This document shows positions 1-64,000 of a DNA stretch of 64,000 bases, one piece after another; positions within the stretch are counted from its first letter, which is position 1; each line of letters begins with the position of its first letter. Origin of the DNA: Candidatus Binatia bacterium (lineage in GTDB: Bacteria > Desulfobacterota > Binatia > Bin18). The stretch is taken from contig JAJDZM010000072.1 of the NCBI GenBank assembly GCA_022824615.1, positions 18,343-82,342 on the forward strand. The letters run 5' to 3'. Both the position numbers and the translations under genes were made by a program. Under the pieces are notes generated by a model. The model was not told where the DNA came from. It was given only the letters and a program-made list of their open reading frames with translations, and searched no databases.

Positions 1-2842
1 GAACCTCTTCCCCTGTATCGAGGCGAAAGGGAACGGATTGGACCGGAAAAAATTCTGTGGCCGTCTTTTCCTGTTCCTCTGTCCCGATGCCAAAAAACGT
101 CTCAAATGCCGCTGGACAAAAACCGCGTACCGTTTGGCGCTCGCGCTGGAGAAAGGCGCGCAAACGCCGCCGCAGGTTTTCGCGCTCAAACTCCCAGAGC
201 AGGGGTAGTCCGACTGGCCGTGTCTGCGCAAACGCCGCAAAATGCTCCTCCGCTATCTGGGTAAGCAGTCGCCGCTCGTCATCAATCCGTTGTGTAGAGA
301 GGGGCAATTGGTCGGTCTGTTGAAGACGAGAGAAGAACTCGTACAGGATGGCATGCACCAACACACCCCGGTCGCGCGGCAGGAGGGCAAGAATCTGTTC
401 CGGTTCTTCCCACGGCTTGAGCGCCAGCACGGTCTCCAGAAAATATCGAAACGGACAGCGGGCGTATGTTTCCAGGCCGCTCGCCGACAAATACAATCCC
501 TGCGGAAAGAGGTGCTGACGCAGCGTGTCTTTGATGCTCTCCGCCTGCATACAGCCGTCAAAGGCCGTGAGGTGCGGATGCTCCCAACGGTGTACCATCG
601 CCCGCGCGGCAGGAGCAAAGAACGGCATCGTTTGTAGGCCGGGCTGGACAGTACTGTGATTGACGTGAGGAGCGTGGGTAAACGCATAGGCCAGGTGGAA
701 CTCCAGCGCGTCCACCGCATGCCGGGTGCTCTGTGCGTATCCTTCAGTCGCCGATACCCACCGGCTCCGGTGTTGCAGGTCTGCCAGTGTGGCCTGGCGG
801 CTACACAGCACACTGACCGTCTGTAAGAGGAGCATAGCGGGCGAGCGAGCGGCTCCCTGGACAGTGCGTGGATAGCTCAGACATAACACCTCCTGCGCAC
901 TCTGGGTCGCCAGCAGGAAAAGGAGCTGTTGGCGTTCAACCGCTTGGCGGCGGGCGGGCACGTCCAGGGTCAGCACTTCGGCCAGATGCTGGCGCTCGGC
1001 ATCGGACAAAATAGGGTCCTGAGCAGGGAAGTGAGTCACAGACTCTTGCGTAAGACCCGGTATGATGACCGCTCGAAAGCGAAGACCGGGTGCATGAGTC
1101 ATATCGCCAAGAAAGACGCCGGTCGTGTGTGTTTTTCGGAGTCGCACCTTTCCCCAGGAAAGACAGGTCAGCACCGCCTCAACCCATTCCTCGGGCCGAG
1201 TTGTTTCAGCCAAGAACGGGGAGAGACTCCGGAGGGTCTCTATCATATTCAGACCATGCTCACCTGTACCTTCTTGGTCCGGTTCCTCGTCACCCCACGA
1301 GGCTCCGCCGGACACATAATCCCCATACATCCGCAGGAAGTGGGCCAGCCAGTCTTCCCAGGTCTGTTGGCCTTGAACCCGTCCTACATCCGCCAGCAGA
1401 CGGTCCATAAATCTGACAAATAAACGGAGAGCAGGTGCGAGCTGTTCGGCTTGCTCCTCTGGTGTGTCTTGGTAGCGCGCTTCCAGGGCGGCGAGTCGAG
1501 CGCGCCATTCCTGGCCGCCGCGTCCTATTCCAGCCTCCAGACAGAGGGCTTCCCACTGGGCAATATGCGCCTCCGAAACGGTTTCCCCAATAAGATCTGG
1601 AAATGGAGGGCGGGCCAGCCTGAGAAAGGCGAACAGACGCTGCCGCGAACAGTCTTCTGACAAGAGGTAGCACAGCGCCTGCGCGGCTTTTCCCCGTCGC
1701 GTGGCCAGCACGGGCCACTCCCCGACAAAGGTACACGGAATCCCGAGGCGGGAGAGCGTCTCCAGCAGCAACGGACCATAGGTGTTCGGTTCGGTGAGGA
1801 GCACGCCAATCTCATCAAAGGTATAGCCCTGTTCCCGGACCAGCGAAAAGATCGTGCGTGCAATTTCGCGTGCCTCCTGGGTTTGATCTGGTGCGGAAAG
1901 GATGTGAAGACCTGTCCTGAGCCCAGTCGAAGGGGAGGCATCCGGGAGCGTTGAGACCGGCTGCTGGGGCGGTTCCCCGGCGCGTTCAAAAAGCCAGGTT
2001 TGGACCCGAGCAAGTGAACAGGATGGAGCCTGTGGATGGGCTAATGGAGATGACTGAAAGCCGAGCCCGTTGAGCCAGCTCAATGTGGGAGTCACGGCTT
2101 CGTAGGCCGAACCATCTCGCCAGGGAAGAAAGACCAGAGTATCTCTCTTTGCGAAAAGCGTTTCCAGAAAACGCCGCTGTTGTGCGGTATACTCAAGACC
2201 GCCGTACACAAGGAGTGGCTCGTCACTTGGGGTCTGGACGGTGAACAGACTCGCGTCATCAACGAGCCGCCGTTCGTCTAAGTACGCTTCATACCGTGTA
2301 TAGAAGTCCAGCAAATGTCGTATTTTCTCTCGATACAATACGTCCCGCGAAGGAATCCGGGTATACAACACGCGCAGATGATGGGGCTGAACACCCGCCT
2401 GCTTGAGGTCTGACAGCGTCTCGCTCAGGAACTGGGGAAACCGGGGCTGGCGGGCGAGTTCCTGAAATAAAGAGGAAACGTGTCCAGCTTTTCTGTCTGA
2501 TTGGAGGATACGTTTCCTCTTTCCGGCCAGGTCTTGTTCCAGCAAGAGGTATTTTACGAGAAATGGCACCGACGCGGCTGAGACCCGGCGTTTCCCTTCT
2601 TGTCTCAGTCGTGCTTCGGTCAGGTGTGCGGCATAGTCGATCAGCGTCGTAAACCGCAGGCCGATATGCCCGTCACCCGCTCTGGCAATGGCGGTGCTGA
2701 GCTGCGTCCCGATGATATCACTGGGAATAATAATCGTGAGCGAGGCCAGTGGGTCGGCCGCTTTCAGCGTGTGGACAGCGGCAATGAGCGCCTCTTGCAG
2801 GACGGCAAGCGAGTCGGAGAGAAATACTCGCTTTTGAGACAT
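1..2842 (-). CDS. AddB-like helicase/nuclease subunit (PD-(D/E)XK nuclease family); C-terminus runs off the window
   Basis: Absent from the ORF track because it has no stop codon inside the window. Manual reverse-strand translation from the ATG at 2842 (MSQKRVFLSDSLAVLQEAL...) stays open down to position 2 (about 947 codons). Near the window edge it carries a RecB/AddB-type nuclease signature (...SASGLETYARCPFRYFLETVLALKPWEEPE...). Confidence 0.6.
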   Translation of the reverse strand, partial: MSQKRVFLSDSLAVLQEALIAAVHTLKAADPLASLTIIIPSDIIGTQLSTAIARAGDGHIGLRFTTLIDYAAHLTEARLRQEGKRRVSAASVPFLVKYLLLEQDLAGKRKRILQSDRKAGHVSSLFQELARQPRFPQFLSETLSDLKQAGVQPHHLRVLYTRIPSRDVLYREKIRHLLDFYTRYEAYLDERRLVDDASLFTVQTPSDEPLLVYGGLEYTAQQRRFLETLFAKRDTLVFLPWRDGSAYEAVTPTLSWLNGLGFQSSPLAHPQAPSCSLARVQTWLFERAGEPPQQPVSTLPDASPSTGLRTGLHILSAPDQTQEAREIARTIFSLVREQGYTFDEIGVLLTEPNTYGPLLLETLSRLGIPCTFVGEWPVLATRRGKAAQALCYLLSEDCSRQRLFAFLRLARPPFPDLIGETVSEAHIAQWEALCLEAGIGRGGQEWRARLAALEARYQDTPEEQAEQLAPALRLFVRFMDRLLADVGRVQGQQTWEDWLAHFLRMYGDYVSGGASWGDEEPDQEGTGEHGLNMIETLRSLSPFLAETTRPEEWVEAVLTCLSWGKVRLRKTHTTGVFLGDMTHAPGLRFRAVIIPGLTQESVTHFPAQDPILSDAERQHLAEVLTLDVPARRQAVERQQLLFLLATQSAQEVLCLSYPRTVQGAARSPAMLLLQTVSVLCSRQATLADLQHRSRWVSATEGYAQSTRHAVDALEFHLAYAFTHAPHVNHSTVQPGLQTMPFFAPAARAMVHRWEHPHLTAFDGCMQAESIKDTLRQHLFPQGLYLSASGLETYARCPFRYFLETVLALKPWEEPEQILALLPRDRGVLVHAILYEFFSRLQQTDQLPLSTQRIDDERRLLTQIAEEHFAAFAQTRPVGLPLLWEFERENLRRRLRAFLQRERQTVRGFCPAAFETFFGIGTEEQEKTATEFFPVQSVPFRLDTGEEV

Positions 2843-3025
2843 ACTTACTTGCTTATGGGGCGGGTCGGGTTTTTGCAAGCGTTGTCTGGAGAGGTATCCT
2901 TCCCTATAAGCGGGGGCGCTGTCTGGGAAGCGGGCAATAATGGGTGTGGCGGAGCAATACTTCTCCAGCCATCTCTGAGAGAAGAGGCTCCTCCGCGCGC
3001 TCCTGCTCGTATCGCTGGAAGAGTC

Positions 3026-4393
3026 CTAGCGCTTGAACAGCACGACTTCGAGCGTTTTATCGCTATAGCGATGCTTGAAGCTCGATATCGTTCCCTTCAT
3101 ATCAATGCGTTTATTAAAGTCAGGGGGAAAGGCGGACGATACTGCGGCGAGTGTACGGATATCAGGGTCATCGACGCTGCCGCGGACAAAGAAATTCCCG
3201 TCTTTCAGAGAGAGCGTATACTCGTAGTCCGGCATTTCATCGCCAATTCCCATTTCCCGCTTGGCAGCGGAAACCGGGATACGACGCGGGAATTCCATAC
3301 GCAGGAGATAGGCGTTGCCCTGTTCTTCGACCGTATACCGCTCGCCGTAGCGACGCGACCGCTCGGTCTTTTCATCAAACTCCGGCGTGTAATAGCCCTC
3401 AATCGGCTGGTCGCCCTTATCCGGCGTCCGCCCGCCGGAAACCCCGAGAAAAGGGGCCATCGCCGGAGCAAGGGGGAGGCCGTAGAAGGTTCCACGCAGC
3501 GGAGTTTCTTCGGTTGGAACACCCTGAAAGAAAGACTCGCGCAGGCGGATGAGGGTTTCGACCGAGGCAATCAGAACACCAAGAAAGATAAATTTATTCG
3601 CCGCCTGACTGAAGAGTTCTCCCCCTAAAACAGCACTATAAACGGCCAGGAGAATAATCGGATACAGGACCATATTGAAAAGGATATTCAGGCTGGTCGC
3701 CGTCCCGACATGAAAATAGCGCGTATCGCCGATCGCTTGCTCCAGGGCGCGCTTGGTTGAGAGCGGCAGCGCGCCCAGGATGGGCTGAGCCGAGGCCAGG
3801 AGCGTCCCCAGAATTGAATGGTTTTGTGCCTGCTGGACGCGGGCCAGGGCCTGGGCGTAGGTGCCTGCCAGTTCGCCTTCAAAGACCTTTTCCTCCACAA
3901 CCTTTTTGGGCGCAACCGGCTTGGGTGTCGGCGCCGTAACTGCTGGCGCTACAGCGACGGGGGCCGCCGGAGCAGCGGCTGGAGCCGGGGCGGCCGCCGG
4001 AGCAGCAGGCTCCGCCGCGCCGTTCGCTGCCGGAGCCTCAGCCGGGGCCGCCTCTCCGCCTTCCCCTTTGAAGCGTGAGGGAAAATCATCCCCAAAGGTC
4101 TGCTCGGGATGGAGCTCCTTGGCCCGCGCCAGTAACGCCTCTTCGGTCTCAACGATGTCCGGGTTGGGCAGGCAGCAGTCGACCGGACAGACGGCCGCAC
4201 ACGCTTCCTGGTCGAAAAAGCCCACGCACTCCGTGCATTTATCCGGCACGATATAGAAAATATCGTCATCGATGGCCGGATGCGTGGCGCCGTTAAAGTC
4301 CCACTCCACGCCCCCCTGATAGATGGCGGTATTGGGACACTCGGGCTCACACGCCCCGCAGTTGATACAGTCCTCAGTGATCATCGTCGCCAT
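3026..4393 (-). CDS. YfhL-type 2x[4Fe-4S] ferredoxin domain fused to an Ala/Pro-rich linker, hydrophobic segments and a C-terminal Hsp20/alpha-crystallin-like domain
   Basis: 455-aa ORF with an AAGGAG RBS upstream of the ATG. N-terminus: ITEDCINCGACEPECPNTAIY...DKCTECVGFFDQEACAAVCPVDCC (two Cys clusters, YfhL-like). AP-rich stretch around codons 115-160. Hydrophobic helices (LNILFNMVLYPIILLAVYSAVLGG, FIFLGVLIASV). C-terminus YTVEEQGNAYLLRMEFP...TLEVVLFKR resembles an alpha-crystallin domain. Confidence 0.75.
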   Translation of the reverse strand: MATMITEDCINCGACEPECPNTAIYQGGVEWDFNGATHPAIDDDIFYIVPDKCTECVGFFDQEACAAVCPVDCCLPNPDIVETEEALLARAKELHPEQTFGDDFPSRFKGEGGEAAPAEAPAANGAAEPAAPAAAPAPAAAPAAPVAVAPAVTAPTPKPVAPKKVVEEKVFEGELAGTYAQALARVQQAQNHSILGTLLASAQPILGALPLSTKRALEQAIGDTRYFHVGTATSLNILFNMVLYPIILLAVYSAVLGGELFSQAANKFIFLGVLIASVETLIRLRESFFQGVPTEETPLRGTFYGLPLAPAMAPFLGVSGGRTPDKGDQPIEGYYTPEFDEKTERSRRYGERYTVEEQGNAYLLRMEFPRRIPVSAAKREMGIGDEMPDYEYTLSLKDGNFFVRGSVDDPDIRTLAAVSSAFPPDFNKRIDMKGTISSFKHRYSDKTLEVVLFKR

Positions 4394-4503
4394 ACTGAAC
4401 GGTTCTCCTTCTGCAAGCGGGTCGGTAGCTGTAGTGTATCAGCCCTTCATCTAACGGGTTTCCCCTGTTCGGTCAACGCGACCGGGCTCTCCTTGATGGT
4501 GTA

Positions 4504-4532
4504 TTGACAGAGATGGATTGCCAACCTAGTGT
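4504..4532 (+). promoter_or_regulatory. Candidate sigma70-type promoter for comEA (TTGACA-17 nt-TAGTGT)
   Basis: TTGACA at 4504-4509 and TAGTGT at 4527-4532, about 35 nt upstream of the comEA start. The -10 element is weak. Confidence 0.25.
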
Positions 4533-4565
4533 ATCTTCCTATCCTAATTCTTGTCAGGAGGAAGC

Positions 4566-4937
4566 ATGAAACAGAGATTTCTTTGGTTAGCGTTCGGAGT
4601 TTTTGCGGCCGGCTGTTTGATGGGGACGCCCGTCTGGGCGGATCACCATGAGGCGGCTGAAGCCGCTGGGAAGATGGCTGAGGCGGCTGAGACGGCGGCT
4701 TCAGCCGCTGAGGAACAAATGCCTGAAGCGGCCGGGCCGATTGACATCAACACGGCGGACGCTGCCGCCTTGCAGACTCTGCCCGGTATCGGGGAAACAA
4801 AAGCTGCGGCCATTATTGCCCATCGCGACGCAAACGGTCCGTTTGCGACTGTCGACGATCTGAAAAATGTCAAGGGCATTGGTGAGAAGACGCTTGAAAA
4901 GCTGAAAGAGAAAATCAGCGTAGGGGCCAGCGAATAA
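4566..4937 (+). CDS. comEA: ComEA-family competence protein (signal/anchor plus helix-hairpin-helix DNA-binding domain)
   Basis: INTADAAALQTLPGIGETKAAAIIAHRDANGPFATVDDLKNVKGIGEKTLEKLK is a classic ComEA HhH module. The ATG at 4566 is preceded by AGGAGGA; the ORF track start at 4551 is probably too far upstream. Confidence 0.85.
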   Translation: MKQRFLWLAFGVFAAGCLMGTPVWADHHEAAEAAGKMAEAAETAASAAEEQMPEAAGPIDINTADAAALQTLPGIGETKAAAIIAHRDANGPFATVDDLKNVKGIGEKTLEKLKEKISVGASE

Positions 4938-4983
4938 CCGGCGACGCCTGCGACGGAATAGCGACGCAGGTGAACAATGCTGT

Positions 4984-5016
4984 CAGGGCGGCCTTCGGGG
5001 TCGCCCTTCTTTTTTG
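4984..5016 (+). terminator. Rho-independent terminator after comEA
   Basis: Stem AGGGCGGCC / GGTCGCCCT (one mismatch) with loop ttcgg, followed by TCTTTTTT. Confidence 0.7.
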
Positions 5017-5025
5017 AGGATTCGT

Positions 5026-6897
5026 GTGGCGCACGCGCACTCTTTCTCCCGTAACGCCGAACTCGAAGCCAAGCTGACCACCCTGCCAACCAGTCCCGGC
5101 GTCTATAAGTTCACGGATCACACCGGCACCGTGATCTATGTCGGGAAAGCGAACAATCTGCGCGCCCGGGTCAGACAATACGCCCGTGGCGGGGACGGTC
5201 GCGCGCAAATCCGTTTTCTCCTCGCCCAACTGACCGATGTCGAGGTCATTGTTACCCAAACCGAAAAAGAGGCGTTGCTGCTCGAAGACACCCTGATCAA
5301 GCAATTCCGGCCTCGGTATAATATCCGGCTCAAGGACAATACCTCCTATTGGCACGTGAAGGTCACCCCGCACGACCAGTGGCCGCGCCTCCTCCTGACC
5401 CGCCAGATTGCGAAGGACGGCAGTAAATATCTGGGACCGTTCCACTCCAGCACGGCGGTCCAGGAGACCTTGGAAATCATTCGCAGAGTCTTTCCCCTGC
5501 GGACCTGTACCGATACTGTCTTTCGCAACCGTACCAGGCCGTGCCTGGAATATCAGATCAAGCGCTGCCTCGGGCCCTGTACCCTGCCGGTCGACCCGGG
5601 CGACTACCAGCACCAACTGAAAAATGCCCTGCTGCTGCTTGAAGGCAAAAGCACCCAACTGATAGACCGTCTCACCCGACAGATGAACGAGGCCGCCGAT
5701 GCCTTGCGTTTTGAAGAAGCCGCCCGGCTACGGGATCAAATCCAGGCCATGACAAAAACCGCGGAGAAGCAGCAGGTCGCCACCCCCCTGGGGAACGACC
5801 AGGACGTGTTCGGCCTGTATCGCGAAGGCGGGCTGATTGAAGGACAGGTCCTGTTTGTGCGCGGCGGGAAACTGGTCGGCAACCTGGCCTATAGCTTTAC
5901 TGACAATGAGTTTCCCGACGCCGAGGTCGTGGCTGAATTCCTGAGCCAATTCTACCAGGGTGGTCGGTTTGTCCCCGACGAGATTCTTGTCCCCGTCGTG
6001 CTTGACGATGCCGACATCCGGGCGGAACTCTTCTCGGAACGGAAGGGGAAGAAGGTCGGCCTGCTCTGTCCCCAGCGCGGAGCCAAACTGCGGCTGGTCG
6101 CAATGGCCCAGGAAAATGCGCAGTACAGCTTTGTCGAAAAGCGGCGGGGAGAAGAACATAAGGAGAAAACACTGGAGAGCCTCCGTCGTGCGCTGCACCT
6201 GCAAAACGCGCCAAAACGGATTGAGTGTTTCGATATCTCGAATACCCAGGGCAGTCTCTCCGTCGGTTCCATGGTGGTCTTTGATGAGTGCGAGCCGGAT
6301 AAGAACCGCTATCGCCGTTTTCGTATCAAAACCGTCGAAGGGGCGGATGATTTCGGCATGATGTATGAAGTCCTCACCCGCCGCTATCAGCGCGCCTTGG
6401 CGGAACACGACCTGCCGGACCTCCTCATGGTGGACGGCGGTAAAGGCCAACTCGGCGTTGCCGTCACCGTGCTGCAAGAATTGGGCATTACCGAGGTCGA
6501 TGTCATTGGTCTGGCCAAGATGCGGACCGAGCGGGACCCGTTTGCCGAAGAAGTCGCCCATTCCTCCGAGCGCGTCTTTCTGCCCGGTCGCAAGAATCCG
6601 GTTGTTCTCAAGCCCAACGCTACGGCGCTCTTCCTCCTGCAACGTATCCGGGATGAGGCCCACCGCTTTGCCATTACCTATCACCGGAACCTGCGGGCCA
6701 AAGAGCGGCTCAGTTCGCCGCTTGAGGCAGTTGTCGGCGTTGGTCCGGCCAAACGTAAAGCGCTCTTACGCCATTTTGGCAGCCTCAAACGCGTGCGTGC
6801 CGCTGCACCCGAAGCGCTGGTCCAGGTCGCCGGGATTACCCCGACCCTCGCGGAAAAAATCCACCGGCACTTACGGGAACATCCCGCCCCGCGCTGA
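5026..6897 (+). CDS. uvrC: Excinuclease ABC subunit C
   Basis: GIY-YIG N-terminus (SPGVYKFTDHTGTVIYVGKANNLRARVRQY), UVR motif region, and C-terminal (HhH)2 region (VVGVGPAKRKALLRHFGSLKRVRAAAPEAL). The GTG at 5026 follows TGAGGA; the track start is TTG at 5014. Confidence 0.95.
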   Translation: MAHAHSFSRNAELEAKLTTLPTSPGVYKFTDHTGTVIYVGKANNLRARVRQYARGGDGRAQIRFLLAQLTDVEVIVTQTEKEALLLEDTLIKQFRPRYNIRLKDNTSYWHVKVTPHDQWPRLLLTRQIAKDGSKYLGPFHSSTAVQETLEIIRRVFPLRTCTDTVFRNRTRPCLEYQIKRCLGPCTLPVDPGDYQHQLKNALLLLEGKSTQLIDRLTRQMNEAADALRFEEAARLRDQIQAMTKTAEKQQVATPLGNDQDVFGLYREGGLIEGQVLFVRGGKLVGNLAYSFTDNEFPDAEVVAEFLSQFYQGGRFVPDEILVPVVLDDADIRAELFSERKGKKVGLLCPQRGAKLRLVAMAQENAQYSFVEKRRGEEHKEKTLESLRRALHLQNAPKRIECFDISNTQGSLSVGSMVVFDECEPDKNRYRRFRIKTVEGADDFGMMYEVLTRRYQRALAEHDLPDLLMVDGGKGQLGVAVTVLQELGITEVDVIGLAKMRTERDPFAEEVAHSSERVFLPGRKNPVVLKPNATALFLLQRIRDEAHRFAITYHRNLRAKERLSSPLEAVVGVGPAKRKALLRHFGSLKRVRAAAPEALVQVAGITPTLAEKIHRHLREHPAPR

Positions 6898-6923
6898 CGC
6901 AGTCGGCCCATCGCTCGTGCCCT

Positions 6924-9422
6924 ATGTCTCGTCAGCCGTTCCGGCAAGTGCCTCTCTCGGGTCTTCGCCTGACGAACTGGCTTGAACGGTCAATCCTCAT
7001 CCACCTCGCTCTGGTTTATCTCTTGGGCCAGGTCGGTGTCGCCTGGGGCTGGCAGGTGGCTGCTCCCCTTTGGCTGGGCGGACTGCTGACCCTCAGTGTG
7101 GCCAGCTGGGCCATAGGCGGGTTCCGCTTGGCCGTTTTGGTCAGTTCGCTGAGTGGCGCTTTCCTGGCCGGTCATCTCACCCTCCAGCGAGTCTACGCGC
7201 CCGATTTTCCCGCGCACCACCTCCGACAGCTAGCTTTGCCGCAAAAAGTTATCCTTGAAGGCTGGCTGTTCCGGGAACCGGAACGGGGTCCGGCCCGCGG
7301 CCGATTATATCTTGAGGCGCAACGCCTCTGGCAAGACGGGCAGCCACGGCCGGCAACGGGCAAGGTGCTCGTCACCGTTCGTCATCTCCAGGACCGCTGG
7401 CAGTACGGCGATGTATTGCGGCTTCCGCTCAAAATCCGTACCCCGCGCAATTTTCATACGCCGGGCAGTTTTGACTATGCGGGCTATCTGGCCCGGCGGG
7501 GTCTCTATCTCACCGCTTTTGTGTGGGATGATAAGAAAATCGAAAAGATCGAGCCGGACAACAGGACCGGTACGGGGGTACGTCATCGGCTTGAACACGT
7601 TCGTCGGACGGTCGGCGCATTCTTTGACGCGCAGCTTTCAACCACAGCCGCGGCCATTCTCCGCGCGCTGATTATTGGCGATAAGAGCCGGCTCGATCCG
7701 GAGTTGCGCGACAGCTTCACGCGGGTGGGCGTTGCCCATGTGCTTGCCATTTCCGGGCTCCACATCGGCTTGGTTGCAGCGCTGGCGTATGGGGCCTGGT
7801 GGTGGCTCCTGGCACGGAGTCAGTATGTACTGTTGACGTGGTCGGTACCAAAACTGGCCGCGCTCTGTACGCTGCCGGTCGTACTGCTGTACGCCGGACT
7901 TGCAGGCGGTAGTGTTTCGACCTTGCGCGCGGTCATTATGGTGACGGTTTTTCTCACCGCGCTGCTGCTTGACCAAAAAGAGGAGGTCTTCCGCAGCCTT
8001 GCCCTTGCCGCCCTGGTCGTGTCGCTCATCTGGCCGGGAGCCGTCTTTGATGTGTCTTTTCAGCTTTCCTTTGTCGCTGTCCTGTCTATTTTTCTTGGTC
8101 TGTACCGTTTTCAATCCTGGTGGGATAATCGGGACGAAACGCGTGCGGTCCACCTCTCCCCGTGGCGGCGGCGACTCCGGCGCTGGGCGGTCCTCTATGG
8201 CCTGGTTTCTTTGAGTGCGACAGTTGGGACGCTCCCGCTCGTTGCGACCCATTTTCATACCGTCCCGCTGGTTGGACTTGCGGCCAACCTGCTGCTGGTG
8301 CCTTTCCTGGGGAGTGCCGCTGTAGTGCTGGGCCTGGCTACGGCCGCGCTGGTGTTTATTCATACGGGCGCTGCGACTCTGGTCGTGTGGTGTGCCGGAG
8401 TCGTGACCTCGCTCGGGGTGTGGATGGTCGAAGCTATTGCCACCTTGCCCTTTGCCGCCGCTCACTTTGTGACCCCCACGCTTTTTGAACTTGTTCTGTT
8501 TTATACCTTCTGCGTTTTCCTCCTGTTCGCCGCCCGCCTCCAGCCATCCGGGCTGCGACGGGCCTTTTTCTCCTGCCTGTTCGGCCTGATGCTCTGTGAC
8601 GGCCTGTACTGGCTGACGCAGCGTTATTTCCAGACGGACCTGCGGGTCTCTTTTCTCGATGTCGGACAGGGTGATGCGGCCGTGGTCGAGTTTCCCGGCT
8701 CCCACGTCATGGTCATCGACGCAGGCGGATTCATGAGTCAGACGTTTGATTCGGGTCGGGCTATCGTTGCGCCTTTCGTGTGGCAGCAGAAAATCGGACG
8801 CATAGACACGCTGGTCCTCAGCCACCCCAATCTTGACCACTATGGCGGGCTGGAGTTTCTGGCCGAGCACTTTGGCGTCACGGCCTTCTGGTTCAACGGT
8901 GAAGAGCGGCCGGATAGTCAGCGCTTCCAGCGGTTGATGGCGACGTTGCAAGAGAACGACATCCAGACCCACACCTTGTGTAGTGATACGCCGGACCGGG
9001 AAATCGGCGGAGTGCAGATCCACATCCTGCACCCTCCCTGTGGCCAGACCGGACTGGATACAAACGACGCCTCTCTCGTGCTCCGTCTCAGTCACGGGGA
9101 GGTGGATATGCTGTTTTCCGGGGATGTTGAGGCCGCGGGGGAGGACAGTCTGCTTGCGACACCGGTCCAGCTTGAGAGCGAGATTCTCAAAGTCCCCCAT
9201 CACGGCAGCCGCAGTTCAAGTACTCAGCCCTTTCTCGAATCCGTGTCCCCTCAGGTCGCGGTCGCCTCGCTCGGCTATCGAAACCGCTTTCGTTTTCCAG
9301 CTCCAGAGGTGGTGGACCGCTATGAACGGCAGGGCACGGCATTCCTCAGAACGGACCAGGCGGGGACGATAACGGTGCGGAGCGACGGGAAGCGTTATCG
9401 GGTTGAGACCTTCTTGCCGTAG
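6924..9422 (+). CDS. comEC: ComEC/Rec2 DNA internalization competence protein with C-terminal metallo-beta-lactamase domain
   Basis: 832 aa and polytopic. Competence-domain motif GVAHVLAISGLHIG, and MBL motifs (FLDVGQGDAAVV...LSHPNLDHYGG...VPHHGS). Confidence 0.9.
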   Translation: MSRQPFRQVPLSGLRLTNWLERSILIHLALVYLLGQVGVAWGWQVAAPLWLGGLLTLSVASWAIGGFRLAVLVSSLSGAFLAGHLTLQRVYAPDFPAHHLRQLALPQKVILEGWLFREPERGPARGRLYLEAQRLWQDGQPRPATGKVLVTVRHLQDRWQYGDVLRLPLKIRTPRNFHTPGSFDYAGYLARRGLYLTAFVWDDKKIEKIEPDNRTGTGVRHRLEHVRRTVGAFFDAQLSTTAAAILRALIIGDKSRLDPELRDSFTRVGVAHVLAISGLHIGLVAALAYGAWWWLLARSQYVLLTWSVPKLAALCTLPVVLLYAGLAGGSVSTLRAVIMVTVFLTALLLDQKEEVFRSLALAALVVSLIWPGAVFDVSFQLSFVAVLSIFLGLYRFQSWWDNRDETRAVHLSPWRRRLRRWAVLYGLVSLSATVGTLPLVATHFHTVPLVGLAANLLLVPFLGSAAVVLGLATAALVFIHTGAATLVVWCAGVVTSLGVWMVEAIATLPFAAAHFVTPTLFELVLFYTFCVFLLFAARLQPSGLRRAFFSCLFGLMLCDGLYWLTQRYFQTDLRVSFLDVGQGDAAVVEFPGSHVMVIDAGGFMSQTFDSGRAIVAPFVWQQKIGRIDTLVLSHPNLDHYGGLEFLAEHFGVTAFWFNGEERPDSQRFQRLMATLQENDIQTHTLCSDTPDREIGGVQIHILHPPCGQTGLDTNDASLVLRLSHGEVDMLFSGDVEAAGEDSLLATPVQLESEILKVPHHGSRSSSTQPFLESVSPQVAVASLGYRNRFRFPAPEVVDRYERQGTAFLRTDQAGTITVRSDGKRYRVETFLP

Positions 9423-9460
9423 TGAAGTCGCCAGACGGATTGCTCCAGGTACGAGCATCA

Positions 9461-9590
9461 CCCCTGTGAAAACAGGGGCAGGAATCCAGCCCCTCAACCC
9501 TCCGTTCGTCCTGAGCGTAGCAAAGCGAAGTCGAAGGACTGGATGCCGGATCAAAGCCTGCCCCGGACACGAGCCGGGGTCCGGCATGAC
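9461..9590. repeat. REP/MITE-like palindromic repeat cluster (copy A)
   Basis: Hairpin CCCCTG-tgaaaa-CAGGGG (9461-9478). Unit CCGTTCGTCCTGAGCGTAGCAAAGCGAAGTCGAAGGAC (9502-9539) recurs at 24995-25024. Nested hairpin GGATGCCGGATCAA...GTCCGGCATGACG (9541-9590) recurs in shorter form at 57536-57562. Confidence 0.7.
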
Positions 9591-9630
9591 GAGAGCGGAA
9601 TGGCAGGGCTACAGCCTATCGGAAAACGCT

Positions 9631-9906
9631 CTAGGTCTTCTCCTTCAGCCGGCCCGACAAGTACTTGTGGATCACGCTGGATAATAGCGTCTGATACGGG
9701 ATGCCTTCCTCCCGCGCTCGCGCGTGCGCGAGGTTGAAGTCACGTTCGGTCACCCGCAGGTTGACCCGCCGGGTCTTATGAAAGGTGCTGCGGGCCGCCT
9801 GACGGGCACTCTCCATCTCACGTTCAGCCCCACGGGCGGCCCGCAATTCGCCTCGCTCGAACTTCTCCAGGATTTCCCGCTCTTCGGCATTCAGTTGGTC
9901 GCTCAC
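9631..9906 (-). CDS. brnA: CopG/RHH-type antitoxin (BrnA-like)
   Basis: 91 aa. AEEREILEKFERGEL...RVNLRVTERDFNLAHARAREEGIPYQTLLSSVIHKYLSGRL matches the antitoxin family paired with BrnT-type toxins. Its GTG start overlaps the upstream toxin stop (GTGA). Confidence 0.7.
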   Translation of the reverse strand: MSDQLNAEEREILEKFERGELRAARGAEREMESARQAARSTFHKTRRVNLRVTERDFNLAHARAREEGIPYQTLLSSVIHKYLSGRLKEKT

Positions 9907-10184
9907 GATGATTGCCTCCTGTGATAGTCCCGAGTCGCCTTCCGGCTGGGGATGATCGTCTTCAGGAACCTCGTGCCGTCCGCCTCAGTCACGAAGGGGA
10001 CAAGGTAGAGGTACCGTTCGATGTCCACGACGTAGACCATCTGCCCAGGGTATTTCCCCTGATTGGGGTGTTCCAGTACGTTTACCAGACCACCTTGTTC
10101 AATCTCGGTGACAATACGCTCGAAGGAGATTCCTCGCTGCTCAACGAGTTGTTGGTTCTTTTCCGTAATTCCTGCACAAGAACG
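9903..10184 (-). pseudogene. brnT: BrnT-like toxin, apparently 5'-truncated (no canonical start codon)
   Basis: Not in the ORF track. Manual translation gives ...ITEKNQQLVEQRGISFERIVTEIEQGGLVNVLEHPNQGKYPGQMVYVVDIERYLYLVPFVTEADGTRFLKTIIPSRKATRDYHRRQSS*. The frame is bounded upstream by TGA at 10185-10187, and no ATG/GTG/TTG occurs before the internal Met. The expected N-terminal M-x-F-x-W-D motif is missing. Confidence 0.55.
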
Positions 10185-10271
10185 TCAGCCCTGCGAAAGA
10201 CGTGACGGTCACAGCGTTTGAGTGGTTTAAGGGGATTGCCTTTTGACCACCGCTTCGCCACAACAGGGGCC

Positions 10272-13064
10272 ATGCCACGCCTCTCCTGGAACGAAATCCG
10301 CGCCCGCGCCGCCACATTTGCCGAGGAGTGGCGGGACGCCGCCTATGAGAAAGGCGAGACGCAGAGTTTCTATAACGACTTCTTTGACATCTTCGGCGTC
10401 AAGCGGAGCAGCGTTGCCCGCTATGAAGAGCGTGTCAAGAAGCTGGACAATCGTTCAGGTTTCATCGACCTATTCTGGCCCGGCGTCCTCCTGGTTGAGC
10501 AAAAGAGCGCTGGCCGTGACCTGACCAAAGCATCCAGACAAGCCGGCGCCTACTTCGACGCCCTGCCCGAGCAAGACCGCCCGCGCTATATCCTGGTCAG
10601 CGACTTTCAGACCTTTGAGCTGTATGACCTGGACGAGCGGGAACGCGCGTTTTTCGCTCTGGCCGACCTGCCTCAGCACGTGGAGAAGTTCGGCTTTATC
10701 CTGGGCGTACAGAAGCGCACCTTCAAGGATCAGGACCCGGTCAACATTCAGGCGTCCGAACTCATGGGCGACCTGCACGACGCGCTCGAACAGTCCGGCT
10801 ACACCGGCCACGACCTCGAACGCTTGCTCGTCCGTACCGTGTTCTGTCTGTTTGCTGATGATACCGGCATCTTCGAGCCACGCGACATTTTTCTTGATTT
10901 CCTGGAAACGCGTACCCGCGAGGACGGTTCCGACTTGGGCCTCTGGCTCTCACGGCTTTTTCAAGTGCTCAATACGCCGGAGGACACACGCCAAAAGAAG
11001 CTAGACGAAGACTTGGCGCGTTTCCCGTATGTGAACGGCGACCTGTTCCGTGGCCCGCTACGTATTCCCGACTTTGACGCCCCCATGCGGCAGGCATTGC
11101 TCGACGCCTGCCGGTTCGACTGGACGGCCATCTCACCAGCGATTTTCGGGGCACTGTTCCAATCGGTCATGGAACCCGCAGAACGCCGCTCTCAGGGCGC
11201 GCACTACACCACTGAGCAGAACATCCTGAAGGTCATCGAACCGCTGTTTCTGGATGACCTGCGGGCGGAGTTCGCCCGGTTACAAGCCCGCAAGGACACC
11301 CATCGACGGCTGGAACTGCATCGCTTTCAACAGCGTTTGGGGACGTTGCGTTTTCTTGACCCGGCCTGCGGCTGTGGCAATTTTCTTATCATTGCCTACC
11401 GCGAGTTGCGCGCCCTAGAGATTGAGGTTTTGAAGGAATTGCGCGCCTATCGTGACGACACGGAAACGGGGGAGCTGGACGTGACGGCCCTGTCGGTCGT
11501 CAACGTAGACCAATTCTACGGCATTGAAATCGGGGAGTTTCCAACTCACATTGCCGAGACTGCACTGTGGATGATGGACCACATCATGAACAACCGGCTC
11601 AGCCTGGAGTTCGGGCAAACCTTCGTGCGTATCCCGCTGACACACTCACCCCATATTCTGCACGCCGACGCCCTGGAAACCGACTGGGCAAGCCTGCTGC
11701 CACCGGAGGAATGCGCGTATGTGTTCGGTAATCCGCCATTTGTCGGCGCAAAGTTTCAGAGCCAGGAACAGCGGGCACAGGTGCGCGGCCTTGCCGGTCT
11801 GGGCGGTAGCGGAGGGACTCTGGATTACGTCACGGCTTGGCTCCTCAAGGCGGGCACGTATATCACAGGGCCGACCCGCATCGGCTTTGTGGCGACCAAC
11901 TCAACGACACAGGGCGAACAGGTGGGCCAGTTGTGGCCCCTGCTATTTGACCGCTACCGGCTGGAGATTGCCTTTGCCCATCGCACTTTCGCCTGGGGCT
12001 CGGATGCACGTGGCAAGGCGCATGTGCATGTTGTCATTCTGGGGTTGGACCGGCGGGACAACGCGCGGACGGAGAAACGTCTGTTTTCCTACTCCGCCCT
12101 CAACGGTGACCCAGAGGAAACCCACCACACTGCGCTGTCACCCTACCTGTTCGACGCTGGTGGCTTGGCCGACCCGCATTTAACAGTACGCAAAGAAAGC
12201 CGCCCGATTAACAGAATGGAGAAGCTGATTATCGGGTCCAAGCCCATTGACGGCGGATATTATATCTTTGACTCGGAGGAACGTGCAGCCTTGCTGTCCG
12301 TGGAGCCGGACGCCGCACCCTTCCTGCGACCGTTTGTCGGTGCCCGCGAATATCTGCAAGGCGGAACGCGCTGGATTCTGGCACTGCACGACGCGCCTCC
12401 GGCAACGCTGGCACGGCTGCCATATATCAAGGAGCGCATTGCTGCGGTCCGCGCGTACCGTCAAGCCAGTAAGAGCGCGCCTACGCAAAAGCTGGCTGAA
12501 ACCCCGAGGCTCTATCATGTGAACGTTCTTCCCTCTGCACCGTTTCTGGTCATCCCCGAGGTCAGTTCTGAACGGCGGGAGTATATCCCTATCGGTTGGT
12601 TGGAGCCGCCTACGGTTCCGAGCAATCTGGTCCGGGTCATTGAGAATGCTACACTCTCGGACTTTGCGCTGCTCACCTCCGCCATGCACATGGCTTGGCT
12701 ACGTCACATCGGCGGGCGGCTGAAAAGCGATTACCGTTATTCCATCGGCCTGGTCTACAACACCTTCCCCACACCACCCGAAGACGCAGACCTGCCAAAG
12801 CTGGAACCGCTGGCCCAAGCCGTGCTCGCCGCCCGCGCCGCCCATCCCGGCGCAACCCTGGCCGACCTGTACGACCCCGACCTGATGCCGCCCAATCTGC
12901 GTAAGGCCCACACGGCACTCGACCGCGTCGTAGACCGCCTCTACCGCCGTGGCGGCTTCGCCTCCGAACGTGAGCGGGTGGAACATCTGTTTGGGTTATA
13001 TGAGAAGATTACCGCACCGTTGGCGGTGAAGCGGAAGCCGAAAAGGAAACGGCGGCGCAGTTAG
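10272..13064 (+). CDS. MmeI-family Type IIL restriction-modification enzyme (fused PD-(D/E)XK endonuclease, N6-adenine methyltransferase and specificity domain)
   Basis: N-terminus LSWNEIRARAATFAEEWRDAAYEKGETQSFYNDFFDIFGV...GFIDLFWPGVLLVEQKS (D...E-x-K nuclease motif as in MmeI). SAM-binding motif FLDPACGCGNFL. Catalytic GNPPFVG. About 930 aa, similar to MmeI. The ATG at 10272 is preferred over the TTG at 10218. Confidence 0.85.
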   Translation: MPRLSWNEIRARAATFAEEWRDAAYEKGETQSFYNDFFDIFGVKRSSVARYEERVKKLDNRSGFIDLFWPGVLLVEQKSAGRDLTKASRQAGAYFDALPEQDRPRYILVSDFQTFELYDLDERERAFFALADLPQHVEKFGFILGVQKRTFKDQDPVNIQASELMGDLHDALEQSGYTGHDLERLLVRTVFCLFADDTGIFEPRDIFLDFLETRTREDGSDLGLWLSRLFQVLNTPEDTRQKKLDEDLARFPYVNGDLFRGPLRIPDFDAPMRQALLDACRFDWTAISPAIFGALFQSVMEPAERRSQGAHYTTEQNILKVIEPLFLDDLRAEFARLQARKDTHRRLELHRFQQRLGTLRFLDPACGCGNFLIIAYRELRALEIEVLKELRAYRDDTETGELDVTALSVVNVDQFYGIEIGEFPTHIAETALWMMDHIMNNRLSLEFGQTFVRIPLTHSPHILHADALETDWASLLPPEECAYVFGNPPFVGAKFQSQEQRAQVRGLAGLGGSGGTLDYVTAWLLKAGTYITGPTRIGFVATNSTTQGEQVGQLWPLLFDRYRLEIAFAHRTFAWGSDARGKAHVHVVILGLDRRDNARTEKRLFSYSALNGDPEETHHTALSPYLFDAGGLADPHLTVRKESRPINRMEKLIIGSKPIDGGYYIFDSEERAALLSVEPDAAPFLRPFVGAREYLQGGTRWILALHDAPPATLARLPYIKERIAAVRAYRQASKSAPTQKLAETPRLYHVNVLPSAPFLVIPEVSSERREYIPIGWLEPPTVPSNLVRVIENATLSDFALLTSAMHMAWLRHIGGRLKSDYRYSIGLVYNTFPTPPEDADLPKLEPLAQAVLAARAAHPGATLADLYDPDLMPPNLRKAHTALDRVVDRLYRRGGFASERERVEHLFGLYEKITAPLAVKRKPKRKRRRS

Positions 13065-13183
13065 CGACTGAAACGAGGAGCTACAGGTCGTACACGGAGA
13101 TGCGAAATTATTACCGATTCCGACAAGGTTTATCGGAAATGTGAGATCAAAATTGCTTCGACATAGTAAGACAAGGAGTGGGG

Positions 13184-13708
13184 ATGGCCGACAACAAACC
13201 CTCAAAACCTGAAGATGCATCACAACTGATAACGAACCCCAAAGAACCATATTCAGCCTTCATAACGGAACTGAGATATAGATATGAACTCCTCTGGCGC
13301 ATACGCCAAATCTACGCTACCGCGATCCTTGCCATAACTGCATTTACAAAAGGCATCGAGCCTACTCCATGTCAGGGACTAGCACTGTTGATACTAATTG
13401 CTGTCTCATTTGTCGCGGTAATAATTACGGACCGGTCTTATCAGAAGAAAAAATACGAATTGCTCAACAATCTTCACAAAATCGAAGAGCATCTTAGGTT
13501 TCCTGACTATTGCCGCCTAGGGAGACCGGATAATATCCGTTGTTGGGATTTGTGGAAAAATTCCATACTGTGGATCATAGTCATCTTCGCACCGGTTCTT
13601 GCAATACTGGACGGAGTGGAGATTTGTAACTGCGTCTCGCAGGAGGGTCAGAACGGTGCTGTTCAAATTCTCTCCCCGTTCCTCACTAATGGCGCGAAGC
13701 CAACGTGA
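13184..13708 (+). CDS. Small multi-TM protein (2-3 TM, SLATT-like topology), possibly chimeric at its 3' end
   Basis: AAGGAG lies 5 nt upstream of the ATG. AT-rich codon usage. Hydrophobic helices IYATAILAITAF, GLALLILIAVSFVAVII and ILWIIVIFAPVLAIL. The last ~25 codons are read antisense through a vapB gene fragment (13632-13732). Confidence 0.55.
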   Translation: MADNKPSKPEDASQLITNPKEPYSAFITELRYRYELLWRIRQIYATAILAITAFTKGIEPTPCQGLALLILIAVSFVAVIITDRSYQKKKYELLNNLHKIEEHLRFPDYCRLGRPDNIRCWDLWKNSILWIIVIFAPVLAILDGVEICNCVSQEGQNGAVQILSPFLTNGAKPT

Positions 13709-13732
13709 GAGTTCGGCATCGATATTCCGAAG
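13632..13732 (-). pseudogene. Fragment of an RHH antitoxin gene (codons ~8-41 of vapB); left copy of a 101-bp direct repeat
   Basis: 91 of 101 nt are identical, without indels, to 15029-15129. It encodes LRNIDAELSRWLRAISEERGENLNSTVLTLLRDA versus LRNIDAELSRRLRAISEERGESLNSTVLALLRDA in the intact gene. It lacks a start codon. Confidence 0.85.
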
Positions 13733-13750
13733 TAGCCAGAGGATAATCCG

Positions 13751-14722
13751 ATGAAGACAACACCCCATGCATTTCTTTGCCACGCCTCGGAAGACAAAGA
13801 GATTGCCAGACCGCTTGCGGAAGAACTTCAGCGTAACGGTGTAGACACTTTCTATGATAAATGGGAAATCGGTCCCGGAGACAGCCTGCGCCAAAAAGTG
13901 GAGGAAGGGATAGGAGACTGTACCCACTTCATCGTGCTTCTGACGCCTATCAGTATCGAGAAGCCGTGGGTACAAGCAGAAATCGATGCGGGCTTTGTAC
14001 GGAATCTTGAAGGCCAGTGTAAATTTATTCCGCTACGTTGCGGCCTAGATGTTGACAGCCTTTCTCCACTCTTGAAGGGAAAACATTCTCCTGCACTCGA
14101 TGGGAGTCACGATGAGAGCAACATCAAGAAATTGATCGACTCCATCTATGGAATCAGCGATAAACCACCATTGGGAGAGCCGCCGCAAGTCATTCAAGAG
14201 AGTTCTGGCGGAGCTTTGGGGCTATCGCCTGCGACCGAAGCCATCGTCAGGATTATGATAGAAGGCTCAGAAAATGGAATGGCCGACGGTCAAATGCTTC
14301 CTCTAGGACAAGTAAAGGAAGCAACAGGCCTTGAGGATGACGACATTATAGACGCCATTGAGGAACTTGAAAGGCAAGGATATGTAGAGGTGGTCTACAC
14401 GCAAAGTATCGATCCTCTCGATGGTGAGCATGTCTGGGCTAAGGATTCTCTATTCGCCACTTTCGATAAGTATTTCAAGCCATGGAATCCTGAAAACGAC
14501 GCACTGCAAATCGCAGCCGACCTCGTGAACGGTAAAGACGGTACCGTACAGGCAATGGCTCAGGAATATAATTGGCCTCCTCGGCGAATGAACCCCGCCG
14601 TGAGTTATCTTATTGAGAACGACTTCGTTGGTTCCAGTCCCGAACTTGGAAGTCACCCTTGGGTGAACCATTGGCTCTATAAAACCCCAAGCACTCGCCG
14701 CTTCGTCCGAGATCGTTCGTAA
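13751..14722 (+). CDS. TIR-domain protein with an uncharacterised ~190-aa C-terminal domain
   Basis: AFLCHASEDKEIARPLAEELQRNGVDTFYDKWEIGPGDSLRQKVEEGIGDCTHFIVLLTPISIEKPWVQAEIDAG is a textbook bacterial TIR N-terminal domain. The C-terminal part has a possible winged-helix-like stretch (DDIIDAIEELERQGYVEVVY). Confidence 0.85.
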   Translation: MKTTPHAFLCHASEDKEIARPLAEELQRNGVDTFYDKWEIGPGDSLRQKVEEGIGDCTHFIVLLTPISIEKPWVQAEIDAGFVRNLEGQCKFIPLRCGLDVDSLSPLLKGKHSPALDGSHDESNIKKLIDSIYGISDKPPLGEPPQVIQESSGGALGLSPATEAIVRIMIEGSENGMADGQMLPLGQVKEATGLEDDDIIDAIEELERQGYVEVVYTQSIDPLDGEHVWAKDSLFATFDKYFKPWNPENDALQIAADLVNGKDGTVQAMAQEYNWPPRRMNPAVSYLIENDFVGSSPELGSHPWVNHWLYKTPSTRRFVRDRS

Positions 14723-14748
14723 TCAAACTCCTGTGGGTTGAGTGAATC

Positions 14749-14766
14749 CGTAACCCGAAAAGCACT
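14749..14766 (+). repeat. 18-nt motif CGTAACCCGAAAAGCACT (copy 1), 27 nt after the TIR gene stop
   Basis: Exact 18/18 match to 16655-16672. A degenerate relative (TGTAACCTGACATC) lies at about 15306. Confidence 0.8.
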
Positions 14767-14830
14767 TCAAAGGAGTGGGATCATTTCGCTGTCTGGGCGA
14801 TGAGTTCCCGTAAGTCTTCGTGCTGACTCC

Positions 14831-14908
14831 TCATTGCAATCTGAAATGTCCGGCGCGTAGAGGCGAGTACGCACTTGTGTCAAGAACCAGCCGCTCGGTC
14901 GGCTTCAC
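14831..14908 (-). pseudogene. vapC: Truncated PIN-domain toxin (vapC stub, 25 codons)
   Basis: The GTG overlaps the vapB stop (GTGA). VKPTERLVLDTSAYSPLRAGHFRLQ* is the typical N-terminus of a VapC PIN toxin (LVLDTS...), then a premature stop. The rest of the gene is absent. Confidence 0.65.
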
Positions 14909-15150
14909 CCCCAATACCGTTGGTCAACGACTCGTTGCGAACGCAACGCAACAGTAAACTCGTCGAGGTCAGCGGGTGTCCACGTCACATAGCGACGCAA
15001 ACGGGTACGCCGCGTCTCCAGGTCCACCGCGTCTCGCAGAAGGGCTAGGACGGTGCTGTTCAAACTCTCACCCCGCTCCTCACTAATGGCGCGAAGCCGG
15101 CGTGAAAGTTCGGCATCGATATTCCGAAGCGTAATCTGTGTGACCGCCAT
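14905..15150 (-). CDS. vapB: Ribbon-helix-helix antitoxin (VapB/FitA-like)
   Basis: 81 aa. MAVTQITLRNIDAELSRRLRAISEERGESLNSTVLALLRDAV is a typical RHH antitoxin N-terminus. It sits immediately upstream of the vapC stub. Confidence 0.75.
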   Translation of the reverse strand: MAVTQITLRNIDAELSRRLRAISEERGESLNSTVLALLRDAVDLETRRTRLRRYVTWTPADLDEFTVALRSQRVVDQRYWG

Positions 15151-15190
15151 ACTGCCCCCCGCATAGCGTTATGAAAACATGAGGTCAAGA

Positions 15191-15298
15191 ATGGGTCAGG
15201 TGGAGCACCTGTTTGGGTTGTATGAGCAAATGATGGTGCCGTTGGCGGTGCAGCGGAAGCGCCGGGAGCGTGGAGTCACCCTCTGTAGGCCAAGTTAG
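15191..15298 (+). pseudogene. Remnant of the 3' end of a second MmeI-family gene
   Basis: 15199-15260 is 51/62 nt identical (no indels) to 12977-13038 at the end of the intact MmeI-like gene. It encodes (M)GQVEHLFGLYEQMMVPLAVQRKRRER... versus RVEHLFGLYEKITAPLAVKRKPKRKR. Confidence 0.8.
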
Positions 15299-15387
15299 CC
15301 GAAGGTGTAACCTGACATCTTTATCAAAGGTCAACAAGTGTTCCAGGGTTTGCTAGGTACAAATCAAATCTTCATAGGAAGGGTGCT

Positions 15388-16644
15388 ATGAGAGAAGACG
15401 ATGTGAGATTGGTCAAATTTTGGAGACAGGGTGCTGATGCAGAGTACACCGGGATGCTTTTTTTGAGGACAGAGGAGAAATCCTCCTTAGTTTTGGACGA
15501 GATACACCCATTTAGCGACCGGAGTATTAGCTATAAATTCTTGGGTAAAACCTACTCAGGAGAAGCTTGCACTCTCTACAGTTGCAGGCCTGAGGGTGAG
15601 CCGGATAACTCGGGAAGAACCATTTTCTATATTGAGAACGTTGTTATTGGGGACCTACCGCCCAACTCGGAATGTAAACTAAAAAAGATGGAGTTTATTT
15701 TTTACGGCGTTGATCCGTGGTTCAGTAATAGGCGGAGATATTTACGCCCCGGCGAAACAGAAAGGGTTGCAGAGTACAATGATGCCCCAGATAAAGACAT
15801 ATTGTTAACCCTAAAGAGGGTCGGATTGCCGCATAGCGTTGACGGAAATAATTGCTGGTTGCAGGTAGAAATCAGTTCAGACTACTCGTTACGGGGCATT
15901 GACCATTTTATCCAGATTAGAGAGGACCTCAATGCGTTTCTTAATTACGCTATGCAGGGCATAGTTAAGACAAACGAGATAAGTTTTTGTACCTCGAATA
16001 CGGGTGGCGAGGTCAGAATATATAGCCATCACCGTATTTTTAACAGTCATGGCGCTTTCAACAGCAGGCTTGGTGATCCTATACGACTGACTGGACTAGG
16101 GCACGGCAAAACGTTTGAGGGGTTTCGGGACGAACTCCCCGCGATTTTAAGTAGATGGTCCTGGCTGTATGGTACATGCAAATGGGAGTTCAATCAGTTA
16201 TTTGAATCACGACTTTTAAGAGAAAGAAGCCCTAATAACTGGTTTATGGCAGCATGTATCCTTCTGGAGGCAATCTATCCTAAGCTTATTCAAACCGCAA
16301 AGGATAGGCCAAATGTGAAGGAGTGTATTGACGAACTTAATAGAATCTTTGGAGTGTCGATTAAGCCTGAACTCTCCAGCCTTGTGAAGGCAGTAAGAAA
16401 CAAGCTTTCTCATGGAGGCCAGTTGAGAAACGATAAAGAAGAAGGAATGGCTAATGAGTTTCTTTCTGCTTCTGACGGAGTGTCAATATTGGCGGAGGAC
16501 TTGGAACGCTTGCTGTTTTGCTACATATCTGCCGGGCTAGGAGTAGACCCTAAAAAGGGGGATGTGACGCGAGACGGCCCGGCTTTTACGTTTACGGCTG
16601 ATAACACAAGAAATTTGCGCCAAGTGTACCCGGAGAATCGTTAG
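15388..16644 (+). CDS. ApeA-like defence protein (ApeA-type N-terminal domain plus C-terminal HEPN with R-x4-H)
   Basis: 418 aa, AT-rich. N-terminus VKFWRQGADAEYTGMLFL...LVLDEIHPF...FLGKTYSGEACTLYSC follows the ApeA N-domain pattern (W..., G-x-L, L-x-L, G-x(4)-G-x(3)-TL-x-x-C). The C-terminus contains VRNKLSHGG (R-N-K-L-S-H, an Rx4H HEPN motif). Confidence 0.6.
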   Translation: MREDDVRLVKFWRQGADAEYTGMLFLRTEEKSSLVLDEIHPFSDRSISYKFLGKTYSGEACTLYSCRPEGEPDNSGRTIFYIENVVIGDLPPNSECKLKKMEFIFYGVDPWFSNRRRYLRPGETERVAEYNDAPDKDILLTLKRVGLPHSVDGNNCWLQVEISSDYSLRGIDHFIQIREDLNAFLNYAMQGIVKTNEISFCTSNTGGEVRIYSHHRIFNSHGAFNSRLGDPIRLTGLGHGKTFEGFRDELPAILSRWSWLYGTCKWEFNQLFESRLLRERSPNNWFMAACILLEAIYPKLIQTAKDRPNVKECIDELNRIFGVSIKPELSSLVKAVRNKLSHGGQLRNDKEEGMANEFLSASDGVSILAEDLERLLFCYISAGLGVDPKKGDVTRDGPAFTFTADNTRNLRQVYPENR

Positions 16645-16654
16645 GAGGCAGAAG

Positions 16655-16672
16655 CGTAACCCGAAAAGCACT
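16655..16672 (+). repeat. 18-nt motif CGTAACCCGAAAAGCACT (copy 2), 11 nt after the ApeA-like gene stop
   Basis: Exact match to 14749-14766. Confidence 0.8.
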
Positions 16673-17253
16673 CTATACTGACAATGGGAGTCCCAAAGCT
16701 CATCTAAGAGAAAAAAGTGCTCTTTTTACCCCGTATTTCGCCCTAAGAGAAACCCCGAATCCAACAATAACAGTCACTTACGGCGTTTTCCGGCCATTTT
16801 TTTCGAAATGAGACAAAACCCGTCAGGACACGCCCACACCCCGCCTCTTGAAATCGCTATTTATTCGGCAAAAACCCATTCTCATCCGCTTTTATTACAT
16901 TCTCATTCTTTCTGTGCTTTCTCACGCAGTGCCAATGGGCTGCGGAGGTTGCGGACAGCCCCGCCAATATGGTATGAAGAAAGCGTGTCGTACATCAAAA
17001 AACCCGTCCCGTACTCACGCATAAAAGTTGAAATAAAAAAGCTAAGTCCTTGATTTTTCAGGGAGTCGAGAAAAAAAGGGGGGGGACCCCTGCCATTTTC
17101 GCCCGAGTGCTGGCTTTATTCGCTCACTCCAGCAAGCGCACAAGTGAAAATATCTAAGCCTGCCTAAAAACCAGGCAAAATGGTCTTTCAACCGGTTGTG
17201 GAACGACAGGCAGGAGACACAGGGCTGATTTGGTCACGCGTCTCCCGCCGTCC

Positions 17254-19428
17254 TCAAAACCGATAGGTATAGCGCACCTTGAAGCGACCCTCGCGGCCGA
17301 TGGAGCGGAAGCCGCCCTCTTCGTCCAGCCAGCGCTGGTTGAAGACCAGAAAGATGTCGTTGCCCGGTTCGATAATCCAGCGAATGCGCGTGTTAATGCT
17401 GAACACGTCCGATACGTTGTCATACTGGATCAGGCTGAACCAGGACAGATTGGGGTTGACGGCTATGTCCAGCCGCACCCGCAGCAGACGCGTGACAAAA
17501 TTGCCCTCAGGCAGCCGGACATCGCTCTGGAGATACTCCGGGCTCAGGAACAGGCGCGGGCCGGGCTGAAAATTAAGACGCAGGTTCCAACTGTCGCGCT
17601 TGCCGCTGTAATAGTCGCCCCAGAAATGGGCCAGACTGGCCGACAGCTTGCGTTTATCCGCGGTCTCGGCTTTGACCATATAACGGCGAAAGGTGTGACG
17701 GCCGGGCAACAGCCGGACACCACGGCTGATCTCAAAATCTTCGGTCAGGCGTTCCAACTGCTGCCAGGCCCGAAACATGAGGGTGTCGCCGCTCTCGAAA
17801 CGCCACTCACAGGGAAAGACGATGTTGCGGGTGAGGAGGCGGTCCGTGGCCTGGTCGGTAATATAATTGCCGTCGAAAGCACAGGCGACCTGCCGCGTTC
17901 CCCAGCGCCCAGGGCGCGGGGCCGCCTGAAGGAACCAGCCAAAGCGTCGAATGCCGGTGCGCGGCACAAAGCCCATGCTGGCGTCAAAATCCCGTTGCAC
18001 CTCGCGATAGGTGCCGAATATCGTCCAGGTATCGTTGGGCAGGTTGATCTGACTGCCCCAGGCCCAGTTCTTGCGCGCCGTGGGACGAAAACTCTTTAAG
18101 ACAAACGAGGACAGGGTGAGGTTGCGCCTTCCCAGAAATCTGGTTGTTTTATACAGAAAGTCATGCCCGTAGAGGCCGGTCGCATCCCCGTTCTCCGGTG
18201 TCCGCCGGGTCGCGATCAGTCCTACCGAGGCCTGTTCTCCGACGTCGCGCTTGAGTCGGATCACGCTGAAATTCTCGCCCGGTACAGGGTCACGTTCTTG
18301 GGTCTGGGCGTTGAGTATCCCCAGGGAATACTTGCCAACTCGACCGCTGAGTTTCGCGCCGCCAATCAGGTCAACCGGTTTGCCGTCGTCGGCAATGCCG
18401 ACCCGCCGGCTGAAAAAAGGGATAATCACCAACGGCCCCGAGGTCGGGGTCAGGCCGTCAACCGCAAAATTGGGGGCGTCCTCCAGAAAGAACTGCCGCT
18501 TCTCGGGGAAAAAGAGTGAGAAGCGCGTCAGATTGACCTGCACATCGTCCGTCTCGGCCTCGGAAAAGTCAGTATTGAGCGTCAGGCTGAGTGTCAGGCC
18601 GGGGGTGGGTTTGTAGAACAGGTCAAAACCCGGCTTAAAGGACGTGGCATCGCGGCGCACCTCGGTGGTCAGAAACGGGGAAAAATCGAGTCCCAGACCC
18701 TGGGACCTGCCGCGCAGTCCGGTGAGTCGGCCCGCGCGTGAGACCCGGTTGAAGTCCAGGCTCTGGAGGTAGCCGCTCCAGACCGTTTCTTCGTTCACCC
18801 GCTTGATGATGCGCTGGACGTTGAAACCCCAGCTCGATTGTCCTGGGGCATAGCTGAGGGTCTGAAACGGAATTTCAAATTCCGCGCTCCAGCCGCTCGG
18901 CGCGCGCGCGGTCTTGACGTTCCAGATGCCGTTCCAGTCCCGGTTCTCGGTCTCCCCCTCGTCTCCGATGAGTTCATCCACCCGCGCCCCAACCGAGTTG
19001 GTTTGAAATTTGAATGCGTTGCGACGATCCGCAAACGTATCGAACAGGAGTGTCACCCGATCATCCGCGGCCAGGTCCGCGTCCCGGTTGAAGCGGGTAG
19101 CAACCGCCGCACTCGGGTCCGAGTCGTGACAGAGCACCCCGACGTAGAGATGGGTCGCCGTGTACAGGACGCGCACCTCGGTTGGTTGGGAGGCCGGGGC
19201 GCCTTCGTCGGGCTCGCGTTGGCGGAAGTCGCTGCCGACCGGCGCGTTCTGCCAGGCCGGCTCGGTCAGCCGACCGTCGAGGACGATGGAGCCGGGAATG
19301 CGCACGGCCTGCAACGCGACCGGGGCAAACACCGAGACTTCCATATCCTCCAGGGGGATGGGCTGGAGGGTGCTCCCGGACTGCGATGTCGGTGTATCGG
19401 CGCCGGCCGGGATGACCAGCGCCAGCAC
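17254..19428 (-). CDS. DUF5916 / carbohydrate-binding family 9-like outer-membrane protein
   Basis: The N-terminal region IVLDGRLTEPAWQNAPVGSDFRQREPDEGAPASQPTEVRVLYTATHLYVGVLCHDSDP is typical of CBM9-DUF5916 proteins. The C-terminus ends ...RFKVRYTYRF (beta-barrel-like terminal Phe). The signal peptide seems to extend upstream of the annotated GTG (RRLISLLIAALAVLALVIPAGA). Confidence 0.7.
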   Translation of the reverse strand: MLALVIPAGADTPTSQSGSTLQPIPLEDMEVSVFAPVALQAVRIPGSIVLDGRLTEPAWQNAPVGSDFRQREPDEGAPASQPTEVRVLYTATHLYVGVLCHDSDPSAAVATRFNRDADLAADDRVTLLFDTFADRRNAFKFQTNSVGARVDELIGDEGETENRDWNGIWNVKTARAPSGWSAEFEIPFQTLSYAPGQSSWGFNVQRIIKRVNEETVWSGYLQSLDFNRVSRAGRLTGLRGRSQGLGLDFSPFLTTEVRRDATSFKPGFDLFYKPTPGLTLSLTLNTDFSEAETDDVQVNLTRFSLFFPEKRQFFLEDAPNFAVDGLTPTSGPLVIIPFFSRRVGIADDGKPVDLIGGAKLSGRVGKYSLGILNAQTQERDPVPGENFSVIRLKRDVGEQASVGLIATRRTPENGDATGLYGHDFLYKTTRFLGRRNLTLSSFVLKSFRPTARKNWAWGSQINLPNDTWTIFGTYREVQRDFDASMGFVPRTGIRRFGWFLQAAPRPGRWGTRQVACAFDGNYITDQATDRLLTRNIVFPCEWRFESGDTLMFRAWQQLERLTEDFEISRGVRLLPGRHTFRRYMVKAETADKRKLSASLAHFWGDYYSGKRDSWNLRLNFQPGPRLFLSPEYLQSDVRLPEGNFVTRLLRVRLDIAVNPNLSWFSLIQYDNVSDVFSINTRIRWIIEPGNDIFLVFNQRWLDEEGGFRSIGREGRFKVRYTYRF

Positions 19429-19454
19429 GGCCAGCGCTGCGATGAGCAGAGATA

Positions 19455-20279
19455 TCAGTCGTCTTCCTTGAACAGCGCATCGCGCCAGTCGAGCGCGGCG
19501 CGCAGGCCTTTTTCCTTCCGGATCTGGTTGAACGTTTCCTGCTCTTGCGTCCGGGTGGTGTCAAACATGACGACCAGATCGAGATTCTGGTAGATGCTGT
19601 TCAGAAAGCCCATGTTCTCATACGCCCGGTTAATGGCGGCCTTGTTAAACTTCACCCCGACCTGAGCGATCTTCACCAGTTTGCGAGCCGTCTTCTCGCA
19701 CTCACGCATGAGCTGGTCGTGCGGCACGACGCGGTTAATCATGCCCAGGCGTTCAGCCTCGTGTGCGGAGATCATTTCCCCGGTCAGGAGCAGTTCCTTT
19801 GCCTTGGCAAACCCGACGCTGAACGGCGTAACCAGAACCGGAGGGCCGGTCCCAAACCGGATTTCCGGTTCGCCCAATACCGCTTGCTCGGAGGCAATTT
19901 TAATATCGCATAACTGGGCGAGTTCGCACGCACCAGCCAAGGCATAGCCGTTAATCGCGGCGATATACGGTTTGCTGGAATGCCAGATCTTGAGAAAAAT
20001 CTCGATGTTGGATTTCAGATCAGACCGCCAGCTATCCGCGGAGCGGTCGTAGAGTTCGGGCTCGCCCTCTGGTGGAGCGATGTTGAACCCCGCGGAAAAC
20101 GCCCGGCCGGCTCCGGTCAGAATCACGACCCGGATGTCGTCATCGGCTTCGATCGCATCAAGCGCCTCGCCCAGTTCGGCCATCAGTTCCTTGCTGAATG
20201 AATTGAGCTTCTGTGGCCGGTTGAGGGTCAGATAGCCGATGGCATCCTTCTTCTCGAATATCAGGTTCTGATACGTCAT
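19455..20279 (-). CDS. Enoyl-CoA hydratase/isomerase family protein
   Basis: Crotonase fold motifs (AIGYLTLNRPQKLNSF...VVILTGAGRAFSAGFNI...AAINGYALAGACELAQLCD). The ATG at 20279 is preceded by AGGAGG; the track start is 20318. Confidence 0.85.
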   Translation of the reverse strand: MTYQNLIFEKKDAIGYLTLNRPQKLNSFSKELMAELGEALDAIEADDDIRVVILTGAGRAFSAGFNIAPPEGEPELYDRSADSWRSDLKSNIEIFLKIWHSSKPYIAAINGYALAGACELAQLCDIKIASEQAVLGEPEIRFGTGPPVLVTPFSVGFAKAKELLLTGEMISAHEAERLGMINRVVPHDQLMRECEKTARKLVKIAQVGVKFNKAAINRAYENMGFLNSIYQNLDLVVMFDTTRTQEQETFNQIRKEKGLRAALDWRDALFKEDD

Positions 20280-20433
20280 AGCCCCTCCTATTTGACAAAG
20301 AGTAAACGTGTCCGGCAATTACACTTGAATGGAGGATGCGTTTGCTCTTTCCAGACCATAGCGAACCAGACTGAACAGTCTAGCCCATCCCTCTTGCCCT
20401 CGGTGGTGAAAATCTCCAGACTCGACCGGAACC

Positions 20434-21666
20434 ATGCTGACCTCAGATCTCCTGCTGACACGGACCGAAGGCCCGTATCTCTATCCGCGCTACGTGCGGA
20501 CCGACGCGCCGCGCTTTACCCGGATGGCCGAGGAGCTGATCTCCATCTATGCCGATCATCAGGGAAAGCCCAGGCGGGAGCTGATCGCGGCGCTGAATCA
20601 GTACGCAGAAGATCGGACCGACTTTCGGATCCAGCGCGGGCTGGCCAAGCTGCTGCGTGATGACCGGTGCGAATTTGAGGAGCAGGCGGTGGCCCCGCCA
20701 CTGGAGGTCCGCCGCCGCCTGTTCGCTTTGGCTCGCGAGAACCATCCCGTTGTCTTACAGCCCGACCATATCCATCCCGTGACCAAAGACGAGTTGATCG
20801 CCGAGGTTGCGCGCGAGTATACAGCCGAGCCGGAACAGATTGCCTGGGCGCTCTACGCCGATCTGGCTGAGAACCACATCCTGACGCGCTTTGACCCGCC
20901 CGAGCCGGTGTGGCTGCTCCAACGCTATAATGTCGCCCTGGCGCAGGCCCTGCTGTATCGCTGCATTCGGATGAAACTGTCGGTCTTTCGGAACATTCCG
21001 AGCCGTTACAAGCAACTCTTCAAGTTCATCAAATTCTACCAGCTCATGCACGCGATTGAGGGCGATCTCGACAGTGGTTATGAGCTCCTGTTGGACGGAC
21101 CGGTCAGCATGTTCCGCCTGTCCCAGAAGTACGGCCTCAAGCTGGCCGTTTTCCTGCCGGCCCTGCTGCTGTGCACCCGCTGGAAGATGGAGGCGGAGAT
21201 TGTCACCGCCGCAGGCGAGCATCGCTACTTCCCTCTCGACGAGAGTGCCAATCTCGTCTCTCACTATCGTGACAGCACCATGTATGACTCGCTCCTCGAA
21301 AAGACCTTTGCCGAACGTTTTCTCGCGATTGAGAGCGGCTGGAAGATTGAACGAGAGGTCGCCATTATCAATCTGAAAGAGACCGTTTTTATTCCGGACT
21401 TTGCCTTTCGCCACACGGACGGGCGCACCGCACTCATGGAAATCGTGGGCTACTGGCGGCCGGAGTACCTGGAAAAAAAGCTCATGAAGCTGCGCCGTTC
21501 AGGTCGGCAGGACATGGTGATTGCCGTATCGGCCAACCTGAACGTCAGCCAGGATGACTTTACCGACGTTCCGGGCAGGGTGTTCTTTTTTAAGAATCGG
21601 ATTAACCCCAAAGAAGTCATCGCTCGACTTGAGCAAGTGGGACGGGATGCCCGTCACGAAACATAG
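20434..21666 (+). CDS. DUF790 family protein (Bax1-like nuclease)
   Basis: 410 aa. The N-terminus MLTSDLLLTRTEGPYLYPRYVRTDAPRFTRMAEELISIYADHQGKPRRELIAALNQY...RIQRGLAKLLRDDRCEFE matches the DUF790/Bax1 pattern as I remember it. Confidence 0.65.
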   Translation: MLTSDLLLTRTEGPYLYPRYVRTDAPRFTRMAEELISIYADHQGKPRRELIAALNQYAEDRTDFRIQRGLAKLLRDDRCEFEEQAVAPPLEVRRRLFALARENHPVVLQPDHIHPVTKDELIAEVAREYTAEPEQIAWALYADLAENHILTRFDPPEPVWLLQRYNVALAQALLYRCIRMKLSVFRNIPSRYKQLFKFIKFYQLMHAIEGDLDSGYELLLDGPVSMFRLSQKYGLKLAVFLPALLLCTRWKMEAEIVTAAGEHRYFPLDESANLVSHYRDSTMYDSLLEKTFAERFLAIESGWKIEREVAIINLKETVFIPDFAFRHTDGRTALMEIVGYWRPEYLEKKLMKLRRSGRQDMVIAVSANLNVSQDDFTDVPGRVFFFKNRINPKEVIARLEQVGRDARHET

Positions 21667-21680
21667 AAGAGGAGAAGTCC

Positions 21681-22472
21681 ATGTCTGTCATTGCCTATGA
21701 GAAACGTGACCGGATCGCCTATGTCACTATCCAACGCCCGGAAGCCATGAATGCCCTCGGGCCTGAGCACAATCAGGAAATCATTGAAGTCTGGACCGAC
21801 TTTCGTGACGACCCGGATGTCTGGGTGGCCATCCTTACCGGGAGTGGCGGGCGGGCTTTTTGTGCCGGAGCCGACCTCAAGACCTACACGCCGAGTATTG
21901 GCAGCGGGAATCCGTATGCGGTCAGACAGGTGGCCAACGGCCTGGGCTTTGGCGGCATTACCCGTGGTCTCGAAATCTGGAAGCCGATTATCGGCGCCGT
22001 CAATGGCTACGCCCTGGCCGGAGGCTTAGAACTCGCGCTCGCGTGCGATATCCGCGTGGCGTCGGACAACGCCCAGTTCGGCTGCTCTGAGGTCAAGCGG
22101 GGGTTTCATCATTGCGATGGCGGAACGGTCCGTCTCCCGCTGATCGTTGGCCTGGCCAATGCCCTCAAGATGCAACTCACCGGGGAGCCGATTGACGCCC
22201 AGGAAGCGCTGCGGATCGGGCTGGTGAGCGAAGTTGTGCCCGCCGCGGAACTGATGCCCGCCGCCGAGCGCTATGCCCGGACCATTCTGCGCAACAGCCC
22301 GCTTGGCGTGCGGTCGGCCAAAGAATCCATGCTGCGCAGCCTCGGTCGCGTGCTTGAAGATGCCCTGCGGTTTGAGAACATCTTATTCTCGACGCTGACG
22401 CAGACCCAGGACTATACCGAAGGCCCGCGCGCATTTGCGGAAAAGCGCGAGCCCGAGTGGAAAGGACGGTAA
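21681..22472 (+). CDS. Enoyl-CoA hydratase/isomerase family protein
   Basis: IAYVTIQRPEAMNAL...AILTGSGGRAFCAGADL...GAVNGYALAGGLELALACDIRVAS. Confidence 0.85.
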   Translation: MSVIAYEKRDRIAYVTIQRPEAMNALGPEHNQEIIEVWTDFRDDPDVWVAILTGSGGRAFCAGADLKTYTPSIGSGNPYAVRQVANGLGFGGITRGLEIWKPIIGAVNGYALAGGLELALACDIRVASDNAQFGCSEVKRGFHHCDGGTVRLPLIVGLANALKMQLTGEPIDAQEALRIGLVSEVVPAAELMPAAERYARTILRNSPLGVRSAKESMLRSLGRVLEDALRFENILFSTLTQTQDYTEGPRAFAEKREPEWKGR

Positions 22473-22500
22473 GAACGGGGACGGCCTGCTCCGGCGTAGC

Positions 22501-23760
22501 CTAGAGCTTGCCTGCCGCTCGTAGCTCTTTCACCTGAGCCTCTTGTACCAAAGCGCCGTCTGCATACAGCGTGGCGACTTGCTCTTCCGAATAGGCCAGA
22601 CGCTCCTGCAATACCTCCTCATTATGTTCGCCCAGGAATGCCGCGCGAAAGGGAATCTCGACGTTCGCGTTGGAAAAATGAAAGGGCGATTTGGCAATCG
22701 GGGTCGGGCCGAGCAGCGGATGTGGCACGTCCTGAAACAGTCCACGCGCCTTCAACTGGGGGTGGGCTGCGGCGTCGGGAATATCCAGGATCGGCGCGGC
22801 CGGTACGCGGGCTTCGGCCAGAATTTTGAGGGGCGTTTCGTCGTCCTCAAAGGTCTGGAGCCAGTCTTCGATATATTTCCGAACCTCTGTGCTACGCTGG
22901 ACCCGGTCTTCCATGGTGGCATAGCGTTTGTCCGTGGCCAGTTCCGGCTTGCCCATCGCCTTGGTGAGGGCCGGCCATTGATGCCCGGCAACGGCAAAAA
23001 CCAGATAGCCTTTTTTTGCCTTGTACACGCCATAGGGGCACACATTGAAAAAGTCTCCGCCAAAACGCTGCGGCACGATCGCGCCCTGGCTCATCAGAAA
23101 AAGCGGAAAGTTGACGTAGTCCAGGTAGACCAGGGATTCGAGTTGCGACACGTCAATATACTGGCCCTGTCCGCTGCTGGTGCGGTGAAAGAGCGCGGCA
23201 CAGATGGCGAGCGCGCCATGAATACCCGTATTCGGGTCCCCAAAATAGTTGCCGACATAGGTCGGTGGCCCATCCGGCTCGCCAGTCATGGCCATCACGC
23301 CGCTCTGAGCCTGAGCGATAATGTCAAAGCTGGTATGACTGGCGTACGGCCCGTCCTGCCCATAGCCTGACACCGAACACATGATCAGCTTGGCGTTCAG
23401 CTCTTTGAGCGTGTCATAGTCCAGCCCGTGCCGGGCCATGACTCCGGGGCTATAGTTCTCCACCACAACGTCAGCCTTTCGCACCAGTTGATAGACGATT
23501 TCCTTTCCCTTTGGGTGTTTGATCTCAATACAGAGGCTTTTCTTGCCGGCGCAGGCGGCGAGATAGAGGGCGCTCTGGCCGTGCTCAACAAGATGGATCT
23601 GTCGTCCCAGGTCGCCGCCGGGGGCGCGTTCAATCTTGATGACATCCGCCCCGAGATCGGCCAGAATCCGGGTTGCGGACGGCCCGGCGAGATATTGGGT
23701 AAAGTCGAGCACGGTTATCCCGGACAGGAGTTTCGGTGTGCCATTTGTCTTGTCAGCCAT
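22501..23760 (-). CDS. Family III CoA-transferase (CaiB/BaiF type)
   Basis: LSGITVLDFTQYLAGPSATRILADLGADVIKIE... is a typical N-terminus. 419 aa. Confidence 0.85.
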   Translation of the reverse strand: MADKTNGTPKLLSGITVLDFTQYLAGPSATRILADLGADVIKIERAPGGDLGRQIHLVEHGQSALYLAACAGKKSLCIEIKHPKGKEIVYQLVRKADVVVENYSPGVMARHGLDYDTLKELNAKLIMCSVSGYGQDGPYASHTSFDIIAQAQSGVMAMTGEPDGPPTYVGNYFGDPNTGIHGALAICAALFHRTSSGQGQYIDVSQLESLVYLDYVNFPLFLMSQGAIVPQRFGGDFFNVCPYGVYKAKKGYLVFAVAGHQWPALTKAMGKPELATDKRYATMEDRVQRSTEVRKYIEDWLQTFEDDETPLKILAEARVPAAPILDIPDAAAHPQLKARGLFQDVPHPLLGPTPIAKSPFHFSNANVEIPFRAAFLGEHNEEVLQERLAYSEEQVATLYADGALVQEAQVKELRAAGKL

Positions 23761-23929
23761 GTCTCCTCCTCAGAGTGGTCGCAATGCGCTACGGCCTGTT
23801 GGATTGTGGCGGATCGACCCGGAATTCACAATACGGCCTATGTCACATTGACTCTCGCCGCCAGTCACCTACGATGATGAGAGTGAGATTAAGGGTTCCA
23901 GGTCAGGTACGCAGCAGAAAGGATACAAT

Positions 23930-24904
23930 ATGTTGATCAAAATCCCTCGTGGCTGGAAAATACCTGAGCGCACGGCAACCCCGGAAGATGTCTACCTCAA
24001 TCGGCGCAGCTTTCTGCAAGCGCTCGGAATCGCCGGTATCAGCACACTGGGAGTATGTGCCGGGTGTGAAAGCTCAGGCGCAAAGGAAGCTCCTGAGATT
24101 CGCGGCCTGCCCGAACCAAGCTCCACCGCTGACCTCTATCCGGCGCAGCGCAACGAACAGTTTACCCTGGACCGAGCGTTGACGTCCGAAATGGACGCGG
24201 CCAATTACAATAATTTCTACGAGTTCAGCTCGCGCAAAGAGTTGGTCGTACGCTTGGTTGAGCAGTGGCAGACCCGCCCCTGGCAGGTGGAGGTGACCGG
24301 TCTGGTGCATAAGCCCCAGACCTTTGACATCGACGACCTGGTGCGGAAGATGCCGCTGGAAGAACGCCTCTACCGGCACCGTTGCGTGGAAGCTTGGTCC
24401 ATGAGCGTGCCCTGGACCGGCTTTCCCATTAAGGCGCTGGTCGATCTTGTCCAGCCACTCGCCTCGGCCAAATACCTGCGCATGGTCACTTTCCACGACC
24501 CACAAGCGGCGCCCGGCCTGCGCAACGACACCTATCCGTGGCCGTATCACGAAGGACTCAGCATGGCTGAGGCCACCAATGAGCTGTCCCTGTTCGTGAC
24601 CGGTATCTACGGCCATGAGTTGACCAAACAGCATGGTGCGCCGATTCGGCTCGTGGTGCCGTGGAAGTATGGCTATAAAAGCATCAAGTCGATTGTGCGC
24701 CTGGAGTTTGTCGCAGAACAGCCCAAGACCTTCTGGAATACCCTCATCCCCTGGGAGTACGACTTTGTTGCCAACGTGAATCCTGCCATCCCGCATCCCC
24801 GCTGGTCCCAGGCGAGTGAACGCGTCCTGGGGACGCGAGAAGTCAAAGCAACGCTCCCCTACAACGGGTATGGAGAGTTTGTGGCGTCTCTGTATCAGAC
24901 ATAA
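23930..24904 (+). CDS. msrP: Protein-methionine-sulfoxide reductase catalytic subunit MsrP (YedY), Tat-exported molybdoenzyme
   Basis: Tat motif NRRSFLQALG. It aligns along its length with E. coli MsrP as remembered (NNFYEF...LEERLYRHRCVEAWSMSVPWTGFP...GAPIRLVVPWKYGYKSIKSIV...HPRWSQASERV). Confidence 0.9.
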   Translation: MLIKIPRGWKIPERTATPEDVYLNRRSFLQALGIAGISTLGVCAGCESSGAKEAPEIRGLPEPSSTADLYPAQRNEQFTLDRALTSEMDAANYNNFYEFSSRKELVVRLVEQWQTRPWQVEVTGLVHKPQTFDIDDLVRKMPLEERLYRHRCVEAWSMSVPWTGFPIKALVDLVQPLASAKYLRMVTFHDPQAAPGLRNDTYPWPYHEGLSMAEATNELSLFVTGIYGHELTKQHGAPIRLVVPWKYGYKSIKSIVRLEFVAEQPKTFWNTLIPWEYDFVANVNPAIPHPRWSQASERVLGTREVKATLPYNGYGEFVASLYQT

Positions 24905-24945
24905 AACCAGGGTGCTAATCGGTCGTCTCTCACTTTGGTGGAGCC

Positions 24946-25024
24946 CCCCGCCCCACCGGGCAACCACAGGGGGTTGCCCCTACAAAAGGATCGGGTCCTG
25001 AGCGTAGCGGAGTCGAAGGAGGAC
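24946..25024. repeat. REP-like palindromic repeats (copy B)
   Basis: 24946-24983 (hairpin GGGCAACC-acaggg-GGTTGCCC) is the reverse complement of the unit at 52477-52514. 24995-25024 (GTCCTGAGCGTAGCGGAGTCGAAGGAGGAC) matches 9509-9539. Confidence 0.7.
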
Positions 25025-25063
25025 TTTTCTTCTCGGAGAGGGCGGGATAGAGCAGAATCTCTC

Positions 25064-26110
25064 ATGTATACCCACATCCTCGCCGGCATCTTTCTGGTTT
25101 GCTTTTCTGTCTCCTGTTCGGTTCCCCCGGATCGCACGCCCGAGCTGAACCCCGACCCGACGTTGCTGTATGCGGCTCACGGCCAGCCTGGGGAGTGGTT
25201 CAATCCCTGGCGGCCTTCAAACAAGCACTGGACCGATCTGTTTCGCTGGGCGGTCTCGCGGAGCGCCTATACCGGCGAGTGGCGCGACCCGCCGCTCGTT
25301 CGTCGGGTGGACAACGATGGCCGCTCGTTTGCCGTTCCTGAAACCTCGGCTTCCGTCACCTGGGTAGGTCATTCAACTTTTGCTATCCATGATGCTGGAG
25401 ATGTCTTTCTGACCGATCCCCACTTCGGCAAGCGAGCGCTAATTCCGGCCCGCTTCCATCCGCCCGGCGTGCCCATTACGTCTATTCCTGCCGACGCTTT
25501 TGCCGTGGTCTCCCACAATCACTACGACCACCTGGATGCCTACACGGTTGAGAACTTACCTCAGACCGTGACCTGGTTTGTCCCAATGGGACTCGGCGAA
25601 TGGATCGAAAAAAAGGGAAGAAAAGCGGTCGAACTCGACTGGTGGCAAAGCGCGCAGCACGGTCGCTGGCGGGTCACCTGCGTTCCGGTGCAACACTGGT
25701 CGCAACGCATTGAGCAATCGCGGGATTCCACCTTGTGGTGTGGCTGGATCATTGCCAATGCCGAACGGACCTATTTCTTCGCCGGCGATACGGGCTATTT
25801 CCACGGCTTTACTGAGATTGGGAAGAAATTCGGTCCGATCGATGTGGCCATGATTCCTGTTGGGGCCTATGAGCCCCGCTGGATCATGCACTATTCCCAC
25901 CTGAACCCAGTCGAAGCCTATCAGGCTTTTCTGGACCTCAAGGCGCGCTGGATGCTGCCGTGCCACTGGGGAACATTTCGACTCACCGACGAGCCCATAG
26001 ACGAACCGCCGCGGGAACTCCAGCGGGTCGTTGAGCAGGCCGGCGGGACGCTCGATCCCATTAAAATTTTCGCGGTCGGTGAGCGGTGGGAAATTCCGAC
26101 GGGACAATAG
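25064..26110 (+). CDS. MBL-fold metallo-hydrolase (NAPE-PLD-like), probable lipoprotein/secreted
   Basis: VTWVGHSTFAIH...FLTDPHF...VVSHNHYDHLD...FFAGDTGY. The ATG at 25064 gives a signal-like N-terminus, MYTHILAGIFLVCFSVSCS. The track start at 24935 lies inside a REP element. Confidence 0.8.
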   Translation: MYTHILAGIFLVCFSVSCSVPPDRTPELNPDPTLLYAAHGQPGEWFNPWRPSNKHWTDLFRWAVSRSAYTGEWRDPPLVRRVDNDGRSFAVPETSASVTWVGHSTFAIHDAGDVFLTDPHFGKRALIPARFHPPGVPITSIPADAFAVVSHNHYDHLDAYTVENLPQTVTWFVPMGLGEWIEKKGRKAVELDWWQSAQHGRWRVTCVPVQHWSQRIEQSRDSTLWCGWIIANAERTYFFAGDTGYFHGFTEIGKKFGPIDVAMIPVGAYEPRWIMHYSHLNPVEAYQAFLDLKARWMLPCHWGTFRLTDEPIDEPPRELQRVVEQAGGTLDPIKIFAVGERWEIPTGQ

Positions 26111-26181
26111 GGGCGGTGTCTTCTCTTCCCCTCCGTGGATGGCTTCCCTTTTTAGAAATGACTCCGCCGACCCCCTACCTG

Positions 26182-27126
26182 TCACTGGGCAAACGTCTCG
26201 ATCGCCTTCCGGACGGCCTGGGCGTAGGTCTGGTCTCCGACCGGCACCGGATTGAGGATCGGCAACTGAACGCCGGCCTCGCGGAAGGCGGCGAGTTGCT
26301 CCCGGCAGCGGGCGGGCGGTCCAATGACTGACAGTTCGTCCGCCATGTTGGCTGTCGCTCCCTGCCCCTGTCCATCTGCGAGTTGGGCTGCCTCCGCTTC
26401 AAACCCGCTGTCGTGAAACAGCTTGTTATAGAAAGGCAGGCCGCCGTAAAACCCCAGGTTGGCCCTTGCGGCTTGCATGGCTGTGTCCATATCGTCATGA
26501 ATGCAGGACGGAATGCCCGTGGTGATATCAATGTCCGCAAGCGGCCGTCCGGCTTTGGCCGCTCCCTTCTCGACTGCGGCCACGGCCGTGGGCAGCCGAC
26601 TCTTGGGACAGAGGTACAGCATGACCCCATCGGCCAGCTCGCCGCTGAGCGTGGCGGTACTCAGGGCCAGAGCCGCAATGTAGATGGGAACGTGGTGTGT
26701 TGCCGCGCGCGGTTGCATGGCCATGCCGGGCAGCTCCTTGCCCGCGGCCATATCGCGGATCGCGCCAATATACTGGCGCATGAAGGTCCGCGGTTTTTCC
26801 ATTTTTTCCTGGTAGAGGCCCTCAACAATGGGCCGGTGACTCACCCCGAGGCCCAGAATCAGCCGGCCGTGCGAGGTGTCGTCAATCGCAATGGCTGTTT
26901 GCGCACACAGCGCCGGGTGGCGCAGGTAGATGTTCGCAATCCAGGTACCGACCTTAATCCGCGAGGTGGCCTGGGCCATGATCTGGCAGTTGATCAACGA
27001 GTCGTTCATGAATTCCGGTGAAAAAATCGATTCAAATCCAGCCGCCTCGGCGCTCTTGGCCAAGTCCTGCAACTCGGGAAACGTCAGTCCTGACATATTG
27101 GCGGCAACCACTCCGATCCGGGCCAT
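26182..27126 (-). CDS. LLM-class (luciferase-like) flavin-dependent oxidoreductase
   Basis: FESIFSPEFMNDSL...KVGTWIANIYLRHPALCAQTAIAIDDTSHGRLILGLGVSH. Confidence 0.8.
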   Translation of the reverse strand: MARIGVVAANMSGLTFPELQDLAKSAEAAGFESIFSPEFMNDSLINCQIMAQATSRIKVGTWIANIYLRHPALCAQTAIAIDDTSHGRLILGLGVSHRPIVEGLYQEKMEKPRTFMRQYIGAIRDMAAGKELPGMAMQPRAATHHVPIYIAALALSTATLSGELADGVMLYLCPKSRLPTAVAAVEKGAAKAGRPLADIDITTGIPSCIHDDMDTAMQAARANLGFYGGLPFYNKLFHDSGFEAEAAQLADGQGQGATANMADELSVIGPPARCREQLAAFREAGVQLPILNPVPVGDQTYAQAVRKAIETFAQ

Positions 27127-27180
27127 AGCAATACCTCCTTTTTCTGGCCAATCCGTACTTCAATGCGGGGTGCAGCCTAT

Positions 27181-27218
27181 CACCTCTCCACGGTCAGGCA
27201 AGAGAACGTGGAGAGGTG
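27181..27218 (+). promoter_or_regulatory. Perfect 12-bp inverted repeat in the comM leader / divergent promoter region
   Basis: CACCTCTCCACG-14 nt-CGTGGAGAGGTG, followed on the + strand by a T-rich run (GTCCTGTTTATTGATTTCTGGTGTTCTTTCC). It ends 45 nt before the comM ATG. Confidence 0.3.
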
Positions 27219-27263
27219 GTCCTGTTTATTGATTTCTGGTGTTCTTTCCGTTAGCAGCAAGGC

Positions 27264-28784
27264 ATGCTTGCGACAGCGGTATCCGGGGCTCTGATTGGGA
27301 TTGATGGCTTGTTGGTAGAGGTCGAGGTCGATGTGGCGCTGGGTTTGCCGCAGTTCACTACCGTCGGTCTGCCTGAGGGGGCTGTCCGAGAGAGCAAAGA
27401 TCGGGTTCGCTCGGCCATCAAGAATTCTGGCTACGAATTTCCCGCTCGCCGTATCACTGTCAATCTCGCTCCTGCGGACGTTAAAAAAGAAGGCGCCGCC
27501 TATGACCTGCCGATTGCCCTCGGCATTCTTGCAGCTGAGGGTTGGCTGACCAAAGAACAGCTTCAATCCTACGCGATCCTGGGCGAGCTCTCACTCGACG
27601 GGCGAGTCAAGCCTGTCCATGGGGCTTTGCCCTTAGCTGTGATGGCACGGGAAAAAGGGCTCAAGGGATTGATTGTGCCCACGGAAAACGCGGCCGAGGC
27701 CGCGGTTGTTGATGAAGTTGCGGTTTTCGGCGTGTCCACGTTGAGTGAAGCCTTTCTGCTGCTCAACGGGGAGCGACCCTTTGACTCGACCGTTGTCGAC
27801 GTTAATACCCTCTTTACCCGGCACTCCGCCTATGAAGTTGATTTTAACGATGTGAAAGGTCAGGAGCACGTTAAGCGCGCTCTCGAAGTCGCGGCCAGTG
27901 GCGGGCATAACCTGCTGTTAGTGGGTCCACCGGGGTCGGGAAAGACCATGCTGGCCAGACGCCTGCCAACCGTGCTGCCCACACTGACCCTGACCGAAGC
28001 GATTGAAACAACCAAGGTCCACAGCGTCGCCGGTAGCCTCAACGGCAAGGCCCTCGTTGCCACGCGGCCCTTCCGCAGCCCGCATCACACCATCTCCGAT
28101 GCCGGTATGATCGGTGGCGGTACGGTGCCCAAACCGGGTGAGGTCTCCCTGGCCCATCACGGCGTGCTCTTTCTGGATGAACTGCCGGAGTTCCGCAAGA
28201 ACGTCCTCGAAGTCCTGCGTCAGCCCCTGGAGGATGCTCGGGTCACGATCTCACGCGCGATCGGGTCCATTACGTATCCGGCGGATATCATGCTGGTTGC
28301 GGCGATGAATCCGTGCAGTTGCGGATTCTTCGGTGACCCGCAGCACGAGTGCACCTGCTCTCCGCAACAGGTCCAGCGCTATCGATCCAGGATTTCCGGC
28401 CCTTTGTTGGATCGCATCGATATTCAGGTCGAAGTCCCGGCGGTCAAGTATAAAGAGCTGAGTGACAAAGCCGCGGGTGAGGACTCGACGACCATTCGGA
28501 CGCGTGTGAACCAGGCGCGTGAAATCCAACTCCGGCGTTTTCAGAAACGGAAAATTTTCTGCAACGCGCAAATGTCCAGCCGGGACATCCGCACGTATTG
28601 TCAGCCCGACGCAGCCGGTGAAAAGCTCCTGGAAAACGCCATGCAGCGCCTGGGGCTGAGCGCCCGCGCCTATACCCGCATCCTCAAAGTCGCCCGCACC
28701 ATTGCCGACCTCGCCGGCGAGGAACACATCACCGGCGCCCATATCGCCCAGGCCATCCAGTACCGGGCCTTGGACCGGGAGTGA
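27264..28784 (+). CDS. comM: YifB/ComM family Mg-chelatase-like AAA+ ATPase
   Basis: [24 protein letters not shown]...[22 protein letters not shown]. Walker A motif [27 protein letters not shown]. 506 aa. Confidence 0.9.
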
Positions 28785-29155
28785 GTGAGGTGCGCATATC
28801 TTGGTTGCCGCGGGCAATCCTTATAGTGCGGATACGCGGCGTCGTGCGACGCTATAATGTATTTTGGTTACCCTGGGCGATACTTGCAGTATTGGGCTGG
28901 TGCATATTCCACGATCATGACAGTGAGTATGCCAGTCGATCCCACGGCCACTACAAACTTCACGAGCATGACGGGGAGTATGCTGATCGATACCACGGCC
29001 ATAGCCGGATAGATGAACTGGAGGACGAACTCTACTTCGGCAGCAGCCGGATGGATAAACTGGAGACTGAACTAAAACGTCACGACCATTATGGGGAATA
29101 TGCCGATGACGACCACAGCCATTCCGAGTATTCCTGGGAAGGCCACGAGCATTAA
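28781..29155 (+). CDS. Membrane-anchored histidine-rich repeat protein
   Basis: One hydrophobic segment ([16 protein letters not shown]), then three copies of a 14-aa unit H-[DE]-H-x-[SG]-E-Y-A-[SD]-x-x-H-[GS]-H, plus a duplicated SR[IM]D[EK]LE[DT]EL unit. Differences between the DNA repeat copies fall largely at third codon positions of the + frame, which supports this frame. The true start may be an internal GTG (VRRYNVFW...). Confidence 0.5.
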
Positions 29156-29213
29156 GCGGCATAAAGCAAGAATAGAGTACAGAGTCACATGTCAAACTCT
29201 TCTACTCGTATAG

Positions 29214-30014
29214 ATGGCAGGTGAAGAGGTGTTGGAGGAGAAACAGAAGCAGTTCTACCGTGACCAACTCCGCTCGGCCCGAGCCGCTGCCCTAGCGGAC
29301 GCCGAGGGGTTCCTAGCCGTCATCCACACGCTTGAGTTGATGGGCCAGCAGATGAAGGGGAAGGTACTTAACCTCGGAAGATATAAAAACAAGTTGACCT
29401 GTGTGGCTGATGATTCTCCGTTGTGTGATGAGACCGCAAGCAAATATCCAGCGTATCACACTACATTTAGCGCTCTATATGACGAACTACGGCGAGCAAG
29501 GAATGATGCCGTGCATCAAGGTGCTTACGCACGGATACTGACCGATCACGCCGTGGACCTCGCAATCATACTTGAGGATGCACTTATGCCCAATTCTGAA
29601 TGCTCTAAAGTTTCGCAGTTCATGGTTCGAGACGTAGTTAAAGCTGAGTGGTGGCACCCAGTCAGTTATGCGCGCCAACAGATATTGAAGCATGGCTTCT
29701 CTTATATCCCCGTCTGGTTTGAGAACGAATGGAGGATGCTTTCAGAATATTCGGTTGCTAAATATCTTCGTGCCTCCCCTGATAAACGAAATGATCGGCT
29801 CGTTAAGACAATTGAAGACGCAGAAGCAGAAAAAGACGGGCTGGACCTACCGACAGTAGAAAAAAAGTATATTGTACCTCCTGGAAAACCCATCTCCTGT
29901 ATATTGGACCGCCTCGACGCAAGTCCGATCCTCGTTGTTGCTCCCAAACGCGAAAATGAACCGGAACGTAAAGACGAACTGGTCGGAATTTTAACAGCGG
30001 CCGATATTTTATGA
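29214..30014 (+). CDS. HEPN-domain (Rx4H) protein fused to a C-terminal CBS-domain pair
   Basis: 266 aa, AT-rich relative to the flanks. YDELRRARNDAVHQGAY contains R-N-D-A-V-H in a helical N-terminal ~130 aa. The C-terminal half has two CBS-like units (VSQFMVRDVVKAEWWHPVSYARQQILKHGFSYIPVW... and ...PISCILDRLDASPILVVAP...ELVGILTAADIL). Confidence 0.6.
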   Translation: MAGEEVLEEKQKQFYRDQLRSARAAALADAEGFLAVIHTLELMGQQMKGKVLNLGRYKNKLTCVADDSPLCDETASKYPAYHTTFSALYDELRRARNDAVHQGAYARILTDHAVDLAIILEDALMPNSECSKVSQFMVRDVVKAEWWHPVSYARQQILKHGFSYIPVWFENEWRMLSEYSVAKYLRASPDKRNDRLVKTIEDAEAEKDGLDLPTVEKKYIVPPGKPISCILDRLDASPILVVAPKRENEPERKDELVGILTAADIL

Positions 30015-30055
30015 AAAAGCGCATGAAGAAGCAGACCCACACCGTTAAGCCGGTG

Positions 30056-31006
30056 TCACGGCGCTGTCTCTCCTTGACTCGCAATCTGCGTGGCAAGCTC
30101 ACGGCTAAGCTTCTGACCCTCAGCAATTTGCTCGCGGGTCATGCGCTGTCGGATTGAGGTCCGCATGACTTCGGCCTCATCGTGTCCCTGCGCGGCGGCG
30201 AGATTGAGCCAGGCATAGCCTTGAACATTATCTTCGGGCACGCCTTTGCCTATGTCGTACAGGGCTCCTAGGAGGGCCTGGGCTTGGGCATCTCCTTGTT
30301 CTGCGGCCTTGCGGTACCAAGTCACAGCTTGGCTGTAGTCCTGAGGCACGCCCTCGCCGCTCGCGTACATGCGTCCTAGGTTGTACTGGGCTGCGACGAA
30401 ACCTTGCTCGGCAGCCCTTCGGTACAAAACCACAGCTTGGACATCATCTTTGGGCACCCCATCCCCATTATCGTACCTGCGTCCTAGGAGGGCCTGGCCT
30501 AGGGCGTCTCCCTGCTCGGCGGCCTTTTGAATCAAAACCAGGGCTTGGCGGTCGTCTTTGGGCACTCCTTGGCCGTCGGCATACATGCTTCCTAGGAATG
30601 CCTGGGCTTCGGCATTTCCTTGTTCTGCGGCCTTCTGGAACCAAGTTGCGGCTTGACGGTCGTCCTGAGGCACACCCCTACCGCTAGTGTACAGAACTCC
30701 TAAGCGGGATTGGGCTATAGGGAAACCCTGTTCCGCGGCCTTACTGTACCAGAACACGGCTTGGCGGTCGTCCCGAGGTACGCCCCTGCCGGTTTCGTAC
30801 AGATTTCCTAGGAGGGTCTGGGCTCCGGCGTTTCCCTGCTCGGCCAACGGTCGCCATTCACGCAAGGCTGTTGCGTAGTCGCCCCGTTCGTATGCTTCAT
30901 ATGCGGAATCAGTCTGGGCTTGGATGCTTGATACAGCTAGGGCTAAAGCCAGGACAAGAGCCGCGGCAGCTATCCGGCTGCCTCGCTTGTGGCGTGGCTG
31001 GACCAT
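30056..31006 (-). CDS. Sel1-repeat (SLR/TPR-like) secreted protein
   Basis: About 7 tandem 36-aa Sel1 repeats (GNAGAQTLLGNLYETGRGVPRDDRQAVFWYSKAAEQG...). The ATG at 31006 gives the signal peptide MVQPRHKRGSRIAAAALVLALALAVSSIQA; the track start is 31090. Confidence 0.85.
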   Translation of the reverse strand: MVQPRHKRGSRIAAAALVLALALAVSSIQAQTDSAYEAYERGDYATALREWRPLAEQGNAGAQTLLGNLYETGRGVPRDDRQAVFWYSKAAEQGFPIAQSRLGVLYTSGRGVPQDDRQAATWFQKAAEQGNAEAQAFLGSMYADGQGVPKDDRQALVLIQKAAEQGDALGQALLGRRYDNGDGVPKDDVQAVVLYRRAAEQGFVAAQYNLGRMYASGEGVPQDYSQAVTWYRKAAEQGDAQAQALLGALYDIGKGVPEDNVQGYAWLNLAAAQGHDEAEVMRTSIRQRMTREQIAEGQKLSRELATQIASQGETAP

Positions 31007-31127
31007 ATTGGAGTCGTCCCAGTAGATAAAAACCTTGTCCATAGCGTCTTCCGCACCAATACTAACGGATATTCCATTACCGTATCCCACACCTCAGCCA
31101 AGCGCTACGTGCCAAATCTGACAAACC

Positions 31128-31142
31128 CGTCTATATTAGACG
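31128..31142. promoter_or_regulatory. Palindrome CGTCTA-TAT-TAGACG upstream of hicB (candidate operator)
   Basis: Perfect 6-bp arms, 28 nt upstream of the hicB ATG. A TAGAAT -10-like hexamer lies at 31148-31153. Confidence 0.3.
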
Positions 31143-31169
31143 CTTGGTAGAATTGATTGAGGCAGCACA

Positions 31170-31505
31170 ATGAGATTTGAGGACTATGCGATCAATATCG
31201 CCCCCATTCCCGCAGAGGAAAGTGGCAGCTATCTGGTGACCCTGCCCGACTTGCCCGGCTGTATCGCGGATGGCGAGACTATCGACACAGCCATAGCAGA
31301 AGCCCGCGACGCCTTCACCGTGTGGGCCATGGCCGAACGGGAAGACAAGGGAGAACTGCCCGTGCCAAAAACCTATAGCGGACAATTCGTGCAACGCCTT
31401 CCTAAGACCTTACATATGCGGCTCGCCAAGCGAGCGGCGAGCGAGGGGGTCAGCCTGAATCAACTGGCCGCGACTCTGCTCGCCCAGGGGCTGGGTCCGA
31501 AATAA
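31170..31505 (+). CDS. hicB: HicB-family antitoxin (RNase H-like fold plus C-terminal RHH)
   Basis: YLVTLPDLPGCIADGETIDTAIAEARDAFTVWAMAEREDKGELPVPKTYSGQFVQRLPKTLHMRLAKRAASEGVSLNQLAATLLAQGL. No hicA ORF is seen on either side. Confidence 0.8.
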   Translation: MRFEDYAINIAPIPAEESGSYLVTLPDLPGCIADGETIDTAIAEARDAFTVWAMAEREDKGELPVPKTYSGQFVQRLPKTLHMRLAKRAASEGVSLNQLAATLLAQGLGPK

Positions 31506-31516
31506 GGGGAAAGCTT

Positions 31517-31666
31517 ATGAACCGCAAAAAGGACGGAGATCAATCAACTGTTGAGTCCGCCAGCAAGGACGGATTGCTTGCATTGCTCGCCACCCTGGGG
31601 CCGGTGGACGACACGTTTCCAGATGTGGACGAGACCTTGCCACCGCTGGACGATACGGAGTTATGA
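31517..31666 (+). CDS. 49-aa ORF resembling only the acidic C-terminal tail of AbrB/VapB-type antitoxins
   Basis: Below the ORF-track size cutoff. MNRKKDGDQSTVESASKDGLLALLATLGPVDDTFPDVDETLPPLDDTEL. The LLA-L-x-P-x-DD-FP-x-x-D motif is typical of antitoxin C-termini. There is no DNA-binding N-domain. Confidence 0.3.
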   Translation: MNRKKDGDQSTVESASKDGLLALLATLGPVDDTFPDVDETLPPLDDTEL

Positions 31667-31725
31667 GCCTTTAGCCGAATGGGTCCATTGAGCTGTTCGT
31701 TTCCACACAGTAAAGGAGGGCGTCT

Positions 31726-32529
31726 ATGCCGTACATCGAAAGGGAAAAGGGAGTGCGGATTCACTACAACCACTATGGAAAGGGATTTCCCCTGGTCTTT
31801 TTACACGGCTTTTCGGCCAACGCCTGGCTCTGGGCGTATCAGGCTCCGATCCTGGCCCATAAATATCACTGCGTTGTCATTGAGGCGCGCGGACACGGGC
31901 TCTCCTCCAAGCCGCTCACGGGCTATTCCATTCCGGACATGGCGGCCGACGATGCCGCCGTCCTGGCCGCTCTGGGCATCGATCGCGCCATTCTGGTCGG
32001 CAACTCGATGGGCGGGATGCGGGCCATGCAGATGAGCCTTGATTATCCGCACCTGGTCGCCGGGAATGTCATCATCAGCAGCGCGACCAACCTGCACCAG
32101 ACCCTGGATACCGCCGAGCTGATTGCCAGCTTTCAGAACGATTACGAGGCCGCCGCGGACAACCTGGTTACCCGCTGCTTCTCGGTCAAGACGCGGGCCG
32201 AGCGACCCGAGGTGTGCCAGATGATTAAGCACAACTTCCTGAACGAGGGCGGTTTTCCGCGCCGGGTGGCCCTGGCCTGTTTGGAAGACCCCAACGGTGT
32301 GTGGCAGTGGGATATCTCAGACCGTTTACAGGAGATTACCCAGCCCACATTGGTCCTGGTCGGCGAGGAAGACCAGGCCACACCGGTCGAGGCTAACCGA
32401 TTTCTGGCTGAGCGGATTCCCGGGGCCGAACTGCGCGTGCTCAAAGAGGTGGGCCACTGCTACGAGATCGAACAACCGCTTGAATTTAACCAGGAGCTGG
32501 AGGAATTTGTCGCGCAGTATGGGCACTGA
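31726..32529 (+). CDS. Alpha/beta-fold hydrolase
   Basis: PLVFLHGFSANAWLW...LVGNSMGG (nucleophile elbow G-x-S-x-G)...VGHCYEIEQP. Confidence 0.8.
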   Translation: MPYIEREKGVRIHYNHYGKGFPLVFLHGFSANAWLWAYQAPILAHKYHCVVIEARGHGLSSKPLTGYSIPDMAADDAAVLAALGIDRAILVGNSMGGMRAMQMSLDYPHLVAGNVIISSATNLHQTLDTAELIASFQNDYEAAADNLVTRCFSVKTRAERPEVCQMIKHNFLNEGGFPRRVALACLEDPNGVWQWDISDRLQEITQPTLVLVGEEDQATPVEANRFLAERIPGAELRVLKEVGHCYEIEQPLEFNQELEEFVAQYGH

Positions 32530-32557
32530 CCGAGTTGTTCGGTGTTTGAACCGTCCC

Positions 32558-33760
32558 TCAGCGCACCCACACCTGTGTCAGGATGCGCACGACATTGCCG
32601 CCGATAACCTTGGCAATGTCTGCATCCGTATAGCCCTGTTTGACGAGCCACCGCGCGATGTTGGGAAAGTCGGCAGGATTCTCCAGGCCATCAACGTACT
32701 CGACCGGATCAAACGCTTTATTGCCCAGTATCTTGTCAACGGAGAGCTGGGCCGCGTAGGCCCGGTGCAGACCGACATGATCGCCGAACATGGTGTCCGG
32801 TCCAAACCCAACATGCTCAATACCGATCAGCCGGACTGCATACTCAAAGTGTTCCATGCACGACTCTATACTGTGGCGTGGATGCTGCTCGGTCAGAGTC
32901 GTGTGCGGAGCCGCTTCGATTCCCAGTATGCCTCCCTTGGCCGCCAGAGTCTCCAGCACGTGGTCCGGCTTGAGTCGCGGGGTGTCCCATAATGCCCGCG
33001 CCCCGGCGTGGGAGATCACGATGGGCAGCTCGCTTTCCTCAATAATGTCCAACGTCGTCTGATCGCCGCAATGGGCCGCATCAATCAGGATGCCAAGTTT
33101 ATTCATACGCCGCACCGCCTGGCGCCCAAAGTCGGTCAGGCCGGCGTCTCGTCCCTCTCGCAAACCGCTGCCCAAAGCATTGGCTTCACTGTAGGCGACG
33201 CCCATGCTGCGCACGCCAAATCCATACAGGACATCGAGCCGGTCCAGTTCGTTCTCTATCGGCGTTGCGGACTCAAGCGTCGGCACCAGGGCAAGCCGCC
33301 GGGTCTCGTGCGCCGTGATAATATCTCGAACGCCGTCGCAGACAAGAATAAAATCCTGGTGGGCCAGGTCGCACAAACGCATACCCAAGTCGTGGGTGAC
33401 ATCATTCCATTTCCAGCCAGCCTGCGAGGTAATCGTACACAGGCCGTTCATCAAATTATCAAAGATGCCGTCCAACCCGGAGGTCGCCAGTCCCTGAAAG
33501 CCGGTGAAGTCCCGACCTAAGCGCTTTTGTTCGAAGATTTCGTTGACTTCCTCCGGGACCACAACCGGATGGTCGTGCATGGAGATCGCAATATTCTCGG
33601 CTAACAGGCTCTGCACTCGCTCTTCTTCAGCCGGTGAAAGCGCAATCTGAGAAGAATCCACCCGCCCGACTTCTTTAGCCAGCCGAAAGCGCTTGTAGTC
33701 GCGTGGCGCGTCTAAATACTGGTAGGATTGATAACCTGTATACTGTTTGTGATCTTCCAT
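32558..33760 (-). CDS. Dipeptidase (peptidase M19, renal dipeptidase family)
   Basis: ISMHDHPVV...GVRSMGVAYSEANALG...LGILIDAAHCG...PIVISHAGARAL. Confidence 0.8.
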   Translation of the reverse strand: MEDHKQYTGYQSYQYLDAPRDYKRFRLAKEVGRVDSSQIALSPAEEERVQSLLAENIAISMHDHPVVVPEEVNEIFEQKRLGRDFTGFQGLATSGLDGIFDNLMNGLCTITSQAGWKWNDVTHDLGMRLCDLAHQDFILVCDGVRDIITAHETRRLALVPTLESATPIENELDRLDVLYGFGVRSMGVAYSEANALGSGLREGRDAGLTDFGRQAVRRMNKLGILIDAAHCGDQTTLDIIEESELPIVISHAGARALWDTPRLKPDHVLETLAAKGGILGIEAAPHTTLTEQHPRHSIESCMEHFEYAVRLIGIEHVGFGPDTMFGDHVGLHRAYAAQLSVDKILGNKAFDPVEYVDGLENPADFPNIARWLVKQGYTDADIAKVIGGNVVRILTQVWVR

Positions 33761-33915
33761 GCGCAGCCTCTCTATCAGGGGTTCGAGCTACTGCCGGGTA
33801 GATACTCCCCGCTAGCGCTGACCCCACCAAACTTCAAGAGGAAGCCGTATTTTTGAGTACTCGCTTGCTCCAATAAAAAGCCGGGAAACTCTCGTACCGG
33901 CTCTTCTGGCTGCTT

Positions 33916-35697
33916 TCAGCCTTCGTCCTGACTTTCGGGGCTGGACTCCCCTGTGAGTGCGCCGAGCGCGGCGGCCCGTGATTCATACACGGCAATCATC
34001 TTATCAAAGCCGCTGATCGTGATAACCTCGTGGACAGGGCCAGAGAGCGTATCCACGCTTTCGTCCTCTTCGTTCAGATACGCGAGACGATCCTCCAGGT
34101 TCTCCTCGTCCTCCAGCGCCGAGACAAATTCCATCTCCACCGCCCCGCCAGCGGGACGCGCAGCTATGATCAGGCGCGGTGTCTTGTCCGTCCCACTGTC
34201 CGCGGGATATTCGTTGTCCGGCTGTAACAGGCTCGACAGCGTCTCCTCGCCCGCCGAACGCAGCCGCTGGGTCGCTGCCTCGCTCCAGCCCATATCGGCG
34301 GCGACTTCCTGTATGAATGCGTCAATTCGGGGCAGGTTGGAAAAGTCCAGTCGAGTCTCCAGCCGCTTGGGACGTGCGCTGGTGACATTCAGGAAGACGT
34401 TGAGCGCAATCGCCGTTGCCGCGCCCACTGTTATGCCGTTGCCGAGCAGCATTCCCCACGGATGTCCCAGCACGTCCTCAATAATATTCTGCTGCAGCAA
34501 CCCAGCGCCAATCGCAAACGACACTCCCACCACCAGGGACTTTTGAGCGTCGAGTCCGTCCCGCGTGATAGTCTGTACTCCCTCGACAAAGAATATCCCG
34601 AGAGCAGCCAGTAGGAATGCGCCCATCACCGGGCTGGGTATCGTGAGCAGCGCGCCGGTAAACTTTGGAATCAATGCCAGTACCAGAAGTATGACTGCTA
34701 TGGCGTATCCCACATTGCGCGCGGCGACCCCCGTCATGTTCACGACCGATGCCGTAAATGACGAATACGGCGATGCAGGGGGCGTTCCCGCAAGACCCGA
34801 GAGAAAAATGCCCACCCCATTTGCGTAGAGCGAGCCTTGTAGCAGCCGGAAATCGGTCGTCCTCGGTCTACGCCGCGACACCCGTTGAATCACCACATTG
34901 TCTCCAATGCCCTTGATTGCCTGCACCAGGGTGACAATCAGGAACATCGGCAGCAGTGCCCAGAACCCGGCACTCGGTGTCAGGTCCAACCCGGAAAAAG
35001 GGGCTTGGGGAATGCCAACCCACGGTGCTGTGTACAATCGCTCCAGGTCATACACCCCCAGCAGGGCAGCGGCCATGCAGCCGGACACGAATCCGATCAA
35101 CATGGACCACGGACGCCAGCGCGGCGGCGCGCGCAGTATCAGCGCCGTGAATACCATCAGCGTGACCGCAGCCACGCACGGCCCGGCGAATGCCGGCGCG
35201 CCCTCCGGTACTTCCCTGAACCGCTCCAAACAGATAGGCAGCACCATCACGGCTATCAGCATCAGCACCGTGCCTGACACGGTCGGCGTTATCACGCGCC
35301 GCAGTTGCGGAAGCCAGGTCGCTATCGCAAAGAAAAAGAGCGCAGACGCAACCATCAGGCTTGCCAGCATCGCTGGCCCGCCCTCATTCAGGGCGAGCAC
35401 CGACAATGCGATATAGTTGGGCGTCACGCCCACGACGACCAGATGCCCCGCGCCCAATCGACCTAGCCTGGAGGCTTGCAACGCGGTGACTATCCCGACG
35501 ATGATCAGCGCCGAGAATACCGCCCAGGTGAGGTATGCTTCGTCCTGGCCGGCCGCCAGAACATTGATGACCACGATCGAAATGGCGGGCGGCAGCACCA
35601 GCATGATGCCCTGTATGCCGACGACGAAGGACGAGAGTGGCGCGCACGGCTCGTCCGGTTCGTAGCGAATGTGGTCGTTGACAGGGGTTGACGCCAA
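33916..35697 (-). CDS. NCS2 (xanthine/uracil/vitamin C permease-type) transporter with an extra ~140-aa cytoplasmic C-terminal domain
   Basis: Polytopic. NCS2-like motif TIPSPVMGAFLLAALGIFFVEGVQ. Tail: LPRIDAFIQEVAADMGWSEAATQRLRSAGEETLSSLL...PRLIIAARPAGGAVEMEFVSALEDEENLED. A paralog lies at 41065-42888. Confidence 0.7.
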   Translation of the reverse strand: MASTPVNDHIRYEPDEPCAPLSSFVVGIQGIMLVLPPAISIVVINVLAAGQDEAYLTWAVFSALIIVGIVTALQASRLGRLGAGHLVVVGVTPNYIALSVLALNEGGPAMLASLMVASALFFFAIATWLPQLRRVITPTVSGTVLMLIAVMVLPICLERFREVPEGAPAFAGPCVAAVTLMVFTALILRAPPRWRPWSMLIGFVSGCMAAALLGVYDLERLYTAPWVGIPQAPFSGLDLTPSAGFWALLPMFLIVTLVQAIKGIGDNVVIQRVSRRRPRTTDFRLLQGSLYANGVGIFLSGLAGTPPASPYSSFTASVVNMTGVAARNVGYAIAVILLVLALIPKFTGALLTIPSPVMGAFLLAALGIFFVEGVQTITRDGLDAQKSLVVGVSFAIGAGLLQQNIIEDVLGHPWGMLLGNGITVGAATAIALNVFLNVTSARPKRLETRLDFSNLPRIDAFIQEVAADMGWSEAATQRLRSAGEETLSSLLQPDNEYPADSGTDKTPRLIIAARPAGGAVEMEFVSALEDEENLEDRLAYLNEEDESVDTLSGPVHEVITISGFDKMIAVYESRAAALGALTGESSPESQDEG

Positions 35698-35878
35698 GCT
35701 GAACCTCCCAATCAGGTTTTGTCGCTATTGCTGCTTTCTGTCGCGGTGAGTGGCGTCAAGAGTAACTGATGTTCCGAGGTTGCGTCAAATGAGCACGCCG
35801 CCAACCCTTCCCTCAAAATTCCCGGCCACCGGTGCGAAAAGCTAGGCAATCCTCTCGTCGTATGTTTAATTACGCTTC

Positions 35879-37225
35879 ATGGTTTCGCGCCTGTCCTGCT
35901 GGCTCCTTGCGGCCCTCATCCTGACTCTCGGGCCTCCGCCTTCTGCCGTTGCTGAAGAGACAAACAGCTCCCGGAAGCGCACCTGGAAAACGGTCGCAGA
36001 GCTCTCACCGCAGGAACGGCAGAAGCTGGACCTTGCGACTGATACCCCTCGCCATCCCCAGGTGCCGTATCTGCCGGCTGAACCCTATCCTTTTACGCCA
36101 CCCTATACGGCTGAGGAGATGGGCTATCGGCTCATGGAGTTTACCTTCTATCCGCGTTGGTCAGCCGTGTTTGCCAGGGCGTTCTCGTCGATTTCCACCC
36201 AGGGTGTGCTTCTCAACCCGGGCAGTACAACCAATTTTTTGGCCTATCACTCAAGCGCGACAGGTGTGGGCGCAGAACTCGCCCTCAAGCCTGGCGAAGA
36301 AATCTACCGGTATCTCAGTCAGCGCACTGCTCCCGCCGCCGCAGAAGGTTCGCAACGACTCTCGATCCGTTATCGCACCGGGAAAGGATTCATCAAGAAA
36401 GAAGAACGGTTCCGGTACTCGCAGGCCAGGCGTCGGGTTCGTCATGACGTGCCCCGCCGCCGGCAGGGCAAGCTACCCAATATGGCGTTCACACCTGACG
36501 ATACGTATGGACGCGACGCCTGGGAGTTTTCTTGGCGGGTGCTGGGTCTGGACACGCTGTATCAAACTGTGCGCTTTCCCAATACGCGGCCTAGCGTCAT
36601 CTTGCGGAATGGGCAGACCGGCCAGTTTCAAGAGCGGCGGACGGCTGAGCTCAAGCTGATGGGAGACAGCTATCGGTACTATACGGCCGAGGGCGGGGTC
36701 CGGTGCTATGTTGTGGAGGCCCAGGCCCGTCCCGAATGGCTGCCCAATTACTACGTACCGCGGCTCTTGTTTTGGCTGGAGGAACATTCTTTTTTCCCGC
36801 TGCGCATCGAAAAATACGGTCCCGACGGGAATCTCGGCTACATCGAGGTCAGACTCGCTGAACTTTTTAATTCGGCCCTGGGGGAGCGGGGGTATGGATC
36901 GTTGTTTACCGTGTATTGGGATATTGCCGATGACCTGATGTCCTATTTTGTGAACGACAGTCACCGGGTAACAGCCTGGAAGCCCCAGGAAGTCGCTCTT
37001 TTCTTTAGCCCGGATTTTATGCGCCGACAGTGGTATCTTGATTCTTCTGTCAAGACTCAGGCCCAGGTGCCCTCTCCCGCCCTCTTTTTTTTACGGCCCG
37101 CTTTAGAGGAAGAGAAATTTCCCGAGGAACGTTCGCTCCAACTCCCTGCTGAGATTATAGCCCGCGTCCAAGCCCAGGAGACAGCCGGACGGCTGGTGTT
37201 TGAGGTGAGCGAGCAAGGGCGTTGA
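35879..37225 (+). CDS. Secreted LolA-like / outer-membrane lipoprotein-sorting-type protein (DUF1329-like)
   Basis: Signal peptide MVSRLSCWLLAALILTLGPPPSAVA. The C-terminal half (YRYYTAEGGVRCYVVEAQARPEWLPNYYVPRLLFWLEEHSFFPLRIEKYGPDGNL) resembles the LolA-like family pattern. The assignment is tentative. Confidence 0.4.
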   Translation: MVSRLSCWLLAALILTLGPPPSAVAEETNSSRKRTWKTVAELSPQERQKLDLATDTPRHPQVPYLPAEPYPFTPPYTAEEMGYRLMEFTFYPRWSAVFARAFSSISTQGVLLNPGSTTNFLAYHSSATGVGAELALKPGEEIYRYLSQRTAPAAAEGSQRLSIRYRTGKGFIKKEERFRYSQARRRVRHDVPRRRQGKLPNMAFTPDDTYGRDAWEFSWRVLGLDTLYQTVRFPNTRPSVILRNGQTGQFQERRTAELKLMGDSYRYYTAEGGVRCYVVEAQARPEWLPNYYVPRLLFWLEEHSFFPLRIEKYGPDGNLGYIEVRLAELFNSALGERGYGSLFTVYWDIADDLMSYFVNDSHRVTAWKPQEVALFFSPDFMRRQWYLDSSVKTQAQVPSPALFFLRPALEEEKFPEERSLQLPAEIIARVQAQETAGRLVFEVSEQGR

Positions 37226-37258
37226 GGCTCTTCGCCAGCCTAAAAGGCAGCCCCAACG

Positions 37259-38632
37259 CTACACAGACGGGCTTTGCCAACCGCCAAGATTCGTCTCCAG
37301 ATAGTGGGCGACGGCCAGGGCGACATCCTCACGCCAAGGACGGGCGACGATCTGAAGTCCAATCGGCAGTCCCTCAGCAGACGTCCCACAGCGCACGACC
37401 GCGCCTGGCCAGCCGGTCAGATTATGGGCGAACGTATAGGTAAAATCCGGGCCGTCGGGGTCGTCATGGCGCGTGGCGGGTGTGGAGCTGACAGGACACA
37501 GCAGCACATCGTAGGGCTCCATAAACGCCAGCATTTCACTCCGGTAGCTATTCCATCTGCTCATTTCCTGGGTAAACTCCGTGAGCGATACTGGCTGAGC
37601 CGTTTGCATCCAATCCAAGGCGGACGACATACGCTCAGTCCCGGCTGCGCGGATAAGCTGACGTATCCAGGCTCCTCCATCCGCAAGATAGAGACTGAAC
37701 CACAGCCGTTCTGCGTCGCTCACACCCTGCGGTCGATCTTCCGTGACCGAAACGCCATGGTCGGCAAGCACGCCGGCCGCGGCTCGAACGGTGCTGACGG
37801 TGTCCGGGCTGGGGGATTTGATCCCGTTGTCCGTGAAGAAGGCGACCCGCAGGTCTCTCACGCTCACGTCTTGGGGGTCTCCCAGCGGAGTTGGCACGAC
37901 CGCGGGGTCATGGCCATCCGGACCGGCAATAATGGATAAGGTCAGGCTCAGGTCTTCGACGTGGCGCGCCATGGGGCCAATCTGGGTAAAGGCATCCAGG
38001 GCACCGACCTCAAAGGCAATGGCATGTCCGGTGCGGGGCACGCGGCCCGAGGTGGGTTTGATACCGGCAATACCGCAGTAGTGGGACGGCATGCGAATGC
38101 TGCCGCCCGTGTCGCTCCCCAGGTCGAGCGCCGAGCCGCCCGCCGCAAGAATCGCTCCGGCTCCCCCACTGCTGCCCGCGGGCGACCGCTCCACATCATA
38201 CGGATTATTTGTCCGGCCATAGACATCGTTGTCCGTAATCCCCGCCAGGGTAAACTCCGGCGTGTTGGTTTTGCCCAGGATGATGGCCCCCGCGGCACGC
38301 AGACGCGTTACTACTGTAGCGTCGTGCTCAGGAGTAAAATCGGCTCGCCCCGCTGTCCCCCAGGTACTGACCATGCCGGTGGTGTCTAAGGAATCCTTGA
38401 GCGTGATGGGAACACCGTGCAATGGGCCGAGGCGCCCTCCTCGCGAGACGGCTTCATCGGCCTCCCGCGCCTGTTGTCGCGCCGCTTCGGCCTGAAGCTG
38501 TACAACGGCGTTGAGCTTAGGATTGACTGTTTCGAGGCGGGCCAGATGCGCATCCACCACGGCCACCGAAGAGACGAGATTTGTCCGAATAAATCGAGCC
38601 AGCGTCGTAGCCGAAAATGAGGTCAATTCCAT
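37259..38632 (-). CDS. Amidase (amidase-signature family)
   Basis: GVPITLKDS...GGSSGG-type motif (SPAGSSGGAGAILAAGGSALDLGSDTGGSIRMPS). Confidence 0.9.
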   Translation of the reverse strand: MELTSFSATTLARFIRTNLVSSVAVVDAHLARLETVNPKLNAVVQLQAEAARQQAREADEAVSRGGRLGPLHGVPITLKDSLDTTGMVSTWGTAGRADFTPEHDATVVTRLRAAGAIILGKTNTPEFTLAGITDNDVYGRTNNPYDVERSPAGSSGGAGAILAAGGSALDLGSDTGGSIRMPSHYCGIAGIKPTSGRVPRTGHAIAFEVGALDAFTQIGPMARHVEDLSLTLSIIAGPDGHDPAVVPTPLGDPQDVSVRDLRVAFFTDNGIKSPSPDTVSTVRAAAGVLADHGVSVTEDRPQGVSDAERLWFSLYLADGGAWIRQLIRAAGTERMSSALDWMQTAQPVSLTEFTQEMSRWNSYRSEMLAFMEPYDVLLCPVSSTPATRHDDPDGPDFTYTFAHNLTGWPGAVVRCGTSAEGLPIGLQIVARPWREDVALAVAHYLETNLGGWQSPSV

Positions 38633-38839
38633 GACTTTCTCCCTCCGTGAGCGTCCGTATACGTGGCGGCGTCTCGTTCGCGCCGCTCAAGAACCATTAT
38701 AGAAATTGAGAAACTCTTTACAGGGGTAATGTACGAGAAGTGATTTCTGGTGTCGATGGTGTTATCAGGTGAGGATAGGCGAGGGGGAGCAGAAGAAGAT
38801 GTATCGGCGTGTGTCGGGTCCTGACAAAGCGAGGAGAAA

Positions 38840-39028
38840 ATGAGCGACCGTGACCGTGAAATTCGAGAGATGCTGGACCGGGCGTGGCGCAAGGAGGAGC
38901 AAAAGCAGCGAGGCTTTCTGACGCTCTCGGAAAACGACATGCGCCTGCTTGAGGATTACTATGCGGCCGGCCTGCCGTATGGCAATACGCCGGAAGGCTT
39001 TAACCAGTGGTTGGAAGAACGCAGCTAG
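38840..39028 (+). CDS. Hypothetical 62-aa protein
   Basis: The ORF is preceded by GAGGAG. No recognisable motif. Confidence 0.3.
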   Translation: MSDRDREIREMLDRAWRKEEQKQRGFLTLSENDMRLLEDYYAAGLPYGNTPEGFNQWLEERS

Positions 39029-39030
39029 GC

Positions 39031-39180
39031 TCAGGACTCATAACCAGAAGAGTACGGTAGTGGCCAGATAGATGGCGCTGAAGAACGGGCACAGCGGTCA
39101 TAGCGAGTGACCCAGCGGCAGTGTTTGAGCCTATTGAAGGCGCGCTCGATCCAGTTGCTGTGCTTGTAGAGCGGGGCGGT
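39031..39180 (-). mobile_element. IS5-family transposase C-terminal remnant (frameshifted)
   Basis: The reverse strand reads ...LYKHSNWIERAFNRLKHCRWVTRYDRCARS, then after a 1-nt shift FSAIYLATTVLFWL*. This is the conserved DDE-transposase tail (Y-K-x-R-N-x-I-E-x-x-F-x-x-L-K...RYDK). No upstream transposase body is present. Confidence 0.6.
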
Positions 39181-39314
39181 CAGAGAGGCGGGACTGCGAG
39201 CAACCTTGTCTGACAATAAGGGGCTATGGTGCAGTCTGCGTGTTTGGAAGGGTTTGACACAAAATATTTCTTCCGAGAAAAAAGAATGGACATTGGGAAG
39301 AAGGAGGGCGGAGG

Positions 39315-40944
39315 ATGTCTGTCCGTGTTGAGTCTCCACAGCAAAAAATACGCGTCATGATCCAGGCTTTTGTGTGTGGTGTACTGTTGTCGAGCGTGAG
39401 TAGTTCTTCGAGTTGGGCCTTCTCGCCAACCGAAGAGGGAAGTGACGGCGAAGCGCTCTACCAGGCACACTGTGCGCGCTGTCACGAAGGACAGGTCAAA
39501 CGCGCGCCGCATCGCGACGTCATGTCACGCCTGCCGGCCGTGATGGTCCTGCATTCCCTGGAACGTGGCAGGATGAAGTTCCTCGGCATGGCCCGGACCA
39601 ATCACGAGCGGCGCGCCTTAGCCGAATGGATCACCGGCAAGCAACTGCCGCCTCCGACCGAAAAGGACGAGACGGTCGCCGGGTTCTGCGCAGACGCGCC
39701 GGGCGAGTTCGTGGTTGAAGCCGGCGCACCGCAGTGGAACGGCTGGGGGGTGGATGTCTTCAACACCCGCTTCCAGTCCGCCGAGGCTGCCGGGATCAGC
39801 GCCGAGCAGGTGCCCCATCTCAAGGTCAAATGGGTGTTTGGGCTACCCATGGATTTTCGGGTCTCCCAGCCGACTGTGGTGGGCGGGCGGGTGTTCATCG
39901 GTTCGCTCCAGGGCCGTATTTATTCGCTCGATGCCAAAACCGGCTGCTTGTACTGGTCGGTCAAAACCGCGACCGGGGTACGCGCCACCCCGGTGATTGA
40001 CAATCTGCCGGCCACCACCCCGCCGCGCTATGTTGTCTATGTGGGGGACGCGGCAGCCAATGTGTATGCGCTGGATGCCCGCACGGGCAAGGAACTCTGG
40101 AAAGCGCAACCGCCTGTATGTGACCACGGGAGATAATTATTCCGACCCAACCTCGCTGACGAGTGATGCGGTGATGGCCTTTGATATGCGGAGCGGCCAA
40201 GTCCTGTGGTCAAAACAGTTCACCGCGGGTGACGCCTGGAATGTCGCCTGCGAGATTGGGGACGACACCAACTGCCCCGAGGCGCGCGGCCCGGACCTGG
40301 ATTTTGCCTCCTCGCCCATCGTGCGGATACTGCCCGACGGTCGGCGGGTGATCCTGGCCGGCCAGAAGTCCGGGGTGATGCACGCCATCGACCCGGACCG
40401 CGATGGTGAGATTCTGTGGCAACACCGCGTCGGCAAGGGCGGCCTGCTCGGCGGGATTCAGTGGGGGTCGGCGGCAGACACCGAACAGGTCTATGTGGCC
40501 CTGTCCGATGTCGTCCGTAAGACGGTAGAGAATGCGGACGGAAGCTGGACCAGGATCCTGGACGGCAGCGTCGGGGGTGGCATGTTTGCCATTGATATCG
40601 AGAGCGGCGAGCGTCAATGGCACGTCCCAGCGGTCGGCTGTGGAGACCGTCCGCAGTGTAGCCCGGCCCAGTCGGCGGCCGTGTCGGCCCTGCCCGGCGT
40701 GGTGTTCTCCGGCTCGGTTGACGGCCATCTGCGCGGCTATGCCACCGACACCGGAGAGGTGGTGTGGGACTACAACGCCGTCCAGGAATATGCAAGTACC
40801 AACGGCGTCAAGACCAAGGGCGGGTCTTTTGACGGCCCGGGGCCGACCATTGCGGACGGTATGCTGTATGTCCACTCCGGCTACGGCTATCGGGGCGGAA
40901 TGTCGGGCAACGCCCTGATCGCGTTTTCGGTCAATGGGGAATAG
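39315..40944 (+). pseudogene. Quinohemoprotein-type PQQ-dependent dehydrogenase (N-terminal cytochrome c plus beta-propeller), frameshifted with a suspected internal deletion
   Basis: Two overlapping ORFs in different frames (39315-40136 and 39997-40944) carry consecutive parts. The first has the heme motif CARCH, then propeller blades up to ...VYALDARTGKELWKAQ. The second resumes at NRLYVTTGDNYSDPTSL.... The segment expected between them in this family (with the CC-x-FRG motif) is not seen. Confidence 0.65.
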
Positions 40945-41064
40945 GCTCCCCTTCACGTTGTCGAGGCGCATCTTGGGCCTGCTCCTCCAACGGATGTATG
41001 GTCTGACTGGTGTCCATGTTGTCAGGGGCTGGGTGGGTGGCTCACGCGTCGGCGAGAGCGCGCC

Positions 41065-42888
41065 GTGCCTCTTGCTACGCTTCGCAGGCTCCTCCCCGGC
41101 TTGACTTCATTCGCACTCTCGCTTATCGGCCTATTTTTGGGGTTGCTTCCCGTGTCTACTCTCCTCTACGAACCTGATGAACACCTGCCGTATGGGCTTG
41201 CCTTTGGCATCAGCGTACAACGGGTGATGGCCATGGCGCCCAGTCTGGTGCTTATCCCGACCATTATCATGCGGGCGGCAGAGCAGGACGAGACCTACCT
41301 GGCCTGGACCATCTTCGCCATGTTGATGGTCAATGCCGCGATGACGGTCTTACAGACCTTCCGCATCGGACGCGTGGGCTCCGGCTATCCGCTCGTTATG
41401 GTGACCAGCAGTGCCTTCATCGGCGTGTGCATCAGTGCGCTCGGTGCGGGCGGGCCGTCCCTGATGGCGACCCTGCTTCTCGTGGCCGCGGGCTTTCAGT
41501 TCGCGCTGGCCACCCGTCTGTCCTTGTTGCGGCGCTTCATCACGCCGATGGTGACCGGGACGCTCCTGGTCCTGATTGCCGTCTCCATCATGCCGGCGAT
41601 CTTTCGGATGCTGACTACCGTGCCGGACGGGACGCCGTGGGCCGCAGCCCCGGCGAGCGCGGCGGCCACCTTTGCCACGGTCGTGGCGCTCCTGTTGTGG
41701 GCCTCAGAGCGGTGGCGGTTGTGGGCGCCACTCATTGGGATAACGGTCGGCTGCGCGGTAGCCGCACCGTTTGGTCTGTACGACCCGGAGCCTATAGGGG
41801 CCGCACCCTGGATTGGTTTTCCCCTGAACGCCTGGCCGGGGGTGGACTTGACGTTCGGTCCTGCCTTCTGGTCTCTCCTGCCCGCCTTCCTGTTCGTCAT
41901 GCTGATCGCCACGACGGGGACCCTCGGCCATGCCGTCTCCACGCAACAGGTCTCGTGGCGCCGGCAACGGGCGACCGATCTCCGTTCGGTTCAAGGCGCG
42001 GTGGCTACCGTCGGCGTGAGCAATCTGCTGTGTGGCCTGGCCGGGACGATACCGACCGGGACCGCCCCGTCGAGCGCCCCGTTTGTGGAACAGTCCGGCG
42101 TGGCGGCGTGCCGGGTCGCGGTGTGCGTGGGCATCCTCTTCGTTGTCTTGGCCTTTCTGCCCAAGGTGATGGCCGTGTTGATCGCCATTCCAAGCCCGGT
42201 GGCGGCCGCCTATCTGGCTATTCTGTTCGGTCCCATTCTGGTCCAGGGTATGCAACTGGCCCTCCAGAGCGGCAACGACGCGCGCAAGACGCTCATCATC
42301 AGCATGGCGGTGTGGGTGGGGATCGGCTTTGAGTCTCAGGCCATCTTCTCCGACTATCTGAGCGGGATGTGGGAGGTCCTGCTGGGGAACGGCATCACCG
42401 CAGGAGGTCTCATGGTGGTGGGGTTGACAGCCTTTATGGAACTGACCGGGGCCCGACGGCGGCGGCTCGAAATCGAGCTAGGGATCGCCGGACTGCCCAA
42501 GCTGACGGCGTTCCTGCGTGAGCTGGCTGCCCGCCTGGGCTGGAGCGAGGAGACGGCCCAGCGACTGTGTTTAATCGGCGAGGAGGCGCTGACGAGTCTG
42601 GTCCAGCAGATGGACGCCAGGGCGGCGGAGCACGCCAAGCCGCGCTTGCGGGTGCTGGCCCGCCAGGACGGGGCGGCCGTGGAGTTGGAGTTCATGGCTG
42701 CGGTGGGCGAGGAAAACCTGGAAGACCACATCGCGCTGCTGGGGGACCAGGTGGAGACGCTCGACGAGCGAGAATTCTCGCTGCGCTTGCTGCGCCACTT
42801 TGCCTCGTCCGTCCGCCACCAACAGTACCACAATATTGATATTGTGACCGTGCGCGTCGACGGCTCGAGATCGAGCCTGGACTCATAA
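41065..42888 (+). CDS. NCS2-type transporter paralog with a degenerate anti-sigma-kinase (GHKL)-like C-terminal domain
   Basis: About 40% identity by eye to 33916-35697. AIPSPVAAAYLAILFGPILVQGMQ. Tail: LPKLTAFLRELAARLGWSEETAQRLCLIGEEALTSLVQQ...PRLRVLARQDGAAVELEFMAAVGEENLED...EFSLRLLRHFASSVRHQQYHNIDIVTVRV. Confidence 0.7.
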   Translation: MPLATLRRLLPGLTSFALSLIGLFLGLLPVSTLLYEPDEHLPYGLAFGISVQRVMAMAPSLVLIPTIIMRAAEQDETYLAWTIFAMLMVNAAMTVLQTFRIGRVGSGYPLVMVTSSAFIGVCISALGAGGPSLMATLLLVAAGFQFALATRLSLLRRFITPMVTGTLLVLIAVSIMPAIFRMLTTVPDGTPWAAAPASAAATFATVVALLLWASERWRLWAPLIGITVGCAVAAPFGLYDPEPIGAAPWIGFPLNAWPGVDLTFGPAFWSLLPAFLFVMLIATTGTLGHAVSTQQVSWRRQRATDLRSVQGAVATVGVSNLLCGLAGTIPTGTAPSSAPFVEQSGVAACRVAVCVGILFVVLAFLPKVMAVLIAIPSPVAAAYLAILFGPILVQGMQLALQSGNDARKTLIISMAVWVGIGFESQAIFSDYLSGMWEVLLGNGITAGGLMVVGLTAFMELTGARRRRLEIELGIAGLPKLTAFLRELAARLGWSEETAQRLCLIGEEALTSLVQQMDARAAEHAKPRLRVLARQDGAAVELEFMAAVGEENLEDHIALLGDQVETLDEREFSLRLLRHFASSVRHQQYHNIDIVTVRVDGSRSSLDS

Positions 42889-43179
42889 ACGGAGGAGACC
42901 TTCCAGTCCTTCAAGCGAGATATGGGGAAGCGGAAAGGCGCGGCTCACACCTCCCCTATAACCCGGAATGAACGTTCTTCAGCCCGCCCGGCCGTTTGCC
43001 TAAAATCGTTCAGCCGTGCTTGGCCGACTTCGACCCCTAAGTCCCGGACTTCCCCAGACCTGCTTTCGGCTGCTCGGACCGCTCCGTCCGAGAACGCCCA
43101 AAGTGTCAACCTTGGGCGTACGAGGAAGGGACGCGGCCAGTTATAGGTCCTGAGCCCAGGCTCCATGTCCAGCCGGTTG

Positions 43180-43208
43180 AAAAAATGGGGGCTCCCGGAG
43201 GAGCCCCC
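43180..43208 (-). terminator. Rho-independent terminator after hsp20
   Basis: The reverse strand reads GGGGGCTCC-tccg-GGAGCCCCC followed by ATTTTTT, 29 nt downstream of the hsp20 stop. Confidence 0.8.
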
Positions 43209-43236
43209 AACGTGCGGAGAGAAAGGAAGGGGGCAA

Positions 43237-43728
43237 TTAGTCTGCGGCTGCCTCTGTCGCGACTTCGGTTTTCACCTCGATTGGAATACGTTTCGGCTTA
43301 ACCTCTTCCGGGAAGGGCACCACGACTTCGAGCGTACCGTTCTTGGCGCTCGCTTCGATCTTCTCCGCGTCTATGCCTTTCGGCAAAACAAATGACCGGG
43401 CAAACGAGCCGTACGAGCGCTCTTGATGAAAGTATCCGCCGTTCTTGTCCTCGTGCTCTGCCTTGCGTTCACCCTTGACCGTCAGGCGATTGCCGTCCAG
43501 CGCAATCTCAACATCCTTGGGCTCCACTCCGGGCAAATCCGCTTTGATATGCAGCCTGTTGTCGTCCACATAACTGTCAATCCTGAAGGACGCCTCCGAG
43601 GGCATTCCAGTGCGGACTGCCGGCCAGCCGCGGGAAGAGAAAAAGCCGTTGACCACAGACTCCAGATCATGTCGCCAGGGCTGCATCGTTCCAAACGGTC
43701 CTCGCCATACACTCAGTTCTCGTCTCAT
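43237..43728 (-). CDS. Hsp20/alpha-crystallin family small heat-shock protein
   Basis: HIKADLPGVEPKDVEIALDGNRLTVKGERK...SYGSFARSFVLPKGIDAEKIEASAKNGTLEVVVP. The ATG at 43728 has AGGAGG 9 nt upstream; the track start is 43767. Confidence 0.9.
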   Translation of the reverse strand: MRRELSVWRGPFGTMQPWRHDLESVVNGFFSSRGWPAVRTGMPSEASFRIDSYVDDNRLHIKADLPGVEPKDVEIALDGNRLTVKGERKAEHEDKNGGYFHQERSYGSFARSFVLPKGIDAEKIEASAKNGTLEVVVPFPEEVKPKRIPIEVKTEVATEAAAD

Positions 43729-43871
43729 TGTCTCTACCTCCTGTGGGTTTGGGTTACTGTCTGACACAAGACAAACGTAAGAACGATCGGTTTTGAGTCA
43801 AGGGGTCATAATAAAAATTTTGACTCGTTAATACAGGGGCACGATCTCCTCCCGGATGCGATGAGGACGAC

Positions 43872-44630
43872 TTAGCGTGGTCCTGACTTTTTTATTACTC
43901 GTATGACCGCTCGCGTGCTTCTGGGCGGTTGGATACGCACGGGAAGCGGACGGCGGCGTGGCACGGTGGTTTTCGTATAGACGACTGTCGAGTGGATAGA
44001 CTTATGCCCCAAATGCGCCTGTACTTCCTCCAGGGCATGTCCGTCCTCAAGCAGATGGGCGGCAACGGAATGGCGTAAACAGTGACTGTGGCGTTTCGAC
44101 GGCGGAAGCTTGGCTTGCTCCGCGTACAGGCGGAAGAGTCGATCAATACGCTGGCGACTGACCGGACGCGCATTGCGCGACGGAAAGAGATAGGGCAGGG
44201 AGTCCCTGCGGTTTTGCAGATACGCTCGGAGCAGATGCAGATACTCTGCGGTCATCGGTTTCTCTCCGGCGACGCCGCCCTTGAGGCGTGGGACATGAAT
44301 GCGGCGAGTGTGAAAGTCAACGTGCTCGCGCAGTAAGAGGCCAACCTCAGAGGCGCGCAGTCCGAAGGCGTACATGGCGGCAAACAGCACACGGTCGCGC
44401 TCGTCGGTAATCTGGGCAAAGAATCGCTCAACTTCTCGACGAGTCAACGTGACATATCTCGCACGGGGCTCCTGCTGCCGGGGTTCCACACCTTGAACTG
44501 AAGCACGTTCTTGGCGTGAAACTTTCGTTTGCAGTTCTCGGAGATAACGGGCAACGCTTTTCCCCTGTCGGGCGGCTTGCTGGGCGGCAAGCCGAAGGAG
44601 CTTTTCCTGTTGGCTGAGGTCGTCTTTCAC
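43872..44630 (-). CDS. Tyrosine recombinase/integrase, catalytic domain only (short form)
   Basis: Catalytic residues are recognisable: GLRASE (R), HCLRHS (H-x-x-R), LGHKSIHSTVVYT (H...Y). At 252 aa there is no obvious N-terminal core-binding domain. Confidence 0.8.
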   Translation of the reverse strand: MKDDLSQQEKLLRLAAQQAARQGKSVARYLRELQTKVSRQERASVQGVEPRQQEPRARYVTLTRREVERFFAQITDERDRVLFAAMYAFGLRASEVGLLLREHVDFHTRRIHVPRLKGGVAGEKPMTAEYLHLLRAYLQNRRDSLPYLFPSRNARPVSRQRIDRLFRLYAEQAKLPPSKRHSHCLRHSVAAHLLEDGHALEEVQAHLGHKSIHSTVVYTKTTVPRRRPLPVRIQPPRSTRAVIRVIKKSGPR

Positions 44631-44666
44631 AGGGGTTTCCCGCTCGTACTGATGGGTGGAGTCGGA

Positions 44667-45308
44667 CTACGGAATGCCGAGCAGTTTATGGGTTTGCAGA
44701 CTGAGCCGCCACCGCGGGTGATCCAGACAGTATTGCAGCGCCAGTTGGGTATTGCGCTCCCGCTCAGGGCCATCCATTGGCTGCAGGAAAAACTCCTGAA
44801 AATCGAGTTGAGCAAAGCGCTCTGGCTCGGCACCGGACTGGGGAAAGACGAGCTTCAGTTCACCGCCCTGCCTGAGGGCGAGGGTCGAGCCAGCCTTGGG
44901 ACTGACACAGATCCAATCGATGCCCGGCGGTGGAAGCAGCGTTCCATTTGTTTCAATGGCAATCTCAAAGCCTTCTGCATGCAGGGCGTCAACCAGCGCG
45001 GCATCAAGCTGGAGCAGGGGTTCGCCGCCTGTACACACCACAAACCGAATACCGTCCGGCGTCCGCCGGGCCGGCCAAGTGGCAGCGACCGCCTGAGCCA
45101 GATCGCGGGCGGACGCGAAACGTCCCCCCCCGGAGCCATCCGTCCCAACGAAATCGGTATCGCAGAACTGACAGACCGCCGTAGCGCGGTCCTTCTCCAG
45201 CCCGGACCATAAATTGCACCCGGTAAAACGACAGAAGACCGCCGGCCGTCCGGTGTGAGCACCTTCGCCTTGGAGGGTATAAAAAATTTCTTTGACTGCG
45301 TAGCTCAT
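44667..45308 (-). CDS. queE: 7-carboxy-7-deazaguanine synthase (radical SAM)
   Basis: MSYAVKEIFYTLQGEGAHTGRPAVFCRFTGCNLWSGLEKDRATAVCQFCDTDFVGTDG closely matches the Burkholderia-type QueE N-terminus as remembered. The start at 45308 is preferred over 45383. Confidence 0.9.
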   Translation of the reverse strand: MSYAVKEIFYTLQGEGAHTGRPAVFCRFTGCNLWSGLEKDRATAVCQFCDTDFVGTDGSGGGRFASARDLAQAVAATWPARRTPDGIRFVVCTGGEPLLQLDAALVDALHAEGFEIAIETNGTLLPPPGIDWICVSPKAGSTLALRQGGELKLVFPQSGAEPERFAQLDFQEFFLQPMDGPERERNTQLALQYCLDHPRWRLSLQTHKLLGIP

Positions 45309-45388
45309 GAAAAAAGAAAGGGACGCCAAAGACGTCCCTTGTCTGACCCGGAAGAGGAAAGAGGGAAATATCCGCGGATACAAACCCC

Positions 45389-45748
45389 TCAGGCTGACTT
45401 TTTCTTCCGAGCAGCCTTCTTTGGCGCGGCCTTCTTTGCTGCCGTTTTCTTCGCTGCCGTCTTCCGAGGTGCTCTCTGGACAGAGTCGGTCAGTGCTTTT
45501 GCCGGCTTAAAGGCCACTTTGTTTCGGGCCGGAATGGTAATCTCCTCCCCAGTCCGCGGATTGCGTGCCTTGCGTCTTTTCACTGAGCGTAACTGAAAGG
45601 TCCCAAGATTGGGGATTCTTAATCCTTTGTCTTTTTTGACCGTTTTTGTGATGAACGCCACAAAGGAATCCAGATTGTCGGCTGCCTGGCGGTTCGAGAT
45701 CCCACCCCACGTCTCTGCCAACTTTTCCACCATTTCTGCCTTCGTCAT
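45389..45748 (-). CDS. HU/IHF-family DNA-binding protein with a Lys/Ala-rich C-terminal tail
   Basis: LRIPNLGTFQLRSVKRRKARNPRTGEEITIPARNKVAFKPAKAL (HU arm), then KTAAKKTAAKKAAPKKAARKKKSA. Confidence 0.85.
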   Translation of the reverse strand: MTKAEMVEKLAETWGGISNRQAADNLDSFVAFITKTVKKDKGLRIPNLGTFQLRSVKRRKARNPRTGEEITIPARNKVAFKPAKALTDSVQRAPRKTAAKKTAAKKAAPKKAARKKKSA

Positions 45749-45963
45749 GCTACCAACCTCCTCACCCGATTGGGTTTTACACTACACCCCACACCAGAAG
45801 TCGAGGGGACTCACCATTTGCCTATCAACTCTTCCACGAACCGGTCACTTCTTCTCTCCGTATCCTCCTCTCATCCTCCTTCCACAATCACAACGCGAGA
45901 TGTCCGACTCCAGGCAGAAACGAGAAAGAAGAATGTTATACTCAGAGCAGAGACATCTCTTCA

Positions 45964-45993
45964 ATTTTTATCCGTCAGGCTTGGGAATGTCAA
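45964..45993 (-). promoter_or_regulatory. Candidate sigma70 promoter (TTGACA-17 nt-TAAAAAT) about 215 nt upstream of the HU-like gene
   Basis: Reverse strand: TTGACA (45993-45988), a 17-nt spacer, then TAAAAAT (45970-45964). Confidence 0.35.
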
Positions 45994-46019
45994 TAAAATC
46001 GGGCAAAAACAGCCGTAAT

Positions 46020-48467
46020 CTACCGATACATCTCGACCAGTTCGATCATGCCGAGATCTTTGAGCGTGGAAAACAGGCGGCCCTTCACCTCGCGAGCCGT
46101 TCCCAGTTGAACAACCTCCTGGGTGAGAGAGTGGGCGGCGGTATAGGAGAGCGAACGGATGAGGCGTTTGATAACCGGGACAAAGAACGGCTCCATACTG
46201 AGTTCATCCAACCCGATACCGAGCAGCACGAGCGTACACAGCGGATCGGAGGCCATTTCTCCGCACATGCTGACTCGTTTCCCGGCGTGTTGTGCGGCAT
46301 GGACGGTAGTGGCTATGGCGTTCAAGACAGCCGGGTGGAGGGGCTCATAGAGAGAGGCGACCTTGCGGTTATTCCGGTCTACCGCAAGTAAATACTGAAT
46401 GAGGTCATTCGTCCCAATACTAAAGAAGTCCACTTCTTGGGCGAGTCGATCTGCTAACCATACTGCCGCAGGCACCTCAACCATCACACCGACCGGCATC
46501 AACGGGTCGAACGGTTTTCCCTCGCGTTGTAATTCATCCTTTGCCTGCGTCAACAGGTTCTTGACTTGGAGCAGTTCTTCTACGCTGGAGATCATGGGAA
46601 ACAAAATACGAACCGGCCCATGCACTCCGGCACGTAAAATAGCGCGCAACTGTACCTTAAAGAGGTCGGCCATCTCCAAAGAGATCCGAATCGAACGCCA
46701 GCCTAAGAAGGGGTTATCTTCCTGGGGCAGCTTCATATAAGGCGGATATTTATCGGGTCCGAGATCCAAGGTGCGGATGGTGACCGGCTTACCCGCCATG
46801 CCAGTCAACACCCTTTGATACAGCGCTAACTGGGTCTCTTCGTCCGGGAAATCGCTATAGGTCAGGAACGGGACTTCGGTCCGGTAGAGCCCAACGTTTT
46901 CGGCTCCATGGCGCTGGGCAAATTCGATATCGCTTAGCAAGCCGATATTGGCTCCGAGCGCAATACGCACCCCGTCCCGCGTTTCTGCGGGGAGGTCGTG
47001 AATTTCTTCGAGATTCCGGTTAAACGCGCGATACTCGCGGTCAAAGCGGCTATACTCACGGACGATTTCAGCGCCAGGATTCACATAGGTCACCCCAGCA
47101 TTCCCGTCCACGATCACGGCATCGCCCTGCTGGATAACGGCAGCGTGTTCGACCCCAACAACGGTGGGAATTTCAAAGGACTTCGCCAGAATAGACGTAT
47201 GTGAGGTTGCGCCACCGTTGGCCAGGACGACTCCCTTCAACTGACGATGATCCACTCGGCAGAGGTCAGACAGAGAGAGATCGTCCGCCACGAGAATCAG
47301 ATTCTCCCCTTGTGGTCCGCTCTTCTCCTCCAGGCCGAGCAGGTGGCGGAGGACCCGCTGGCCAATATCGCGCACGTCCGCTGCTCGGTCACGCAGGTGC
47401 TCACCGCCGGCTCGCTCCAGGGTCTCCACATAGCCTTCCGTGACTTCCTTCAGAGCGGTATCCGCGGCGTAGCCATCCCGAACCTGCGTTTCAATCTTCT
47501 CGATAAACGCCACATCTTCCAGCATCATGCGATGTACATCAAAAATCGCCTGGTCGATCTCTGGCAGCCGCTCTTGGACGCGTTCTTTGAGCGCATCAAT
47601 CTCTTGAATCGACCGCGTCAGAGCGGCGTGCAGGTGCCCGAGTTCGGCATCCGGGTTGTCCGTGCGATGCTCTTCAATCGCGTCAAGACGAACAACCGGG
47701 TGGACAAGATGAGCCTGACCGGAGCCGATCCCAGGCGAAGCACTGACCCCGGTCAGCCGTAAACGGCTCGCCCGCCCCGGCCTCTGTGTTCGCTGGGCCC
47801 GTCTGCGCTCATAGGCACTCGGGCGTTGAATGGCCGCCAACATGCGCGCTCGATAATCCTGACGCTCTCGCTCCTTTGTATTGAGCGAGTCCTGCGCGCG
47901 GGCTTGCACGACGATGCCTGCAACCTGGGTGGCAATCGTTTTGAGCAGACGGACCTCTGCCTGTGGAAAACGGCGACGACTCCGACTCTGGACTATGAGC
48001 ACGCCAAGTATCTTATCCTTGTCGCTCATCGGCAGGCCCAGAAATGAATGGAAGCGCTCCTCTCCGGTTTCCGGAAAGTATTTATTCCGTTCGTGCGTCA
48101 TGGCATCTGGGGCGACGACGGGTTCCCGTGTTTCAATCACGAGGCCCGTCAGCCCTTCATGTTTGTCCAGACTGACTTTCCCGATAGCCGTCTGATCCAA
48201 ACCGGTCGTTGCCCAGAGCGTCAGCCGCTCCCCCTTGGAATCTAAGAGATAGAGCGAACAGACATCGGTCCCCATTCGCTGGGTAATGATCCTGGTGATT
48301 TCCTGTAGCGTGCCGCGTAAGTCGTGAGCCTGAGAGAAGAGGGCGTCAATATCTTCGAGCAGGTGGAGCTCGGGCTGCTGCGCCGGCTGCGGTTCAGGCG
48401 GCACTCGTCCCTCGGTCTGTTTTTTCACGGCAGTTTTTGAAGATTCACTCATAAAATAAGGGAGCAC
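46020..48467 (-). CDS. ptsP: GAF-domain phosphoenolpyruvate-protein phosphotransferase (EI-Ntr)
   Basis: 815 aa. N-terminal GAF domain (DVCSLYLLDSKGERLTLWATTGL), then PEP-utilising enzyme domains (GGATSHTSILAKSFEIPTVVG...GLYRTEVPFL...FFSIGTNDLIQY). Confidence 0.9.
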   Translation of the reverse strand: MLPYFMSESSKTAVKKQTEGRVPPEPQPAQQPELHLLEDIDALFSQAHDLRGTLQEITRIITQRMGTDVCSLYLLDSKGERLTLWATTGLDQTAIGKVSLDKHEGLTGLVIETREPVVAPDAMTHERNKYFPETGEERFHSFLGLPMSDKDKILGVLIVQSRSRRRFPQAEVRLLKTIATQVAGIVVQARAQDSLNTKERERQDYRARMLAAIQRPSAYERRRAQRTQRPGRASRLRLTGVSASPGIGSGQAHLVHPVVRLDAIEEHRTDNPDAELGHLHAALTRSIQEIDALKERVQERLPEIDQAIFDVHRMMLEDVAFIEKIETQVRDGYAADTALKEVTEGYVETLERAGGEHLRDRAADVRDIGQRVLRHLLGLEEKSGPQGENLILVADDLSLSDLCRVDHRQLKGVVLANGGATSHTSILAKSFEIPTVVGVEHAAVIQQGDAVIVDGNAGVTYVNPGAEIVREYSRFDREYRAFNRNLEEIHDLPAETRDGVRIALGANIGLLSDIEFAQRHGAENVGLYRTEVPFLTYSDFPDEETQLALYQRVLTGMAGKPVTIRTLDLGPDKYPPYMKLPQEDNPFLGWRSIRISLEMADLFKVQLRAILRAGVHGPVRILFPMISSVEELLQVKNLLTQAKDELQREGKPFDPLMPVGVMVEVPAAVWLADRLAQEVDFFSIGTNDLIQYLLAVDRNNRKVASLYEPLHPAVLNAIATTVHAAQHAGKRVSMCGEMASDPLCTLVLLGIGLDELSMEPFFVPVIKRLIRSLSYTAAHSLTQEVVQLGTAREVKGRLFSTLKDLGMIELVEMYR

Positions 48468-48549
48468 ATTCTATCTAAGGCCCTGGGAGGCCACAAGGCA
48501 CGGAGCCCTCGCAGCCCCAAGTCTGGCCGGCCGGAGACCTCAAGCTGTC

Positions 48550-49335
48550 TTACAGATCAACTTGATGATTGAGCGGAGCATGCCCGTGTCCAATCCGGAA
48601 CCCGGTGGAGATCGCGCGAGTCACAAAGTCTTTCGCGTGCGCGATTGACTCCTCGACCGCTTCGCCTTTGGCCAGCTCGGCCGTGATCGCGGCCGAGAAG
48701 GTGCATCCCGCTCCATGCGTGCACACCGTGTCTATTTTCTGACAGGAGTAGGCTCGAAAAGTGCTGCCGTCGAACAGCAGATCACAGGCGTCTTCTTCGA
48801 GGTGCCCGCCCTTCACCACCACATAGGCCGGCCCTAAGGCCTTAATACGGCGGGCGGCCTCTTCCATATCAGACCGCCGGACGACCTCCATGCCGGCCAG
48901 CAGCCCGGCCTCATGCAGATTTGGGGTCACCACAAACGCCAGTGGGAGCAGTTTCTCTGTCAGGGCTTGGCGGGCGTCTGCTTGGAGAAGGGCGTGGCCT
49001 CCTTTGGCGACCATCACCGGGTCAACGACCAGCTTCTGGACGCCATATTCTCCTATTTTGCGACTCACCACCTCAACGAGGGGAATGGATGACAGCATGC
49101 CCGTCTTTGCGGCCTGGATTTGCATATCGCCAAACACGCTGTCAAACTCCTGGGCGACAAAATCAGGCGGGAGCTCAACAACGGCCTGAACGCCCAGCGT
49201 GTTTTGGGCGGTCACCGCGGTCAGCACGCTCAGGCCATAGACACCGCGCGCCATAAAGGTTTTGAGATCGGCCTGAATACCGGCCCCACCTCCACTGTCC
49301 GACCCGGCAATGGTTAAGGCTTTGGGGCGTGTCAT
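48550..49335 (-). CDS. thiD: Hydroxymethylpyrimidine/phosphomethylpyrimidine kinase
   Basis: ALTIAGSDSGGGAGIQADLKTF...VVDPVMVAKGG...THGAGCTFSAAITAELAKG. Confidence 0.9.
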   Translation of the reverse strand: MTRPKALTIAGSDSGGGAGIQADLKTFMARGVYGLSVLTAVTAQNTLGVQAVVELPPDFVAQEFDSVFGDMQIQAAKTGMLSSIPLVEVVSRKIGEYGVQKLVVDPVMVAKGGHALLQADARQALTEKLLPLAFVVTPNLHEAGLLAGMEVVRRSDMEEAARRIKALGPAYVVVKGGHLEEDACDLLFDGSTFRAYSCQKIDTVCTHGAGCTFSAAITAELAKGEAVEESIAHAKDFVTRAISTGFRIGHGHAPLNHQVDL

Positions 49336-49379
49336 GGCCTGAGTATCTCGTGCACGTGGTCTACAGGAAATGACGCTGG

Positions 49380-50057
49380 CTAGGGGAACGCGCGTAACTC
49401 GCCAGTGTTCAGCCCCTGACCGGTGGAATAGCGGCCCGCTTTGAGCTCATCAATGAGTTCTCGGGTGGTCGAAAGGGGACGCTCGAAAATTGTGACCGCG
49501 CAGCCGATGGAAGAGGCAGAGTGGCTGTCACTGCCTCCAATGCGTTTACACCCGACATGCTCGGCCACCGCCTGGGCGTACCGATTTTCTTCTTCTGAGC
49601 AGGCACCGTTTACCACCTCAATGGCGTCCACATATTCCAGCACTTCGAGGGCGTTACTCCCAGACGCAGGATCGGCCTGGTCGATCGGGGCGGTTTTGTG
49701 GATAAACTGGAAGCGCGGGTCGAGCTTGTAGCGAAACGGGTGGTTGGCGATCAGAAAGCCGTCAACCTCATCGATAATGCGTCGCAACTCCTTGACCTTA
49801 TAGATACCGCCGACATAGCGGTCGAGGCCAAAGGCTCCGACGTGGCCCCACTCGGTCGTGACCTCAATCCCCAAAAATAATGTCACCCCACGTTCGTGGG
49901 CGTACTGCTCGATTTCCGGGTCCGTCCAGGCATTGTCGTGTTCGGTGATGCAAATCCCCTCCAGGCCGATGGTGTGCGCCTGGTCGATCATCAGCAAGGG
50001 GTCAAGATTGCTGTCAGAGCTGCCGCGTGTCGTATGAACGTGGAAATCAACCCGCAT
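49380..50057 (-). CDS. PHP-domain phosphoesterase
   Basis: MRVDFHVHTTRGSSDS...CITEHDN...GSDSHS. Confidence 0.8.
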   Translation of the reverse strand: MRVDFHVHTTRGSSDSNLDPLLMIDQAHTIGLEGICITEHDNAWTDPEIEQYAHERGVTLFLGIEVTTEWGHVGAFGLDRYVGGIYKVKELRRIIDEVDGFLIANHPFRYKLDPRFQFIHKTAPIDQADPASGSNALEVLEYVDAIEVVNGACSEEENRYAQAVAEHVGCKRIGGSDSHSASSIGCAVTIFERPLSTTRELIDELKAGRYSTGQGLNTGELRAFP

Positions 50058-50245
50058 GGTTTATAATACGCTCCTGTTTCGTAGGCCGCCTTTCTATACC
50101 GTCTTCTGCATACGCAGGCAAGAGTGCAACCCTGCGTCCCCGTTCAGACTTTCTCATTCGGTTCCTTTTGTTCTCCGCCCGGCCTGTGCTACAGTCCGCT
50201 TACCTCAGCTATGTCACTAAGGCTATTCCATCAGGAGGGGAAGCT

Positions 50246-51463
50246 ATGAAGCGACCATTAGACGGCGTTCGCATTATTGACTGGACGATTTGGCAACAAG
50301 GGCCGGTCTCAACCATGATGTTGGCTGACTTGGGCGCCGAAGTCATCAAGATCGAAGAGCGCGTCGGAGGGGACCCGGGCCGAGGCGTGTTGAGTATTGC
50401 CGGTGCGTTGGTTGGGGCGACGAGTGGTCCGAATTTCTATTTTGAGGCCAATAACCGGCATAAGCAGAGCCTCACCCTCGATCTCAAAAACCCCAAAGCC
50501 ATAGAGATTGTCTATCAATTGGCGGAGAAATCCGACGTCTTTGTGCAGAACTTCCGGAAAGGTGTGGCCGACAAGCTGGGTATCGGCTACGAGGCGCTCT
50601 CTCAGCGCAACCCGCAACTCATCTACGCCAGTGCAACCGGCTACGGTCCGTTCGGGCCGGATTCCGGTGAGCCCTCCTTTGACTATATGGGGCTGGCGCG
50701 CTCGGGCATCATGACCGCGGTGGGTGAACCTCAGATGGAACCCCTCAGCATTGCCGGTGGCATCGCCGATCAGATGGGCGCCATCATGCTCGCATACGGT
50801 GTCATGGCCGCTCTGCTGGCGCGCGAAAAATATGGCATGGGCCAGGAGGTCGATATCTCTCATCTGGGCAGCATGACTGCGCTTCAAGGGCTTAATGTGG
50901 CGTGCAAAGCCATTCTCGGCAAGGAGTTTAAGCGCATGCCACGCGCCGCAGCGCCGAGCCCACTGTGGAACCATTATAAATGCGGCGATGACAAGTGGAT
51001 CTGCCTGGCCATGCCGCAGCAGGATCGCTACTGGTCCGATTTCTGCAAAGTCCTGGGCATTGAGCACGTCCTGGACGATCCCCGCTTTGCGACCATGGGA
51101 GACCGAGCCGACAACGCCAAAGATTTGATTCCCATTCTGGATGCTGCGTTCACCTCACGGCCCCGAGACGACTGGATGAAAGCCCTCAAGGAAGGCGGAG
51201 ACTTCATTTACACGGTGGTCAACACGATTGCTGACCTGCCCACCGACGAACAGATGCTCGCCAACGAGTATATTGTCGATTATGAGCATCCCCGTATCGG
51301 CAAGACGCAGTTGGTTGGCGTGCCGGTTCGCTTGAGCAAAACCCCGGGCAACCCCAAAGGCGCGGCTCCAGAGTTCGGCGAACACACCGAGCACATCCTC
51401 ACCGAGCTGCTGGACTATTCGTGGGAAGACGTGGCCAAGTTGAGAGAAGAGGAAGTGATTTAA
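50246..51463 (+). CDS. Family III CoA-transferase (CaiB/BaiF type)
   Basis: MKRPLDGVRIIDWTIWQQGPVSTMMLADLGAEVIKIE. The ATG at 50246 is preceded by GGAGGGGAAGCT; the track start at 50027 overlaps the PHP gene. Confidence 0.85.
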   Translation: MKRPLDGVRIIDWTIWQQGPVSTMMLADLGAEVIKIEERVGGDPGRGVLSIAGALVGATSGPNFYFEANNRHKQSLTLDLKNPKAIEIVYQLAEKSDVFVQNFRKGVADKLGIGYEALSQRNPQLIYASATGYGPFGPDSGEPSFDYMGLARSGIMTAVGEPQMEPLSIAGGIADQMGAIMLAYGVMAALLAREKYGMGQEVDISHLGSMTALQGLNVACKAILGKEFKRMPRAAAPSPLWNHYKCGDDKWICLAMPQQDRYWSDFCKVLGIEHVLDDPRFATMGDRADNAKDLIPILDAAFTSRPRDDWMKALKEGGDFIYTVVNTIADLPTDEQMLANEYIVDYEHPRIGKTQLVGVPVRLSKTPGNPKGAAPEFGEHTEHILTELLDYSWEDVAKLREEEVI

Positions 51464-51473
51464 GACAGGGATT

Positions 51474-51499
51474 GGGGACTGGGGATTTGGGGTCGGGGG
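51474..51499 (+). other. Canonical G-quadruplex-forming motif
   Basis: GGGG-act-GGGG-attt-GGGG-tc-GGGGG in the 99-nt spacer between the CoA-transferase stop and the glycosylase start. Confidence 0.5.
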
Positions 51500-51562
51500 C
51501 CGTGCAATTGAGGACAGCAACACCCGACTGAAACTCCGCCTGGCTCTCAAAGACCTGGAGCG

Positions 51563-52480
51563 ATGATCCTTACCTTTCAACTCCTTCCGCGAGCACCATA
51601 TGCGTTCGACCTGACCGTAGCCCGCTTCCGGCGTTTTGCGAGCGAGAACGTCGATCTGGTCGTGGGCAAGCAATACCAACGCCTGCTCGCGGCCGGTCGC
51701 CAACTGGCGTTGGCTACGGTGATGGATGTCGGCACGCGGACTAAGCCAAGGTTGACAGTGGAATTGCGTAGCCCATCCAGGGCTGCTCTCAAGCAGGCGG
51801 AGTTTCACGCTCAGTTGCGTCACATCCTGTGTACTGACTTTGATATCGGGCCGTTTTATCGATTAGGACGTCAGGACGAGATGTTGGCGCCGCTGGTAAA
51901 GCGTTTCCGTGGGCTACGCATTACCTCCAGCCCGACGCTGTTCGAGTCACTGGTCATGGCAGTCCTCTCCCAGCAGGTCAACCTCACCTTTGCCTATTCC
52001 ATTAAAAAAGAATTGGTTGAGGCGTTTGGTCGTCAATGGCATGACAAGGGACATACCTATTATGCGTTTCCCGAGCCAAAGCGGTTTGCCAGCCAGAGCC
52101 TGGAGACCCTGCGCGGCTTTCGGCTGAGCAATGCCAAGGCCAGTACGCTGATTCGCCTGGGCGAAGCGTTTGCCTCTCGGACTTTGCGGCAGAGCGCAAT
52201 CGCTCAGCTTTCAGACGAAGCAGCGATTGAAGCCCTGATCCAACTCAAAGGGATTGGCCGCTGGTCGGCGGAAACTGCACTGATGCGTGGCTTGGCCAGA
52301 TCCGATGCGTTTCCGGGCGGCGACTTGGGCGTGGTCAAATATCTTGCCCAGGGCATGTTGGGCAAAAAAGAAAAGGCAACCGAAACCGAAATGCGCGCCT
52401 TTGCCGAGCGTTGGCGGCCTTATCGTGGGCTGGCCTTGGTTTATTGCTATGCGGAGCTCGCCCGCCGCCGCGCCGTGTAG
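51563..52480 (+). CDS. HhH-GPD DNA glycosylase (AlkA-like 3-methyladenine glycosylase II)
   Basis: LIQLKGIGRWSAETALMRGLARSDAFPGGDLGV (HhH plus catalytic Asp motif). Confidence 0.8.
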   Translation: MILTFQLLPRAPYAFDLTVARFRRFASENVDLVVGKQYQRLLAAGRQLALATVMDVGTRTKPRLTVELRSPSRAALKQAEFHAQLRHILCTDFDIGPFYRLGRQDEMLAPLVKRFRGLRITSSPTLFESLVMAVLSQQVNLTFAYSIKKELVEAFGRQWHDKGHTYYAFPEPKRFASQSLETLRGFRLSNAKASTLIRLGEAFASRTLRQSAIAQLSDEAAIEALIQLKGIGRWSAETALMRGLARSDAFPGGDLGVVKYLAQGMLGKKEKATETEMRAFAERWRPYRGLALVYCYAELARRRAV

Positions 52481-52514
52481 GGGCAACCCTTGTGGTTGCC
52501 CAAGTCGGGCGGGG
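52477..52514. repeat. REP-like palindromic repeat (copy C)
   Basis: GTAGGGGCAACC-cttgt-GGTTGCCCAAGTCGGGCGGGG is the reverse complement of the unit at 24946-24983 (about 80% identity). It overlaps the glycosylase stop codon. Confidence 0.7.
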
Positions 52515-52521
52515 ACAAGAA

Positions 52522-54195
52522 TCAGAACATGCCCGAAATTTTGCCGTTCTCATCCATCCGCATCCCGGCAGCCGCAGGTTTTGCGCCCAAGCCGGGCATG
52601 GTCAGCATGTCCCCGGTGAGCGGGACGCAGAAGCCGGCCCCGGCCGAGAGCCGGATTTCACGCACACTCAGCACAAAGTCACGCGGCCGGCCGTAGCGTT
52701 TTGGGTCGTCGGACAGCGACATCTGGGTCTTGGCCATGCAAATGGGCACTTGGTCATACCCCAAGTCGTTGATCCGTTTGAGGTCAGTGCGCGCGCGTGG
52801 CAGCAGGGTAATATCCGCCGCGCCGTAAACTTTTTGGGCGATAGTCCGAATTTTGTCCTCAATCGGCATTTCTGTTGGATACAGAAAACGCTGGACCGGA
52901 GCCGGTTCGTCGCCGGCTTTCACTACCGCCTCGGCCAACTCCAGCCCGCCTTCTCCTCCTTGGCCAAACACGTCAATGACTATTGCGTCTACGCCCAGGG
53001 ATTTGCTTTCCTCTACGACCAGTTGCAGTTCCTCCTCGGTATCGGTGGCAAACCGATTCACCGCCACAATCGGCCGGAGGCCAAATGCGCTCAGACTCTC
53101 GACGTGTTTAGCCAGGTTTTCCATGCCCTGCTTCAGGGTTGACAGGTCGGGCGTGTTCACGTCCGCCACTGGCGTACCGCCGTGCATTTTAAGCGCCTTG
53201 ACCGTTGCGACCAGGACCACCGCGGCGGGCCACAGGTCGGCCTCGCGGCATTTGATATTGAGGAATTTCTCTCCTCCCAGATCAAACCCGAAGCCGGCTT
53301 CGGTCACTACATAATCGGCGTAGTTCAGGGCGAGTCGCGTGGCGAGAACACTGTTACAGCCGTGGGCGATATTGCCGAACGGTCCGGCGTGGATGAAGGC
53401 CGGCACACCCTCCACGGTCTGGACCAGGTTGGGTTTGAGGGCGTCTTTCAAAATAATGGCCATGGCCTCCGGCGCGTGAATCCGGTCCGCGGTAACTGCC
53501 TCCCCCTGGGACGAATAGCCAAGCACTATACGCGACAGACGCTGAATGAGGTCCGCGGGTCCGCTCGTCAGAGCCAGGATCGCCATAACTTCTGAGGCCG
53601 CAGTGATATCAAAGCCCTCTTCACGCGGGATGCCCATGAGCCGCCCGCCAAGACCCATCACGATTTGACGCAGCGCGCGGTCATTCATGTCCATGACGCG
53701 CCGCCAGCGAATCTGACGCACATCCAAATCCACCGTTCGGTGAAACATGGCGGCATCCATCATGGCCGACAACAGATTGTGCGCAGAGCTGACGGCGTGA
53801 ATATCGCCGGTGAAGTGCAGGTTGATATCCTCCATGGGCAGGACTTGAGAGTGGCCCCCGCCACAGCCTCCGCCTTTCACCCCAAAGACCGGACCCATTG
53901 AGGGTTCGCGCACCGCTACCGTTGCCTTTTTCCCCAGGCGGGTCAGGGCCTGGCCCAGGCCTATCGTCGTGGTGGTCTTGCCCTCACCCGCAGGGGTTGG
54001 GTTAATGGCAGAAACAAGAATCAGCTTGCCCTGGGTCTGAGCAGGCGCGGCAGAGAGGGCCTCAAGCGCGATTTTCGCCTTCACGCGACCGTAGGGCTCG
54101 AGATGTTCTGACGGTAATGATAGCTGCGCGGCGATCTCTTCAATCGGCTTCAAGCGGACGGACTGGGCAACGGCAAGGTTTTGGTCTCGGCTCAT
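52522..54195 (-). CDS. fhs: Formate-tetrahydrofolate ligase
   Basis: 557 aa. LILVSAINPTPAGEGKTTTTIGLGQAL...EPSMGPVFGVKGGGCGGG...PAFIHAGPFGNIAHGCNS. Confidence 0.95.
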   Translation of the reverse strand: MSRDQNLAVAQSVRLKPIEEIAAQLSLPSEHLEPYGRVKAKIALEALSAAPAQTQGKLILVSAINPTPAGEGKTTTTIGLGQALTRLGKKATVAVREPSMGPVFGVKGGGCGGGHSQVLPMEDINLHFTGDIHAVSSAHNLLSAMMDAAMFHRTVDLDVRQIRWRRVMDMNDRALRQIVMGLGGRLMGIPREEGFDITAASEVMAILALTSGPADLIQRLSRIVLGYSSQGEAVTADRIHAPEAMAIILKDALKPNLVQTVEGVPAFIHAGPFGNIAHGCNSVLATRLALNYADYVVTEAGFGFDLGGEKFLNIKCREADLWPAAVVLVATVKALKMHGGTPVADVNTPDLSTLKQGMENLAKHVESLSAFGLRPIVAVNRFATDTEEELQLVVEESKSLGVDAIVIDVFGQGGEGGLELAEAVVKAGDEPAPVQRFLYPTEMPIEDKIRTIAQKVYGAADITLLPRARTDLKRINDLGYDQVPICMAKTQMSLSDDPKRYGRPRDFVLSVREIRLSAGAGFCVPLTGDMLTMPGLGAKPAAAGMRMDENGKISGMF

Positions 54196-54339
54196 GAAGA
54201 GTGAACGTACCCAGCTTTTTTGTCTGATGGAAGGGCAGGCTTACTCTTTTTCGGGCGGTTCCCTTTATCACAAACGATGGTCCACGCTCCTGACCGGTAG
54301 GCCGGCGCGTGCTATGCTGACCCGAACTTAGGAGTTGGC

Positions 54340-55365
54340 ATGGCAGAACACTCTTCCTCTCGTCGGCGTTTACTGAATCTCGCCCTCAGCCTGGTGGTGA
54401 GTGGGGGCTTTCTGTATCTGGCGTTTCGCAACGTTGAACTGGATGAACTGGGCGTCGCGCTCGGCCGGGTGCAGGTTGGCTGGTTGTGTGTGGCCGTCGT
54501 CGTCAGCCTGCTCATTATGGTGCTGCGCGCCTGGCGCTGGCAACTGGAACTCCGTCCCCTCGAACACGTGCCGGTCGGCCGGCTATGGGTCGTGACCTCG
54601 GTCGCCTATATGACCATTCAACTGCTGCCGGTGCGCCTGGGCGAGGTCGTCCGTCCCTGGCTCTTATCCCGCCGTTCCCAGGTGTCCATTTCAAACGTTA
54701 TCGGCAATCTGGTGGTCGAGAAGATGATGGACTCGATCTGTATTGTCTTCTATCTGCTGGCCGGCCTGCTGCTGATTGAAAGCCTGCCCGTATGGGTCCG
54801 TCGCGGTGCGCTGGTTCCAGCCGCGATTGCCGCTGTTTTCGTGTCCGTGGTCCTGCTGTTTTGGTGGAAGGGGGAGGCGTTTGTTGATCGCTGGGTCCTC
54901 CGCCTGCTCCCGGCACGTTTTGGCGATCGGGTCAAAAGTATTCTGGCCGCCATCACCGACGGGATGCGGATTCTGCCCAATCCCGGCCTGCTCCTGGCCG
55001 TCTTTGTGGTCTCCCTGCTGGTCTGGTTTCTGCCTATTGTGTCGAGCTATATCATGATCCGCGCCTTTGATCTGTCCGCGCCTTTTAGCGCGGCCCTGGT
55101 CATTTTCATTTTTATCAGCTTTGGGACGGCGCTGCCGAATCTGCCGGGCATGATCGGACCGTATCAATACGTGTGTCAGCTCGCCCTTGGCATCTATGGG
55201 GTGAGCGACGCTGACGGCCTGGCCTACGGCCTAGTCCTCAACGCCGTCCAGCTTCTGACCCTCATTGGCCAGGGGTTAATCGCCCTGCCCATTGCCGGGG
55301 TGAGTTTTTCCGATATTCGACAGGCCGGTGATCGGCTGGCGCAGCAGAGGGCGGACGCGGGCTAG
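54340..55365 (+). CDS. Flippase-like / lysylphosphatidylglycerol-synthase TM-region family membrane protein (UPF0104)
   Basis: 341 aa and polytopic. N-terminus RRRLLNLALSLVVSGGFLYLAFRNVELDEL...RAWRWQ is typical of this family. Confidence 0.65.
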   Translation: MAEHSSSRRRLLNLALSLVVSGGFLYLAFRNVELDELGVALGRVQVGWLCVAVVVSLLIMVLRAWRWQLELRPLEHVPVGRLWVVTSVAYMTIQLLPVRLGEVVRPWLLSRRSQVSISNVIGNLVVEKMMDSICIVFYLLAGLLLIESLPVWVRRGALVPAAIAAVFVSVVLLFWWKGEAFVDRWVLRLLPARFGDRVKSILAAITDGMRILPNPGLLLAVFVVSLLVWFLPIVSSYIMIRAFDLSAPFSAALVIFIFISFGTALPNLPGMIGPYQYVCQLALGIYGVSDADGLAYGLVLNAVQLLTLIGQGLIALPIAGVSFSDIRQAGDRLAQQRADAG

Positions 55366-55422
55366 GGGCAGTGAGAGCAAATCCGAATGGTCGTACCACC
55401 AGGGCCATGCTACACACAGGAT

Positions 55423-55983
55423 ATGGCACACCGCTTTCTCCCGAGGTTTGTTGGGGGCGTTGTTGTGGCTCTATTGGTCGCAGCAACGACAATATATGCC
55501 GATGATATTCTGGACCGCTTGCATAATAATATAGACCGCTTTGAGTTATGGAATGCATGCCAGCCAATACTCTTAATCGTCGAGCCCATACATGATGACG
55601 CCGTGCAGATTGGCTTGACATACGAGGCCATCTCAACGATGGTACGCAGCAGGCTACGCGCTGCCCGCCTCTATAGAGATCTTAATGTTCCCTTTAGTGA
55701 TGATGGGAGGTTGATTCCATATCTGTATGTGAACGTCGGTGCTATCGGCGATGCACGAGCGATCGGCATACACGTAAGGTTCGCTTTCAAGAAGCATGTC
55801 TCTGATCCTATAAGTGGTAAAGATGGCATTGCCACTACCTGGAGAAAGGTTCGCGAAGGAATAACGACCTCGCCTGATGCTGACTTCATTCTCTCCGCGG
55901 TCTCACGACTAACGGATGAGTTCATTGACGAATATCTACGTGTTAATGAGTCGGCCTGCCCACGCTCACCCATTGACCCTTGA
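55423..55983 (+). CDS. Hypothetical secreted/anchored protein
   Basis: AT-richer ORF. MAHRFLPRFVGGVVVALLVAATTIYA is signal-like. No recognisable domain. Confidence 0.45.
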   Translation: MAHRFLPRFVGGVVVALLVAATTIYADDILDRLHNNIDRFELWNACQPILLIVEPIHDDAVQIGLTYEAISTMVRSRLRAARLYRDLNVPFSDDGRLIPYLYVNVGAIGDARAIGIHVRFAFKKHVSDPISGKDGIATTWRKVREGITTSPDADFILSAVSRLTDEFIDEYLRVNESACPRSPIDP

Positions 55984-56050
55984 TGTAGACCTTAAACCAA
56001 GGCGCGAGCACGTCCTTGAGCACCTCAACACAGCAAGGACAAGGGTCGGA

Positions 56051-56152
56051 TCAAGCGAGGCGGAACCGGTTGCGGAGGGTCAGTAGCAGGAACAAGAGGA
56101 AGATCGGCCCGAGGACGGCCTTGACCGTGCCCACCACTTTCCTTCTCTTCAT
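56051..56152 (-). CDS. Candidate 33-aa single-TM peptide downstream of the 349-aa gene
   Basis: Below the ORF-track cutoff. MKRRKVVGTVKAVLGPIFLLFLLLTLRNRFRLA*. AAGGAG lies about 14 nt upstream. Same strand as, and 97 nt after, the 56250-57299 ORF. Confidence 0.25.
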   Translation of the reverse strand: MKRRKVVGTVKAVLGPIFLLFLLLTLRNRFRLA

Positions 56153-56249
56153 TTCTGACACAGCTTCTCCTTTCTCCCAACCCTCACACCCCTCTCAACG
56201 TGCCTTTTCTCACCACGTCAGCCGGAGCTATTCTACCCTACTCGTGTTC

Positions 56250-57299
56250 CTATCCAGTCGTGCGCCCTCTATAGCTATCTGAACTAGGAGCGGTCGATTG
56301 AGGTGGTTCCTCTCCGCTCCAAGTTCTGAAGAATCTTTCCTTGTCTTTGACAAACACCTTTTTCTCCGCATCCCAATACTCACAAGCGTCTTGGTTGAAG
56401 TAAATGCGATCATGGAGTTCTCGCAAGTTACCATTTCCTTCCTCAAGCTCTTCTCTGATCCTTCGCTTAAAGTCCCGGACTATCCAGATGTTGGACATCA
56501 TTCTGTCATAGGCAATCTCAATGATTTGGTCGGCTGGGAATAAATCTCCATCAGTGATCTCCTTTTCAATGAAATACATAAACCCGTTTATATACGACCT
56601 TTTCCCTTCTTTTTCAGGGAAAGTAGCATCCCTTAATCTTTCCCATGCTGCCTTCTTCTCTTCTATAGGCAACTCTTCTTCCCTCCCTAACCGTTCTCCC
56701 GTCCCAACCTCCTCCCACAGCTCTCTGATCCTGGTGTCGAGCACATCCCCAACAGTCAGCAAGGGTTCGTCTCTCCCAAGAGCTTTTTGCATGGCCCATA
56801 CTGCCAGTCGGACGACCTCCTCTATGAGGTGGACCGTAGTCGGTTCAATCGCATCCTTCCCGGTTCTGGTCTCTATTAGGCTGTACCGCCACGCTTCGTA
56901 ATCCCGGTCAACCGCCTGCAAGAATTCCCCGATATTTTTATAGTTTGCATAGGTATGAAGAGAGGTGTACGCCCTGAATGCGCTCTCCATCTGCTCTCTT
57001 ATCTCCGGCCTCACCTGCTTCAGTCTGTCGTTCATCTTGCTGAAGCTGTGTCCGCATTTCTTCATCGCCTCCAGATCGAATGTATGATCGTAAAAATGAA
57101 TGAGGGTCTTCAGCGATTGCTCCAATAAGCAGTATCCGCTGCTGACATAGAGCCACGCGTTCGCCCAATGGTCTTTGGTCATCAAGTCCCTCTTAAAGGG
57201 ATACTTCTTTACCGTCTCTTTGAACCCTTCGTAGGCTCCCTCAAGGGTGTCTGCTATGTCTTCATTGACCTTGAGATTGATTGTCATGATCCCCCTCAC
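56250..57299 (-). CDS. Hypothetical protein; the N-terminal ~170 aa may be a classical-HEPN-like helical domain
   Basis: AT-richer 349-aa ORF (ATG at 57287 is also possible). SGYCLLEQSLKTLIHFY...CGHSFSKMNDRL...DYEAWRYSL loosely follows the HEPN helix pattern (E-x-x-L-K, H-x-L/F, R-Y), but there is no clear Rx4H. The C-terminal half is unassigned. Confidence 0.45.
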   Translation of the reverse strand: MRGIMTINLKVNEDIADTLEGAYEGFKETVKKYPFKRDLMTKDHWANAWLYVSSGYCLLEQSLKTLIHFYDHTFDLEAMKKCGHSFSKMNDRLKQVRPEIREQMESAFRAYTSLHTYANYKNIGEFLQAVDRDYEAWRYSLIETRTGKDAIEPTTVHLIEEVVRLAVWAMQKALGRDEPLLTVGDVLDTRIRELWEEVGTGERLGREEELPIEEKKAAWERLRDATFPEKEGKRSYINGFMYFIEKEITDGDLFPADQIIEIAYDRMMSNIWIVRDFKRRIREELEEGNGNLRELHDRIYFNQDACEYWDAEKKVFVKDKERFFRTWSGEEPPQSTAPSSDSYRGRTTG

Positions 57300-57535
57300 A
57301 CCTCCTCGGCACTATGAAAAGTCGCTGTCCGACGCAATCAGGATAGTGAGCGTTTCATCTTTTTTCGGGGTGGGAGCTTCCAGTTGAGGTAGCTATTCCA
57401 CAACCACGCCCGCTGCTTCGCGTCGTGGTCCTGATTCAGCAGTGCAAGCCAGAATGCCGTATGCTCATCTGCCATCTATGGAGTTCTTGCCGGAGAATAT
57501 CTGGGACTTTGGTGTAGTGAAATGGCTCGGCCTCT

Positions 57536-57562
57536 GGATGCCGGATCAAGTCCGGCATGACG
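57536..57562. repeat. REP-like hairpin (copy D)
   Basis: GGATGCCGGATCAAGTCCGGCATGACG has the same ends as 9541-9590 but lacks the nested 24-nt insert. Confidence 0.7.
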
Positions 57563-57601
57563 GGAGTGTACTGGCGCGGCTACGATTTAGCGTGAAACGG
57601 G

Positions 57602-58960
57602 CTAAGGCCAAATTTTCCCCGGATTCAGAATACCCTTGGGATCAAAGACGTGCTTAACGCCCTTCATCAGTTCAAGTGCGCCGCCGTGTTCTTGGGCAAC
57701 ATATTTCTGGCTGCCGAGCCCAATGCCGTGCTCGCCTGAAGCGGTTCCTCCGATAGACAGGACAAAGGCCACAATCTCATCTTTGGCCCGGTTGGCGACG
57801 GCCCAGCGCTGTTCGTCCGCCGGGTTTTCACGCAGCAGAGCGTGCAGAATACCGAGTCCGGCGTGACCAAAGGTGTGCAAGACGGTGCCGTGCCGCTCGG
57901 CAATCGCATAGCTCTGGTCAATCACCTCGGGCAGACACGAGACGGGAAAACCCATATCTGTGCGAATCGTTTTGGCGCGCGGGTTGAGGGCCTGAATTGC
58001 GCGGGTCGTGAAATGGCGAATCTCCCACGGATTGCGTCCGCCGGGCAGAACAATCCGCTCGCCCCGCTGCTCTTCACACAGACCCTGGGCGGTCTCGAAC
58101 ACTTCTTCGACTGTGCTCTCGGAACCGTGGACCTCAAGAAACAACGAGGGTCGCTCGGTGAGACCGAAATCCTGAAAGCGGTTGAGGGCGGCGATGGAAC
58201 GTTGGTCAAGAAACTCGACCGCGGCCAGATCAACTCCGTAGCGCATCATTGCCGCGATCGCCGTGACCGCCGCTTTTTCGGACGGAAAGGTAAACGCGCC
58301 CTGTTTCCGCCCCTGCGGCAGACCGACCAGGGAGAGCGTCAGTTCGGTCGTAATGCCCAGCGTCCCCTCAGAGCCGACGAGCAGGCCCAGCAGATGATAG
58401 CCTGACGACGTTTTGCGGCTGCGCGTCCCCAGTTCAAGGACCTTGCCCGTGCCGGTCACCACGGTGGCGGCTTTGACATGAGCGCGCGTCCCGCCGTATT
58501 TGACCGAATAGATACCGCTGGCATTATTCGCCACCATCCCGCCAATTGTTGCCACATCGGAACTGCCACCGGGTGACGGCGGGAAAAACAAGCCATGGGC
58601 TTTGAGCCGGTCATTCAGATCGTTGTAGACGACGCCGGGTTGAACCGTGACCTGAAGGTCCTCTGCGTGCACGGTGACAACGCGGTCCATACGCGAGAGG
58701 TCCGCCACGATCCCGCCCCGGACCGGAATGGGGTTGCCCTCCAGGCTCGACCCCGCTCCCCGAGCTGTCAGCGCCAGCGTCTGCTCATAGGCATAGCGCA
58801 CGACCCGGCGAACATCCTCGGTCGTCTGGGGCCAGACAACCACGTCGGGGAATGTTGGCGGACAGGCCGACTCGTCGTGTGAGGCAAGCTCCAGGTCGGC
58901 GGGCCGGGTGGAAACCTGCTCCGAGGAAAGCAGCGCTGTCAGATCATCCGTGAGAGACAT
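57602..58960 (-). CDS. FAD-linked oxidase (GlcD / D-lactate dehydrogenase-like)
   Basis: ARGAGSSLEGNPIP...GVVYNDLN...GGMVANNASG...SGEHGIGLGSQKY...DPKGILNPGK. The ATG at 58960 (MSLTDDLTALL) lies 4 nt after the typA stop; the track start at 59179 overlaps typA. Confidence 0.85.
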   Translation of the reverse strand: MSLTDDLTALLSSEQVSTRPADLELASHDESACPPTFPDVVVWPQTTEDVRRVVRYAYEQTLALTARGAGSSLEGNPIPVRGGIVADLSRMDRVVTVHAEDLQVTVQPGVVYNDLNDRLKAHGLFFPPSPGGSSDVATIGGMVANNASGIYSVKYGGTRAHVKAATVVTGTGKVLELGTRSRKTSSGYHLLGLLVGSEGTLGITTELTLSLVGLPQGRKQGAFTFPSEKAAVTAIAAMMRYGVDLAAVEFLDQRSIAALNRFQDFGLTERPSLFLEVHGSESTVEEVFETAQGLCEEQRGERIVLPGGRNPWEIRHFTTRAIQALNPRAKTIRTDMGFPVSCLPEVIDQSYAIAERHGTVLHTFGHAGLGILHALLRENPADEQRWAVANRAKDEIVAFVLSIGGTASGEHGIGLGSQKYVAQEHGGALELMKGVKHVFDPKGILNPGKIWP

Positions 58961-58964
58961 CGGA

Positions 58965-60842
58965 CTACCCGAACGGCTGGTCAATGTTCGCAGAGAGCAG
59001 GCCATCATCGCGACGTTTGGGCCGCATGTTCTGGGCCAGAATCTGCTTGCGCAAGCGGATGGACAGCGGCGTGACTTCGACCAATTCATCCGCGGCAATC
59101 CATTCCAGGGCGTCTTCCAAATCCAGGTCTTTATACGGAACGAGGCGAACCGCTTCATCTCGTCCCGCCGCACGCACATTGGTCAACTTCTTCTCCCGAC
59201 ACACGTTCACATCAAGGTCCTTGTCGCGCGCATGCTCTCCGACTACCATGCCCTCATACACGCGCGTGCCGGCCGGGATAAAGAAGACCCCGCGCTCCTG
59301 CAAATGAAAAAGCGAATAGGGAGTAGCCTGTCCTTCGCGGTCGGCGACCAGGGCGCTATTAGTCCGATTCTGGATCGGACCGTGCCAGGCGGCATAGCCG
59401 TTGAAGAGCGTATGCATAACGCCCGTCCCGCGCGTCTCCGTCAGAAAGCGTGACCGAAAGCCGATCAGGCCGCGCGAGGGAACGGAAAACTCCAGACCGA
59501 CCCGGCCCGATTCCGGAGGGGCCATGTTTGTCAGGAATCCTTTGCGCTGGGCCATGAGCTGAGAGACCTGACCGACATAGTCCTCCTGGACATCGATGAA
59601 TACCAGCTCCATCGGTTCCTGGAGTTGACCCTCACTTTCTTTTCCAATGACCGTTGGCTTGGAAACCTGAAGTTCGTAGCCTTCGCGTCGCATGGTCTCA
59701 ATCACCACCGAGAGCTGAAGCTCGCCCCGCCCCATCACCCGAAAGGCGTCGGGCGAGTCGGTCTCCTCCACGCGCAGACTCACGTTTTTATGCATCTCGG
59801 CAAAGAGCCGTTCGCGGAGACGGCGTGACGTCACATATTGCCCTTCCCGGCCCGCCCAGGGACCGGTGTTCACCCCGAAGACCATGGCCAGCGTCGGATC
59901 GTCAATCTGAATCGTGGGCAGGGCCACCGGATTGTCACTATCGGAGATCGTCTCTCCGATCTGAATCTCTTCAATCCCGGCCACCGCAACAATATCGCCG
60001 GCCTGCGCCGAATCGATCTCGTGCCGTTTGAGCCCCTGCCAGCTATACAACTGGGCAACTTTGCACGGCAGGCGGGAGCCATCGGCGCGACACAGCGTAT
60101 AGGCGGCCGTGCTCTGAAGCTCGCCCTGAATAATACGTCCGACGGCAATCCGACCAATATACTCATTATAGTCCAGGTTGTTCACGTGGAACTGCACGGG
60201 ACCGTCCAGCGCATAGGCCGGACCGGGCAGGGCCGAGACAATCAGGTCAAAGAGCGGCTGAAGATTACGCCCTTCCTCGTCCAGGTCGCGTTTGGCAATC
60301 CCGGCCCGGGCGTTGGTATATACCACGGGAAAGGCGAGTTGCTCGTCTGAGGCGCCGAGATCGATGAAGAGGTCATAAATGGCATCCAGCACCGCGGCGA
60401 CCCGCGCGTCCCGCCGGTCGATTTTGTTAATGCAGACAATCGAGGGCAGCCCGGCCTCCAGGGCTTTCTTCAGGACAAAGCGCGTCTGGGGCAGCGGACC
60501 TTCCGAGGCGTCTACCAGGAGCATCACCCCATCGACCATAGCCAGCGAGCGCTCGACCTCGCCGCCAAAATCCGCGTGGCCCGGTGTATCGACAAAATTG
60601 ATTTTCACGCCCTGATACGAAAGCGCCGCGTTCTTGGCCAGAATGGTGATACCGCGCTCCCGTTCCAGGGCAAACGAATCCATCACCCGCTCTGCGACCT
60701 GTTCGTTGTCCCGAAAAGTACCGCTCTGTTTGAGCAGAGCGTCAATAAGGGTGGTTTTGCCATGATCGACATGGGCGATAATGGCGACATTCCGAATATC
60801 CTCACGCCGGGGCGTGCCATTGTGCAAAATCGTCTCCTCCAT
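58965..60842 (-). CDS. typA: Translational GTPase TypA/BipA
   Basis: [26 protein letters not shown]...[17 protein letters not shown]...CINKIDR. 625 aa. Confidence 0.95.
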
Positions 60843-60865
60843 ACACTTTTACTTTTTCCCGGCCC

Positions 60866-61270
60866 TCACTCCGAGCGGGACGGCGCGATGATATCGCACC
60901 GAGGACCGCTGGCGCGGCTGAGCCGGCGGTCCAGCGTCATCAGCGGACAGTCGAGCGCCTCGGCGAGGGCCACATACCAGGCGTCGTAACTGGTCAGGTT
61001 GGCCCGTAATGCCCAGACGCGCTCGGCAAACGGCGCAAAAGGGAACAACTCAAGGGCCAACCGCAGGAGATCCCTGTGAGCGCTCGTCGCCTCAAGACGG
61101 GATATTTCACCGGCGTGCTCCAAGCGGCGCAGAATATTGCTGGCCTCAACCAAGGCCAACTCCGGCCCGGCCAAGGGACCTTCGGCCAGCGCGGCTTCCG
61201 CCCACTGCCCCGCATGCCCCGAGTCGACCAAGGCCGCGACGAGTACGGACGCATCAACGACTCTCGTCAT
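60866..61270 (-). CDS. vapC: PIN-domain toxin VapC
   Basis: MTRVVDASVLVAAL...SYDAWYVALAEAL...LMTLDRRL. Overlaps the antitoxin stop by 4 nt. Confidence 0.85.
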   Translation of the reverse strand: MTRVVDASVLVAALVDSGHAGQWAEAALAEGPLAGPELALVEASNILRRLEHAGEISRLEATSAHRDLLRLALELFPFAPFAERVWALRANLTSYDAWYVALAEALDCPLMTLDRRLSRASGPRCDIIAPSRSE

Positions 61271-61503
61271 GTCCGGTCCGCATCACGGGTGTACAGAATA
61301 CGGGCCGGCCGGACCCGGGTTCCTGCGGCGTCCTTGCGGGCGCGCACACCTTGGAGCCATTCGTCAACGGCAGGCCGGGACGCGATACGCTCCAGCTCCC
61401 CGCGCAGGAATTCCTGCATGGACTGGTGCTGCCGTGCGGCACGCGCTGCGAGTATATCGCGCACGGTCTCGGGGACGCCTCGTATCGTAATCTGTACTGG
61501 CAT
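61267..61503 (-). CDS. vapB: RHH antitoxin (VapB/FitA-like)
   Basis: MPVQITIRGVPETVRDILAARAARQHQSMQEFLRGEL. Confidence 0.8.
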   Translation of the reverse strand: MPVQITIRGVPETVRDILAARAARQHQSMQEFLRGELERIASRPAVDEWLQGVRARKDAAGTRVRPARILYTRDADRT

Positions 61504-61768
61504 GACCGCATTACACCATCACTGACAGCAAACTGCAATCGGCCCCTAAACTCGCGCCGGTGATGATTGCCACACGGTCCTGTAAACCAAAGTCCATATA
61601 CCCCTCCTAACAGCGCCGAAGGCGAGACGGCCCGAGTTGATTGCGCGCCCATTGTCCTGGCATTCCAGAGCCTGTCAAGAGGAAAAGCGTGGTGGCGTTG
61701 CGCGTCCGGCCCAGGAAGCGCAAGATGTGTCCCAACGTGTTCCGGCGCAAAAAAGTGTTCCCATTGTT

Positions 61769-62515
61769 ATGCTGAAAGCTGTCTTTTTTGATTTTGATGG
61801 AACCCTGGCCGACGATGGGGCAACGATTGATCGGGCCCTCAAGACTGCGTTTGCGGTGATATGCGAACGCTGGCCGGACCTCAGTGCGGCGGCGCTTGAA
61901 TCAACCTACCGTCAGATCTCCGGCCGCGCCTGGGGAGATTATGATCGCTACCTGCGCCCCCTGGGGTCAGCGGAGGCCATGCTCGCCTCTCTGTGGCAGC
62001 AAACCCTTGAACGGTTTGGCCACGATGACGCAGAGGTCGCGCACGCCGCGGCCACGACCTATTGGAAAAAGCGGTTACGCAACTGCCAACCGTATCCCGA
62101 CGTGCTGCCCTTTCTCGCAGACCTGACCCAGCGCTTTCATGTCAGTCTGCTCACCAATGGCGCACCCAGCATGCAGCGGGCCAAAGTAAAAGCAGCCGGT
62201 CTCCATGAATATTTCCGCGATATCTTTGTCGGTGGCGAATTTGATCAGGGCAAACCCGCTCCCTTTATCTTTTCTGCCGCCCTCAGCGCTGCCAACTGCC
62301 GCCCCGAAGAAGCCGTGTATGTTGGCGACTCTCTGCTGCACGATATCGTGGGCGCTCGAAACAGTGGGCTGCATAGCGTCTGGCTCAACCGGAAGAGGCG
62401 AGCCAGACACGAAGTCCTGCAAGCCCATACGGCGGACGGCCTCGACCGGTTGGCCCAGCCCGATTTTGAGATTAGCCATCTCTCGGCGTTGCCGGCCTGT
62501 CTCGACCAACTCTAG
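61769..62515 (+). CDS. HAD-superfamily hydrolase
   Basis: MLKAVFFDFDGTLADD (DxDGT motif)...SLLTNG...GKPAPFIF...YVGDSLLHDIVGA. The ATG at 61769 is preferred over the track start at 61637. Confidence 0.85.
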   Translation: MLKAVFFDFDGTLADDGATIDRALKTAFAVICERWPDLSAAALESTYRQISGRAWGDYDRYLRPLGSAEAMLASLWQQTLERFGHDDAEVAHAAATTYWKKRLRNCQPYPDVLPFLADLTQRFHVSLLTNGAPSMQRAKVKAAGLHEYFRDIFVGGEFDQGKPAPFIFSAALSAANCRPEEAVYVGDSLLHDIVGARNSGLHSVWLNRKRRARHEVLQAHTADGLDRLAQPDFEISHLSALPACLDQL

Positions 62516-62578
62516 GACCTGCTTGCCCGAACAGCCTCCCACTGATAGCTGAGGCACTGCGAGCCAGAAGAGACCGGC

Positions 62579-63142
62579 ATGGAAAAAAACGCCTATAAAA
62601 TCCTGTTGTTCAATTATTATCGGGATGCCGAATTGCGCGGGGCTGACTTGATTCTGCGGCTAATCAACCTTGCGGAGAACCAGAACATCCAAGAAAAGCT
62701 GGCCCGCCATTTAGCGGATGCGACCAATCACGCCTGGCTCTGGACCGAGCGTATTCTGGCGCTGGGCGGCGAGCCCATGCGGATTGATAATGGCTACCAC
62801 CGTCAACTCCGGCGCAAGGCCGGCCTGCCGGCGAATTTTCTTGACCTGCTGGCCCTCACCTGCGTAGTAGCTGAGCGAGCGCACAGACGCTACACGGAAC
62901 ACGCCGCCCGGTCCGATGTCGCCCCGGAGACGCTTAAGATTCTGCACGAGATGCAGGCAGACGAGAAGGCGCACCTGACCTGGATCAGGGAAAAGATCGC
63001 CGAACTCGAAGCCAAAGAGGGCAAGGAAAAGGTGGATGCCGCCCTCCGGCACTATCGGGAGATCGAGGCGGCTGTTTTCGCCGACATGCAGCAAGAGGAA
63101 CAGCGCGCCCTCGCCCAGGTTGGACCGGACGAAACCAGTTAG
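62579..63142 (+). CDS. Ferritin-like (rubrerythrin-type four-helix bundle) domain protein
   Basis: Paired E-x-x-H-like helices (YRDAELRGADL...DATNHAW...VAERAHRRY...ADEKAHLTW). Confidence 0.5.
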   Translation: MEKNAYKILLFNYYRDAELRGADLILRLINLAENQNIQEKLARHLADATNHAWLWTERILALGGEPMRIDNGYHRQLRRKAGLPANFLDLLALTCVVAERAHRRYTEHAARSDVAPETLKILHEMQADEKAHLTWIREKIAELEAKEGKEKVDAALRHYREIEAAVFADMQQEEQRALAQVGPDETS

Positions 63143-63158
63143 AGATTGGGTGCGCCGC

Positions 63159-64000
63159 TCAAATCCTCTTTTTCTGATTTGCCACGTAGTCGACCAGGAG
63201 ATATTCCCCCAGATTGTCCGGGCGGGTGTAAAAGGCGCGACCGCGATTCATCTTGGTCATTTTGTCCACAAAGGTGCGCAGGCTCGGGCTGTCGTCGAGC
63301 ATGAAGGTATTGATCGTGACTCCCCGCTTGGTGACTTTCTCCACCTCTCGCAGGGTCTCCTGGGCTGCCCGCATACTGATGCCCCCAAAAGACAGCGGCC
63401 ATTCGCAGTAGAGTCGTCCCCGCGAAAAATAGGCGGTGGGCTGGCCATCCGTCACCACAATGATGTGCTGATTATGACTCGGGTGGCGGCGCAGCAGGTC
63501 CCCGGCAAGCCGCAGGCCGTCCTGGAGATTGGTAAACGGGTCGCCCATATTCCAACTCGCCTCGGGCAGGTCTTTGACCTTGAGTTCCACGGCCCGCGTG
63601 AAAAACCCGACAATCGAAAAATAATCCCGCGGATAGCGGGTGCGGATCAAACTCTCCAGCGCCAGCGCAACTTTTTTCGCCGCTCCGAAGCGACCCTCCC
63701 AACTCATGGACCAGCTCATATCGAGCAGAAGGACGGTCGAGGTGGTGGTCGTGTGGTCGGTATCGAAAATCGTGAAATCACCCGGCTGGATGGACAGGGG
63801 GACACCCGCGCTCCGCTGTATGGACTTTTTGAGCGTCCCGACCAGGTCGAGATGCATCGGGTCTCCGTACTGGTAGGGTCGGGTCTCGTCTATTTTGATC
63901 TCGGCCATGCCACGATGGTCGGTGGCGTGCGAGCCGTTCCGGTCGCGCAGCAGATTGGTATAGATGTCTTGCAGGGCGAGTTGACCAATCCGCCGCACGC
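63159..64000 (-). CDS. VWA-domain protein (CoxE-like), N-terminus runs off the window
   Basis: VLLLDMSWSMSWEGRFGAAKKVALAL...IVGFFTRA...IIVVTDGQPTAYF (MIDAS-type D-x-S-x-S). The frame is still open at the window edge. Confidence 0.75.
   Translation of the reverse strand, partial: VRRIGQLALQDIYTNLLRDRNGSHATDHRGMAEIKIDETRPYQYGDPMHLDLVGTLKKSIQRSAGVPLSIQPGDFTIFDTDHTTTTSTVLLLDMSWSMSWEGRFGAAKKVALALESLIRTRYPRDYFSIVGFFTRAVELKVKDLPEASWNMGDPFTNLQDGLRLAGDLLRRHPSHNQHIIVVTDGQPTAYFSRGRLYCEWPLSFGGISMRAAQETLREVEKVTKRGVTINTFMLDDSPSLRTFVDKMTKMNRGRAFYTRPDNLGEYLLVDYVANQKKRI

What the first reader, a model, noticed from the sequence alone, without database searches (positions are those of the whole stretch)
10185..17253. 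Mosaic AT-richer defence island between a start-less brnT and an outer-membrane protein gene
Seen in sequence: codon usage and base composition visibly shift towards A/T, most strongly from about 13.1 to 17.2 kb, compared with the comEC and DUF5916 flanks. Within 7 kb lie an MmeI-like Type IIL R-M enzyme, a small multi-TM protein, a TIR-domain protein, a vapB antitoxin with only a 25-codon vapC stub, a remnant of a second MmeI 3' end, an ApeA-like HEPN protein, and about 600 bp of non-coding AT-rich DNA. Established knowledge: MmeI-family enzymes, TIR proteins, HEPN/ApeA proteins and TA modules all cluster in bacterial defence islands. Inference: this is a horizontally acquired, actively rearranging immunity hotspot. 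It is the most likely place in this window for an undescribed system.
Basis: partly seen in the sequence, partly recalled or inferred. Interest (0 to 1): 0.7.

Follow-up and report, generated by a model that had tools for sequence, protein, structure and literature searches.

The report
Decaying defence islet beside comEC
This is a real, horizontally acquired 7.8-kb anti-phage island in an uncultured Binatia bacterium, but only its restriction enzyme is clearly intact; the rest is a scarred restriction-plus-TIR module carrying two genes with no known relatives.

Summary
GC falls from about 0.59 to 0.44-0.53 between 13.0 and 17.2 kb, and every listed gene or relic is present. Nine of eleven sister Candidatus Binatia genomes keep comEC next to the DUF5916 gene. 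Four of them have only about 50-100 bp between the two genes, and three hold decayed pieces of the same island. The true variable unit is therefore about 9423-17208 and includes brnTA.

The parts are not seven independent cassettes. MmeI, the TIR gene, vapBC and the second MmeI 3' end travel together as one module, which also occurs at other loci in other genomes.

State of the module here:
- MmeI is complete.
- brnT has lost its start.
- vapC is a 25-codon stub.
- A 670-bp low-GC patch (an orphan membrane ORF plus a 104-nt vapB fragment) separates MmeI from the TIR gene. It replaced the 94-residue N-terminal domain that most family members carry.

The 'ApeA-like' ORF has no relative in searches of 5.8 billion clusters and of 1.84 billion representatives (drawn from about 15 billion proteins). 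Its ApeA/HEPN label rests on a sub-threshold Pfam match and one RxxxxH motif.

Verdict: an ordinary kind of object, well documented here, with two leads. One is the clade-specific MmeI-TIR pairing; the other is the orphan HEPN-like gene.

The parts
6924..9422 (+). comEC, the conserved left flank (not part of the island)
   Evidence: 82-89% identical in 11 Binatia genomes; homology of all relatives ends at about 9418-9461
9423..9630 (.). Spacer built of REP-like palindromic repeat units; left border of the variable region
   Evidence: Pieces recur in L005, L007, L013, L099 and L101, and a related unit lies at 10163-10198
9631..9906 (-). brnA-like antitoxin gene (91 aa)
   Evidence: 93% identical to the L013 copy; weak CopG_antitoxin match
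9903..10175 (-). brnT-like toxin gene lacking its first ~14 codons and its promoter
   Evidence: Reading frame opens after a TGA with no ATG/GTG/TTG. L013 has the full 101-aa gene plus ~120 bp that are missing here. BrnT_toxin 20.4 bits, sub-threshold
10218..13064 (+). Complete MmeI-family Type IIL/IIG restriction-modification gene (probable start ATG 10272)
   Evidence: Pfam MmeI_N, _hel, _Mtase, _TRD and _C all present; PADLOC PDLC03598 1158 bits. D-x9-ExK, DPACGCGNFL and NPPF motifs are visible in the translation
13065..13628 (+). Low-GC orphan patch carrying the first 150 codons of the 176-aa membrane ORF (ORF 13178-13708)
   Evidence: The only database match is the identical sequence itself (P0122). 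Apart from the same-lineage contigs L014 (98.2% variant) and L015, none of the fetched loci matches this patch at DNA level. Two or three hydrophobic segments. 8xMP and SLATT_1 matches far below threshold
13629..13732 (-). 104-nt internal fragment of a vapB gene (codons 8-42); read in antisense it supplies the last 26 codons of the membrane ORF
   Evidence: 89% identical to 15026-15129; 85-87% to vapB of L001, L005 and L099
13751..14722 (+). TIR plus two winged-helix-like modules (323 aa), lacking the family's 94-residue N-terminal domain
   Evidence: TIR_2 87.9 bits. 417 relatives, most of the best-scoring ones ~417 aa. No trace of the N-domain in the window. Homology to full-length genes starts at 13731. 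WxxxE glutamate present
14749..14766 (+). 18-nt sequence CGTAACCCGAAAAGCACT, native 3' flank of the TIR gene (copy 1)
   Evidence: Exact repeat with 16655-16672; 0.03 matches expected by chance; conserved downstream of TIR in L016
14831..14914 (-). vapC (PIN) stub, about 25 codons
   Evidence: Matches the N-terminus of the intact 136-aa PIN gene of L099. The same truncation point occurs in L001, L002 and L005
14905..15150 (-). vapB antitoxin gene (81 aa), intact
   Evidence: FitA-like_RHH 28.4 bits; 89-93% identical in L001, L002 and L005
15199..15298 (+). Relic 3' end of a second MmeI gene; homology ends at about 15262
   Evidence: 82% to 12977-13038. The same vapB-relic junction occurs in L005 (89%) and L099 (91%)
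15388..16644 (+). ORF418, an orphan gene with a sub-threshold ApeA_NTD1 match (aa 10-113) and RNKLSH at aa 337-342
   Evidence: Only itself found among 5.8e9 clusters and 1.84e9 representatives. Pfam 23.5-24.8 bits against a cut-off of 25.5. No hit in PADLOC, NCBIfam, plasmids, phages or viral contigs; only E >= 0.43 chance-level matches in PDB sequences
16655..16672 (+). Second exact copy of the 18-nt TIR 3'-flank sequence
16673..16704 (+). 32-nt relic of the 5' end of a second TIR gene, carrying the same N-domain deletion junction as L016
   Evidence: 94% match to L016 5906-5937, which spans start codons 1-4 joined to about codon 66
16705..17208 (.). Low-GC DNA without a credible gene (81-codon ORF 16808-17053 has no family hit)
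   Evidence: GC 0.47 over 16645-17208; no Pfam, PADLOC, NCBIfam or Rfam match; no similarity to any fetched locus
17254..19428 (-). DUF5916/CBM9 outer-membrane-type protein gene, the conserved right flank (not part of the island)
   Evidence: 95-99.6% identical in nine relatives; DNA homology resumes at 17209

Best explanation
Window ~9423-17208 is the occupied state of a variable insertion spot between the convergent core genes comEC and a DUF5916 outer-membrane-type gene in a Candidatus Binatia genome.

Its backbone is one travelling module. The order is brnA/brnT (leftward), an MmeI-family Type IIL restriction-modification gene, a TIR gene with two winged-helix-like modules directly downstream on the same strand, vapC/vapB (leftward), and the 3' relic of a second MmeI gene.

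Here the module is in advanced mosaic decay:
- brnT has lost its start.
- vapC is a stub.
- A foreign 670-bp patch (an orphan membrane ORF fused to a vapB fragment) sits between MmeI and the TIR gene, in place of the TIR protein's N-terminal domain.
- An orphan 418-codon gene with ~500 bp of non-coding DNA lies between the relics of the second MmeI and a second TIR gene.

Shown: the anatomy, the variability among relatives, and the intactness of MmeI.

Inferred function:
- MmeI is the one working barrier. It is a single polypeptide that methylates one strand of an asymmetric site and cuts unmodified DNA about 20 bp away.
- The TIR protein is an AbTir-type NAD-consuming abortive-infection effector, probably gated by DNA binding through its winged helices. 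In this truncated form its regulation is uncertain.
- ORF418 is most likely a very divergent HEPN-type RNase of the 'beta-rich N-domain + HEPN' (ApeA-NTD1) architecture.
- vapB survives as an orphan antitoxin or repressor.

Content turns over by recombination through the conserved flanks and by short-homology joins inside the island.
For: Hotspot. Four relatives have an empty site, three hold fragments of the same island, and two have an unrelated 390-490 bp filler.

Module. MmeI is followed by the TIR gene on the same strand, with gaps of 10-216 nt, in L016, L017, L018, L100, L101 and L099. These represent at least five different neighbourhoods. L099 also has intact vapC/vapB and the same vapB-MmeI-relic junction at 91% identity. 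L101 has brnT/brnA upstream.

Scars.
- 104-nt vapB fragment, 62-nt MmeI 3' repeat and exact 18-nt repeat.
- N-domain absent from the window.
- 32-nt relic matching the L016 deletion junction.
- ~120-bp deletion at brnT.

Authenticity. A 98.2%-identical strain variant from another assembly has the same MmeI-patch-fragment-TIR-vapB layout.

MmeI. It has all five domains and its catalytic motifs.

TIR.
- AlphaFold model of the 81%-identical full-length relative has pLDDT 82.
- Best PDB matches are AbTir, BtTir, PdTIR and TcpB.
- The Glu of the WxxxE motif is nearly invariant.

ORF418.
- It is a 418-codon open frame in 45% GC DNA.
- An AGGAAGG sequence lies 6 nt upstream of the ATG.
- ApeA_NTD1 match has E = 2e-5 to 5e-5.
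- RNKLSH lies at aa 337-342.
- A weak CARF_HEPN alignment covers that motif.
- Anantharaman et al. 2013 (PMC3710099) describe ApeA-NTD1 as a ~300-aa, mostly beta domain fused to HEPN, and the ApeA/BMEI1217 HEPN family as embedded in R-M operons in epsilonproteobacteria.
Against: - There are no expression or activity data. Everything comes from metagenome-assembled DNA.
- The order of rearrangement events cannot be resolved. Whether ORF418 was inserted here or lost elsewhere is open.
- ORF418's segment is supported by one assembly only.
- The HEPN reading rests on sub-threshold hits. No HEPN model matches, and there is no similarity to the first 400 residues of characterised ApeA proteins.
- The single-sequence AlphaFold model of ORF418 is unusable, with pLDDT 33.
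- Short TIR forms without the N-domain also occur in L016 and L101. The truncation may therefore be tolerated rather than inactivating.
- No integrase or tRNA marks the site.
Confidence: 0.75

Rival explanations
1. Restriction-guard model. In this lineage the gene directly downstream of MmeI is a retaliatory abortive-infection partner. It would be held silent by the working restriction enzyme and released when a phage disables that enzyme, as PrrC is by EcoprrI. The partner slot would be filled by the TIR protein in the main copy and by ORF418 behind the relic second MmeI.
For: MmeI-TIR adjacency on one strand with 10-216-nt gaps in six other loci from at least five contexts. ORF418 starts 90 nt after the relic MmeI stop. 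HEPN proteins of the PrrC and ApeA/BMEI1217 families are recorded inside R-M operons.
Against: The pairing is confined to TIR genes at least 68% identical. Relatives at 55-56% sit alone among housekeeping genes. Among 80 metagenome loci at 38-52% identity, none of about 53 with enough upstream DNA has MmeI upstream; one has it downstream. In L099 MmeI is fragmented but the TIR gene is intact. The left junction of the ORF418 segment lies inside the relic's coding tail, not in a native intergenic region. Adjacency could simply be shared descent of one mobile block.
Confidence: 0.15
2. A working multi-layer arsenal. MmeI, the membrane protein, the short TIR protein, VapB and ORF418 are all functional. 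The membrane ORF plus TIR would form a new signal-plus-pore pair.
For: All five have open reading frames on plausible strands. Very weak SLATT_1 and 8xMP similarity of the membrane ORF. Short TIR forms recur. A strain variant keeps the frames open.
Against: The membrane ORF and the TIR gene are separated by a vapB fragment, which supplies the ORF's last 26 codons in antisense. The membrane ORF is absent from every other TIR locus examined. Its family matches are far below threshold. No conserved partner exists for the TIR family at large.
Confidence: 0.1
3. Relic of an integrative element that targeted the 3' end of comEC and has since lost its integrase.
For: L005 carries a 40-nt duplicate of the comEC 3' end immediately after the MmeI relic, at the right edge of its remnant.
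Against: No such duplicate in the window or in L002 or L013. No integrase or tRNA. The same module sits at unrelated sites in other genomes.
Confidence: 0.15
4. Assembly chimera. The low-GC stretch was joined to this contig by mis-assembly of a metagenome.
For: Sharp compositional break. The ORF418 segment is known from one assembly only.
Against: Independent contigs L014 (98.2% identical variant) and L015 (100% identical) span the MmeI-patch-TIR-vapB junctions. The ORF418 segment is bracketed by relics that belong to this module: the MmeI relic on the left, and the 18-nt TIR flank plus 32-nt TIR relic on the right. The TIR gene is low-GC in every host.
Confidence: 0.03

Closest known systems
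Chromosomal defence islands or hotspots flanked by conserved core genes (as described for E. coli and Pseudomonas pan-genomes; from my own knowledge)
   Same: Variable occupancy between two syntenic core genes, empty sites in close relatives, a mix of restriction, abortive-infection and toxin-antitoxin genes, and deviant composition.
   Different: Small (7.8 kb), in an uncultured class (Binatia), without an integrase or tRNA. Mostly one module in decay rather than several intact systems.
MmeI-family Type IIL/IIG restriction-modification enzymes
   Same: All five family domains in order; PD-ExK (D-x9-ExK), motif I and NPPF motifs present.
   Different: In this lineage the gene is consistently followed by a TIR-winged-helix gene. 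A full-text search for papers holding 'MmeI' together with 'TIR domain' or 'defense island' listed none among its ten best that mention MmeI.
AbTir/BtTir-type bacterial TIR NADases and stand-alone TIR proteins
   Same: TIR_2 domain, WxxxE glutamate, best structural matches AbTir, BtTir, PdTIR and TcpB.
   Different: The family architecture is a small beta-alpha N-domain, TIR and two winged-helix-like modules. There is no conserved Thoeris-type partner gene. The window copy lacks the N-domain. A systematic TIR survey set aside stand-alone TIRs (10.64898/2025.12.03.692087).
ApeA (HEPN tRNA anticodon nuclease; bioRxiv 10.64898/2026.01.26.701840) and the ApeA-NTD1 + HEPN architecture of Anantharaman et al. 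2013
   Same: N-terminal match to ApeA_NTD1 just below threshold, an RxxxxH motif in the C-terminal part, and a location next to restriction-gene remains.
   Different: No HEPN_Apea or PADLOC ApeA hit. It is 418 aa versus about 580 aa. There is no similarity to the helical N-terminal and Mid domains of characterised ApeA. It has no relatives at all.
PrrC-EcoprrI (anticodon nuclease kept latent inside a Type I restriction locus)
   Same: A suicide-type effector gene embedded beside a restriction enzyme gene.
   Different: Different enzyme classes (Type IIL; TIR rather than ABC-ATPase-HEPN). No evidence of interaction. The pairing is clade-specific.

Membership tests
MmeI-family Type IIL/IIG R-M enzyme | Five-domain layout: N-terminal nuclease, helical spacer, gamma-class N6-adenine methyltransferase, TRD and C-terminal domain | tested here: met
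   Pfam MmeI_N, MmeI_hel, MmeI_Mtase, MmeI_TRD and MmeI_C, all far above cut-off, in order; PADLOC PDLC03598 covers residues 22-934
MmeI-family Type IIL/IIG R-M enzyme | Catalytic motifs: D-x9-ExK nuclease, motif I (xDPACGxGxF) and motif IV NPPF | tested here: met
   IDLFWPGVLLVEQK, FLDPACGCGNFL and FGNPPFVG are read directly in the translation
MmeI-family Type IIL/IIG R-M enzyme | Cleavage about 20/18 nt from an asymmetric site, with single-strand methylation | not testable with these tools
   Needs enzyme assay or methylome data
TIR-domain NADase (AbTir-like) | TIR fold with the conserved catalytic glutamate | tested here: met
   TIR_2 87.9 bits. Glu in PWVQAEID, nearly invariant in 37 relatives. 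Foldseek top hits AbTir and BtTir, TM 0.70-0.74 on the target, for the model of an 81%-identical relative
Thoeris (ThsA/ThsB) | TIR gene in an operon with a signal-activated effector (SIR2/SLOG, Macro and similar) | tested here: not met
   No such gene in the island. No conserved neighbour in 84 family loci
TIR plus two winged-helix family (stand-alone, ~417 aa) | Full architecture: N-domain (1-83), TIR, two winged-helix-like modules | tested here: not met
   The window copy starts at family residue 95. The N-domain is absent from all six frames of the window. TIR and the C-terminal part are present at 100% coverage
ApeA (HEPN anticodon nuclease) | HEPN_Apea domain or a match to ApeA defence models | tested here: not met
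   No Pfam HEPN family and no PADLOC ApeA model matches, even at E <= 10
ApeA (HEPN anticodon nuclease) | ApeA N-terminal domain 1 | tested here: inconclusive
   PF18862 scores 23.5 bits (whole protein) and 24.8 bits (N-half) against a cut-off of 25.5; covers profile positions 5-115 of 271
ApeA (HEPN anticodon nuclease) | Similarity to experimentally characterised ApeA proteins | tested here: not met
   BLASTP, plus a profile of the first ~400 residues of Ec1, Ec2, Ec4 and Thr1 ApeA, gave nothing better than E = 0.12. The C-terminal HEPN parts of those proteins were not available
HEPN superfamily | Rx4-6H motif in a helical domain | tested here: inconclusive
   RNKLSH at 337-342. Helical only in a pLDDT-33 model. 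CARF_HEPN match at E = 0.044
VapBC toxin-antitoxin | RHH/AbrB antitoxin plus an intact PIN toxin | tested here: not met
   VapB passes FitA-like_RHH. The toxin is a 27-codon stub, versus an intact 136-aa PIN in L099
BrnTA toxin-antitoxin | Intact BrnT toxin and BrnA antitoxin genes | tested here: not met
   brnT lacks a start codon and about 14 codons. BrnT_toxin 20.4 bits against a cut-off of 34.5. The antitoxin matches only CopG_antitoxin, weakly
Defence island / hotspot | Variable content between conserved flanking genes in close relatives | tested here: met
   Empty in four, fragments in three, other filler in two of nine syntenic relatives
SLATT / 8xMP membrane effectors | Family model match | tested here: not met
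   8xMP 16.7 bits against a cut-off of 30; SLATT_1 12.6 bits against 41

The most novel reading that the evidence does not exclude
In this Binatia-associated lineage the MmeI-type enzyme and the gene immediately downstream would form a two-gene system. A suicide effector would guard the restriction enzyme and fire when a phage neutralises it, a Type IIL counterpart of PrrC-EcoprrI. The usual effector would be the TIR-winged-helix NADase. Behind the relic second copy it would be the orphan HEPN-like ORF418, which would then be the founding member of a new effector family.
Probability: 0.12. Interest if true: 0.7.

Novelty: new member of a known kind. Interest (0 to 1): 0.4.

Why it matters
Defence hotspots are well known, so the island itself is not surprising. 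Its value is threefold.

1. It documents a defined insertion spot (comEC/DUF5916) in Candidatus Binatia, an uncultured class, with empty, partial and full states available for comparison.

2. It exposes a recurrent MmeI-TIR-winged-helix gene pair. A full-text search for papers holding 'MmeI' together with 'TIR domain' or 'defense island' listed none among its ten best that mention MmeI. The large stand-alone TIR family behind the pair belongs to a class that a recent systematic TIR survey set aside. Both are cheap to test in E. coli.

3. It contains a 418-residue gene with no relative among about 15 billion predicted proteins. The gene sits exactly where defence genes accumulate, which makes it a concrete candidate for a new effector.

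If none of these leads holds up, the region is still a clear worked example of how such islands decay by short-homology joins.

Tried and rejected
ORF418.
- Word-indexed search of 5.8e9 clusters and full phmmer against 1.84e9 representatives both returned only the protein itself.
- PDB sequence search gave only E >= 0.43 noise.
- Plasmid and phage tblastn gave nothing credible.
- The viral contig scan found nothing.
- Single-sequence AlphaFold gave pLDDT 33, so no fold search was run.
- Comparison with published ApeA sequences was negative, but the supplement truncates them at ~400 residues, so their HEPN parts could not be compared.

Membrane ORF.
- The search returned only the protein itself.
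- The idea of a SLATT-like pore paired with TIR was rejected. The two genes are joined by a vapB fragment scar, and the ORF is absent from all other TIR loci.

General MmeI-TIR association across the whole TIR family. Rejected: 0 of about 53 metagenome loci with enough upstream DNA have MmeI upstream, and relatives at 55-56% identity are solitary.

The 18-nt repeat as a host-wide repeat. Rejected: only two copies in 64 kb. I saw no integron-type attC symmetry by eye. Its origin remains unexplained.

Other negative results.
- Rfam at E <= 1 found no RNA family in 9300-17400.
- There are no tRNA genes in the window.
- Promoter and terminator scans were not above shuffled expectation.
- L003 and L009, which lack the DUF5916 gene after comEC, are not larger islands. 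They have different synteny, with ABC-transporter-like genes at host GC.
- The '8xMP' literature search gave only irrelevant hits.

Full report
OBSERVATION

The compositional break is real. In 1-kb windows, GC is 0.57-0.63 on both sides and 0.44-0.53 from 13.0 to 17.2 kb. No other stretch of the 64-kb window is as long or as low. The three most deviant 2-kb tetranucleotide windows of the whole sequence lie in 13-17 kb, with z up to 3.8. GC3 falls from 0.69-0.77 in the flanking genes and 0.71 in MmeI to 0.48-0.49 in the TIR gene, the membrane ORF and ORF418.

All listed elements exist.
- A complete MmeI-family gene (10218-13064) has five Pfam domains and a PADLOC Type IIG model at 1158 bits. 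The D-x9-ExK, motif I and NPPF motifs are visible in the translation.
- A 176-codon ORF (13178-13708) has two strong hydrophobic segments and one weaker one.
- A TIR_2 protein lies at 13751-14722.
- A FitA-like RHH vapB (14905-15150, minus strand) is followed by a 27-codon PIN-type stub.
- A second MmeI 3' end lies at 15199-15260, 82% identical to 12977-13038.
- A 418-codon ORF lies at 15388-16644.
- 564 bp (16645-17208) hold no credible gene.
- brnT lacks a start because about 120 bp present in relative L013 are missing.

ORGANISM AND THE SITE

comEC finds eleven close relatives (82-89% identical), ten of them labelled Candidatus Binatia. In nine of these, comEC and the DUF5916 gene are still neighbours.
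- L006, L007, L011 and L012 have only about 50 unaligned bases between the two genes.
- L004 and L008 have 390-490 bp of unrelated filler.
- L013 has brnA, brnT and an internally deleted MmeI.
- L002 has the MmeI 5' end joined to the vapC stub, vapB and a piece of the MmeI relic.
- L005 has the stub, vapB and the relic.

Homology to the window ends at about 9418 and resumes at 17209. The variable unit is therefore about 9423-17208 and includes brnTA. None of the relatives has the TIR gene, the membrane ORF or ORF418 at this site.

L003 and L009 simply have different synteny after comEC. No tRNA or integrase is present. L005 has a 40-nt duplicate of the comEC 3' end at the right edge of its remnant, which may be a trace of an old site-specific insertion.

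THE PARTS ARE ONE MODULE

The TIR protein has 417 relatives. Most of the best-scoring ones are about 417 residues and carry a 94-residue N-terminal domain that the window copy lacks. No frame of the window encodes that domain.

Looking up the closest relatives showed a full MmeI-family gene directly upstream on the same strand. The gaps are 10-216 nt, in L016, L017, L018, L100, L101 and L099. These represent at least five different neighbourhoods.
- L099 also has intact vapC (PIN, 136 aa) and vapB downstream of the TIR gene. It shares with the window the same junction between vapB and an MmeI 3' relic, at 91% identity.
- L101 has brnT/brnA upstream.
- L001 has the TIR gene followed by the same vapC stub and vapB.

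So MmeI, TIR, vapCB and the relic travel together.

The pairing is clade-specific.
- TIR relatives at 55-56% identity sit alone among housekeeping genes.
- Among 80 metagenome loci at 38-52% identity, none of about 53 with enough upstream DNA has MmeI upstream, and no other neighbour is conserved.
- The family also occurs on conjugative plasmids of Alphaproteobacteria.
- The TIR gene is about 0.50 GC in every host, whose locus GC ranges from 0.53 to 0.67, while MmeI is about 0.60. The GC step at 13.1 kb is therefore partly built into the module.

SCARS IN THE WINDOW

1. Between the MmeI stop (13064) and the point where TIR homology begins (13731) lie 666 bp, where intact relatives have 68-71 bp plus the N-domain. 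This stretch consists of a 564-bp orphan patch and a 104-nt internal fragment of vapB (13629-13732, 89% identical to 15026-15129). The membrane ORF runs from the patch into the fragment, and its last 26 codons are vapB read backwards.
2. The N-domain of the TIR protein is gone except for its last five codons. Other lineages lost it independently: L016 by an internal deletion, L101 almost completely, and L001 by a frameshift.
3. The relic MmeI 3' end loses homology at about 15262, the same point as in L005.
4. After ORF418 comes an exact 18-nt copy of the native TIR 3' flank (14749 and 16655; 0.03 expected by chance). Next comes a 32-nt stretch that matches, at 94%, the peculiar N-domain deletion junction of L016. 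ORF418 thus lies between the relics of a second MmeI and a second TIR gene.
5. About 500 bp of low-GC DNA with no match to any family or fetched locus follow.

A 98.2%-identical strain variant from another assembly (L014) and an identical Logan contig (L015) carry the MmeI-patch-fragment-TIR-vapB layout. At least that half is therefore not an assembly artefact.

THE TIR PROTEIN

An AlphaFold model of the 81%-identical full-length relative, built with 37 family sequences, has mean pLDDT 82. It shows a small beta-beta-alpha-beta-beta-alpha N-domain, a TIR domain and two winged-helix-like modules.

Foldseek places the TIR domain next to AbTir, BtTir, PdTIR and TcpB. The glutamate of the WxxxE motif is nearly invariant and is present here as E77.

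PADLOC and NCBIfam match only the TIR domain of other systems: PDC-S66, bSEFIR, ThsB and retron-TIR. I infer an NAD-consuming abortive-infection effector gated by nucleic-acid binding. This inference is not tested.

ORF418

It is a true orphan. It finds only itself among 5.8 billion clusters and, by full phmmer, among 1.84 billion representatives. There is nothing credible in PDB sequences, plasmids, phages or viral contigs.

A 418-codon open frame in 45% GC DNA is not expected by chance (my estimate is about 1e-10). An AGGAAGG sequence precedes the ATG.

The ApeA label rests on three weak observations:
- PF18862 (ApeA_NTD1) at 23.5-24.8 bits against a cut-off of 25.5;
- an RNKLSH motif at residues 337-342;
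- a weak CARF_HEPN alignment over that motif, E = 0.044.

Anantharaman et al. 2013 describe ApeA-NTD1 as a ~300-residue, mostly beta domain fused to HEPN. They also describe the ApeA/BMEI1217 HEPN family as embedded in R-M operons in epsilonproteobacteria (PMC3710099). That fits the layout and the location.

The experimentally studied ApeA proteins are about 580 residues, mainly helical, and act as tRNA anticodon nucleases activated by deoxydinucleotides (10.64898/2026.01.26.701840). ORF418 shows no similarity to their first 400 residues. I therefore do not file it as ApeA. I rate 'divergent HEPN-type RNase' as the most likely function, at roughly 50-60%.

VERDICT

The finding is real and its interpretation as a horizontally acquired, rearranged defence hotspot is supported. 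It is a known kind of object. Only the restriction enzyme is demonstrably intact, and much of the rest is debris of one module.

Two leads are worth a small experiment: the lineage-specific MmeI-TIR pairing, with a possible restriction-guard logic like PrrC-EcoprrI, and the orphan HEPN-like gene. I set interest at 0.4.

Noticed in passing
window 29000-30000 and 55400-57300: Two further low-GC patches (0.49 and 0.51-0.53). Their ORFs (29214-30014; 55387-55983; 56250-57299 minus strand) have no Pfam match. They may be other small acquired islets.
   Followed up: partly
window 9423-9630 and 10163-10198; L099 2482-2561 and 8387-8442; L101 589-645 and 12911-12966: REP-like palindromic repeat units fill the comEC-brnA spacer. 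Copies of the same element flank the MmeI-TIR module in inverted orientation in two other genomes. They could be recombination substrates or simply abundant intergenic repeats.
   Followed up: partly
L002 16648-19221 and L008 15976-18526 (equivalent to window ~20318-20434): Relatives L002 and L008 carry about 2.5 kb of extra DNA between the enoyl-CoA hydratase gene and the DUF790 gene. The window lacks it, so this is a second variable spot close by.
   Followed up: no
L005 13254-13293: A 40-nt duplicate of the comEC 3' end sits right after the MmeI relic at the right edge of L005's remnant island. This hints at an old att-like duplication. No such copy exists in the window.
   Followed up: partly
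L001, L016, L017 downstream of the TIR gene: A conserved pair, a 379-aa HTH_3 + Peptidase_M78 (ImmA/IrrE-like) protein followed by a 168-aa PIN-like protein, recurs downstream of the TIR gene in three loci. It is the commonest neighbour in the family (8 loci) and is absent from the window.
   Followed up: no
L105 (Methylorubrum extorquens pCMU01 53646-66848): On this conjugative plasmid the TIR-winged-helix family member sits in a cluster with three other TIR-domain genes, an N-6 DNA methylase, an integrase and an IS256 transposase.
   Followed up: no
window 14749-14766 and 16655-16672: The exact 18-nt repeat CGTAACCCGAAAAGCACT lies just 3' of both the TIR and ORF418 stop codons. Its first copy is native TIR flank. 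Why the second copy sits between ORF418 and the relic of a second TIR gene is unexplained.
   Followed up: partly

What the first reader, a model, noticed from the sequence alone, without database searches (positions are those of the whole stretch)
12977..15298. Two independent pairs of short homologies bracket the TM/TIR cassette as recombination scars
Seen directly: (a) 13632-13732 and 15029-15129 are 101-bp direct repeats with 91/101 identity and no indels. The right copy lies inside an intact RHH antitoxin gene; the left copy is a start-less fragment (codons ~8-41) ending 18 nt before the TIR start codon. (b) 12977-13038 (3' end of the intact MmeI-like gene) and 15199-15260 are 51/62 identical with no indels. 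The second copy is an orphan 35-codon tail ending in its own stop. (c) The vapC downstream of the intact vapB stops after 25 codons. Inference: at least two homologous or illegitimate recombination events swapped cassettes here. Both the TM/TIR pair and the ApeA-like gene sit in the equivalent slot just downstream of an MmeI-type 3' end, which suggests a conserved-flank cassette-exchange hotspot.
Basis: seen in the sequence. Interest (0 to 1): 0.6.

Follow-up and report, generated by a model that had tools for sequence, protein, structure and literature searches.

The report
Recombination scars in an MmeI-anchored defence island
The short repeats are real leftovers of an antitoxin gene and of a restriction-enzyme gene, left by repeated cut-and-paste of defence genes at a chromosomal hotspot; this is a clear example of a known kind of genome turnover, not a new mechanism.

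Summary
Both repeat pairs exist as described: 13629-13732 / 15026-15129 (93/104) and 12977-13038 / 15199-15260 (51/62), no indels. A third pair is exact: 14749-14766 = 16655-16672 (18/18). They are not assembly artefacts, because contigs from two separate sponge-metagenome studies span the junctions.

All three lie in a ~7.8-kb defence island (window ~9423-17208) between comEC and a convergent DUF5916 gene. These two genes are adjacent in five congeners.

Relatives show the older unit. It is an MmeI-type enzyme, then a 417-aa TIR protein, then vapC and vapB on the opposite strand, then an orphan MmeI tail. One metagenome contig holds this unit with TIR and vapCB intact, though its MmeI gene is in pieces. 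The vapB-promoter/tail junction recurs in at least six genomes.

So "TM/TIR" is not one cassette. The TM gene plus the vapB fragment replaced the first ~90 TIR codons. A second patch replaced most of vapC. The ApeA-like gene sits after the orphan tail.

Five other loci carry an orphan MmeI tail after a cassette: NERD/SEC-C, Cas13a plus CRISPR, a 383-aa unknown, TIR-vapCB, and a HEPN-like protein with vapCB. Their breakpoints differ, which argues for homology-anchored illegitimate recombination rather than site-specific integration.

Interest is moderate.

The parts
6924..9422 (+). comEC, the left core flank of the hotspot
   Evidence: Pfam Competence, DUF4131 and Lactamase_B. It lies 45-52 bp from the right-flank gene in G025, G023, G005, G015 and G013.
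9423..17208 (.). Variable defence island of ~7.8 kb, absent from the empty sites
   Evidence: From 13065 onward the G+C content falls from the host's ~60% to 44-50% over the TM/TIR genes and to 44% from ~15300 to ~17100. The MmeI gene itself is at host-like ~58-60%, and the vapB/MmeI-tail stretch (14750-15300) is a 57% patch.
9631..10184 (-). brnA-like antitoxin gene and a start-less brnT-like toxin gene
   Evidence: Weak Pfam matches to CopG_antitoxin and BrnT_toxin. Paralogous copies exist elsewhere in congeners.
10218..13064 (+). Intact MmeI-family type IIG/IIL restriction-methylase, 948 aa; its last 88 nt hold repeat A (12977-13038)
   Evidence: All five MmeI Pfam domains are present. PADLOC REase_MTase_IIG scores 1158 bits.
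13178..13708 (+). TM gene; residues 1-150 are native and residues 151-176 are read from the antisense strand of the vapB fragment
   Evidence: Only seven distant relatives (113-209 aa) were found, and they match residues 19-143. There is a weak match to 8xMP, PF24838. No relative occurs in the genus.
13629..13732 (-). B': an internal fragment (codons 8-42) of a second vapB allele
   Evidence: 93/104 identical to B and 85-88% to six other alleles. It has no start codon.
13733..14745 (+). 5'-truncated TIR gene (ORF 13751-14722, 323 aa); 13734-13750 still encodes PEDNP from the linker of the 417-aa form
   Evidence: TIR_2 at 1e-24. Most relatives are about 417 aa, with an extra 94-aa N-terminal domain.
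14749..14766 (+). Repeat C, an exact 18-mer
   Evidence: 18/18 identical to 16655-16672, and these are the only two copies in the genome. It matches 17/18 in L001, next to gene X.
14767..14835 (-). X': the last 14 codons of a 51-aa gene X, plus ~10-16 nt of filler
   Evidence: QHEDLRELIAQTAK* compares with L001 QHEALREFITRTARQTSPF* and G027 ...QHEALRELIARTAK*.
14831..14914 (-). Truncated vapC; only ~23 native codons remain
   Evidence: Homology to an intact 138-aa PIN gene ends at 14845.
14905..15198 (-). Intact vapB (RHH, 81 aa, 14905-15150) with its ~48-nt upstream region; it contains repeat B (15026-15129)
   Evidence: Pfam FitA-like_RHH. The block is conserved, with the same end point, in L001, G002, G026, G025, G027 and L097.
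15199..15298 (+). A': an orphan MmeI tail (last ~32 codons, frameshifted near its end)
   Evidence: The same junction GGGTCAGG|TGGAGCAC occurs in G002, G026, G010, G027 and L097.
15388..16644 (+). ApeA-like gene (weak ApeA_NTD1 match); no relatives found
   Evidence: The stretch 15222-17229 is absent in G026 and in the run X3 relative.
16655..16672 (+). Repeat C'
16757..17082 (.). AT-rich non-coding stretch
   Evidence: Its relatives follow the orphan MmeI tail in G018, and others occur on contigs C213 and C154 of the same assembly.
17254..19428 (-). DUF5916/CBM9 gene, the right core flank

Best explanation
The repeats are dead remnants left by serial recombination in a defence-gene hotspot.

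Shown:
- The stretch ~9423-17208 is an island between comEC and a convergent DUF5916 gene. These two genes are neighbours in five congeners.
- Within the island, an MmeI-type restriction-methylase gene acts as an anchor.
- The older arrangement is MmeI -> 417-aa TIR gene -> <-vapC <-vapB | orphan MmeI tail. A related metagenome contig (L097) holds this order with TIR and vapCB intact, although its MmeI gene is called in three pieces.
- The vapB-promoter/tail junction is identical in at least six genomes and occurs at several chromosomal sites.
- The window lineage carries further illegitimate joins. (i) The TM gene plus a 104-nt piece of another vapB allele (B') replaced the MmeI-TIR spacer and the first ~90 TIR codons, leaving an internal Shine-Dalgarno sequence and Met. 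(ii) A patch holding the 18-nt motif and the 3' end of gene X replaced the last ~115 codons of vapC, leaving vapB as an orphan antitoxin. (iii) The ApeA-like gene lies between the orphan tail and the AT-rich DNA that follows such a tail in G018.

Inferred:
- Cassettes enter by host homologous recombination anchored in the conserved MmeI 3' end. The route is either Campbell/ends-in integration of a circle, or homology-facilitated illegitimate recombination of linear DNA.
- Either route leaves an intact gene, then the cargo, then a 5'-truncated copy of the tail.
- The fragments themselves have no function.
For: - Repeats are significant.
- Junctions are spanned by contigs from two studies.
- Empty sites and alternative contents occur at the same locus in 28 congeners.
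- L001: TIR plus intact vapCB, with homology limits at 13731 and 15200, exactly at the edges of B' and A'.
- L097, L098 and L099: MmeI immediately upstream of the long TIR gene. L097 also holds vapC-vapB|tail.
- The TIR family is mostly 417 aa.
- Orphan tails after a cassette occur in G011 (NERD + SEC-C), G027 (CRISPR + Cas13a, PADLOC 2e-222), G018 (383-aa gene), G055 (HEPN-like protein + vapCB + XRE) and L097.
- Orphan-tail start points differ: query positions 1, 4, 55, 73, 101, 117 and 128.
- The two tails in one locus share derived substitutions in G027, G011 and L097.
- G002 shows the same pattern with comEC as the anchor: a 56-nt orphan comEC tail, 86% identical.
- vapC is truncated at different points in the window, G010 and G002, and is lost in G025, G026 and G027, while vapB is kept.
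Against: - No circular or excised form was seen. Contigs drop rare variants.
- A and A' are only 82% alike over 62 nt, too little for a recent crossover between them.
- MmeI N-terminal fragments are about as common as tails in the genus, so plain decay of tandem paralogs could produce some orphan tails.
- The source of TM and of B' is unknown, because neither has a close relative.
- The order of the window-specific events cannot be fixed.
Confidence: 0.8

Rival explanations
1. Decay of tandem MmeI paralogs. The orphan tails are what remains of once-complete second MmeI genes that stood in tandem with the first and were eroded by deletions and insertions. Under this view no tail-anchored cassette capture occurred.
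For: MmeI genes occur at up to five copies per genome, and many N-terminal and internal fragments exist. G025 has a full MmeI followed 2.9 kb later by an N-terminal MmeI fragment and then vapB. G010 has an MmeI 5' fragment fused to vapC'.
Against: The two tails in one locus share derived changes, in L097 even beyond the stop codon. The identical vapB/tail junction occurs at different chromosomal sites. The same signature appears with comEC, which is single-copy.
Confidence: 0.2
2. Site-specific integration. Cassettes target an attachment site in the MmeI 3' end through a recombinase encoded elsewhere, and they carry a replacement tail, as islands in tRNA genes do.
For: An intact gene, cargo and a displaced 3' end in direct orientation is the classic attL/attR picture.
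Against: The island has no ORF of 120 aa or more besides MmeI, TM, TIR and the ApeA-like gene, and no recombinase domain was found among them. Breakpoints differ between loci. The longest exact stretch shared by A and A' is 12 nt. The 18-nt motif occurs in GTDB genomes only at about the frequency I expect by chance (30 hits, of which one is from a related genome).
Confidence: 0.05
3. Assembly chimera or collapsed strain mixture in a 308-contig metagenome-assembled genome.
For: The genome is a fragmented MAG holding pieces of other MmeI paralogs on contigs C56, C180 and C281. Summed depth doubles over the MmeI 3' end.
Against: Independent Logan contigs from two studies span each junction with 0-2 mismatches and even depth. 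The vapB/A' junction is present in six other assemblies, several of them single-contig genomes.
Confidence: 0.02
4. The fragments are functional small elements. Examples would be a 39-aa peptide from 15179-15298, or B' acting as an antisense or operator element that controls TM/TIR.
For: The frame from ATG 15179 is also open in L097 and G002. A hairpin followed by a T-run sits at 15197-15211.
Against: The tail's 3' end is frameshifted in the window, fused to a comEC fragment in G002, and cut at 15221 in G026 and G010. B' occurs in this lineage only. Promoter and terminator matches are at chance level.
Confidence: 0.04

Closest known systems
Defence-island integration hotspots between conserved core genes (E. 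coli pan-genome hotspots, PMC10121019; the core defence hotspots of Pseudomonas, cited from my own knowledge)
   Same: Two core genes are adjacent in some strains and separated by varied defence cargo in others. The content is mosaic and includes toxin-antitoxin remnants.
   Different: No integrase or mobile-element backbone is present in the island. Inside it, a restriction-enzyme gene's 3' end serves as a second, internal anchor with its own duplicated scars.
Sequential displacement arrays: T6SS effector-immunity loci of Vibrio cholerae with orphan immunity genes (PMC8189183, citing Kirchberger 2017), and orphan cdiA-CT/cdiI and Rhs tips (from my own knowledge)
   Same: New modules enter by homologous or homology-facilitated illegitimate recombination anchored in a conserved upstream gene. 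Old pieces stay downstream as 5'-truncated orphans, and the protective partner (here vapB) outlives the toxin.
   Different: Here the duplicated piece is the conserved end of an unrelated anchor gene, not a polymorphic toxin tip. The cargo is non-homologous phage-defence genes rather than alternative toxin ends.
Homology-facilitated illegitimate recombination and Campbell-type insertion-duplication (PMC3240628)
   Same: One homologous anchor plus one illegitimate join, or a single crossover of a circle, predicts an intact gene, then cargo, then a truncated duplicate with variable breakpoints and 0-4 nt of microhomology. All of these are seen.
   Different: This is only inferred. No experiment was done and no intermediate was observed.
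Phase-variable restriction systems with alternative 3' ends (hsdS shufflons; from my own knowledge)
   Same: Extra partial copies of a restriction gene lie beside the intact one.
   Different: The repeats are direct rather than inverted. The orphan covers only the last ~32 codons, beyond the target-recognition domain (Pfam MmeI_TRD, residues 653-853). No recombinase is present.

Membership tests
Defence-island hotspot between core genes | Flanking core genes are adjacent (empty site) in related genomes | tested here: met
   comEC and the DUF5916 gene lie 45-52 bp apart in G025, G023, G005, G015 and G013.
Defence-island hotspot between core genes | Different cargo at the same site in different genomes, enriched in defence genes | tested here: met
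   Inserts of 0.3-18 kb occur in other congeners. The window cargo is an MmeI restriction-methylase, a TIR protein, vapBC, brnTA and an ApeA-like gene.
Sequential-displacement orphan array | An intact anchor gene followed by cargo and a 5'-truncated copy of the anchor's conserved end, in direct orientation | tested here: met
   Seen in the window, G011, G027, G018, G055 and L097, and with comEC as anchor in G002.
Sequential-displacement orphan array | Breakpoints differ between independent events | tested here: met
   Orphan tails start at seven different positions.
Site-specific integrative element | A recombinase gene in or beside the element | tested here: not met
   The only ORFs of 120 aa or more in 9423-17208 are MmeI, TM, TIR and the ApeA-like gene, and none has a recombinase domain.
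Site-specific integrative element | An identical core sequence at both junctions and at the same gene position in all insertions | tested here: not met
   The longest exact run shared by A and A' is 12 nt. Breakpoints vary.
Integron-like cassette with a common recombination site | A shared site at cassette ends that recurs widely | tested here: not met
   The 18-mer follows two cassette genes here, but a scan of the genome-contig collection (one genome for each of 185,579 bacterial and archaeal species) gave only 30 hits. That is about what I estimate by chance, and only one hit comes from a related genome.
Assembly artefact | Contig ends, depth breaks or conflicting joins at the junctions | tested here: not met
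   Contigs of X1 and X2 cross the junctions at even depth of about 8 and about 5.
Restriction-gene shufflon | Inverted partial copies covering the specificity domain, plus an invertase | tested here: not met
   The copies are direct repeats. The tail lies outside the target-recognition domain. No recombinase is present.
Homology-facilitated illegitimate or Campbell-type recombination | RecA-dependent anchoring and an observable circular or linear donor intermediate | not testable with these tools
   Only the end products are seen. Contig-level read data cannot show rare joints.

The most novel reading that the evidence does not exclude
In this bacterial lineage (Candidatus Binatia, by the record title of relative L001), the conserved last 60-250 bp of MmeI-family genes may work as a portable homology arm, with no recombinase involved. 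Defence cassettes flanked by two tails would then hop between the many MmeI paralogs and between genomes, and pop out again, by host recombination alone. That would be a RecA-driven analogue of an integron, with the restriction gene as the platform. A further possibility is that MmeI and the 417-aa TIR protein form a functional pair, since they are adjacent in three contigs.
Probability: 0.25. Interest if true: 0.6.

Novelty: new member of a known kind. Interest (0 to 1): 0.4.

Why it matters
This locus gives a base-level record of how a defence island is built without any integrase. A restriction gene's conserved end, and in one congener the end of comEC, is duplicated each time new cargo arrives, and antitoxins outlive their toxins. 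It corrects the annotation of the locus: the TIR gene is a truncated member of a 417-aa family that normally follows MmeI, and it is not the partner of the TM gene. It also points to the slot after MmeI genes in this lineage as a place to look for new defence genes. Cargo seen there so far includes Cas13a, a NERD/SEC-C protein, two unknown proteins with Rx4H motifs, and the ApeA-like orphan.

Tried and rejected
- **Close relatives of TM and the ApeA-like gene.** Scans of one genome per species found none. Word-indexed protein searches found only the query itself. The full HMMER scan for TM gave seven distant proteins, and the one context I looked up had no TIR gene.
- **Rfam on the island.** No match.
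- **The 18-nt motif as a general recombination site.** Rejected. It has two copies in the genome and occurs elsewhere at about the frequency I expect by chance. It is absent next to gene X in G027 and G018.
- **ApeA-like gene vs the 383-aa and 514-aa cargo proteins of congeners.** No similarity.
- **An orphan comEC tail in the window.** None found.
- **Promoter and terminator scan.** Chance level.
- **The short TIR in contig L096 as a shared truncation.** Rejected. That contig keeps the N-domain DNA with a one-base shift and has only 2x coverage.
- **Practical limit.** Loci from other genomes could not be read in the Python box, so the comparisons were made with the alignment tools.

Full report
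**Observation**

The window holds three internal repeat pairs in 9000-17400, and no others.

- D1: 13629-13732 vs 15026-15129, 104 nt at 89%. E = 5e-35.
- D2: 12977-13038 vs 15199-15260, 51/62. E = 3e-12.
- An exact 18-mer, CGTAACCCGAAAAGCACT, at 14749-14766 and 16655-16672. These are its only copies in the 4.98-Mb assembly.

None of the pairs has indels.

Gene content:

- an intact MmeI-family enzyme at 10218-13064, with all five MmeI Pfam domains
- a 176-aa membrane protein at 13178-13708
- a 323-aa TIR protein at 13751-14722
- a 27-codon vapC stump at 14831-14914(-)
- an intact 81-aa FitA-like RHH antitoxin at 14905-15150(-)
- an orphan MmeI tail at 15199-15298
- a 418-aa gene with a weak ApeA N-domain match at 15388-16644

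G+C drops from ~60% to 44-50% in 13065-14750 and in 15300-17100. A 57% patch covers vapB and the tail.

**Not an artefact**

The sequence occurs in sponge metagenomes. Contigs made independently from run X1 cover 13003-14114 and 14118-15690 without mismatch. Contigs from X2, a different study, cover 13401-14113, 14089-14938 and 15211-15421 with 0-2 mismatches and even depth. The vapB/tail junction also exists in six other genomes or contigs.

**The site is a hotspot**

A 12.6-kb query was run against 28 genomes of the same genus.

- comEC (6924-9422) and the DUF5916/CBM9 gene (17254-19428) are 45-52 bp apart in G025, G023, G005, G015 and G013.
- They are separated by other inserts of 0.3-18 kb in other congeners.
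- G011 has comEC-brnTA-MmeI at the same site as the window. G018 has comEC-brnTA followed only by fragments of MmeI.
- G010, G002 and G026 retain only vapC'-vapB-A', or parts of it, at this site.
- G023 matches the right flank at 99% but comEC at 88%, so a recombination boundary lies across the site.

**What the TIR gene really is**

One related Candidatus Binatia genome (L001 = G001) carries a TIR homologue (81% nt identity), followed by an intact 138-aa PIN vapC and vapB. Homology with the window runs 13731-14745 and 14845-15200. Its limits therefore fall exactly at the right edge of B' and the left edge of A'.

Most of the 415 TIR relatives are about 417 aa and have an extra 94-aa N-terminal domain. 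The window keeps only the last five linker codons (PEDNP, 13734-13750) before an internal Met. L001 was truncated independently about 12 nt further upstream. Both truncations keep the GAGGA sequence and the Met, so a short protein can still be made. This last point is an inference.

In three contigs with 75-81% identical long TIR genes, an MmeI gene lies directly upstream. It is full-length and ends 68-71 nt before TIR in L098 and L099. It is broken into pieces in L097. L097 continues with vapC, vapB, the vapB promoter and an MmeI tail, joined at the same bases (GGGTCAGG|TGGAGCAC) as in the window.

The older unit is therefore MmeI -> TIR(417 aa) -> <-vapC <-vapB | orphan tail. More distant TIR relatives (49-55% identity) stand alone elsewhere.

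**Window-specific changes**

1. The TM gene has only seven distant relatives, which match its residues 19-143. Its residues 151-176 are the antisense reading of B'. No congener has the TM gene. TM plus B' replaced the MmeI-TIR spacer and about 90 TIR codons. B' is 85-89% identical to every known vapB allele, so it is not a recent copy of B.
2. The stretch 14746-14844 holds the 18-mer and the last 14 codons of a 51-aa gene X, plus filler. It replaced the distal ~115 codons of vapC. Gene X lies next to orphan MmeI tails in G027 and G018.
3. The ApeA-like gene sits between A' and the AT-rich DNA that follows an A'-type tail in G018. In G026 and in the run X3 relative, 15221 joins 17230 directly.

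Microhomology at the joins is 0-4 nt.

**The tail scar is recurrent**

MmeI paralogs occur in 30 of 151 relatives, at up to five copies per genome and with many fragments. Orphan tails follow cargo downstream of a full or decayed MmeI gene in five other loci:

- G011: a NERD + SEC-C protein
- G027: a CRISPR array plus Cas13a, then X|tail, then vapB|tail
- G018: a 383-aa gene with an Rx4H motif, which also follows MmeI genes in G025 and on contig C281 of this assembly
- G055: a 514-aa HEPN-like protein, vapCB and an XRE/M78 gene
- L097: TIR-vapCB

Tail breakpoints differ between loci. The orphan usually shares derived substitutions with the adjacent full gene, in L097 even past the stop codon. 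G002 shows the same signature with comEC as the anchor: a 56-nt orphan comEC tail fused to A'. vapC is cut at different points in the window, G010 and G002. It is lost in G025, G026 and G027. vapB is retained in all of these.

**Mechanism**

The pattern is an intact anchor gene, then cargo, then a 5'-truncated duplicate, with variable breakpoints and no recombinase in the island. This fits host recombination anchored in the conserved gene end, either Campbell/ends-in integration or homology-facilitated illegitimate recombination (PMC3240628). It is analogous to the sequential displacement that leaves orphan immunity genes in T6SS loci (PMC8189183).

Site-specific integration is unlikely. The 18-mer is not a general site, because it recurs in a one-genome-per-species collection only at about the frequency I expect by chance. 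Plain decay of tandem paralogs remains a partial alternative.

**Verdict**

This is a well-documented example of a known process, of moderate interest.

Noticed in passing
L097 2536-6254; L098 2131-6257; L099 2140-6254: A 417-aa TIR protein with an unannotated 94-aa N-terminal domain directly follows an MmeI-type gene in three metagenome contigs. This could be a functional restriction-TIR pair. The short forms in the window and in L001 arose by separate 5' truncations that keep an internal GAGGA and Met.
   Followed up: partly
L056 (G027:C1:1717000-1724600) 590-4903: A CRISPR array and a Cas13a gene (PADLOC 2e-222) occupy the slot right after an MmeI gene in a genome of the same genus. They are followed by gene X and an orphan MmeI tail.
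   Followed up: partly
L052 (G002:C6:1375400-1377000) 148-203 and 999-1054: An orphan comEC 3' end (56 nt, 86% identical) is fused to the orphan MmeI tail. This is the same duplication signature with a different anchor gene.
   Followed up: yes
window 9458-9639: A short element just after comEC has dozens of 80-180-nt copies per genome across the genus (MITE/REP-like). A related element is also inserted between TIR and vapC in L097.
   Followed up: no
window 15186-15211: The vapB/tail junction forms a perfect 6-bp hairpin (CAGGTG-GAG-CACCTG) followed by a T-rich run. The hexamer GGGTCA just before it is present once in the window and twice in G002, G026, G010, G025 and the run X3 relative.
   Followed up: no
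genome contigs C56, C180, C281: Pieces of at least one more MmeI paralog (86-93% aa identity) sit on short contigs of the same assembly. C281 continues into the 383-aa Rx4H gene that follows MmeI in G018 and G025. Run X2 also holds a contig in which an A'-type tail is preceded by more MmeI coding sequence.
   Followed up: partly
window 17209-19500 vs 6988-9418: G023 is 99% identical on the right flank but only 88% on comEC, so a recent recombination boundary runs through the hotspot.
   Followed up: no
window 16757-17082: AT-rich non-coding DNA after the ApeA-like gene has relatives on contigs C213 and C154 and beside the orphan tail of G018. Its nature is unknown.
   Followed up: no

What the first reader, a model, noticed from the sequence alone, without database searches (positions are those of the whole stretch)
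29214..30014. HEPN (Rx4H) RNase-like domain fused to a CBS-domain pair as a candidate ligand-gated toxin or defence effector
Seen: a 266-aa ORF in an AT-richer islet. The helical N-terminal ~130 aa contains ELRRARNDAVHQGAY (R-N-x3-H, the HEPN catalytic motif). The C-terminal ~135 aa looks like two CBS units (…FMVRDVVKAEWWHPVSYARQQILKHGFSYIPVW… and …ELVGILTAADIL). Established: HEPN domains are the RNase modules of Cas13, Csm6/Csx1, RnlA, AbiD/F and HEPN-MNT toxins. CBS pairs bind adenosyl ligands (AMP/ATP, SAM, c-di-AMP) and act as allosteric switches. Inference: a HEPN RNase directly gated by a nucleotide-sensing CBS module would be a one-protein sensor-effector. I do not recognise this architecture as a described defence or TA family. 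No MNT or other obvious antitoxin is adjacent; the neighbours are a His-rich membrane protein, a Sel1-repeat protein and an orphan HicB.
Basis: partly seen in the sequence, partly recalled or inferred. Interest (0 to 1): 0.7.

Follow-up and report, generated by a model that had tools for sequence, protein, structure and literature searches.

The report
Reverse-order HEPN–CBS single-protein RNase candidate
This gene encodes a probable RNA-cutting (HEPN-type) domain fused to a nucleotide-sensing CBS pair; it behaves like a mobile, fast-evolving stand-alone gene, and it is an uncharacterised, reverse-order relative of a CBS+HEPN anti-phage protein (DS-11) that others have already validated.

Summary
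Window 29214-30014 (+) is a real 266-aa ORF in a GC dip (49% against 58%).

The C-terminal half is a bona fide CBS pair (PDB profile E 7.6e-8; Foldseek E 5.8e-6).

The N-terminal 128 aa is an all-helical domain. Its R96-N97-x3-H101 motif is invariant or nearly so (N97 at least 90%) across 182 aligned homologs. It meets the published HEPN criteria:
- polar residue after the R;
- invariant Glu in helix 2;
- insert between helices 2 and 3.

It also aligns in register with the HEPN domain of the validated DS-11 family (hhalign Prob 63-67%, z about 7 against shuffles). Pfam hmmscan and Foldseek do not detect HEPN.

The family is large (861 clusters at 50% identity), spread over at least 10 phyla but sparse. 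It has lower GC than its flanks in 77 of 78 loci, is sometimes plasmid-borne, and has no conserved partner gene. In Binatia it sits in a conserved slot and evolves much faster than its neighbours.

The novelty claim fails. HEPN-CBS fusions were noted in 2013, and DS-11, a one-protein CBS+HEPN defence system, was validated in 2025-26. This family has the reverse domain order and a distinct HEPN subtype, so it is a new variant of a known kind. Function is inferred, not shown.

The parts
29214..30014 (+). Whole ORF, 266 aa: N-terminal HEPN-like domain followed by a C-terminal CBS pair. Stop codon at 30012-30014.
   Evidence: ORF; 253 homologs; AF2 pLDDT 91, pTM 0.80; dN/dS below 1
29214..29597 (+). 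HEPN-like all-helical domain, aa 1-128. H1 is 9-28, H2 is 33-48, the insert helices are 54-65 and 73-77, H3 is 85-98 and H4 is 103-123.
   Evidence: secondary structure, pLDDT 90.7; published HEPN criteria; hhalign against the DS-11 HEPN family, Prob 63-67%, z about 7
29334..29336 (+). E41, an invariant acidic residue in helix 2 and the predicted auxiliary active-site residue.
   Evidence: 47 of 47; at least 90% of 135; criterion
29376..29384 (+). G55-R-Y57 in the insert helix. It aligns with the conserved FGEY of the DS-11-family HEPN.
   Evidence: Y57 invariant
29499..29516 (+). R96-N97-D-A-V-H101, the Rx4H motif and predicted catalytic residues, at the end of H3 and in the H3-H4 loop.
   Evidence: invariant R and H; N in 47 of 47 and at least 90% of 135
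29532..29549 (+). R107...H112, a second conserved R-x4-H in helix 4 (R107 invariant, H112 at least 90%). It is a family-specific signature of unknown role.
29598..29783 (+). CBS1, aa 129-190. It contains F162, the equivalent of DS-11 Y157, and a non-canonical S177..S180 at the ribose-motif position.
29697..29699 (+). F162, an aromatic residue (F in 45, Y in 2 of 47) that aligns with DS-11 Y157. Mutating Y157 to Ala abolished defence in DS-11.
   Evidence: PMC13092281
29784..30011 (+). CBS2, aa 191-266.
29784..29924 (+). Hypervariable patch, aa 191-237 (linker and first half of CBS2). 20 of 45 aligned positions differ from the closest homolog P0002, and dN/dS is about 1.0 against the closest genomic relative L009.
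29985..30005 (+). G258-I-L-T261-A-A-D264, the canonical CBS ribose-binding motif (G and D invariant, T in 42 of 47).
28781..31505 (.). Variable accessory islet between a comM/yifB-type Mg-chelatase-like gene and an abhydrolase gene. It holds a His-rich TM protein, HEPN-CBS, an exported Sel1 protein and an orphan HicB. This is context and is not shown to be functionally linked.

Best explanation
The gene encodes a stand-alone, cytoplasmic, ligand-gated endoribonuclease of the HEPN type.

SHOWN:
- a C-terminal Bateman (CBS-pair) module with one canonical nucleotide-ribose motif (G258-x-x-T-x-x-D264) and a conserved aromatic residue (F162) at the position of DS-11's essential Y157;
- an N-terminal four-helix-core domain with invariant E41, R96, N97 and H101 placed as in HEPN RNases;
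- no conserved protein or RNA partner;
- a mobile, fast-evolving, low-GC gene.

INFERRED:
- As in other HEPN enzymes, two protomers pair their R-N-x3-H motifs into a composite, metal-independent RNase site.
- The CBS pairs also dimerise and hold the nuclease off or on according to an adenine-nucleotide-type ligand.
- A change in that ligand during phage infection or severe stress activates RNA cleavage and causes growth arrest (abortive infection).
- This makes the protein a functional analogue of the validated CBS+HEPN defence protein DS-11 and of CARF-HEPN effectors, but built in the opposite domain order from a different HEPN subtype, most simply by an independent fusion.
For: Domains:
- CBS pair.
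- HEPN criteria met.
- In-register profile similarity to the DS-11-family HEPN: score 32 against a shuffled null of 12.8 +/- 2.7, maximum 21.5 of 200.
- F162 aligns with DS-11 Y157, and the T261/D264 motif is conserved.

Precedent:
- DS-11 is a one-protein CBS+HEPN system in which HEPN R/H and CBS Y157 mutants lose defence.
- The 2013 survey predicted ligand-regulated RNA degradation by HEPN-CBS fusions.

Stand-alone unit:
- No conserved neighbour in 81 loci; the largest cluster covers 6 loci and reflects synteny.
- No conserved small ORF within 450 nt.
- No Rfam hit and no non-coding repeat array.

Conflict-gene behaviour:
- 89 hits in 185,579 species across at least 10 phyla.
- 14 plasmids, 4 of them conjugative.
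- On the Acidovorax plasmid it lies between HipA TA modules and after a PLD-like protein.
- GC is below the flanks in 77 of 78 loci, mean -8.7 points, p about 2e-27 against control genes.
- In the conserved Binatia slot, flanks are 93-98% identical while this gene is 59-87%.
- dN/dS is 0.38 against 0.03-0.10 for backbone genes. Against the more distant relatives dS is about 1.0, compared with 0.13-0.64 for nearly all flanking genes (one flank in L010 also reaches 1.0). This indicates allele exchange.
- The gene is mosaic, with a hypervariable CBS2 patch.
- The slot also carries HigB/HigA-like, HicB, MazE-like, NYN and AAA_14 genes in relatives.
- Some neighbours closely match the PD-T4-6 kinase, Mrr and GmrSD.
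Against: - No library HMM detects HEPN (Pfam, NCBIfam, PADLOC, PHROGs). The control shows hmmscan also misses the validated DS-11 HEPN.
- Foldseek of a confident N-domain model finds no HEPN structure in the PDB or BFVD (best E above 1).
- The hhalign probability is only 63-67%, and the signal is concentrated around the motif, which could in principle be convergent.
- Neighbourhoods are heterogeneous. Many are housekeeping genes, and defence enrichment was not tested against a background.
- Homologs are nearly absent from phage and viral collections.
- No activity, oligomer or ligand data exist for this family.
- Defence by DS-11 cannot be transferred by homology, because the two are not orthologous.
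Confidence: 0.55

Rival explanations
1. A physiological, not anti-phage, regulator. The protein is a nucleotide- or energy-state-gated RNase (responding to ATP/AMP, SAM, c-di-AMP, Ap4A or similar) that adjusts RNA stability or induces dormancy under starvation or stress. This is what Anantharaman et al. proposed for HEPN-CBS fusions.
For: The domain evidence is the same as for the main explanation. The 2013 proposal of ligand-regulated RNA stability applies. Many neighbours are ordinary metabolic or housekeeping genes. The gene keeps its position next to comM across Binatia genomes. It is nearly absent from phages.
Against: Sparse, patchy phyletic distribution, low GC in 77 of 78 loci, plasmid carriage, allele replacement and dN/dS 4-10 times that of the backbone, and paralogs within one genome (L010 and L054) are all atypical of a core physiological regulator. 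The only experimentally tested CBS+HEPN protein is an anti-phage system.
Confidence: 0.25
2. The helical N-domain is not a nuclease. The protein is a CBS-type regulatory or adaptor protein (JGI labels some members 'predicted transcriptional regulator'), and the conserved R/N/H residues bind a ligand, a partner or nucleic acid without catalysis.
For: No HMM library or fold search recognises HEPN. JGI names are listed. A single Rx4H is expected 0.38 times per protein by chance. Some HEPN domains are non-catalytic binders.
Against: According to the 2013 survey, non-catalytic HEPNs typically lose the Rx4-6H motif. Here R and H are invariant and N is at least 90% conserved across 182 aligned homologs, and E41 is also conserved. 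Motif placement and topology match HEPN. Profile similarity to a catalytically validated HEPN family is about 7 sd above the shuffled null. No DNA-binding domain was detected.
Confidence: 0.1
3. The protein is the toxin or effector of a multi-gene system whose partner was missed. Candidates are an unrecognised antitoxin, or the adjacent Sel1-repeat or trypsin-like protease protein acting as sensor or activator.
For: Sel1 and/or trypsin-like protease genes lie directly next to the gene in about 10 loci. A 4-nt overlap occurs upstream in two different phyla (L063, L036). The 2013 survey lists Sel1 associations for the AbiU2 and DUF4145 HEPN families. A MazE/AbrB-like ORF sits just upstream in L001. 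HicB lies nearby in the window.
Against: No partner is conserved. The largest neighbour cluster spans 6 of 81 loci and small-ORF clusters span at most 3 loci. In the window the Sel1 gene is convergent and its product has a signal or TM segment, as do nearly all protease and Sel1 neighbours, whereas HEPN-CBS is cytoplasmic. L002 and L010 lack Sel1, and L009 has a HigBA-like pair in its place.
Confidence: 0.07

Closest known systems
DS-11 (E. coli WP_000257686.1), the one-protein CBS+HEPN anti-phage system from DefensePredictor (Science 2026, PMC13092281)
   Same: A single polypeptide combines a CBS pair with a HEPN-type R-N-D-x-x-H motif. There is no partner gene. The aromatic residue at the Y157 position (F162) and the CBS2 G-x-x-T-x-x-D motif are conserved. 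The HEPN profiles align in register from the GxY helix to the RNDxxH motif.
   Different: The domain order is reversed: DS-11 is a ~125-aa N-terminal region, then CBS (134-241), then HEPN (287-362), whereas this protein is HEPN (1-128) then CBS (129-266). The protein is shorter (266 against 365 aa) and lacks the extra N-terminal region. Similarity is only at superfamily level (CBS hhalign Prob 30%, HEPN 63-67%). This family adds invariant G103, R107 and H112. Defence has not been tested.
HEPN-CBS(-HD) fusions of the Swt1/Abi2 HEPN clade (alr3009; Pelobacter gi 118580987) in Anantharaman et al. 2013 (PMC3710099)
   Same: The same concept applies: HEPN RNase fused to nucleotide-sensing CBS domains, predicted to couple soluble ligands to RNA degradation.
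   Different: Those examples include HD phosphohydrolase domains in some cases and were classified in the Swt1/Abi2 clade. Their sequences could not be retrieved here, so direct membership was not tested. No Pfam, NCBIfam or PADLOC model covers the present family.
CARF-HEPN effectors of type III CRISPR systems (Csm6/Csx1)
   Same: The logic is shared: a dimeric ligand-sensing domain allosterically controls a dimeric HEPN RNase within one polypeptide. This rests on established knowledge and on the survey.
   Different: The sensor is a CBS pair, not CARF. There is no CRISPR-Cas or cyclase context. The ligand is unknown.
HEPN-MNT (HepT-MntA) toxin-antitoxin modules and Abi-type HEPN proteins (AbiD/F, AbiU2, ApeA, DUF4145)
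   Same: An R-N-x3-H type HEPN motif and mobile, conflict-associated behaviour. Marginal single-sequence hits to HEPN_Apea, RiboL-PSP-HEPN and DUF4145. Occasional Sel1 neighbours, as reported for AbiU2 and DUF4145.
   Different: No MNT or any other conserved antitoxin. No hit to the PADLOC Abi models. Control is predicted to be in cis through the fused CBS pair.

Membership tests
HEPN superfamily | Conserved Rx4-6H motif with a polar residue (N, D or H) after the R | tested here: met
   R96-N97-x3-H101. R and H are invariant in 47 plus 135 homologs. N is invariant in 47 and at least 90% conserved in 135. Criterion from PMC3710099.
HEPN superfamily | [quoted passage not shown] | tested here: met
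   AF2 models (pLDDT 91 and 90.7) give H1 9-28, H2 33-48, insert 49-84 with two short helices, H3 85-98 ending in R96-N97, H101 in the loop, and H4 103-123. This rests on secondary-structure order only. The 3-D superposition was not done.
HEPN superfamily | Conserved acidic residue in helix 2 near the active site | tested here: met
   E41 is invariant in 47 and at least 90% conserved in 135. Its spatial proximity to R96 and H101 was not checked because no coordinates were available.
HEPN superfamily | Statistically supported sequence or profile similarity to a recognised HEPN family | tested here: inconclusive
   hmmscan finds no reproducible hit, but the validated DS-11 HEPN also gets none. 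hhalign against the DS-11-family HEPN profile gives Prob 63-67%, E 5e-5 and score 32, against a shuffled null of 12.8 +/- 2.7 with a maximum of 21.5.
HEPN superfamily | Structural similarity to solved HEPN domains | tested here: not met
HEPN superfamily | Metal-independent endoribonuclease activity dependent on the R and H | not testable with these tools
   Requires biochemistry.
CBS pair (Bateman module, PF00571 x2) | Two tandem CBS motifs forming the Bateman fold | tested here: met
   Family profile against PDB MJ1225, E 7.6e-8 over positions 124-253. PF00571 is hit in 47 of 47 members. Foldseek to MJ0922, DarB, CbpB, AcuB and CBSX2 gives E 5.8e-6 to 1e-3 with target TM 0.62-0.73.
CBS pair (Bateman module, PF00571 x2) | Ribose-binding G-h-h-T/S-x-x-D motif that supports adenosyl-ligand binding | tested here: met
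   In CBS2, G258 and D264 are invariant and T261 is present in 42 of 47. CBS1 has S177..S180 instead, so probably only one canonical site exists. Actual binding was not tested.
DS-11 (DefensePredictor CBS+HEPN defence protein) | One-protein system with a CBS pair and a HEPN domain, without partner genes | tested here: met
DS-11 (DefensePredictor CBS+HEPN defence protein) | Architecture of N-terminal region, then CBS, then C-terminal HEPN (SAV2148-like), with family-level sequence homology | tested here: not met
   The order is reversed. hhalign of the full family against DS-11 aligns only the CBS region (Prob 30%). The HEPN similarity is at superfamily level.
DS-11 (DefensePredictor CBS+HEPN defence protein) | Anti-phage protection dependent on the HEPN R/H and on the CBS aromatic residue | not testable with these tools
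   The equivalent residues (R96, H101, F162) are conserved. Phage assays are required.
HEPN-MNT toxin-antitoxin | Adjacent minimal nucleotidyltransferase (MNT) antitoxin gene | tested here: not met
   No conserved neighbour or small ORF in 81 loci, and no NTase among the neighbours.
CARF-HEPN (Csm6/Csx1) | CARF sensor domain and type III CRISPR or cyclase context | tested here: not met
   The sensor is a CBS pair. There are no cas or cyclase neighbours.

The most novel reading that the evidence does not exclude
This is an independently evolved HEPN-then-CBS immune sensor-effector family. The rapidly diversifying, recombining surface of CBS2 (aa 191-237) would be a trigger-recognition surface, for example for a phage protein or a phage-made nucleotide, rather than the CBS pair serving only as a generic adenylate sensor. 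The recurrent Sel1 or trypsin-protease neighbours would form an optional second layer of input. If so, CBS pairs have been recruited at least twice, convergently, as sensor modules for HEPN suicide RNases.
Probability: 0.15. Interest if true: 0.7.

Novelty: new variant of a known kind. Interest (0 to 1): 0.45.

Why it matters
If the inference is right, CBS pairs, which are among the most common small-molecule sensor modules in biology, have been coupled to HEPN RNases at least twice in opposite orientations. That would make 'CBS-gated HEPN' a general design principle, alongside CARF-HEPN and SAVED-effector systems. The ligand of DS-11 is still unknown. A second, compact (about 255 aa), widely distributed and sequence-diverse family gives an independent handle for finding it by comparing pockets and screening ligands. 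It would also help explain how a constitutively encoded toxin is kept silent without an antitoxin. The family has no Pfam, NCBIfam or PADLOC model at present, so current defence annotation pipelines cannot see it. It occurs mostly in poorly studied phyla (Binatia, Acidobacteriota, Chloroflexota, Planctomycetota, Cyanobacteria). Because the kind has already been predicted and one example validated, the advance is incremental and not conceptual.

Tried and rejected
1. Library HMM detection of HEPN failed. This covered Pfam on the window protein, on 47 plus 135 members and on consensus sequences, plus NCBIfam, PADLOC and PHROGs. Only marginal, non-reproducible hits appeared (HEPN_Apea in 2, RiboL-PSP in 1, DUF4145 in 2 plus 2). 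I do not count this as evidence against HEPN, because the validated DS-11 HEPN also scored nothing.
2. Phmmer and a family profile against PDB sequences found nothing for the N-domain.
3. Foldseek of the full model returned only CBS pairs. Foldseek of the N-domain alone returned no significant match in the PDB or BFVD.
4. I rejected direct membership in the DS-11 family, because the order is reversed and similarity is only at superfamily level.
5. I rejected a conserved antitoxin or partner, a small ORF, an RNA partner and a riboswitch.
6. I rejected phage carriage as the rule: there were no GenBank phage hits and 1 IMG/VR contig out of 2.9 million, and that contig looks like a defence or accessory region with XRE regulators, an HSDR_N nuclease and a kinase.
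7. The promoter and terminator scan gave nothing above background, so the transcription unit is unresolved.
8. The Sel1 and trypsin-protease association was followed up. These partners carry signal or TM segments and are present in only a minority of loci, so I did not adopt them as part of the system.
9. I could not obtain the sequence of E. coli WP_001532511.1 (263 aa, 'CBS domain-containing protein', DefensePredictor log-odds 5.0), so I could not test whether it belongs to this family.
10. I could not see the distant tail of the 861 N-domain hits, because only the top 150 are listed.
Full report
OBSERVATION

The ORF at 29214-30014 (+) is real: ATG start, 266 aa. It lies in a GC dip. The gene is 49.2% GC, against 58.1% for the window and about 59.6% for the flanking comM-like and abhydrolase genes. 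The sequence ELRRARNDAVHQGAYAR is at aa 91-107.

A single R-x4-H is not unusual by chance. The protein has 253 homologs in the 90%-clustered database. In an alignment of 47 of them, down to 38% identity, these residues are invariant: R96, N97, A99, H101, G103, A106, R107, E41, E121, W147, R154, P166, W173, R192, G258 and D264. In 135 further representatives of 50%-identity clusters, R, H, G103 and R107 remain invariant and N97 and E41 stay at or above 90%.

CBS PAIR

The window sequence alone falls below the Pfam cut-off (E 0.007). However:
- all 47 members hit PF00571 (best 1.1e-8);
- the family profile matches the CBS pair of MJ1225 at E 7.6e-8 over positions 124-253;
- a confident AF2 model (pLDDT 91, pTM 0.80) matches CBS-pair structures (MJ0922, DarB, CbpB, AcuB, CBSX2, MgtE) at E down to 5.8e-6 with target TM 0.62-0.73.

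CBS2 keeps the canonical ribose motif G258-x-x-T261-x-x-D264. CBS1 has S177..S180 in its place.

HEPN

No HMM library recognises the N-domain. The PDB sequence profile finds nothing. Foldseek of a confident N-domain model (pLDDT 90.7) finds only generic helical bundles.

Three lines of evidence nevertheless support HEPN.

1. The domain meets every descriptive criterion in Anantharaman et al. 2013:
   - a four-helix core with an insert between H2 and H3;
   - the Rx4H motif at the end of H3 and in the H3-H4 loop (H3 is 85-98, H101 is in the loop, H4 is 103-123);
   - N after the R;
   - an invariant Glu (E41) in H2.
2. A profile built from 119 homologs of the HEPN domain of the validated DS-11 protein aligns with the N-domain profile at Prob 63-67%, E 5e-5 and score 32. 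Two motifs align in register: LGxY with FGEY, and F..Ly..lR.ARNDAvHQ with F..Ld.VR.IRNDVMHF.
3. The null for that score is far lower: 200 column-shuffled versions gave 12.8 +/- 2.7 (maximum 21.5), and the reversed alignment gave 13.6.

As a control, hmmscan also gives no Pfam hit for the DS-11 HEPN segment, so the hmmscan negative is uninformative.

I conclude that the N-domain is probably a divergent HEPN domain. Homology is not proven, because the structural test was not met.

FAMILY AND DISTRIBUTION

The N-domain profile finds 861 clusters at 50% identity (658 at E of 1e-10 or below) among 1.84 billion representatives. Almost all are about 250-270 aa with the same architecture. A few carry N-terminal extensions, for example P0142 with DUF6946.

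Among 185,579 species genomes, 89 encode a relative. They span:
- Binatia (the window is 87% identical to a Ca. Binatia MAG, L009);
- many Acidobacteriota;
- Cyanobacteria, Chloroflexota, Planctomycetota and Myxococcota;
- Spirochaetia, Nitrospirota, Gemmatimonadota, Verrucomicrobiota and Deinococcota;
- Methylomirabilota, Entotheonella and Proteobacteria.

Fourteen plasmids carry homologs (Burkholderia, Cupriavidus, Acidovorax, Deinococcus), and 4 of them are conjugative. On the Acidovorax plasmid the gene lies between two HipA TA modules and directly after a PLD-like protein. GenBank phages have none. IMG/VR has one contig, where the gene sits among XRE regulators, an HSDR_N-type nuclease and a kinase.

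CONTEXT

Clustering all ORFs in 81 loci shows no conserved neighbour. The largest neighbour cluster covers 6 loci and reflects Binatia synteny. No small ORF (30-130 aa) within 450 nt is conserved beyond 3 syntenic loci. There is no Rfam hit and no tRNA, and the only repeat arrays are the Sel1 coding repeats apart from one trivial 19-nt, 1.9-copy match. The gene therefore behaves as a stand-alone unit.

Immediate neighbours are heterogeneous:
- trypsin-like proteases (7);
- kinases (3);
- XRE HTH (3);
- Mrr (2) and GmrSD (2);
- Sel1 (2);
- housekeeping genes.

PADLOC matches the kinases to PD-T4-6 at E down to 1e-72. I did not compute a background rate, so I claim no enrichment.

EVOLUTIONARY BEHAVIOUR

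In 77 of 78 loci the gene has lower GC than its flanks (mean -8.7 points). Control genes of similar size average +0.4 (Mann-Whitney p about 2e-27).

In Binatia relatives the gene occupies the same slot downstream of a comM/yifB-type gene and upstream of an abhydrolase. The rest of the slot varies:
- His-rich protein;
- Sel1;
- HicB;
- HigB/HigA-like pair;
- MazE-like ORF;
- NYN;
- AAA_14/DUF4143;
- DUF4238;
- ion channel.

Backbone genes are 93-98% identical to the window, whereas the HEPN-CBS gene is 87, 67, 60, 59 and 62% identical. Against L009, dN/dS is 0.38 compared with 0.03-0.10 for backbone genes, at comparable dS. Against L003, L001 and L010, dS is about 1.0 compared with 0.13-0.64 for nearly all flanks; the luciferase-like gene in L010 is the one exception at 1.02. 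That pattern implies old or exchanged alleles.

Variation is concentrated in aa 191-237, and the H3-motif-H4 core is the most conserved part. The window/L009 pair is mosaic:
- aa 1-190: dN 0.018, dS 0.093;
- aa 191-237: dN 0.213, dS 0.206 (ratio about 1.0);
- aa 238-266: dS 0.88.

These patterns fit a conflict or accessory gene subject to recombination and diversification. The segments are short and no formal test was run.

WHAT IS KNOWN

Anantharaman et al. 2013 already reported HEPN domains fused to CBS, with or without HD. They placed them in the Swt1/Abi2 clade and proposed ligand-regulated RNA degradation.

DefensePredictor (bioRxiv 2025, Science 2026) validated DS-11 (WP_000257686.1, 365 aa) as a one-protein CBS+HEPN anti-phage system. 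R330A, H335A and Y157A each abolish defence, and AF3 predicts a dimer binding ATP.

DS-11 has the order N-terminal region, CBS (134-241), HEPN (287-362). The window protein has HEPN (1-128) then CBS (129-266). hhalign of the family against DS-11 aligns only the CBS part (Prob 30%). In that alignment DS-11 Y157 corresponds to F162, which is F in 45 and Y in 2 of 47 members. No other paper uses the terms HEPN-CBS or CBS-HEPN.

MECHANISM (INFERRED)

A homodimeric HEPN RNase is held in check in cis by its CBS pair. A change in an adenine-nucleotide-type ligand during infection or stress activates RNA cleavage and causes growth arrest. This is the DS-11 and CARF-HEPN logic, realised by a probably independent fusion in the opposite order.

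My probability estimates:
- HEPN-type RNase with a CBS sensor: about 0.75-0.8;
- stand-alone conflict or defence effector: about 0.55;
- physiological stress RNase: about 0.25;
- non-catalytic regulator: about 0.1;
- partner-dependent system: about 0.07.

VERDICT

It is an uncharacterised, unannotated, reverse-order variant of a kind that has been predicted and, in one case, validated. Interest is moderate (0.45).

Noticed in passing
window 27264-32529; loci L001, L002, L003, L009, L010: The slot between a comM/yifB-type Mg-chelatase-like gene and an abhydrolase gene is a variable accessory hotspot in Ca. Binatia relatives. Besides HEPN-CBS it holds different combinations of HigB(Gp49)/HigA-like, MazE-like, HicB, NYN, AAA_14/DUF4143, DUF4238, Sel1 and ion-channel genes. 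The backbone genes stay 93-98% identical.
   Followed up: partly
window 30056-31090 (-); L037:261-1022, L063:6226-7998, L036:5965-7971, L032:1773-3701, L083:8837-10408, L017, L020, L033, L065: Sel1-repeat and/or trypsin-like protease genes, nearly all with an N-terminal signal or TM segment, lie directly next to family members in about 10 loci. They overlap the focal gene by 4 nt upstream in two different phyla, and in L063 the neighbour is a Sel1-trypsin fusion. The 2013 HEPN survey also lists Sel1 links for AbiU2 and DUF4145. The meaning is unclear, because these partners look exported while HEPN-CBS is cytoplasmic.
   Followed up: partly
window 28781-29155 (+): A 124-aa His/Asp/Glu/Tyr-rich protein with one TM-like segment starts 4 nt before the comM-like stop codon (overlap). 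It is 97% identical in L009 (dS only 0.07, below the backbone) and about 66-74% identical in L001. It matches no Pfam, NCBIfam, PADLOC or PHROG family. It may bind metal.
   Followed up: partly
window 31170-31505 (+): Orphan HicB-type antitoxin (HicB_lk_antitox plus a HicB/RHH C-terminus) with no HicA ORF. Only 80 nt separate it from the Sel1 gene. It is 91% identical in L009, and L003 has a 44-aa fragment.
   Followed up: partly
window 29532-29549 (aa 107-112): A second conserved R-x4-H (R107 invariant, H112 at least 90%) lies in helix 4, immediately after the canonical motif. It gives the family signature ARNDAxHQGxxARxLTxHA and is absent from the DS-11 family.
   Followed up: no
window 29784-30011 against L009:8571-8792: The gene is mosaic relative to its closest relative. 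The 5' two-thirds are nearly identical (dS 0.09, lower than the flanking genes). The 3' third (CBS2) is highly diverged (dN/dS about 1 for aa 191-237, dS 0.88 for aa 238-266), which suggests recombination within the gene.
   Followed up: partly
L010 and L054 (both from OY282457.1, Ca. Binatia chromosome): One genome carries two divergent paralogs of the family, 62% and 36% identical to the window protein.
   Followed up: no
P0142 (481 aa), P0137 (378 aa), P0122, P0161 and P0216 (536-557 aa): Longer family members carry N-terminal extensions ahead of the HEPN-like and CBS domains. P0142 has a full DUF6946 domain (E 3.8e-69) and P0137 has a weak DUF429 hit. The extensions in the others match no family.
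   Followed up: partly
DefensePredictor Table S10 (PMC13092281), E. coli NZ_PQCK01000004.1:1534841-1535632: WP_001532511.1 is a 263-aa 'CBS domain-containing protein' that the model predicts to be defensive (log-odds 5.0). Its size matches this family, but the sequence was not obtainable here, so membership is untested.
   Followed up: no
L089 (Acidovorax temperans plasmid pEP1, NZ_CP117194.1:104404-119162): The plasmid copy of the family lies directly downstream of a 960-aa phospholipase-D-like protein. Two HTH+HipA toxin-antitoxin modules flank it.
   Followed up: no
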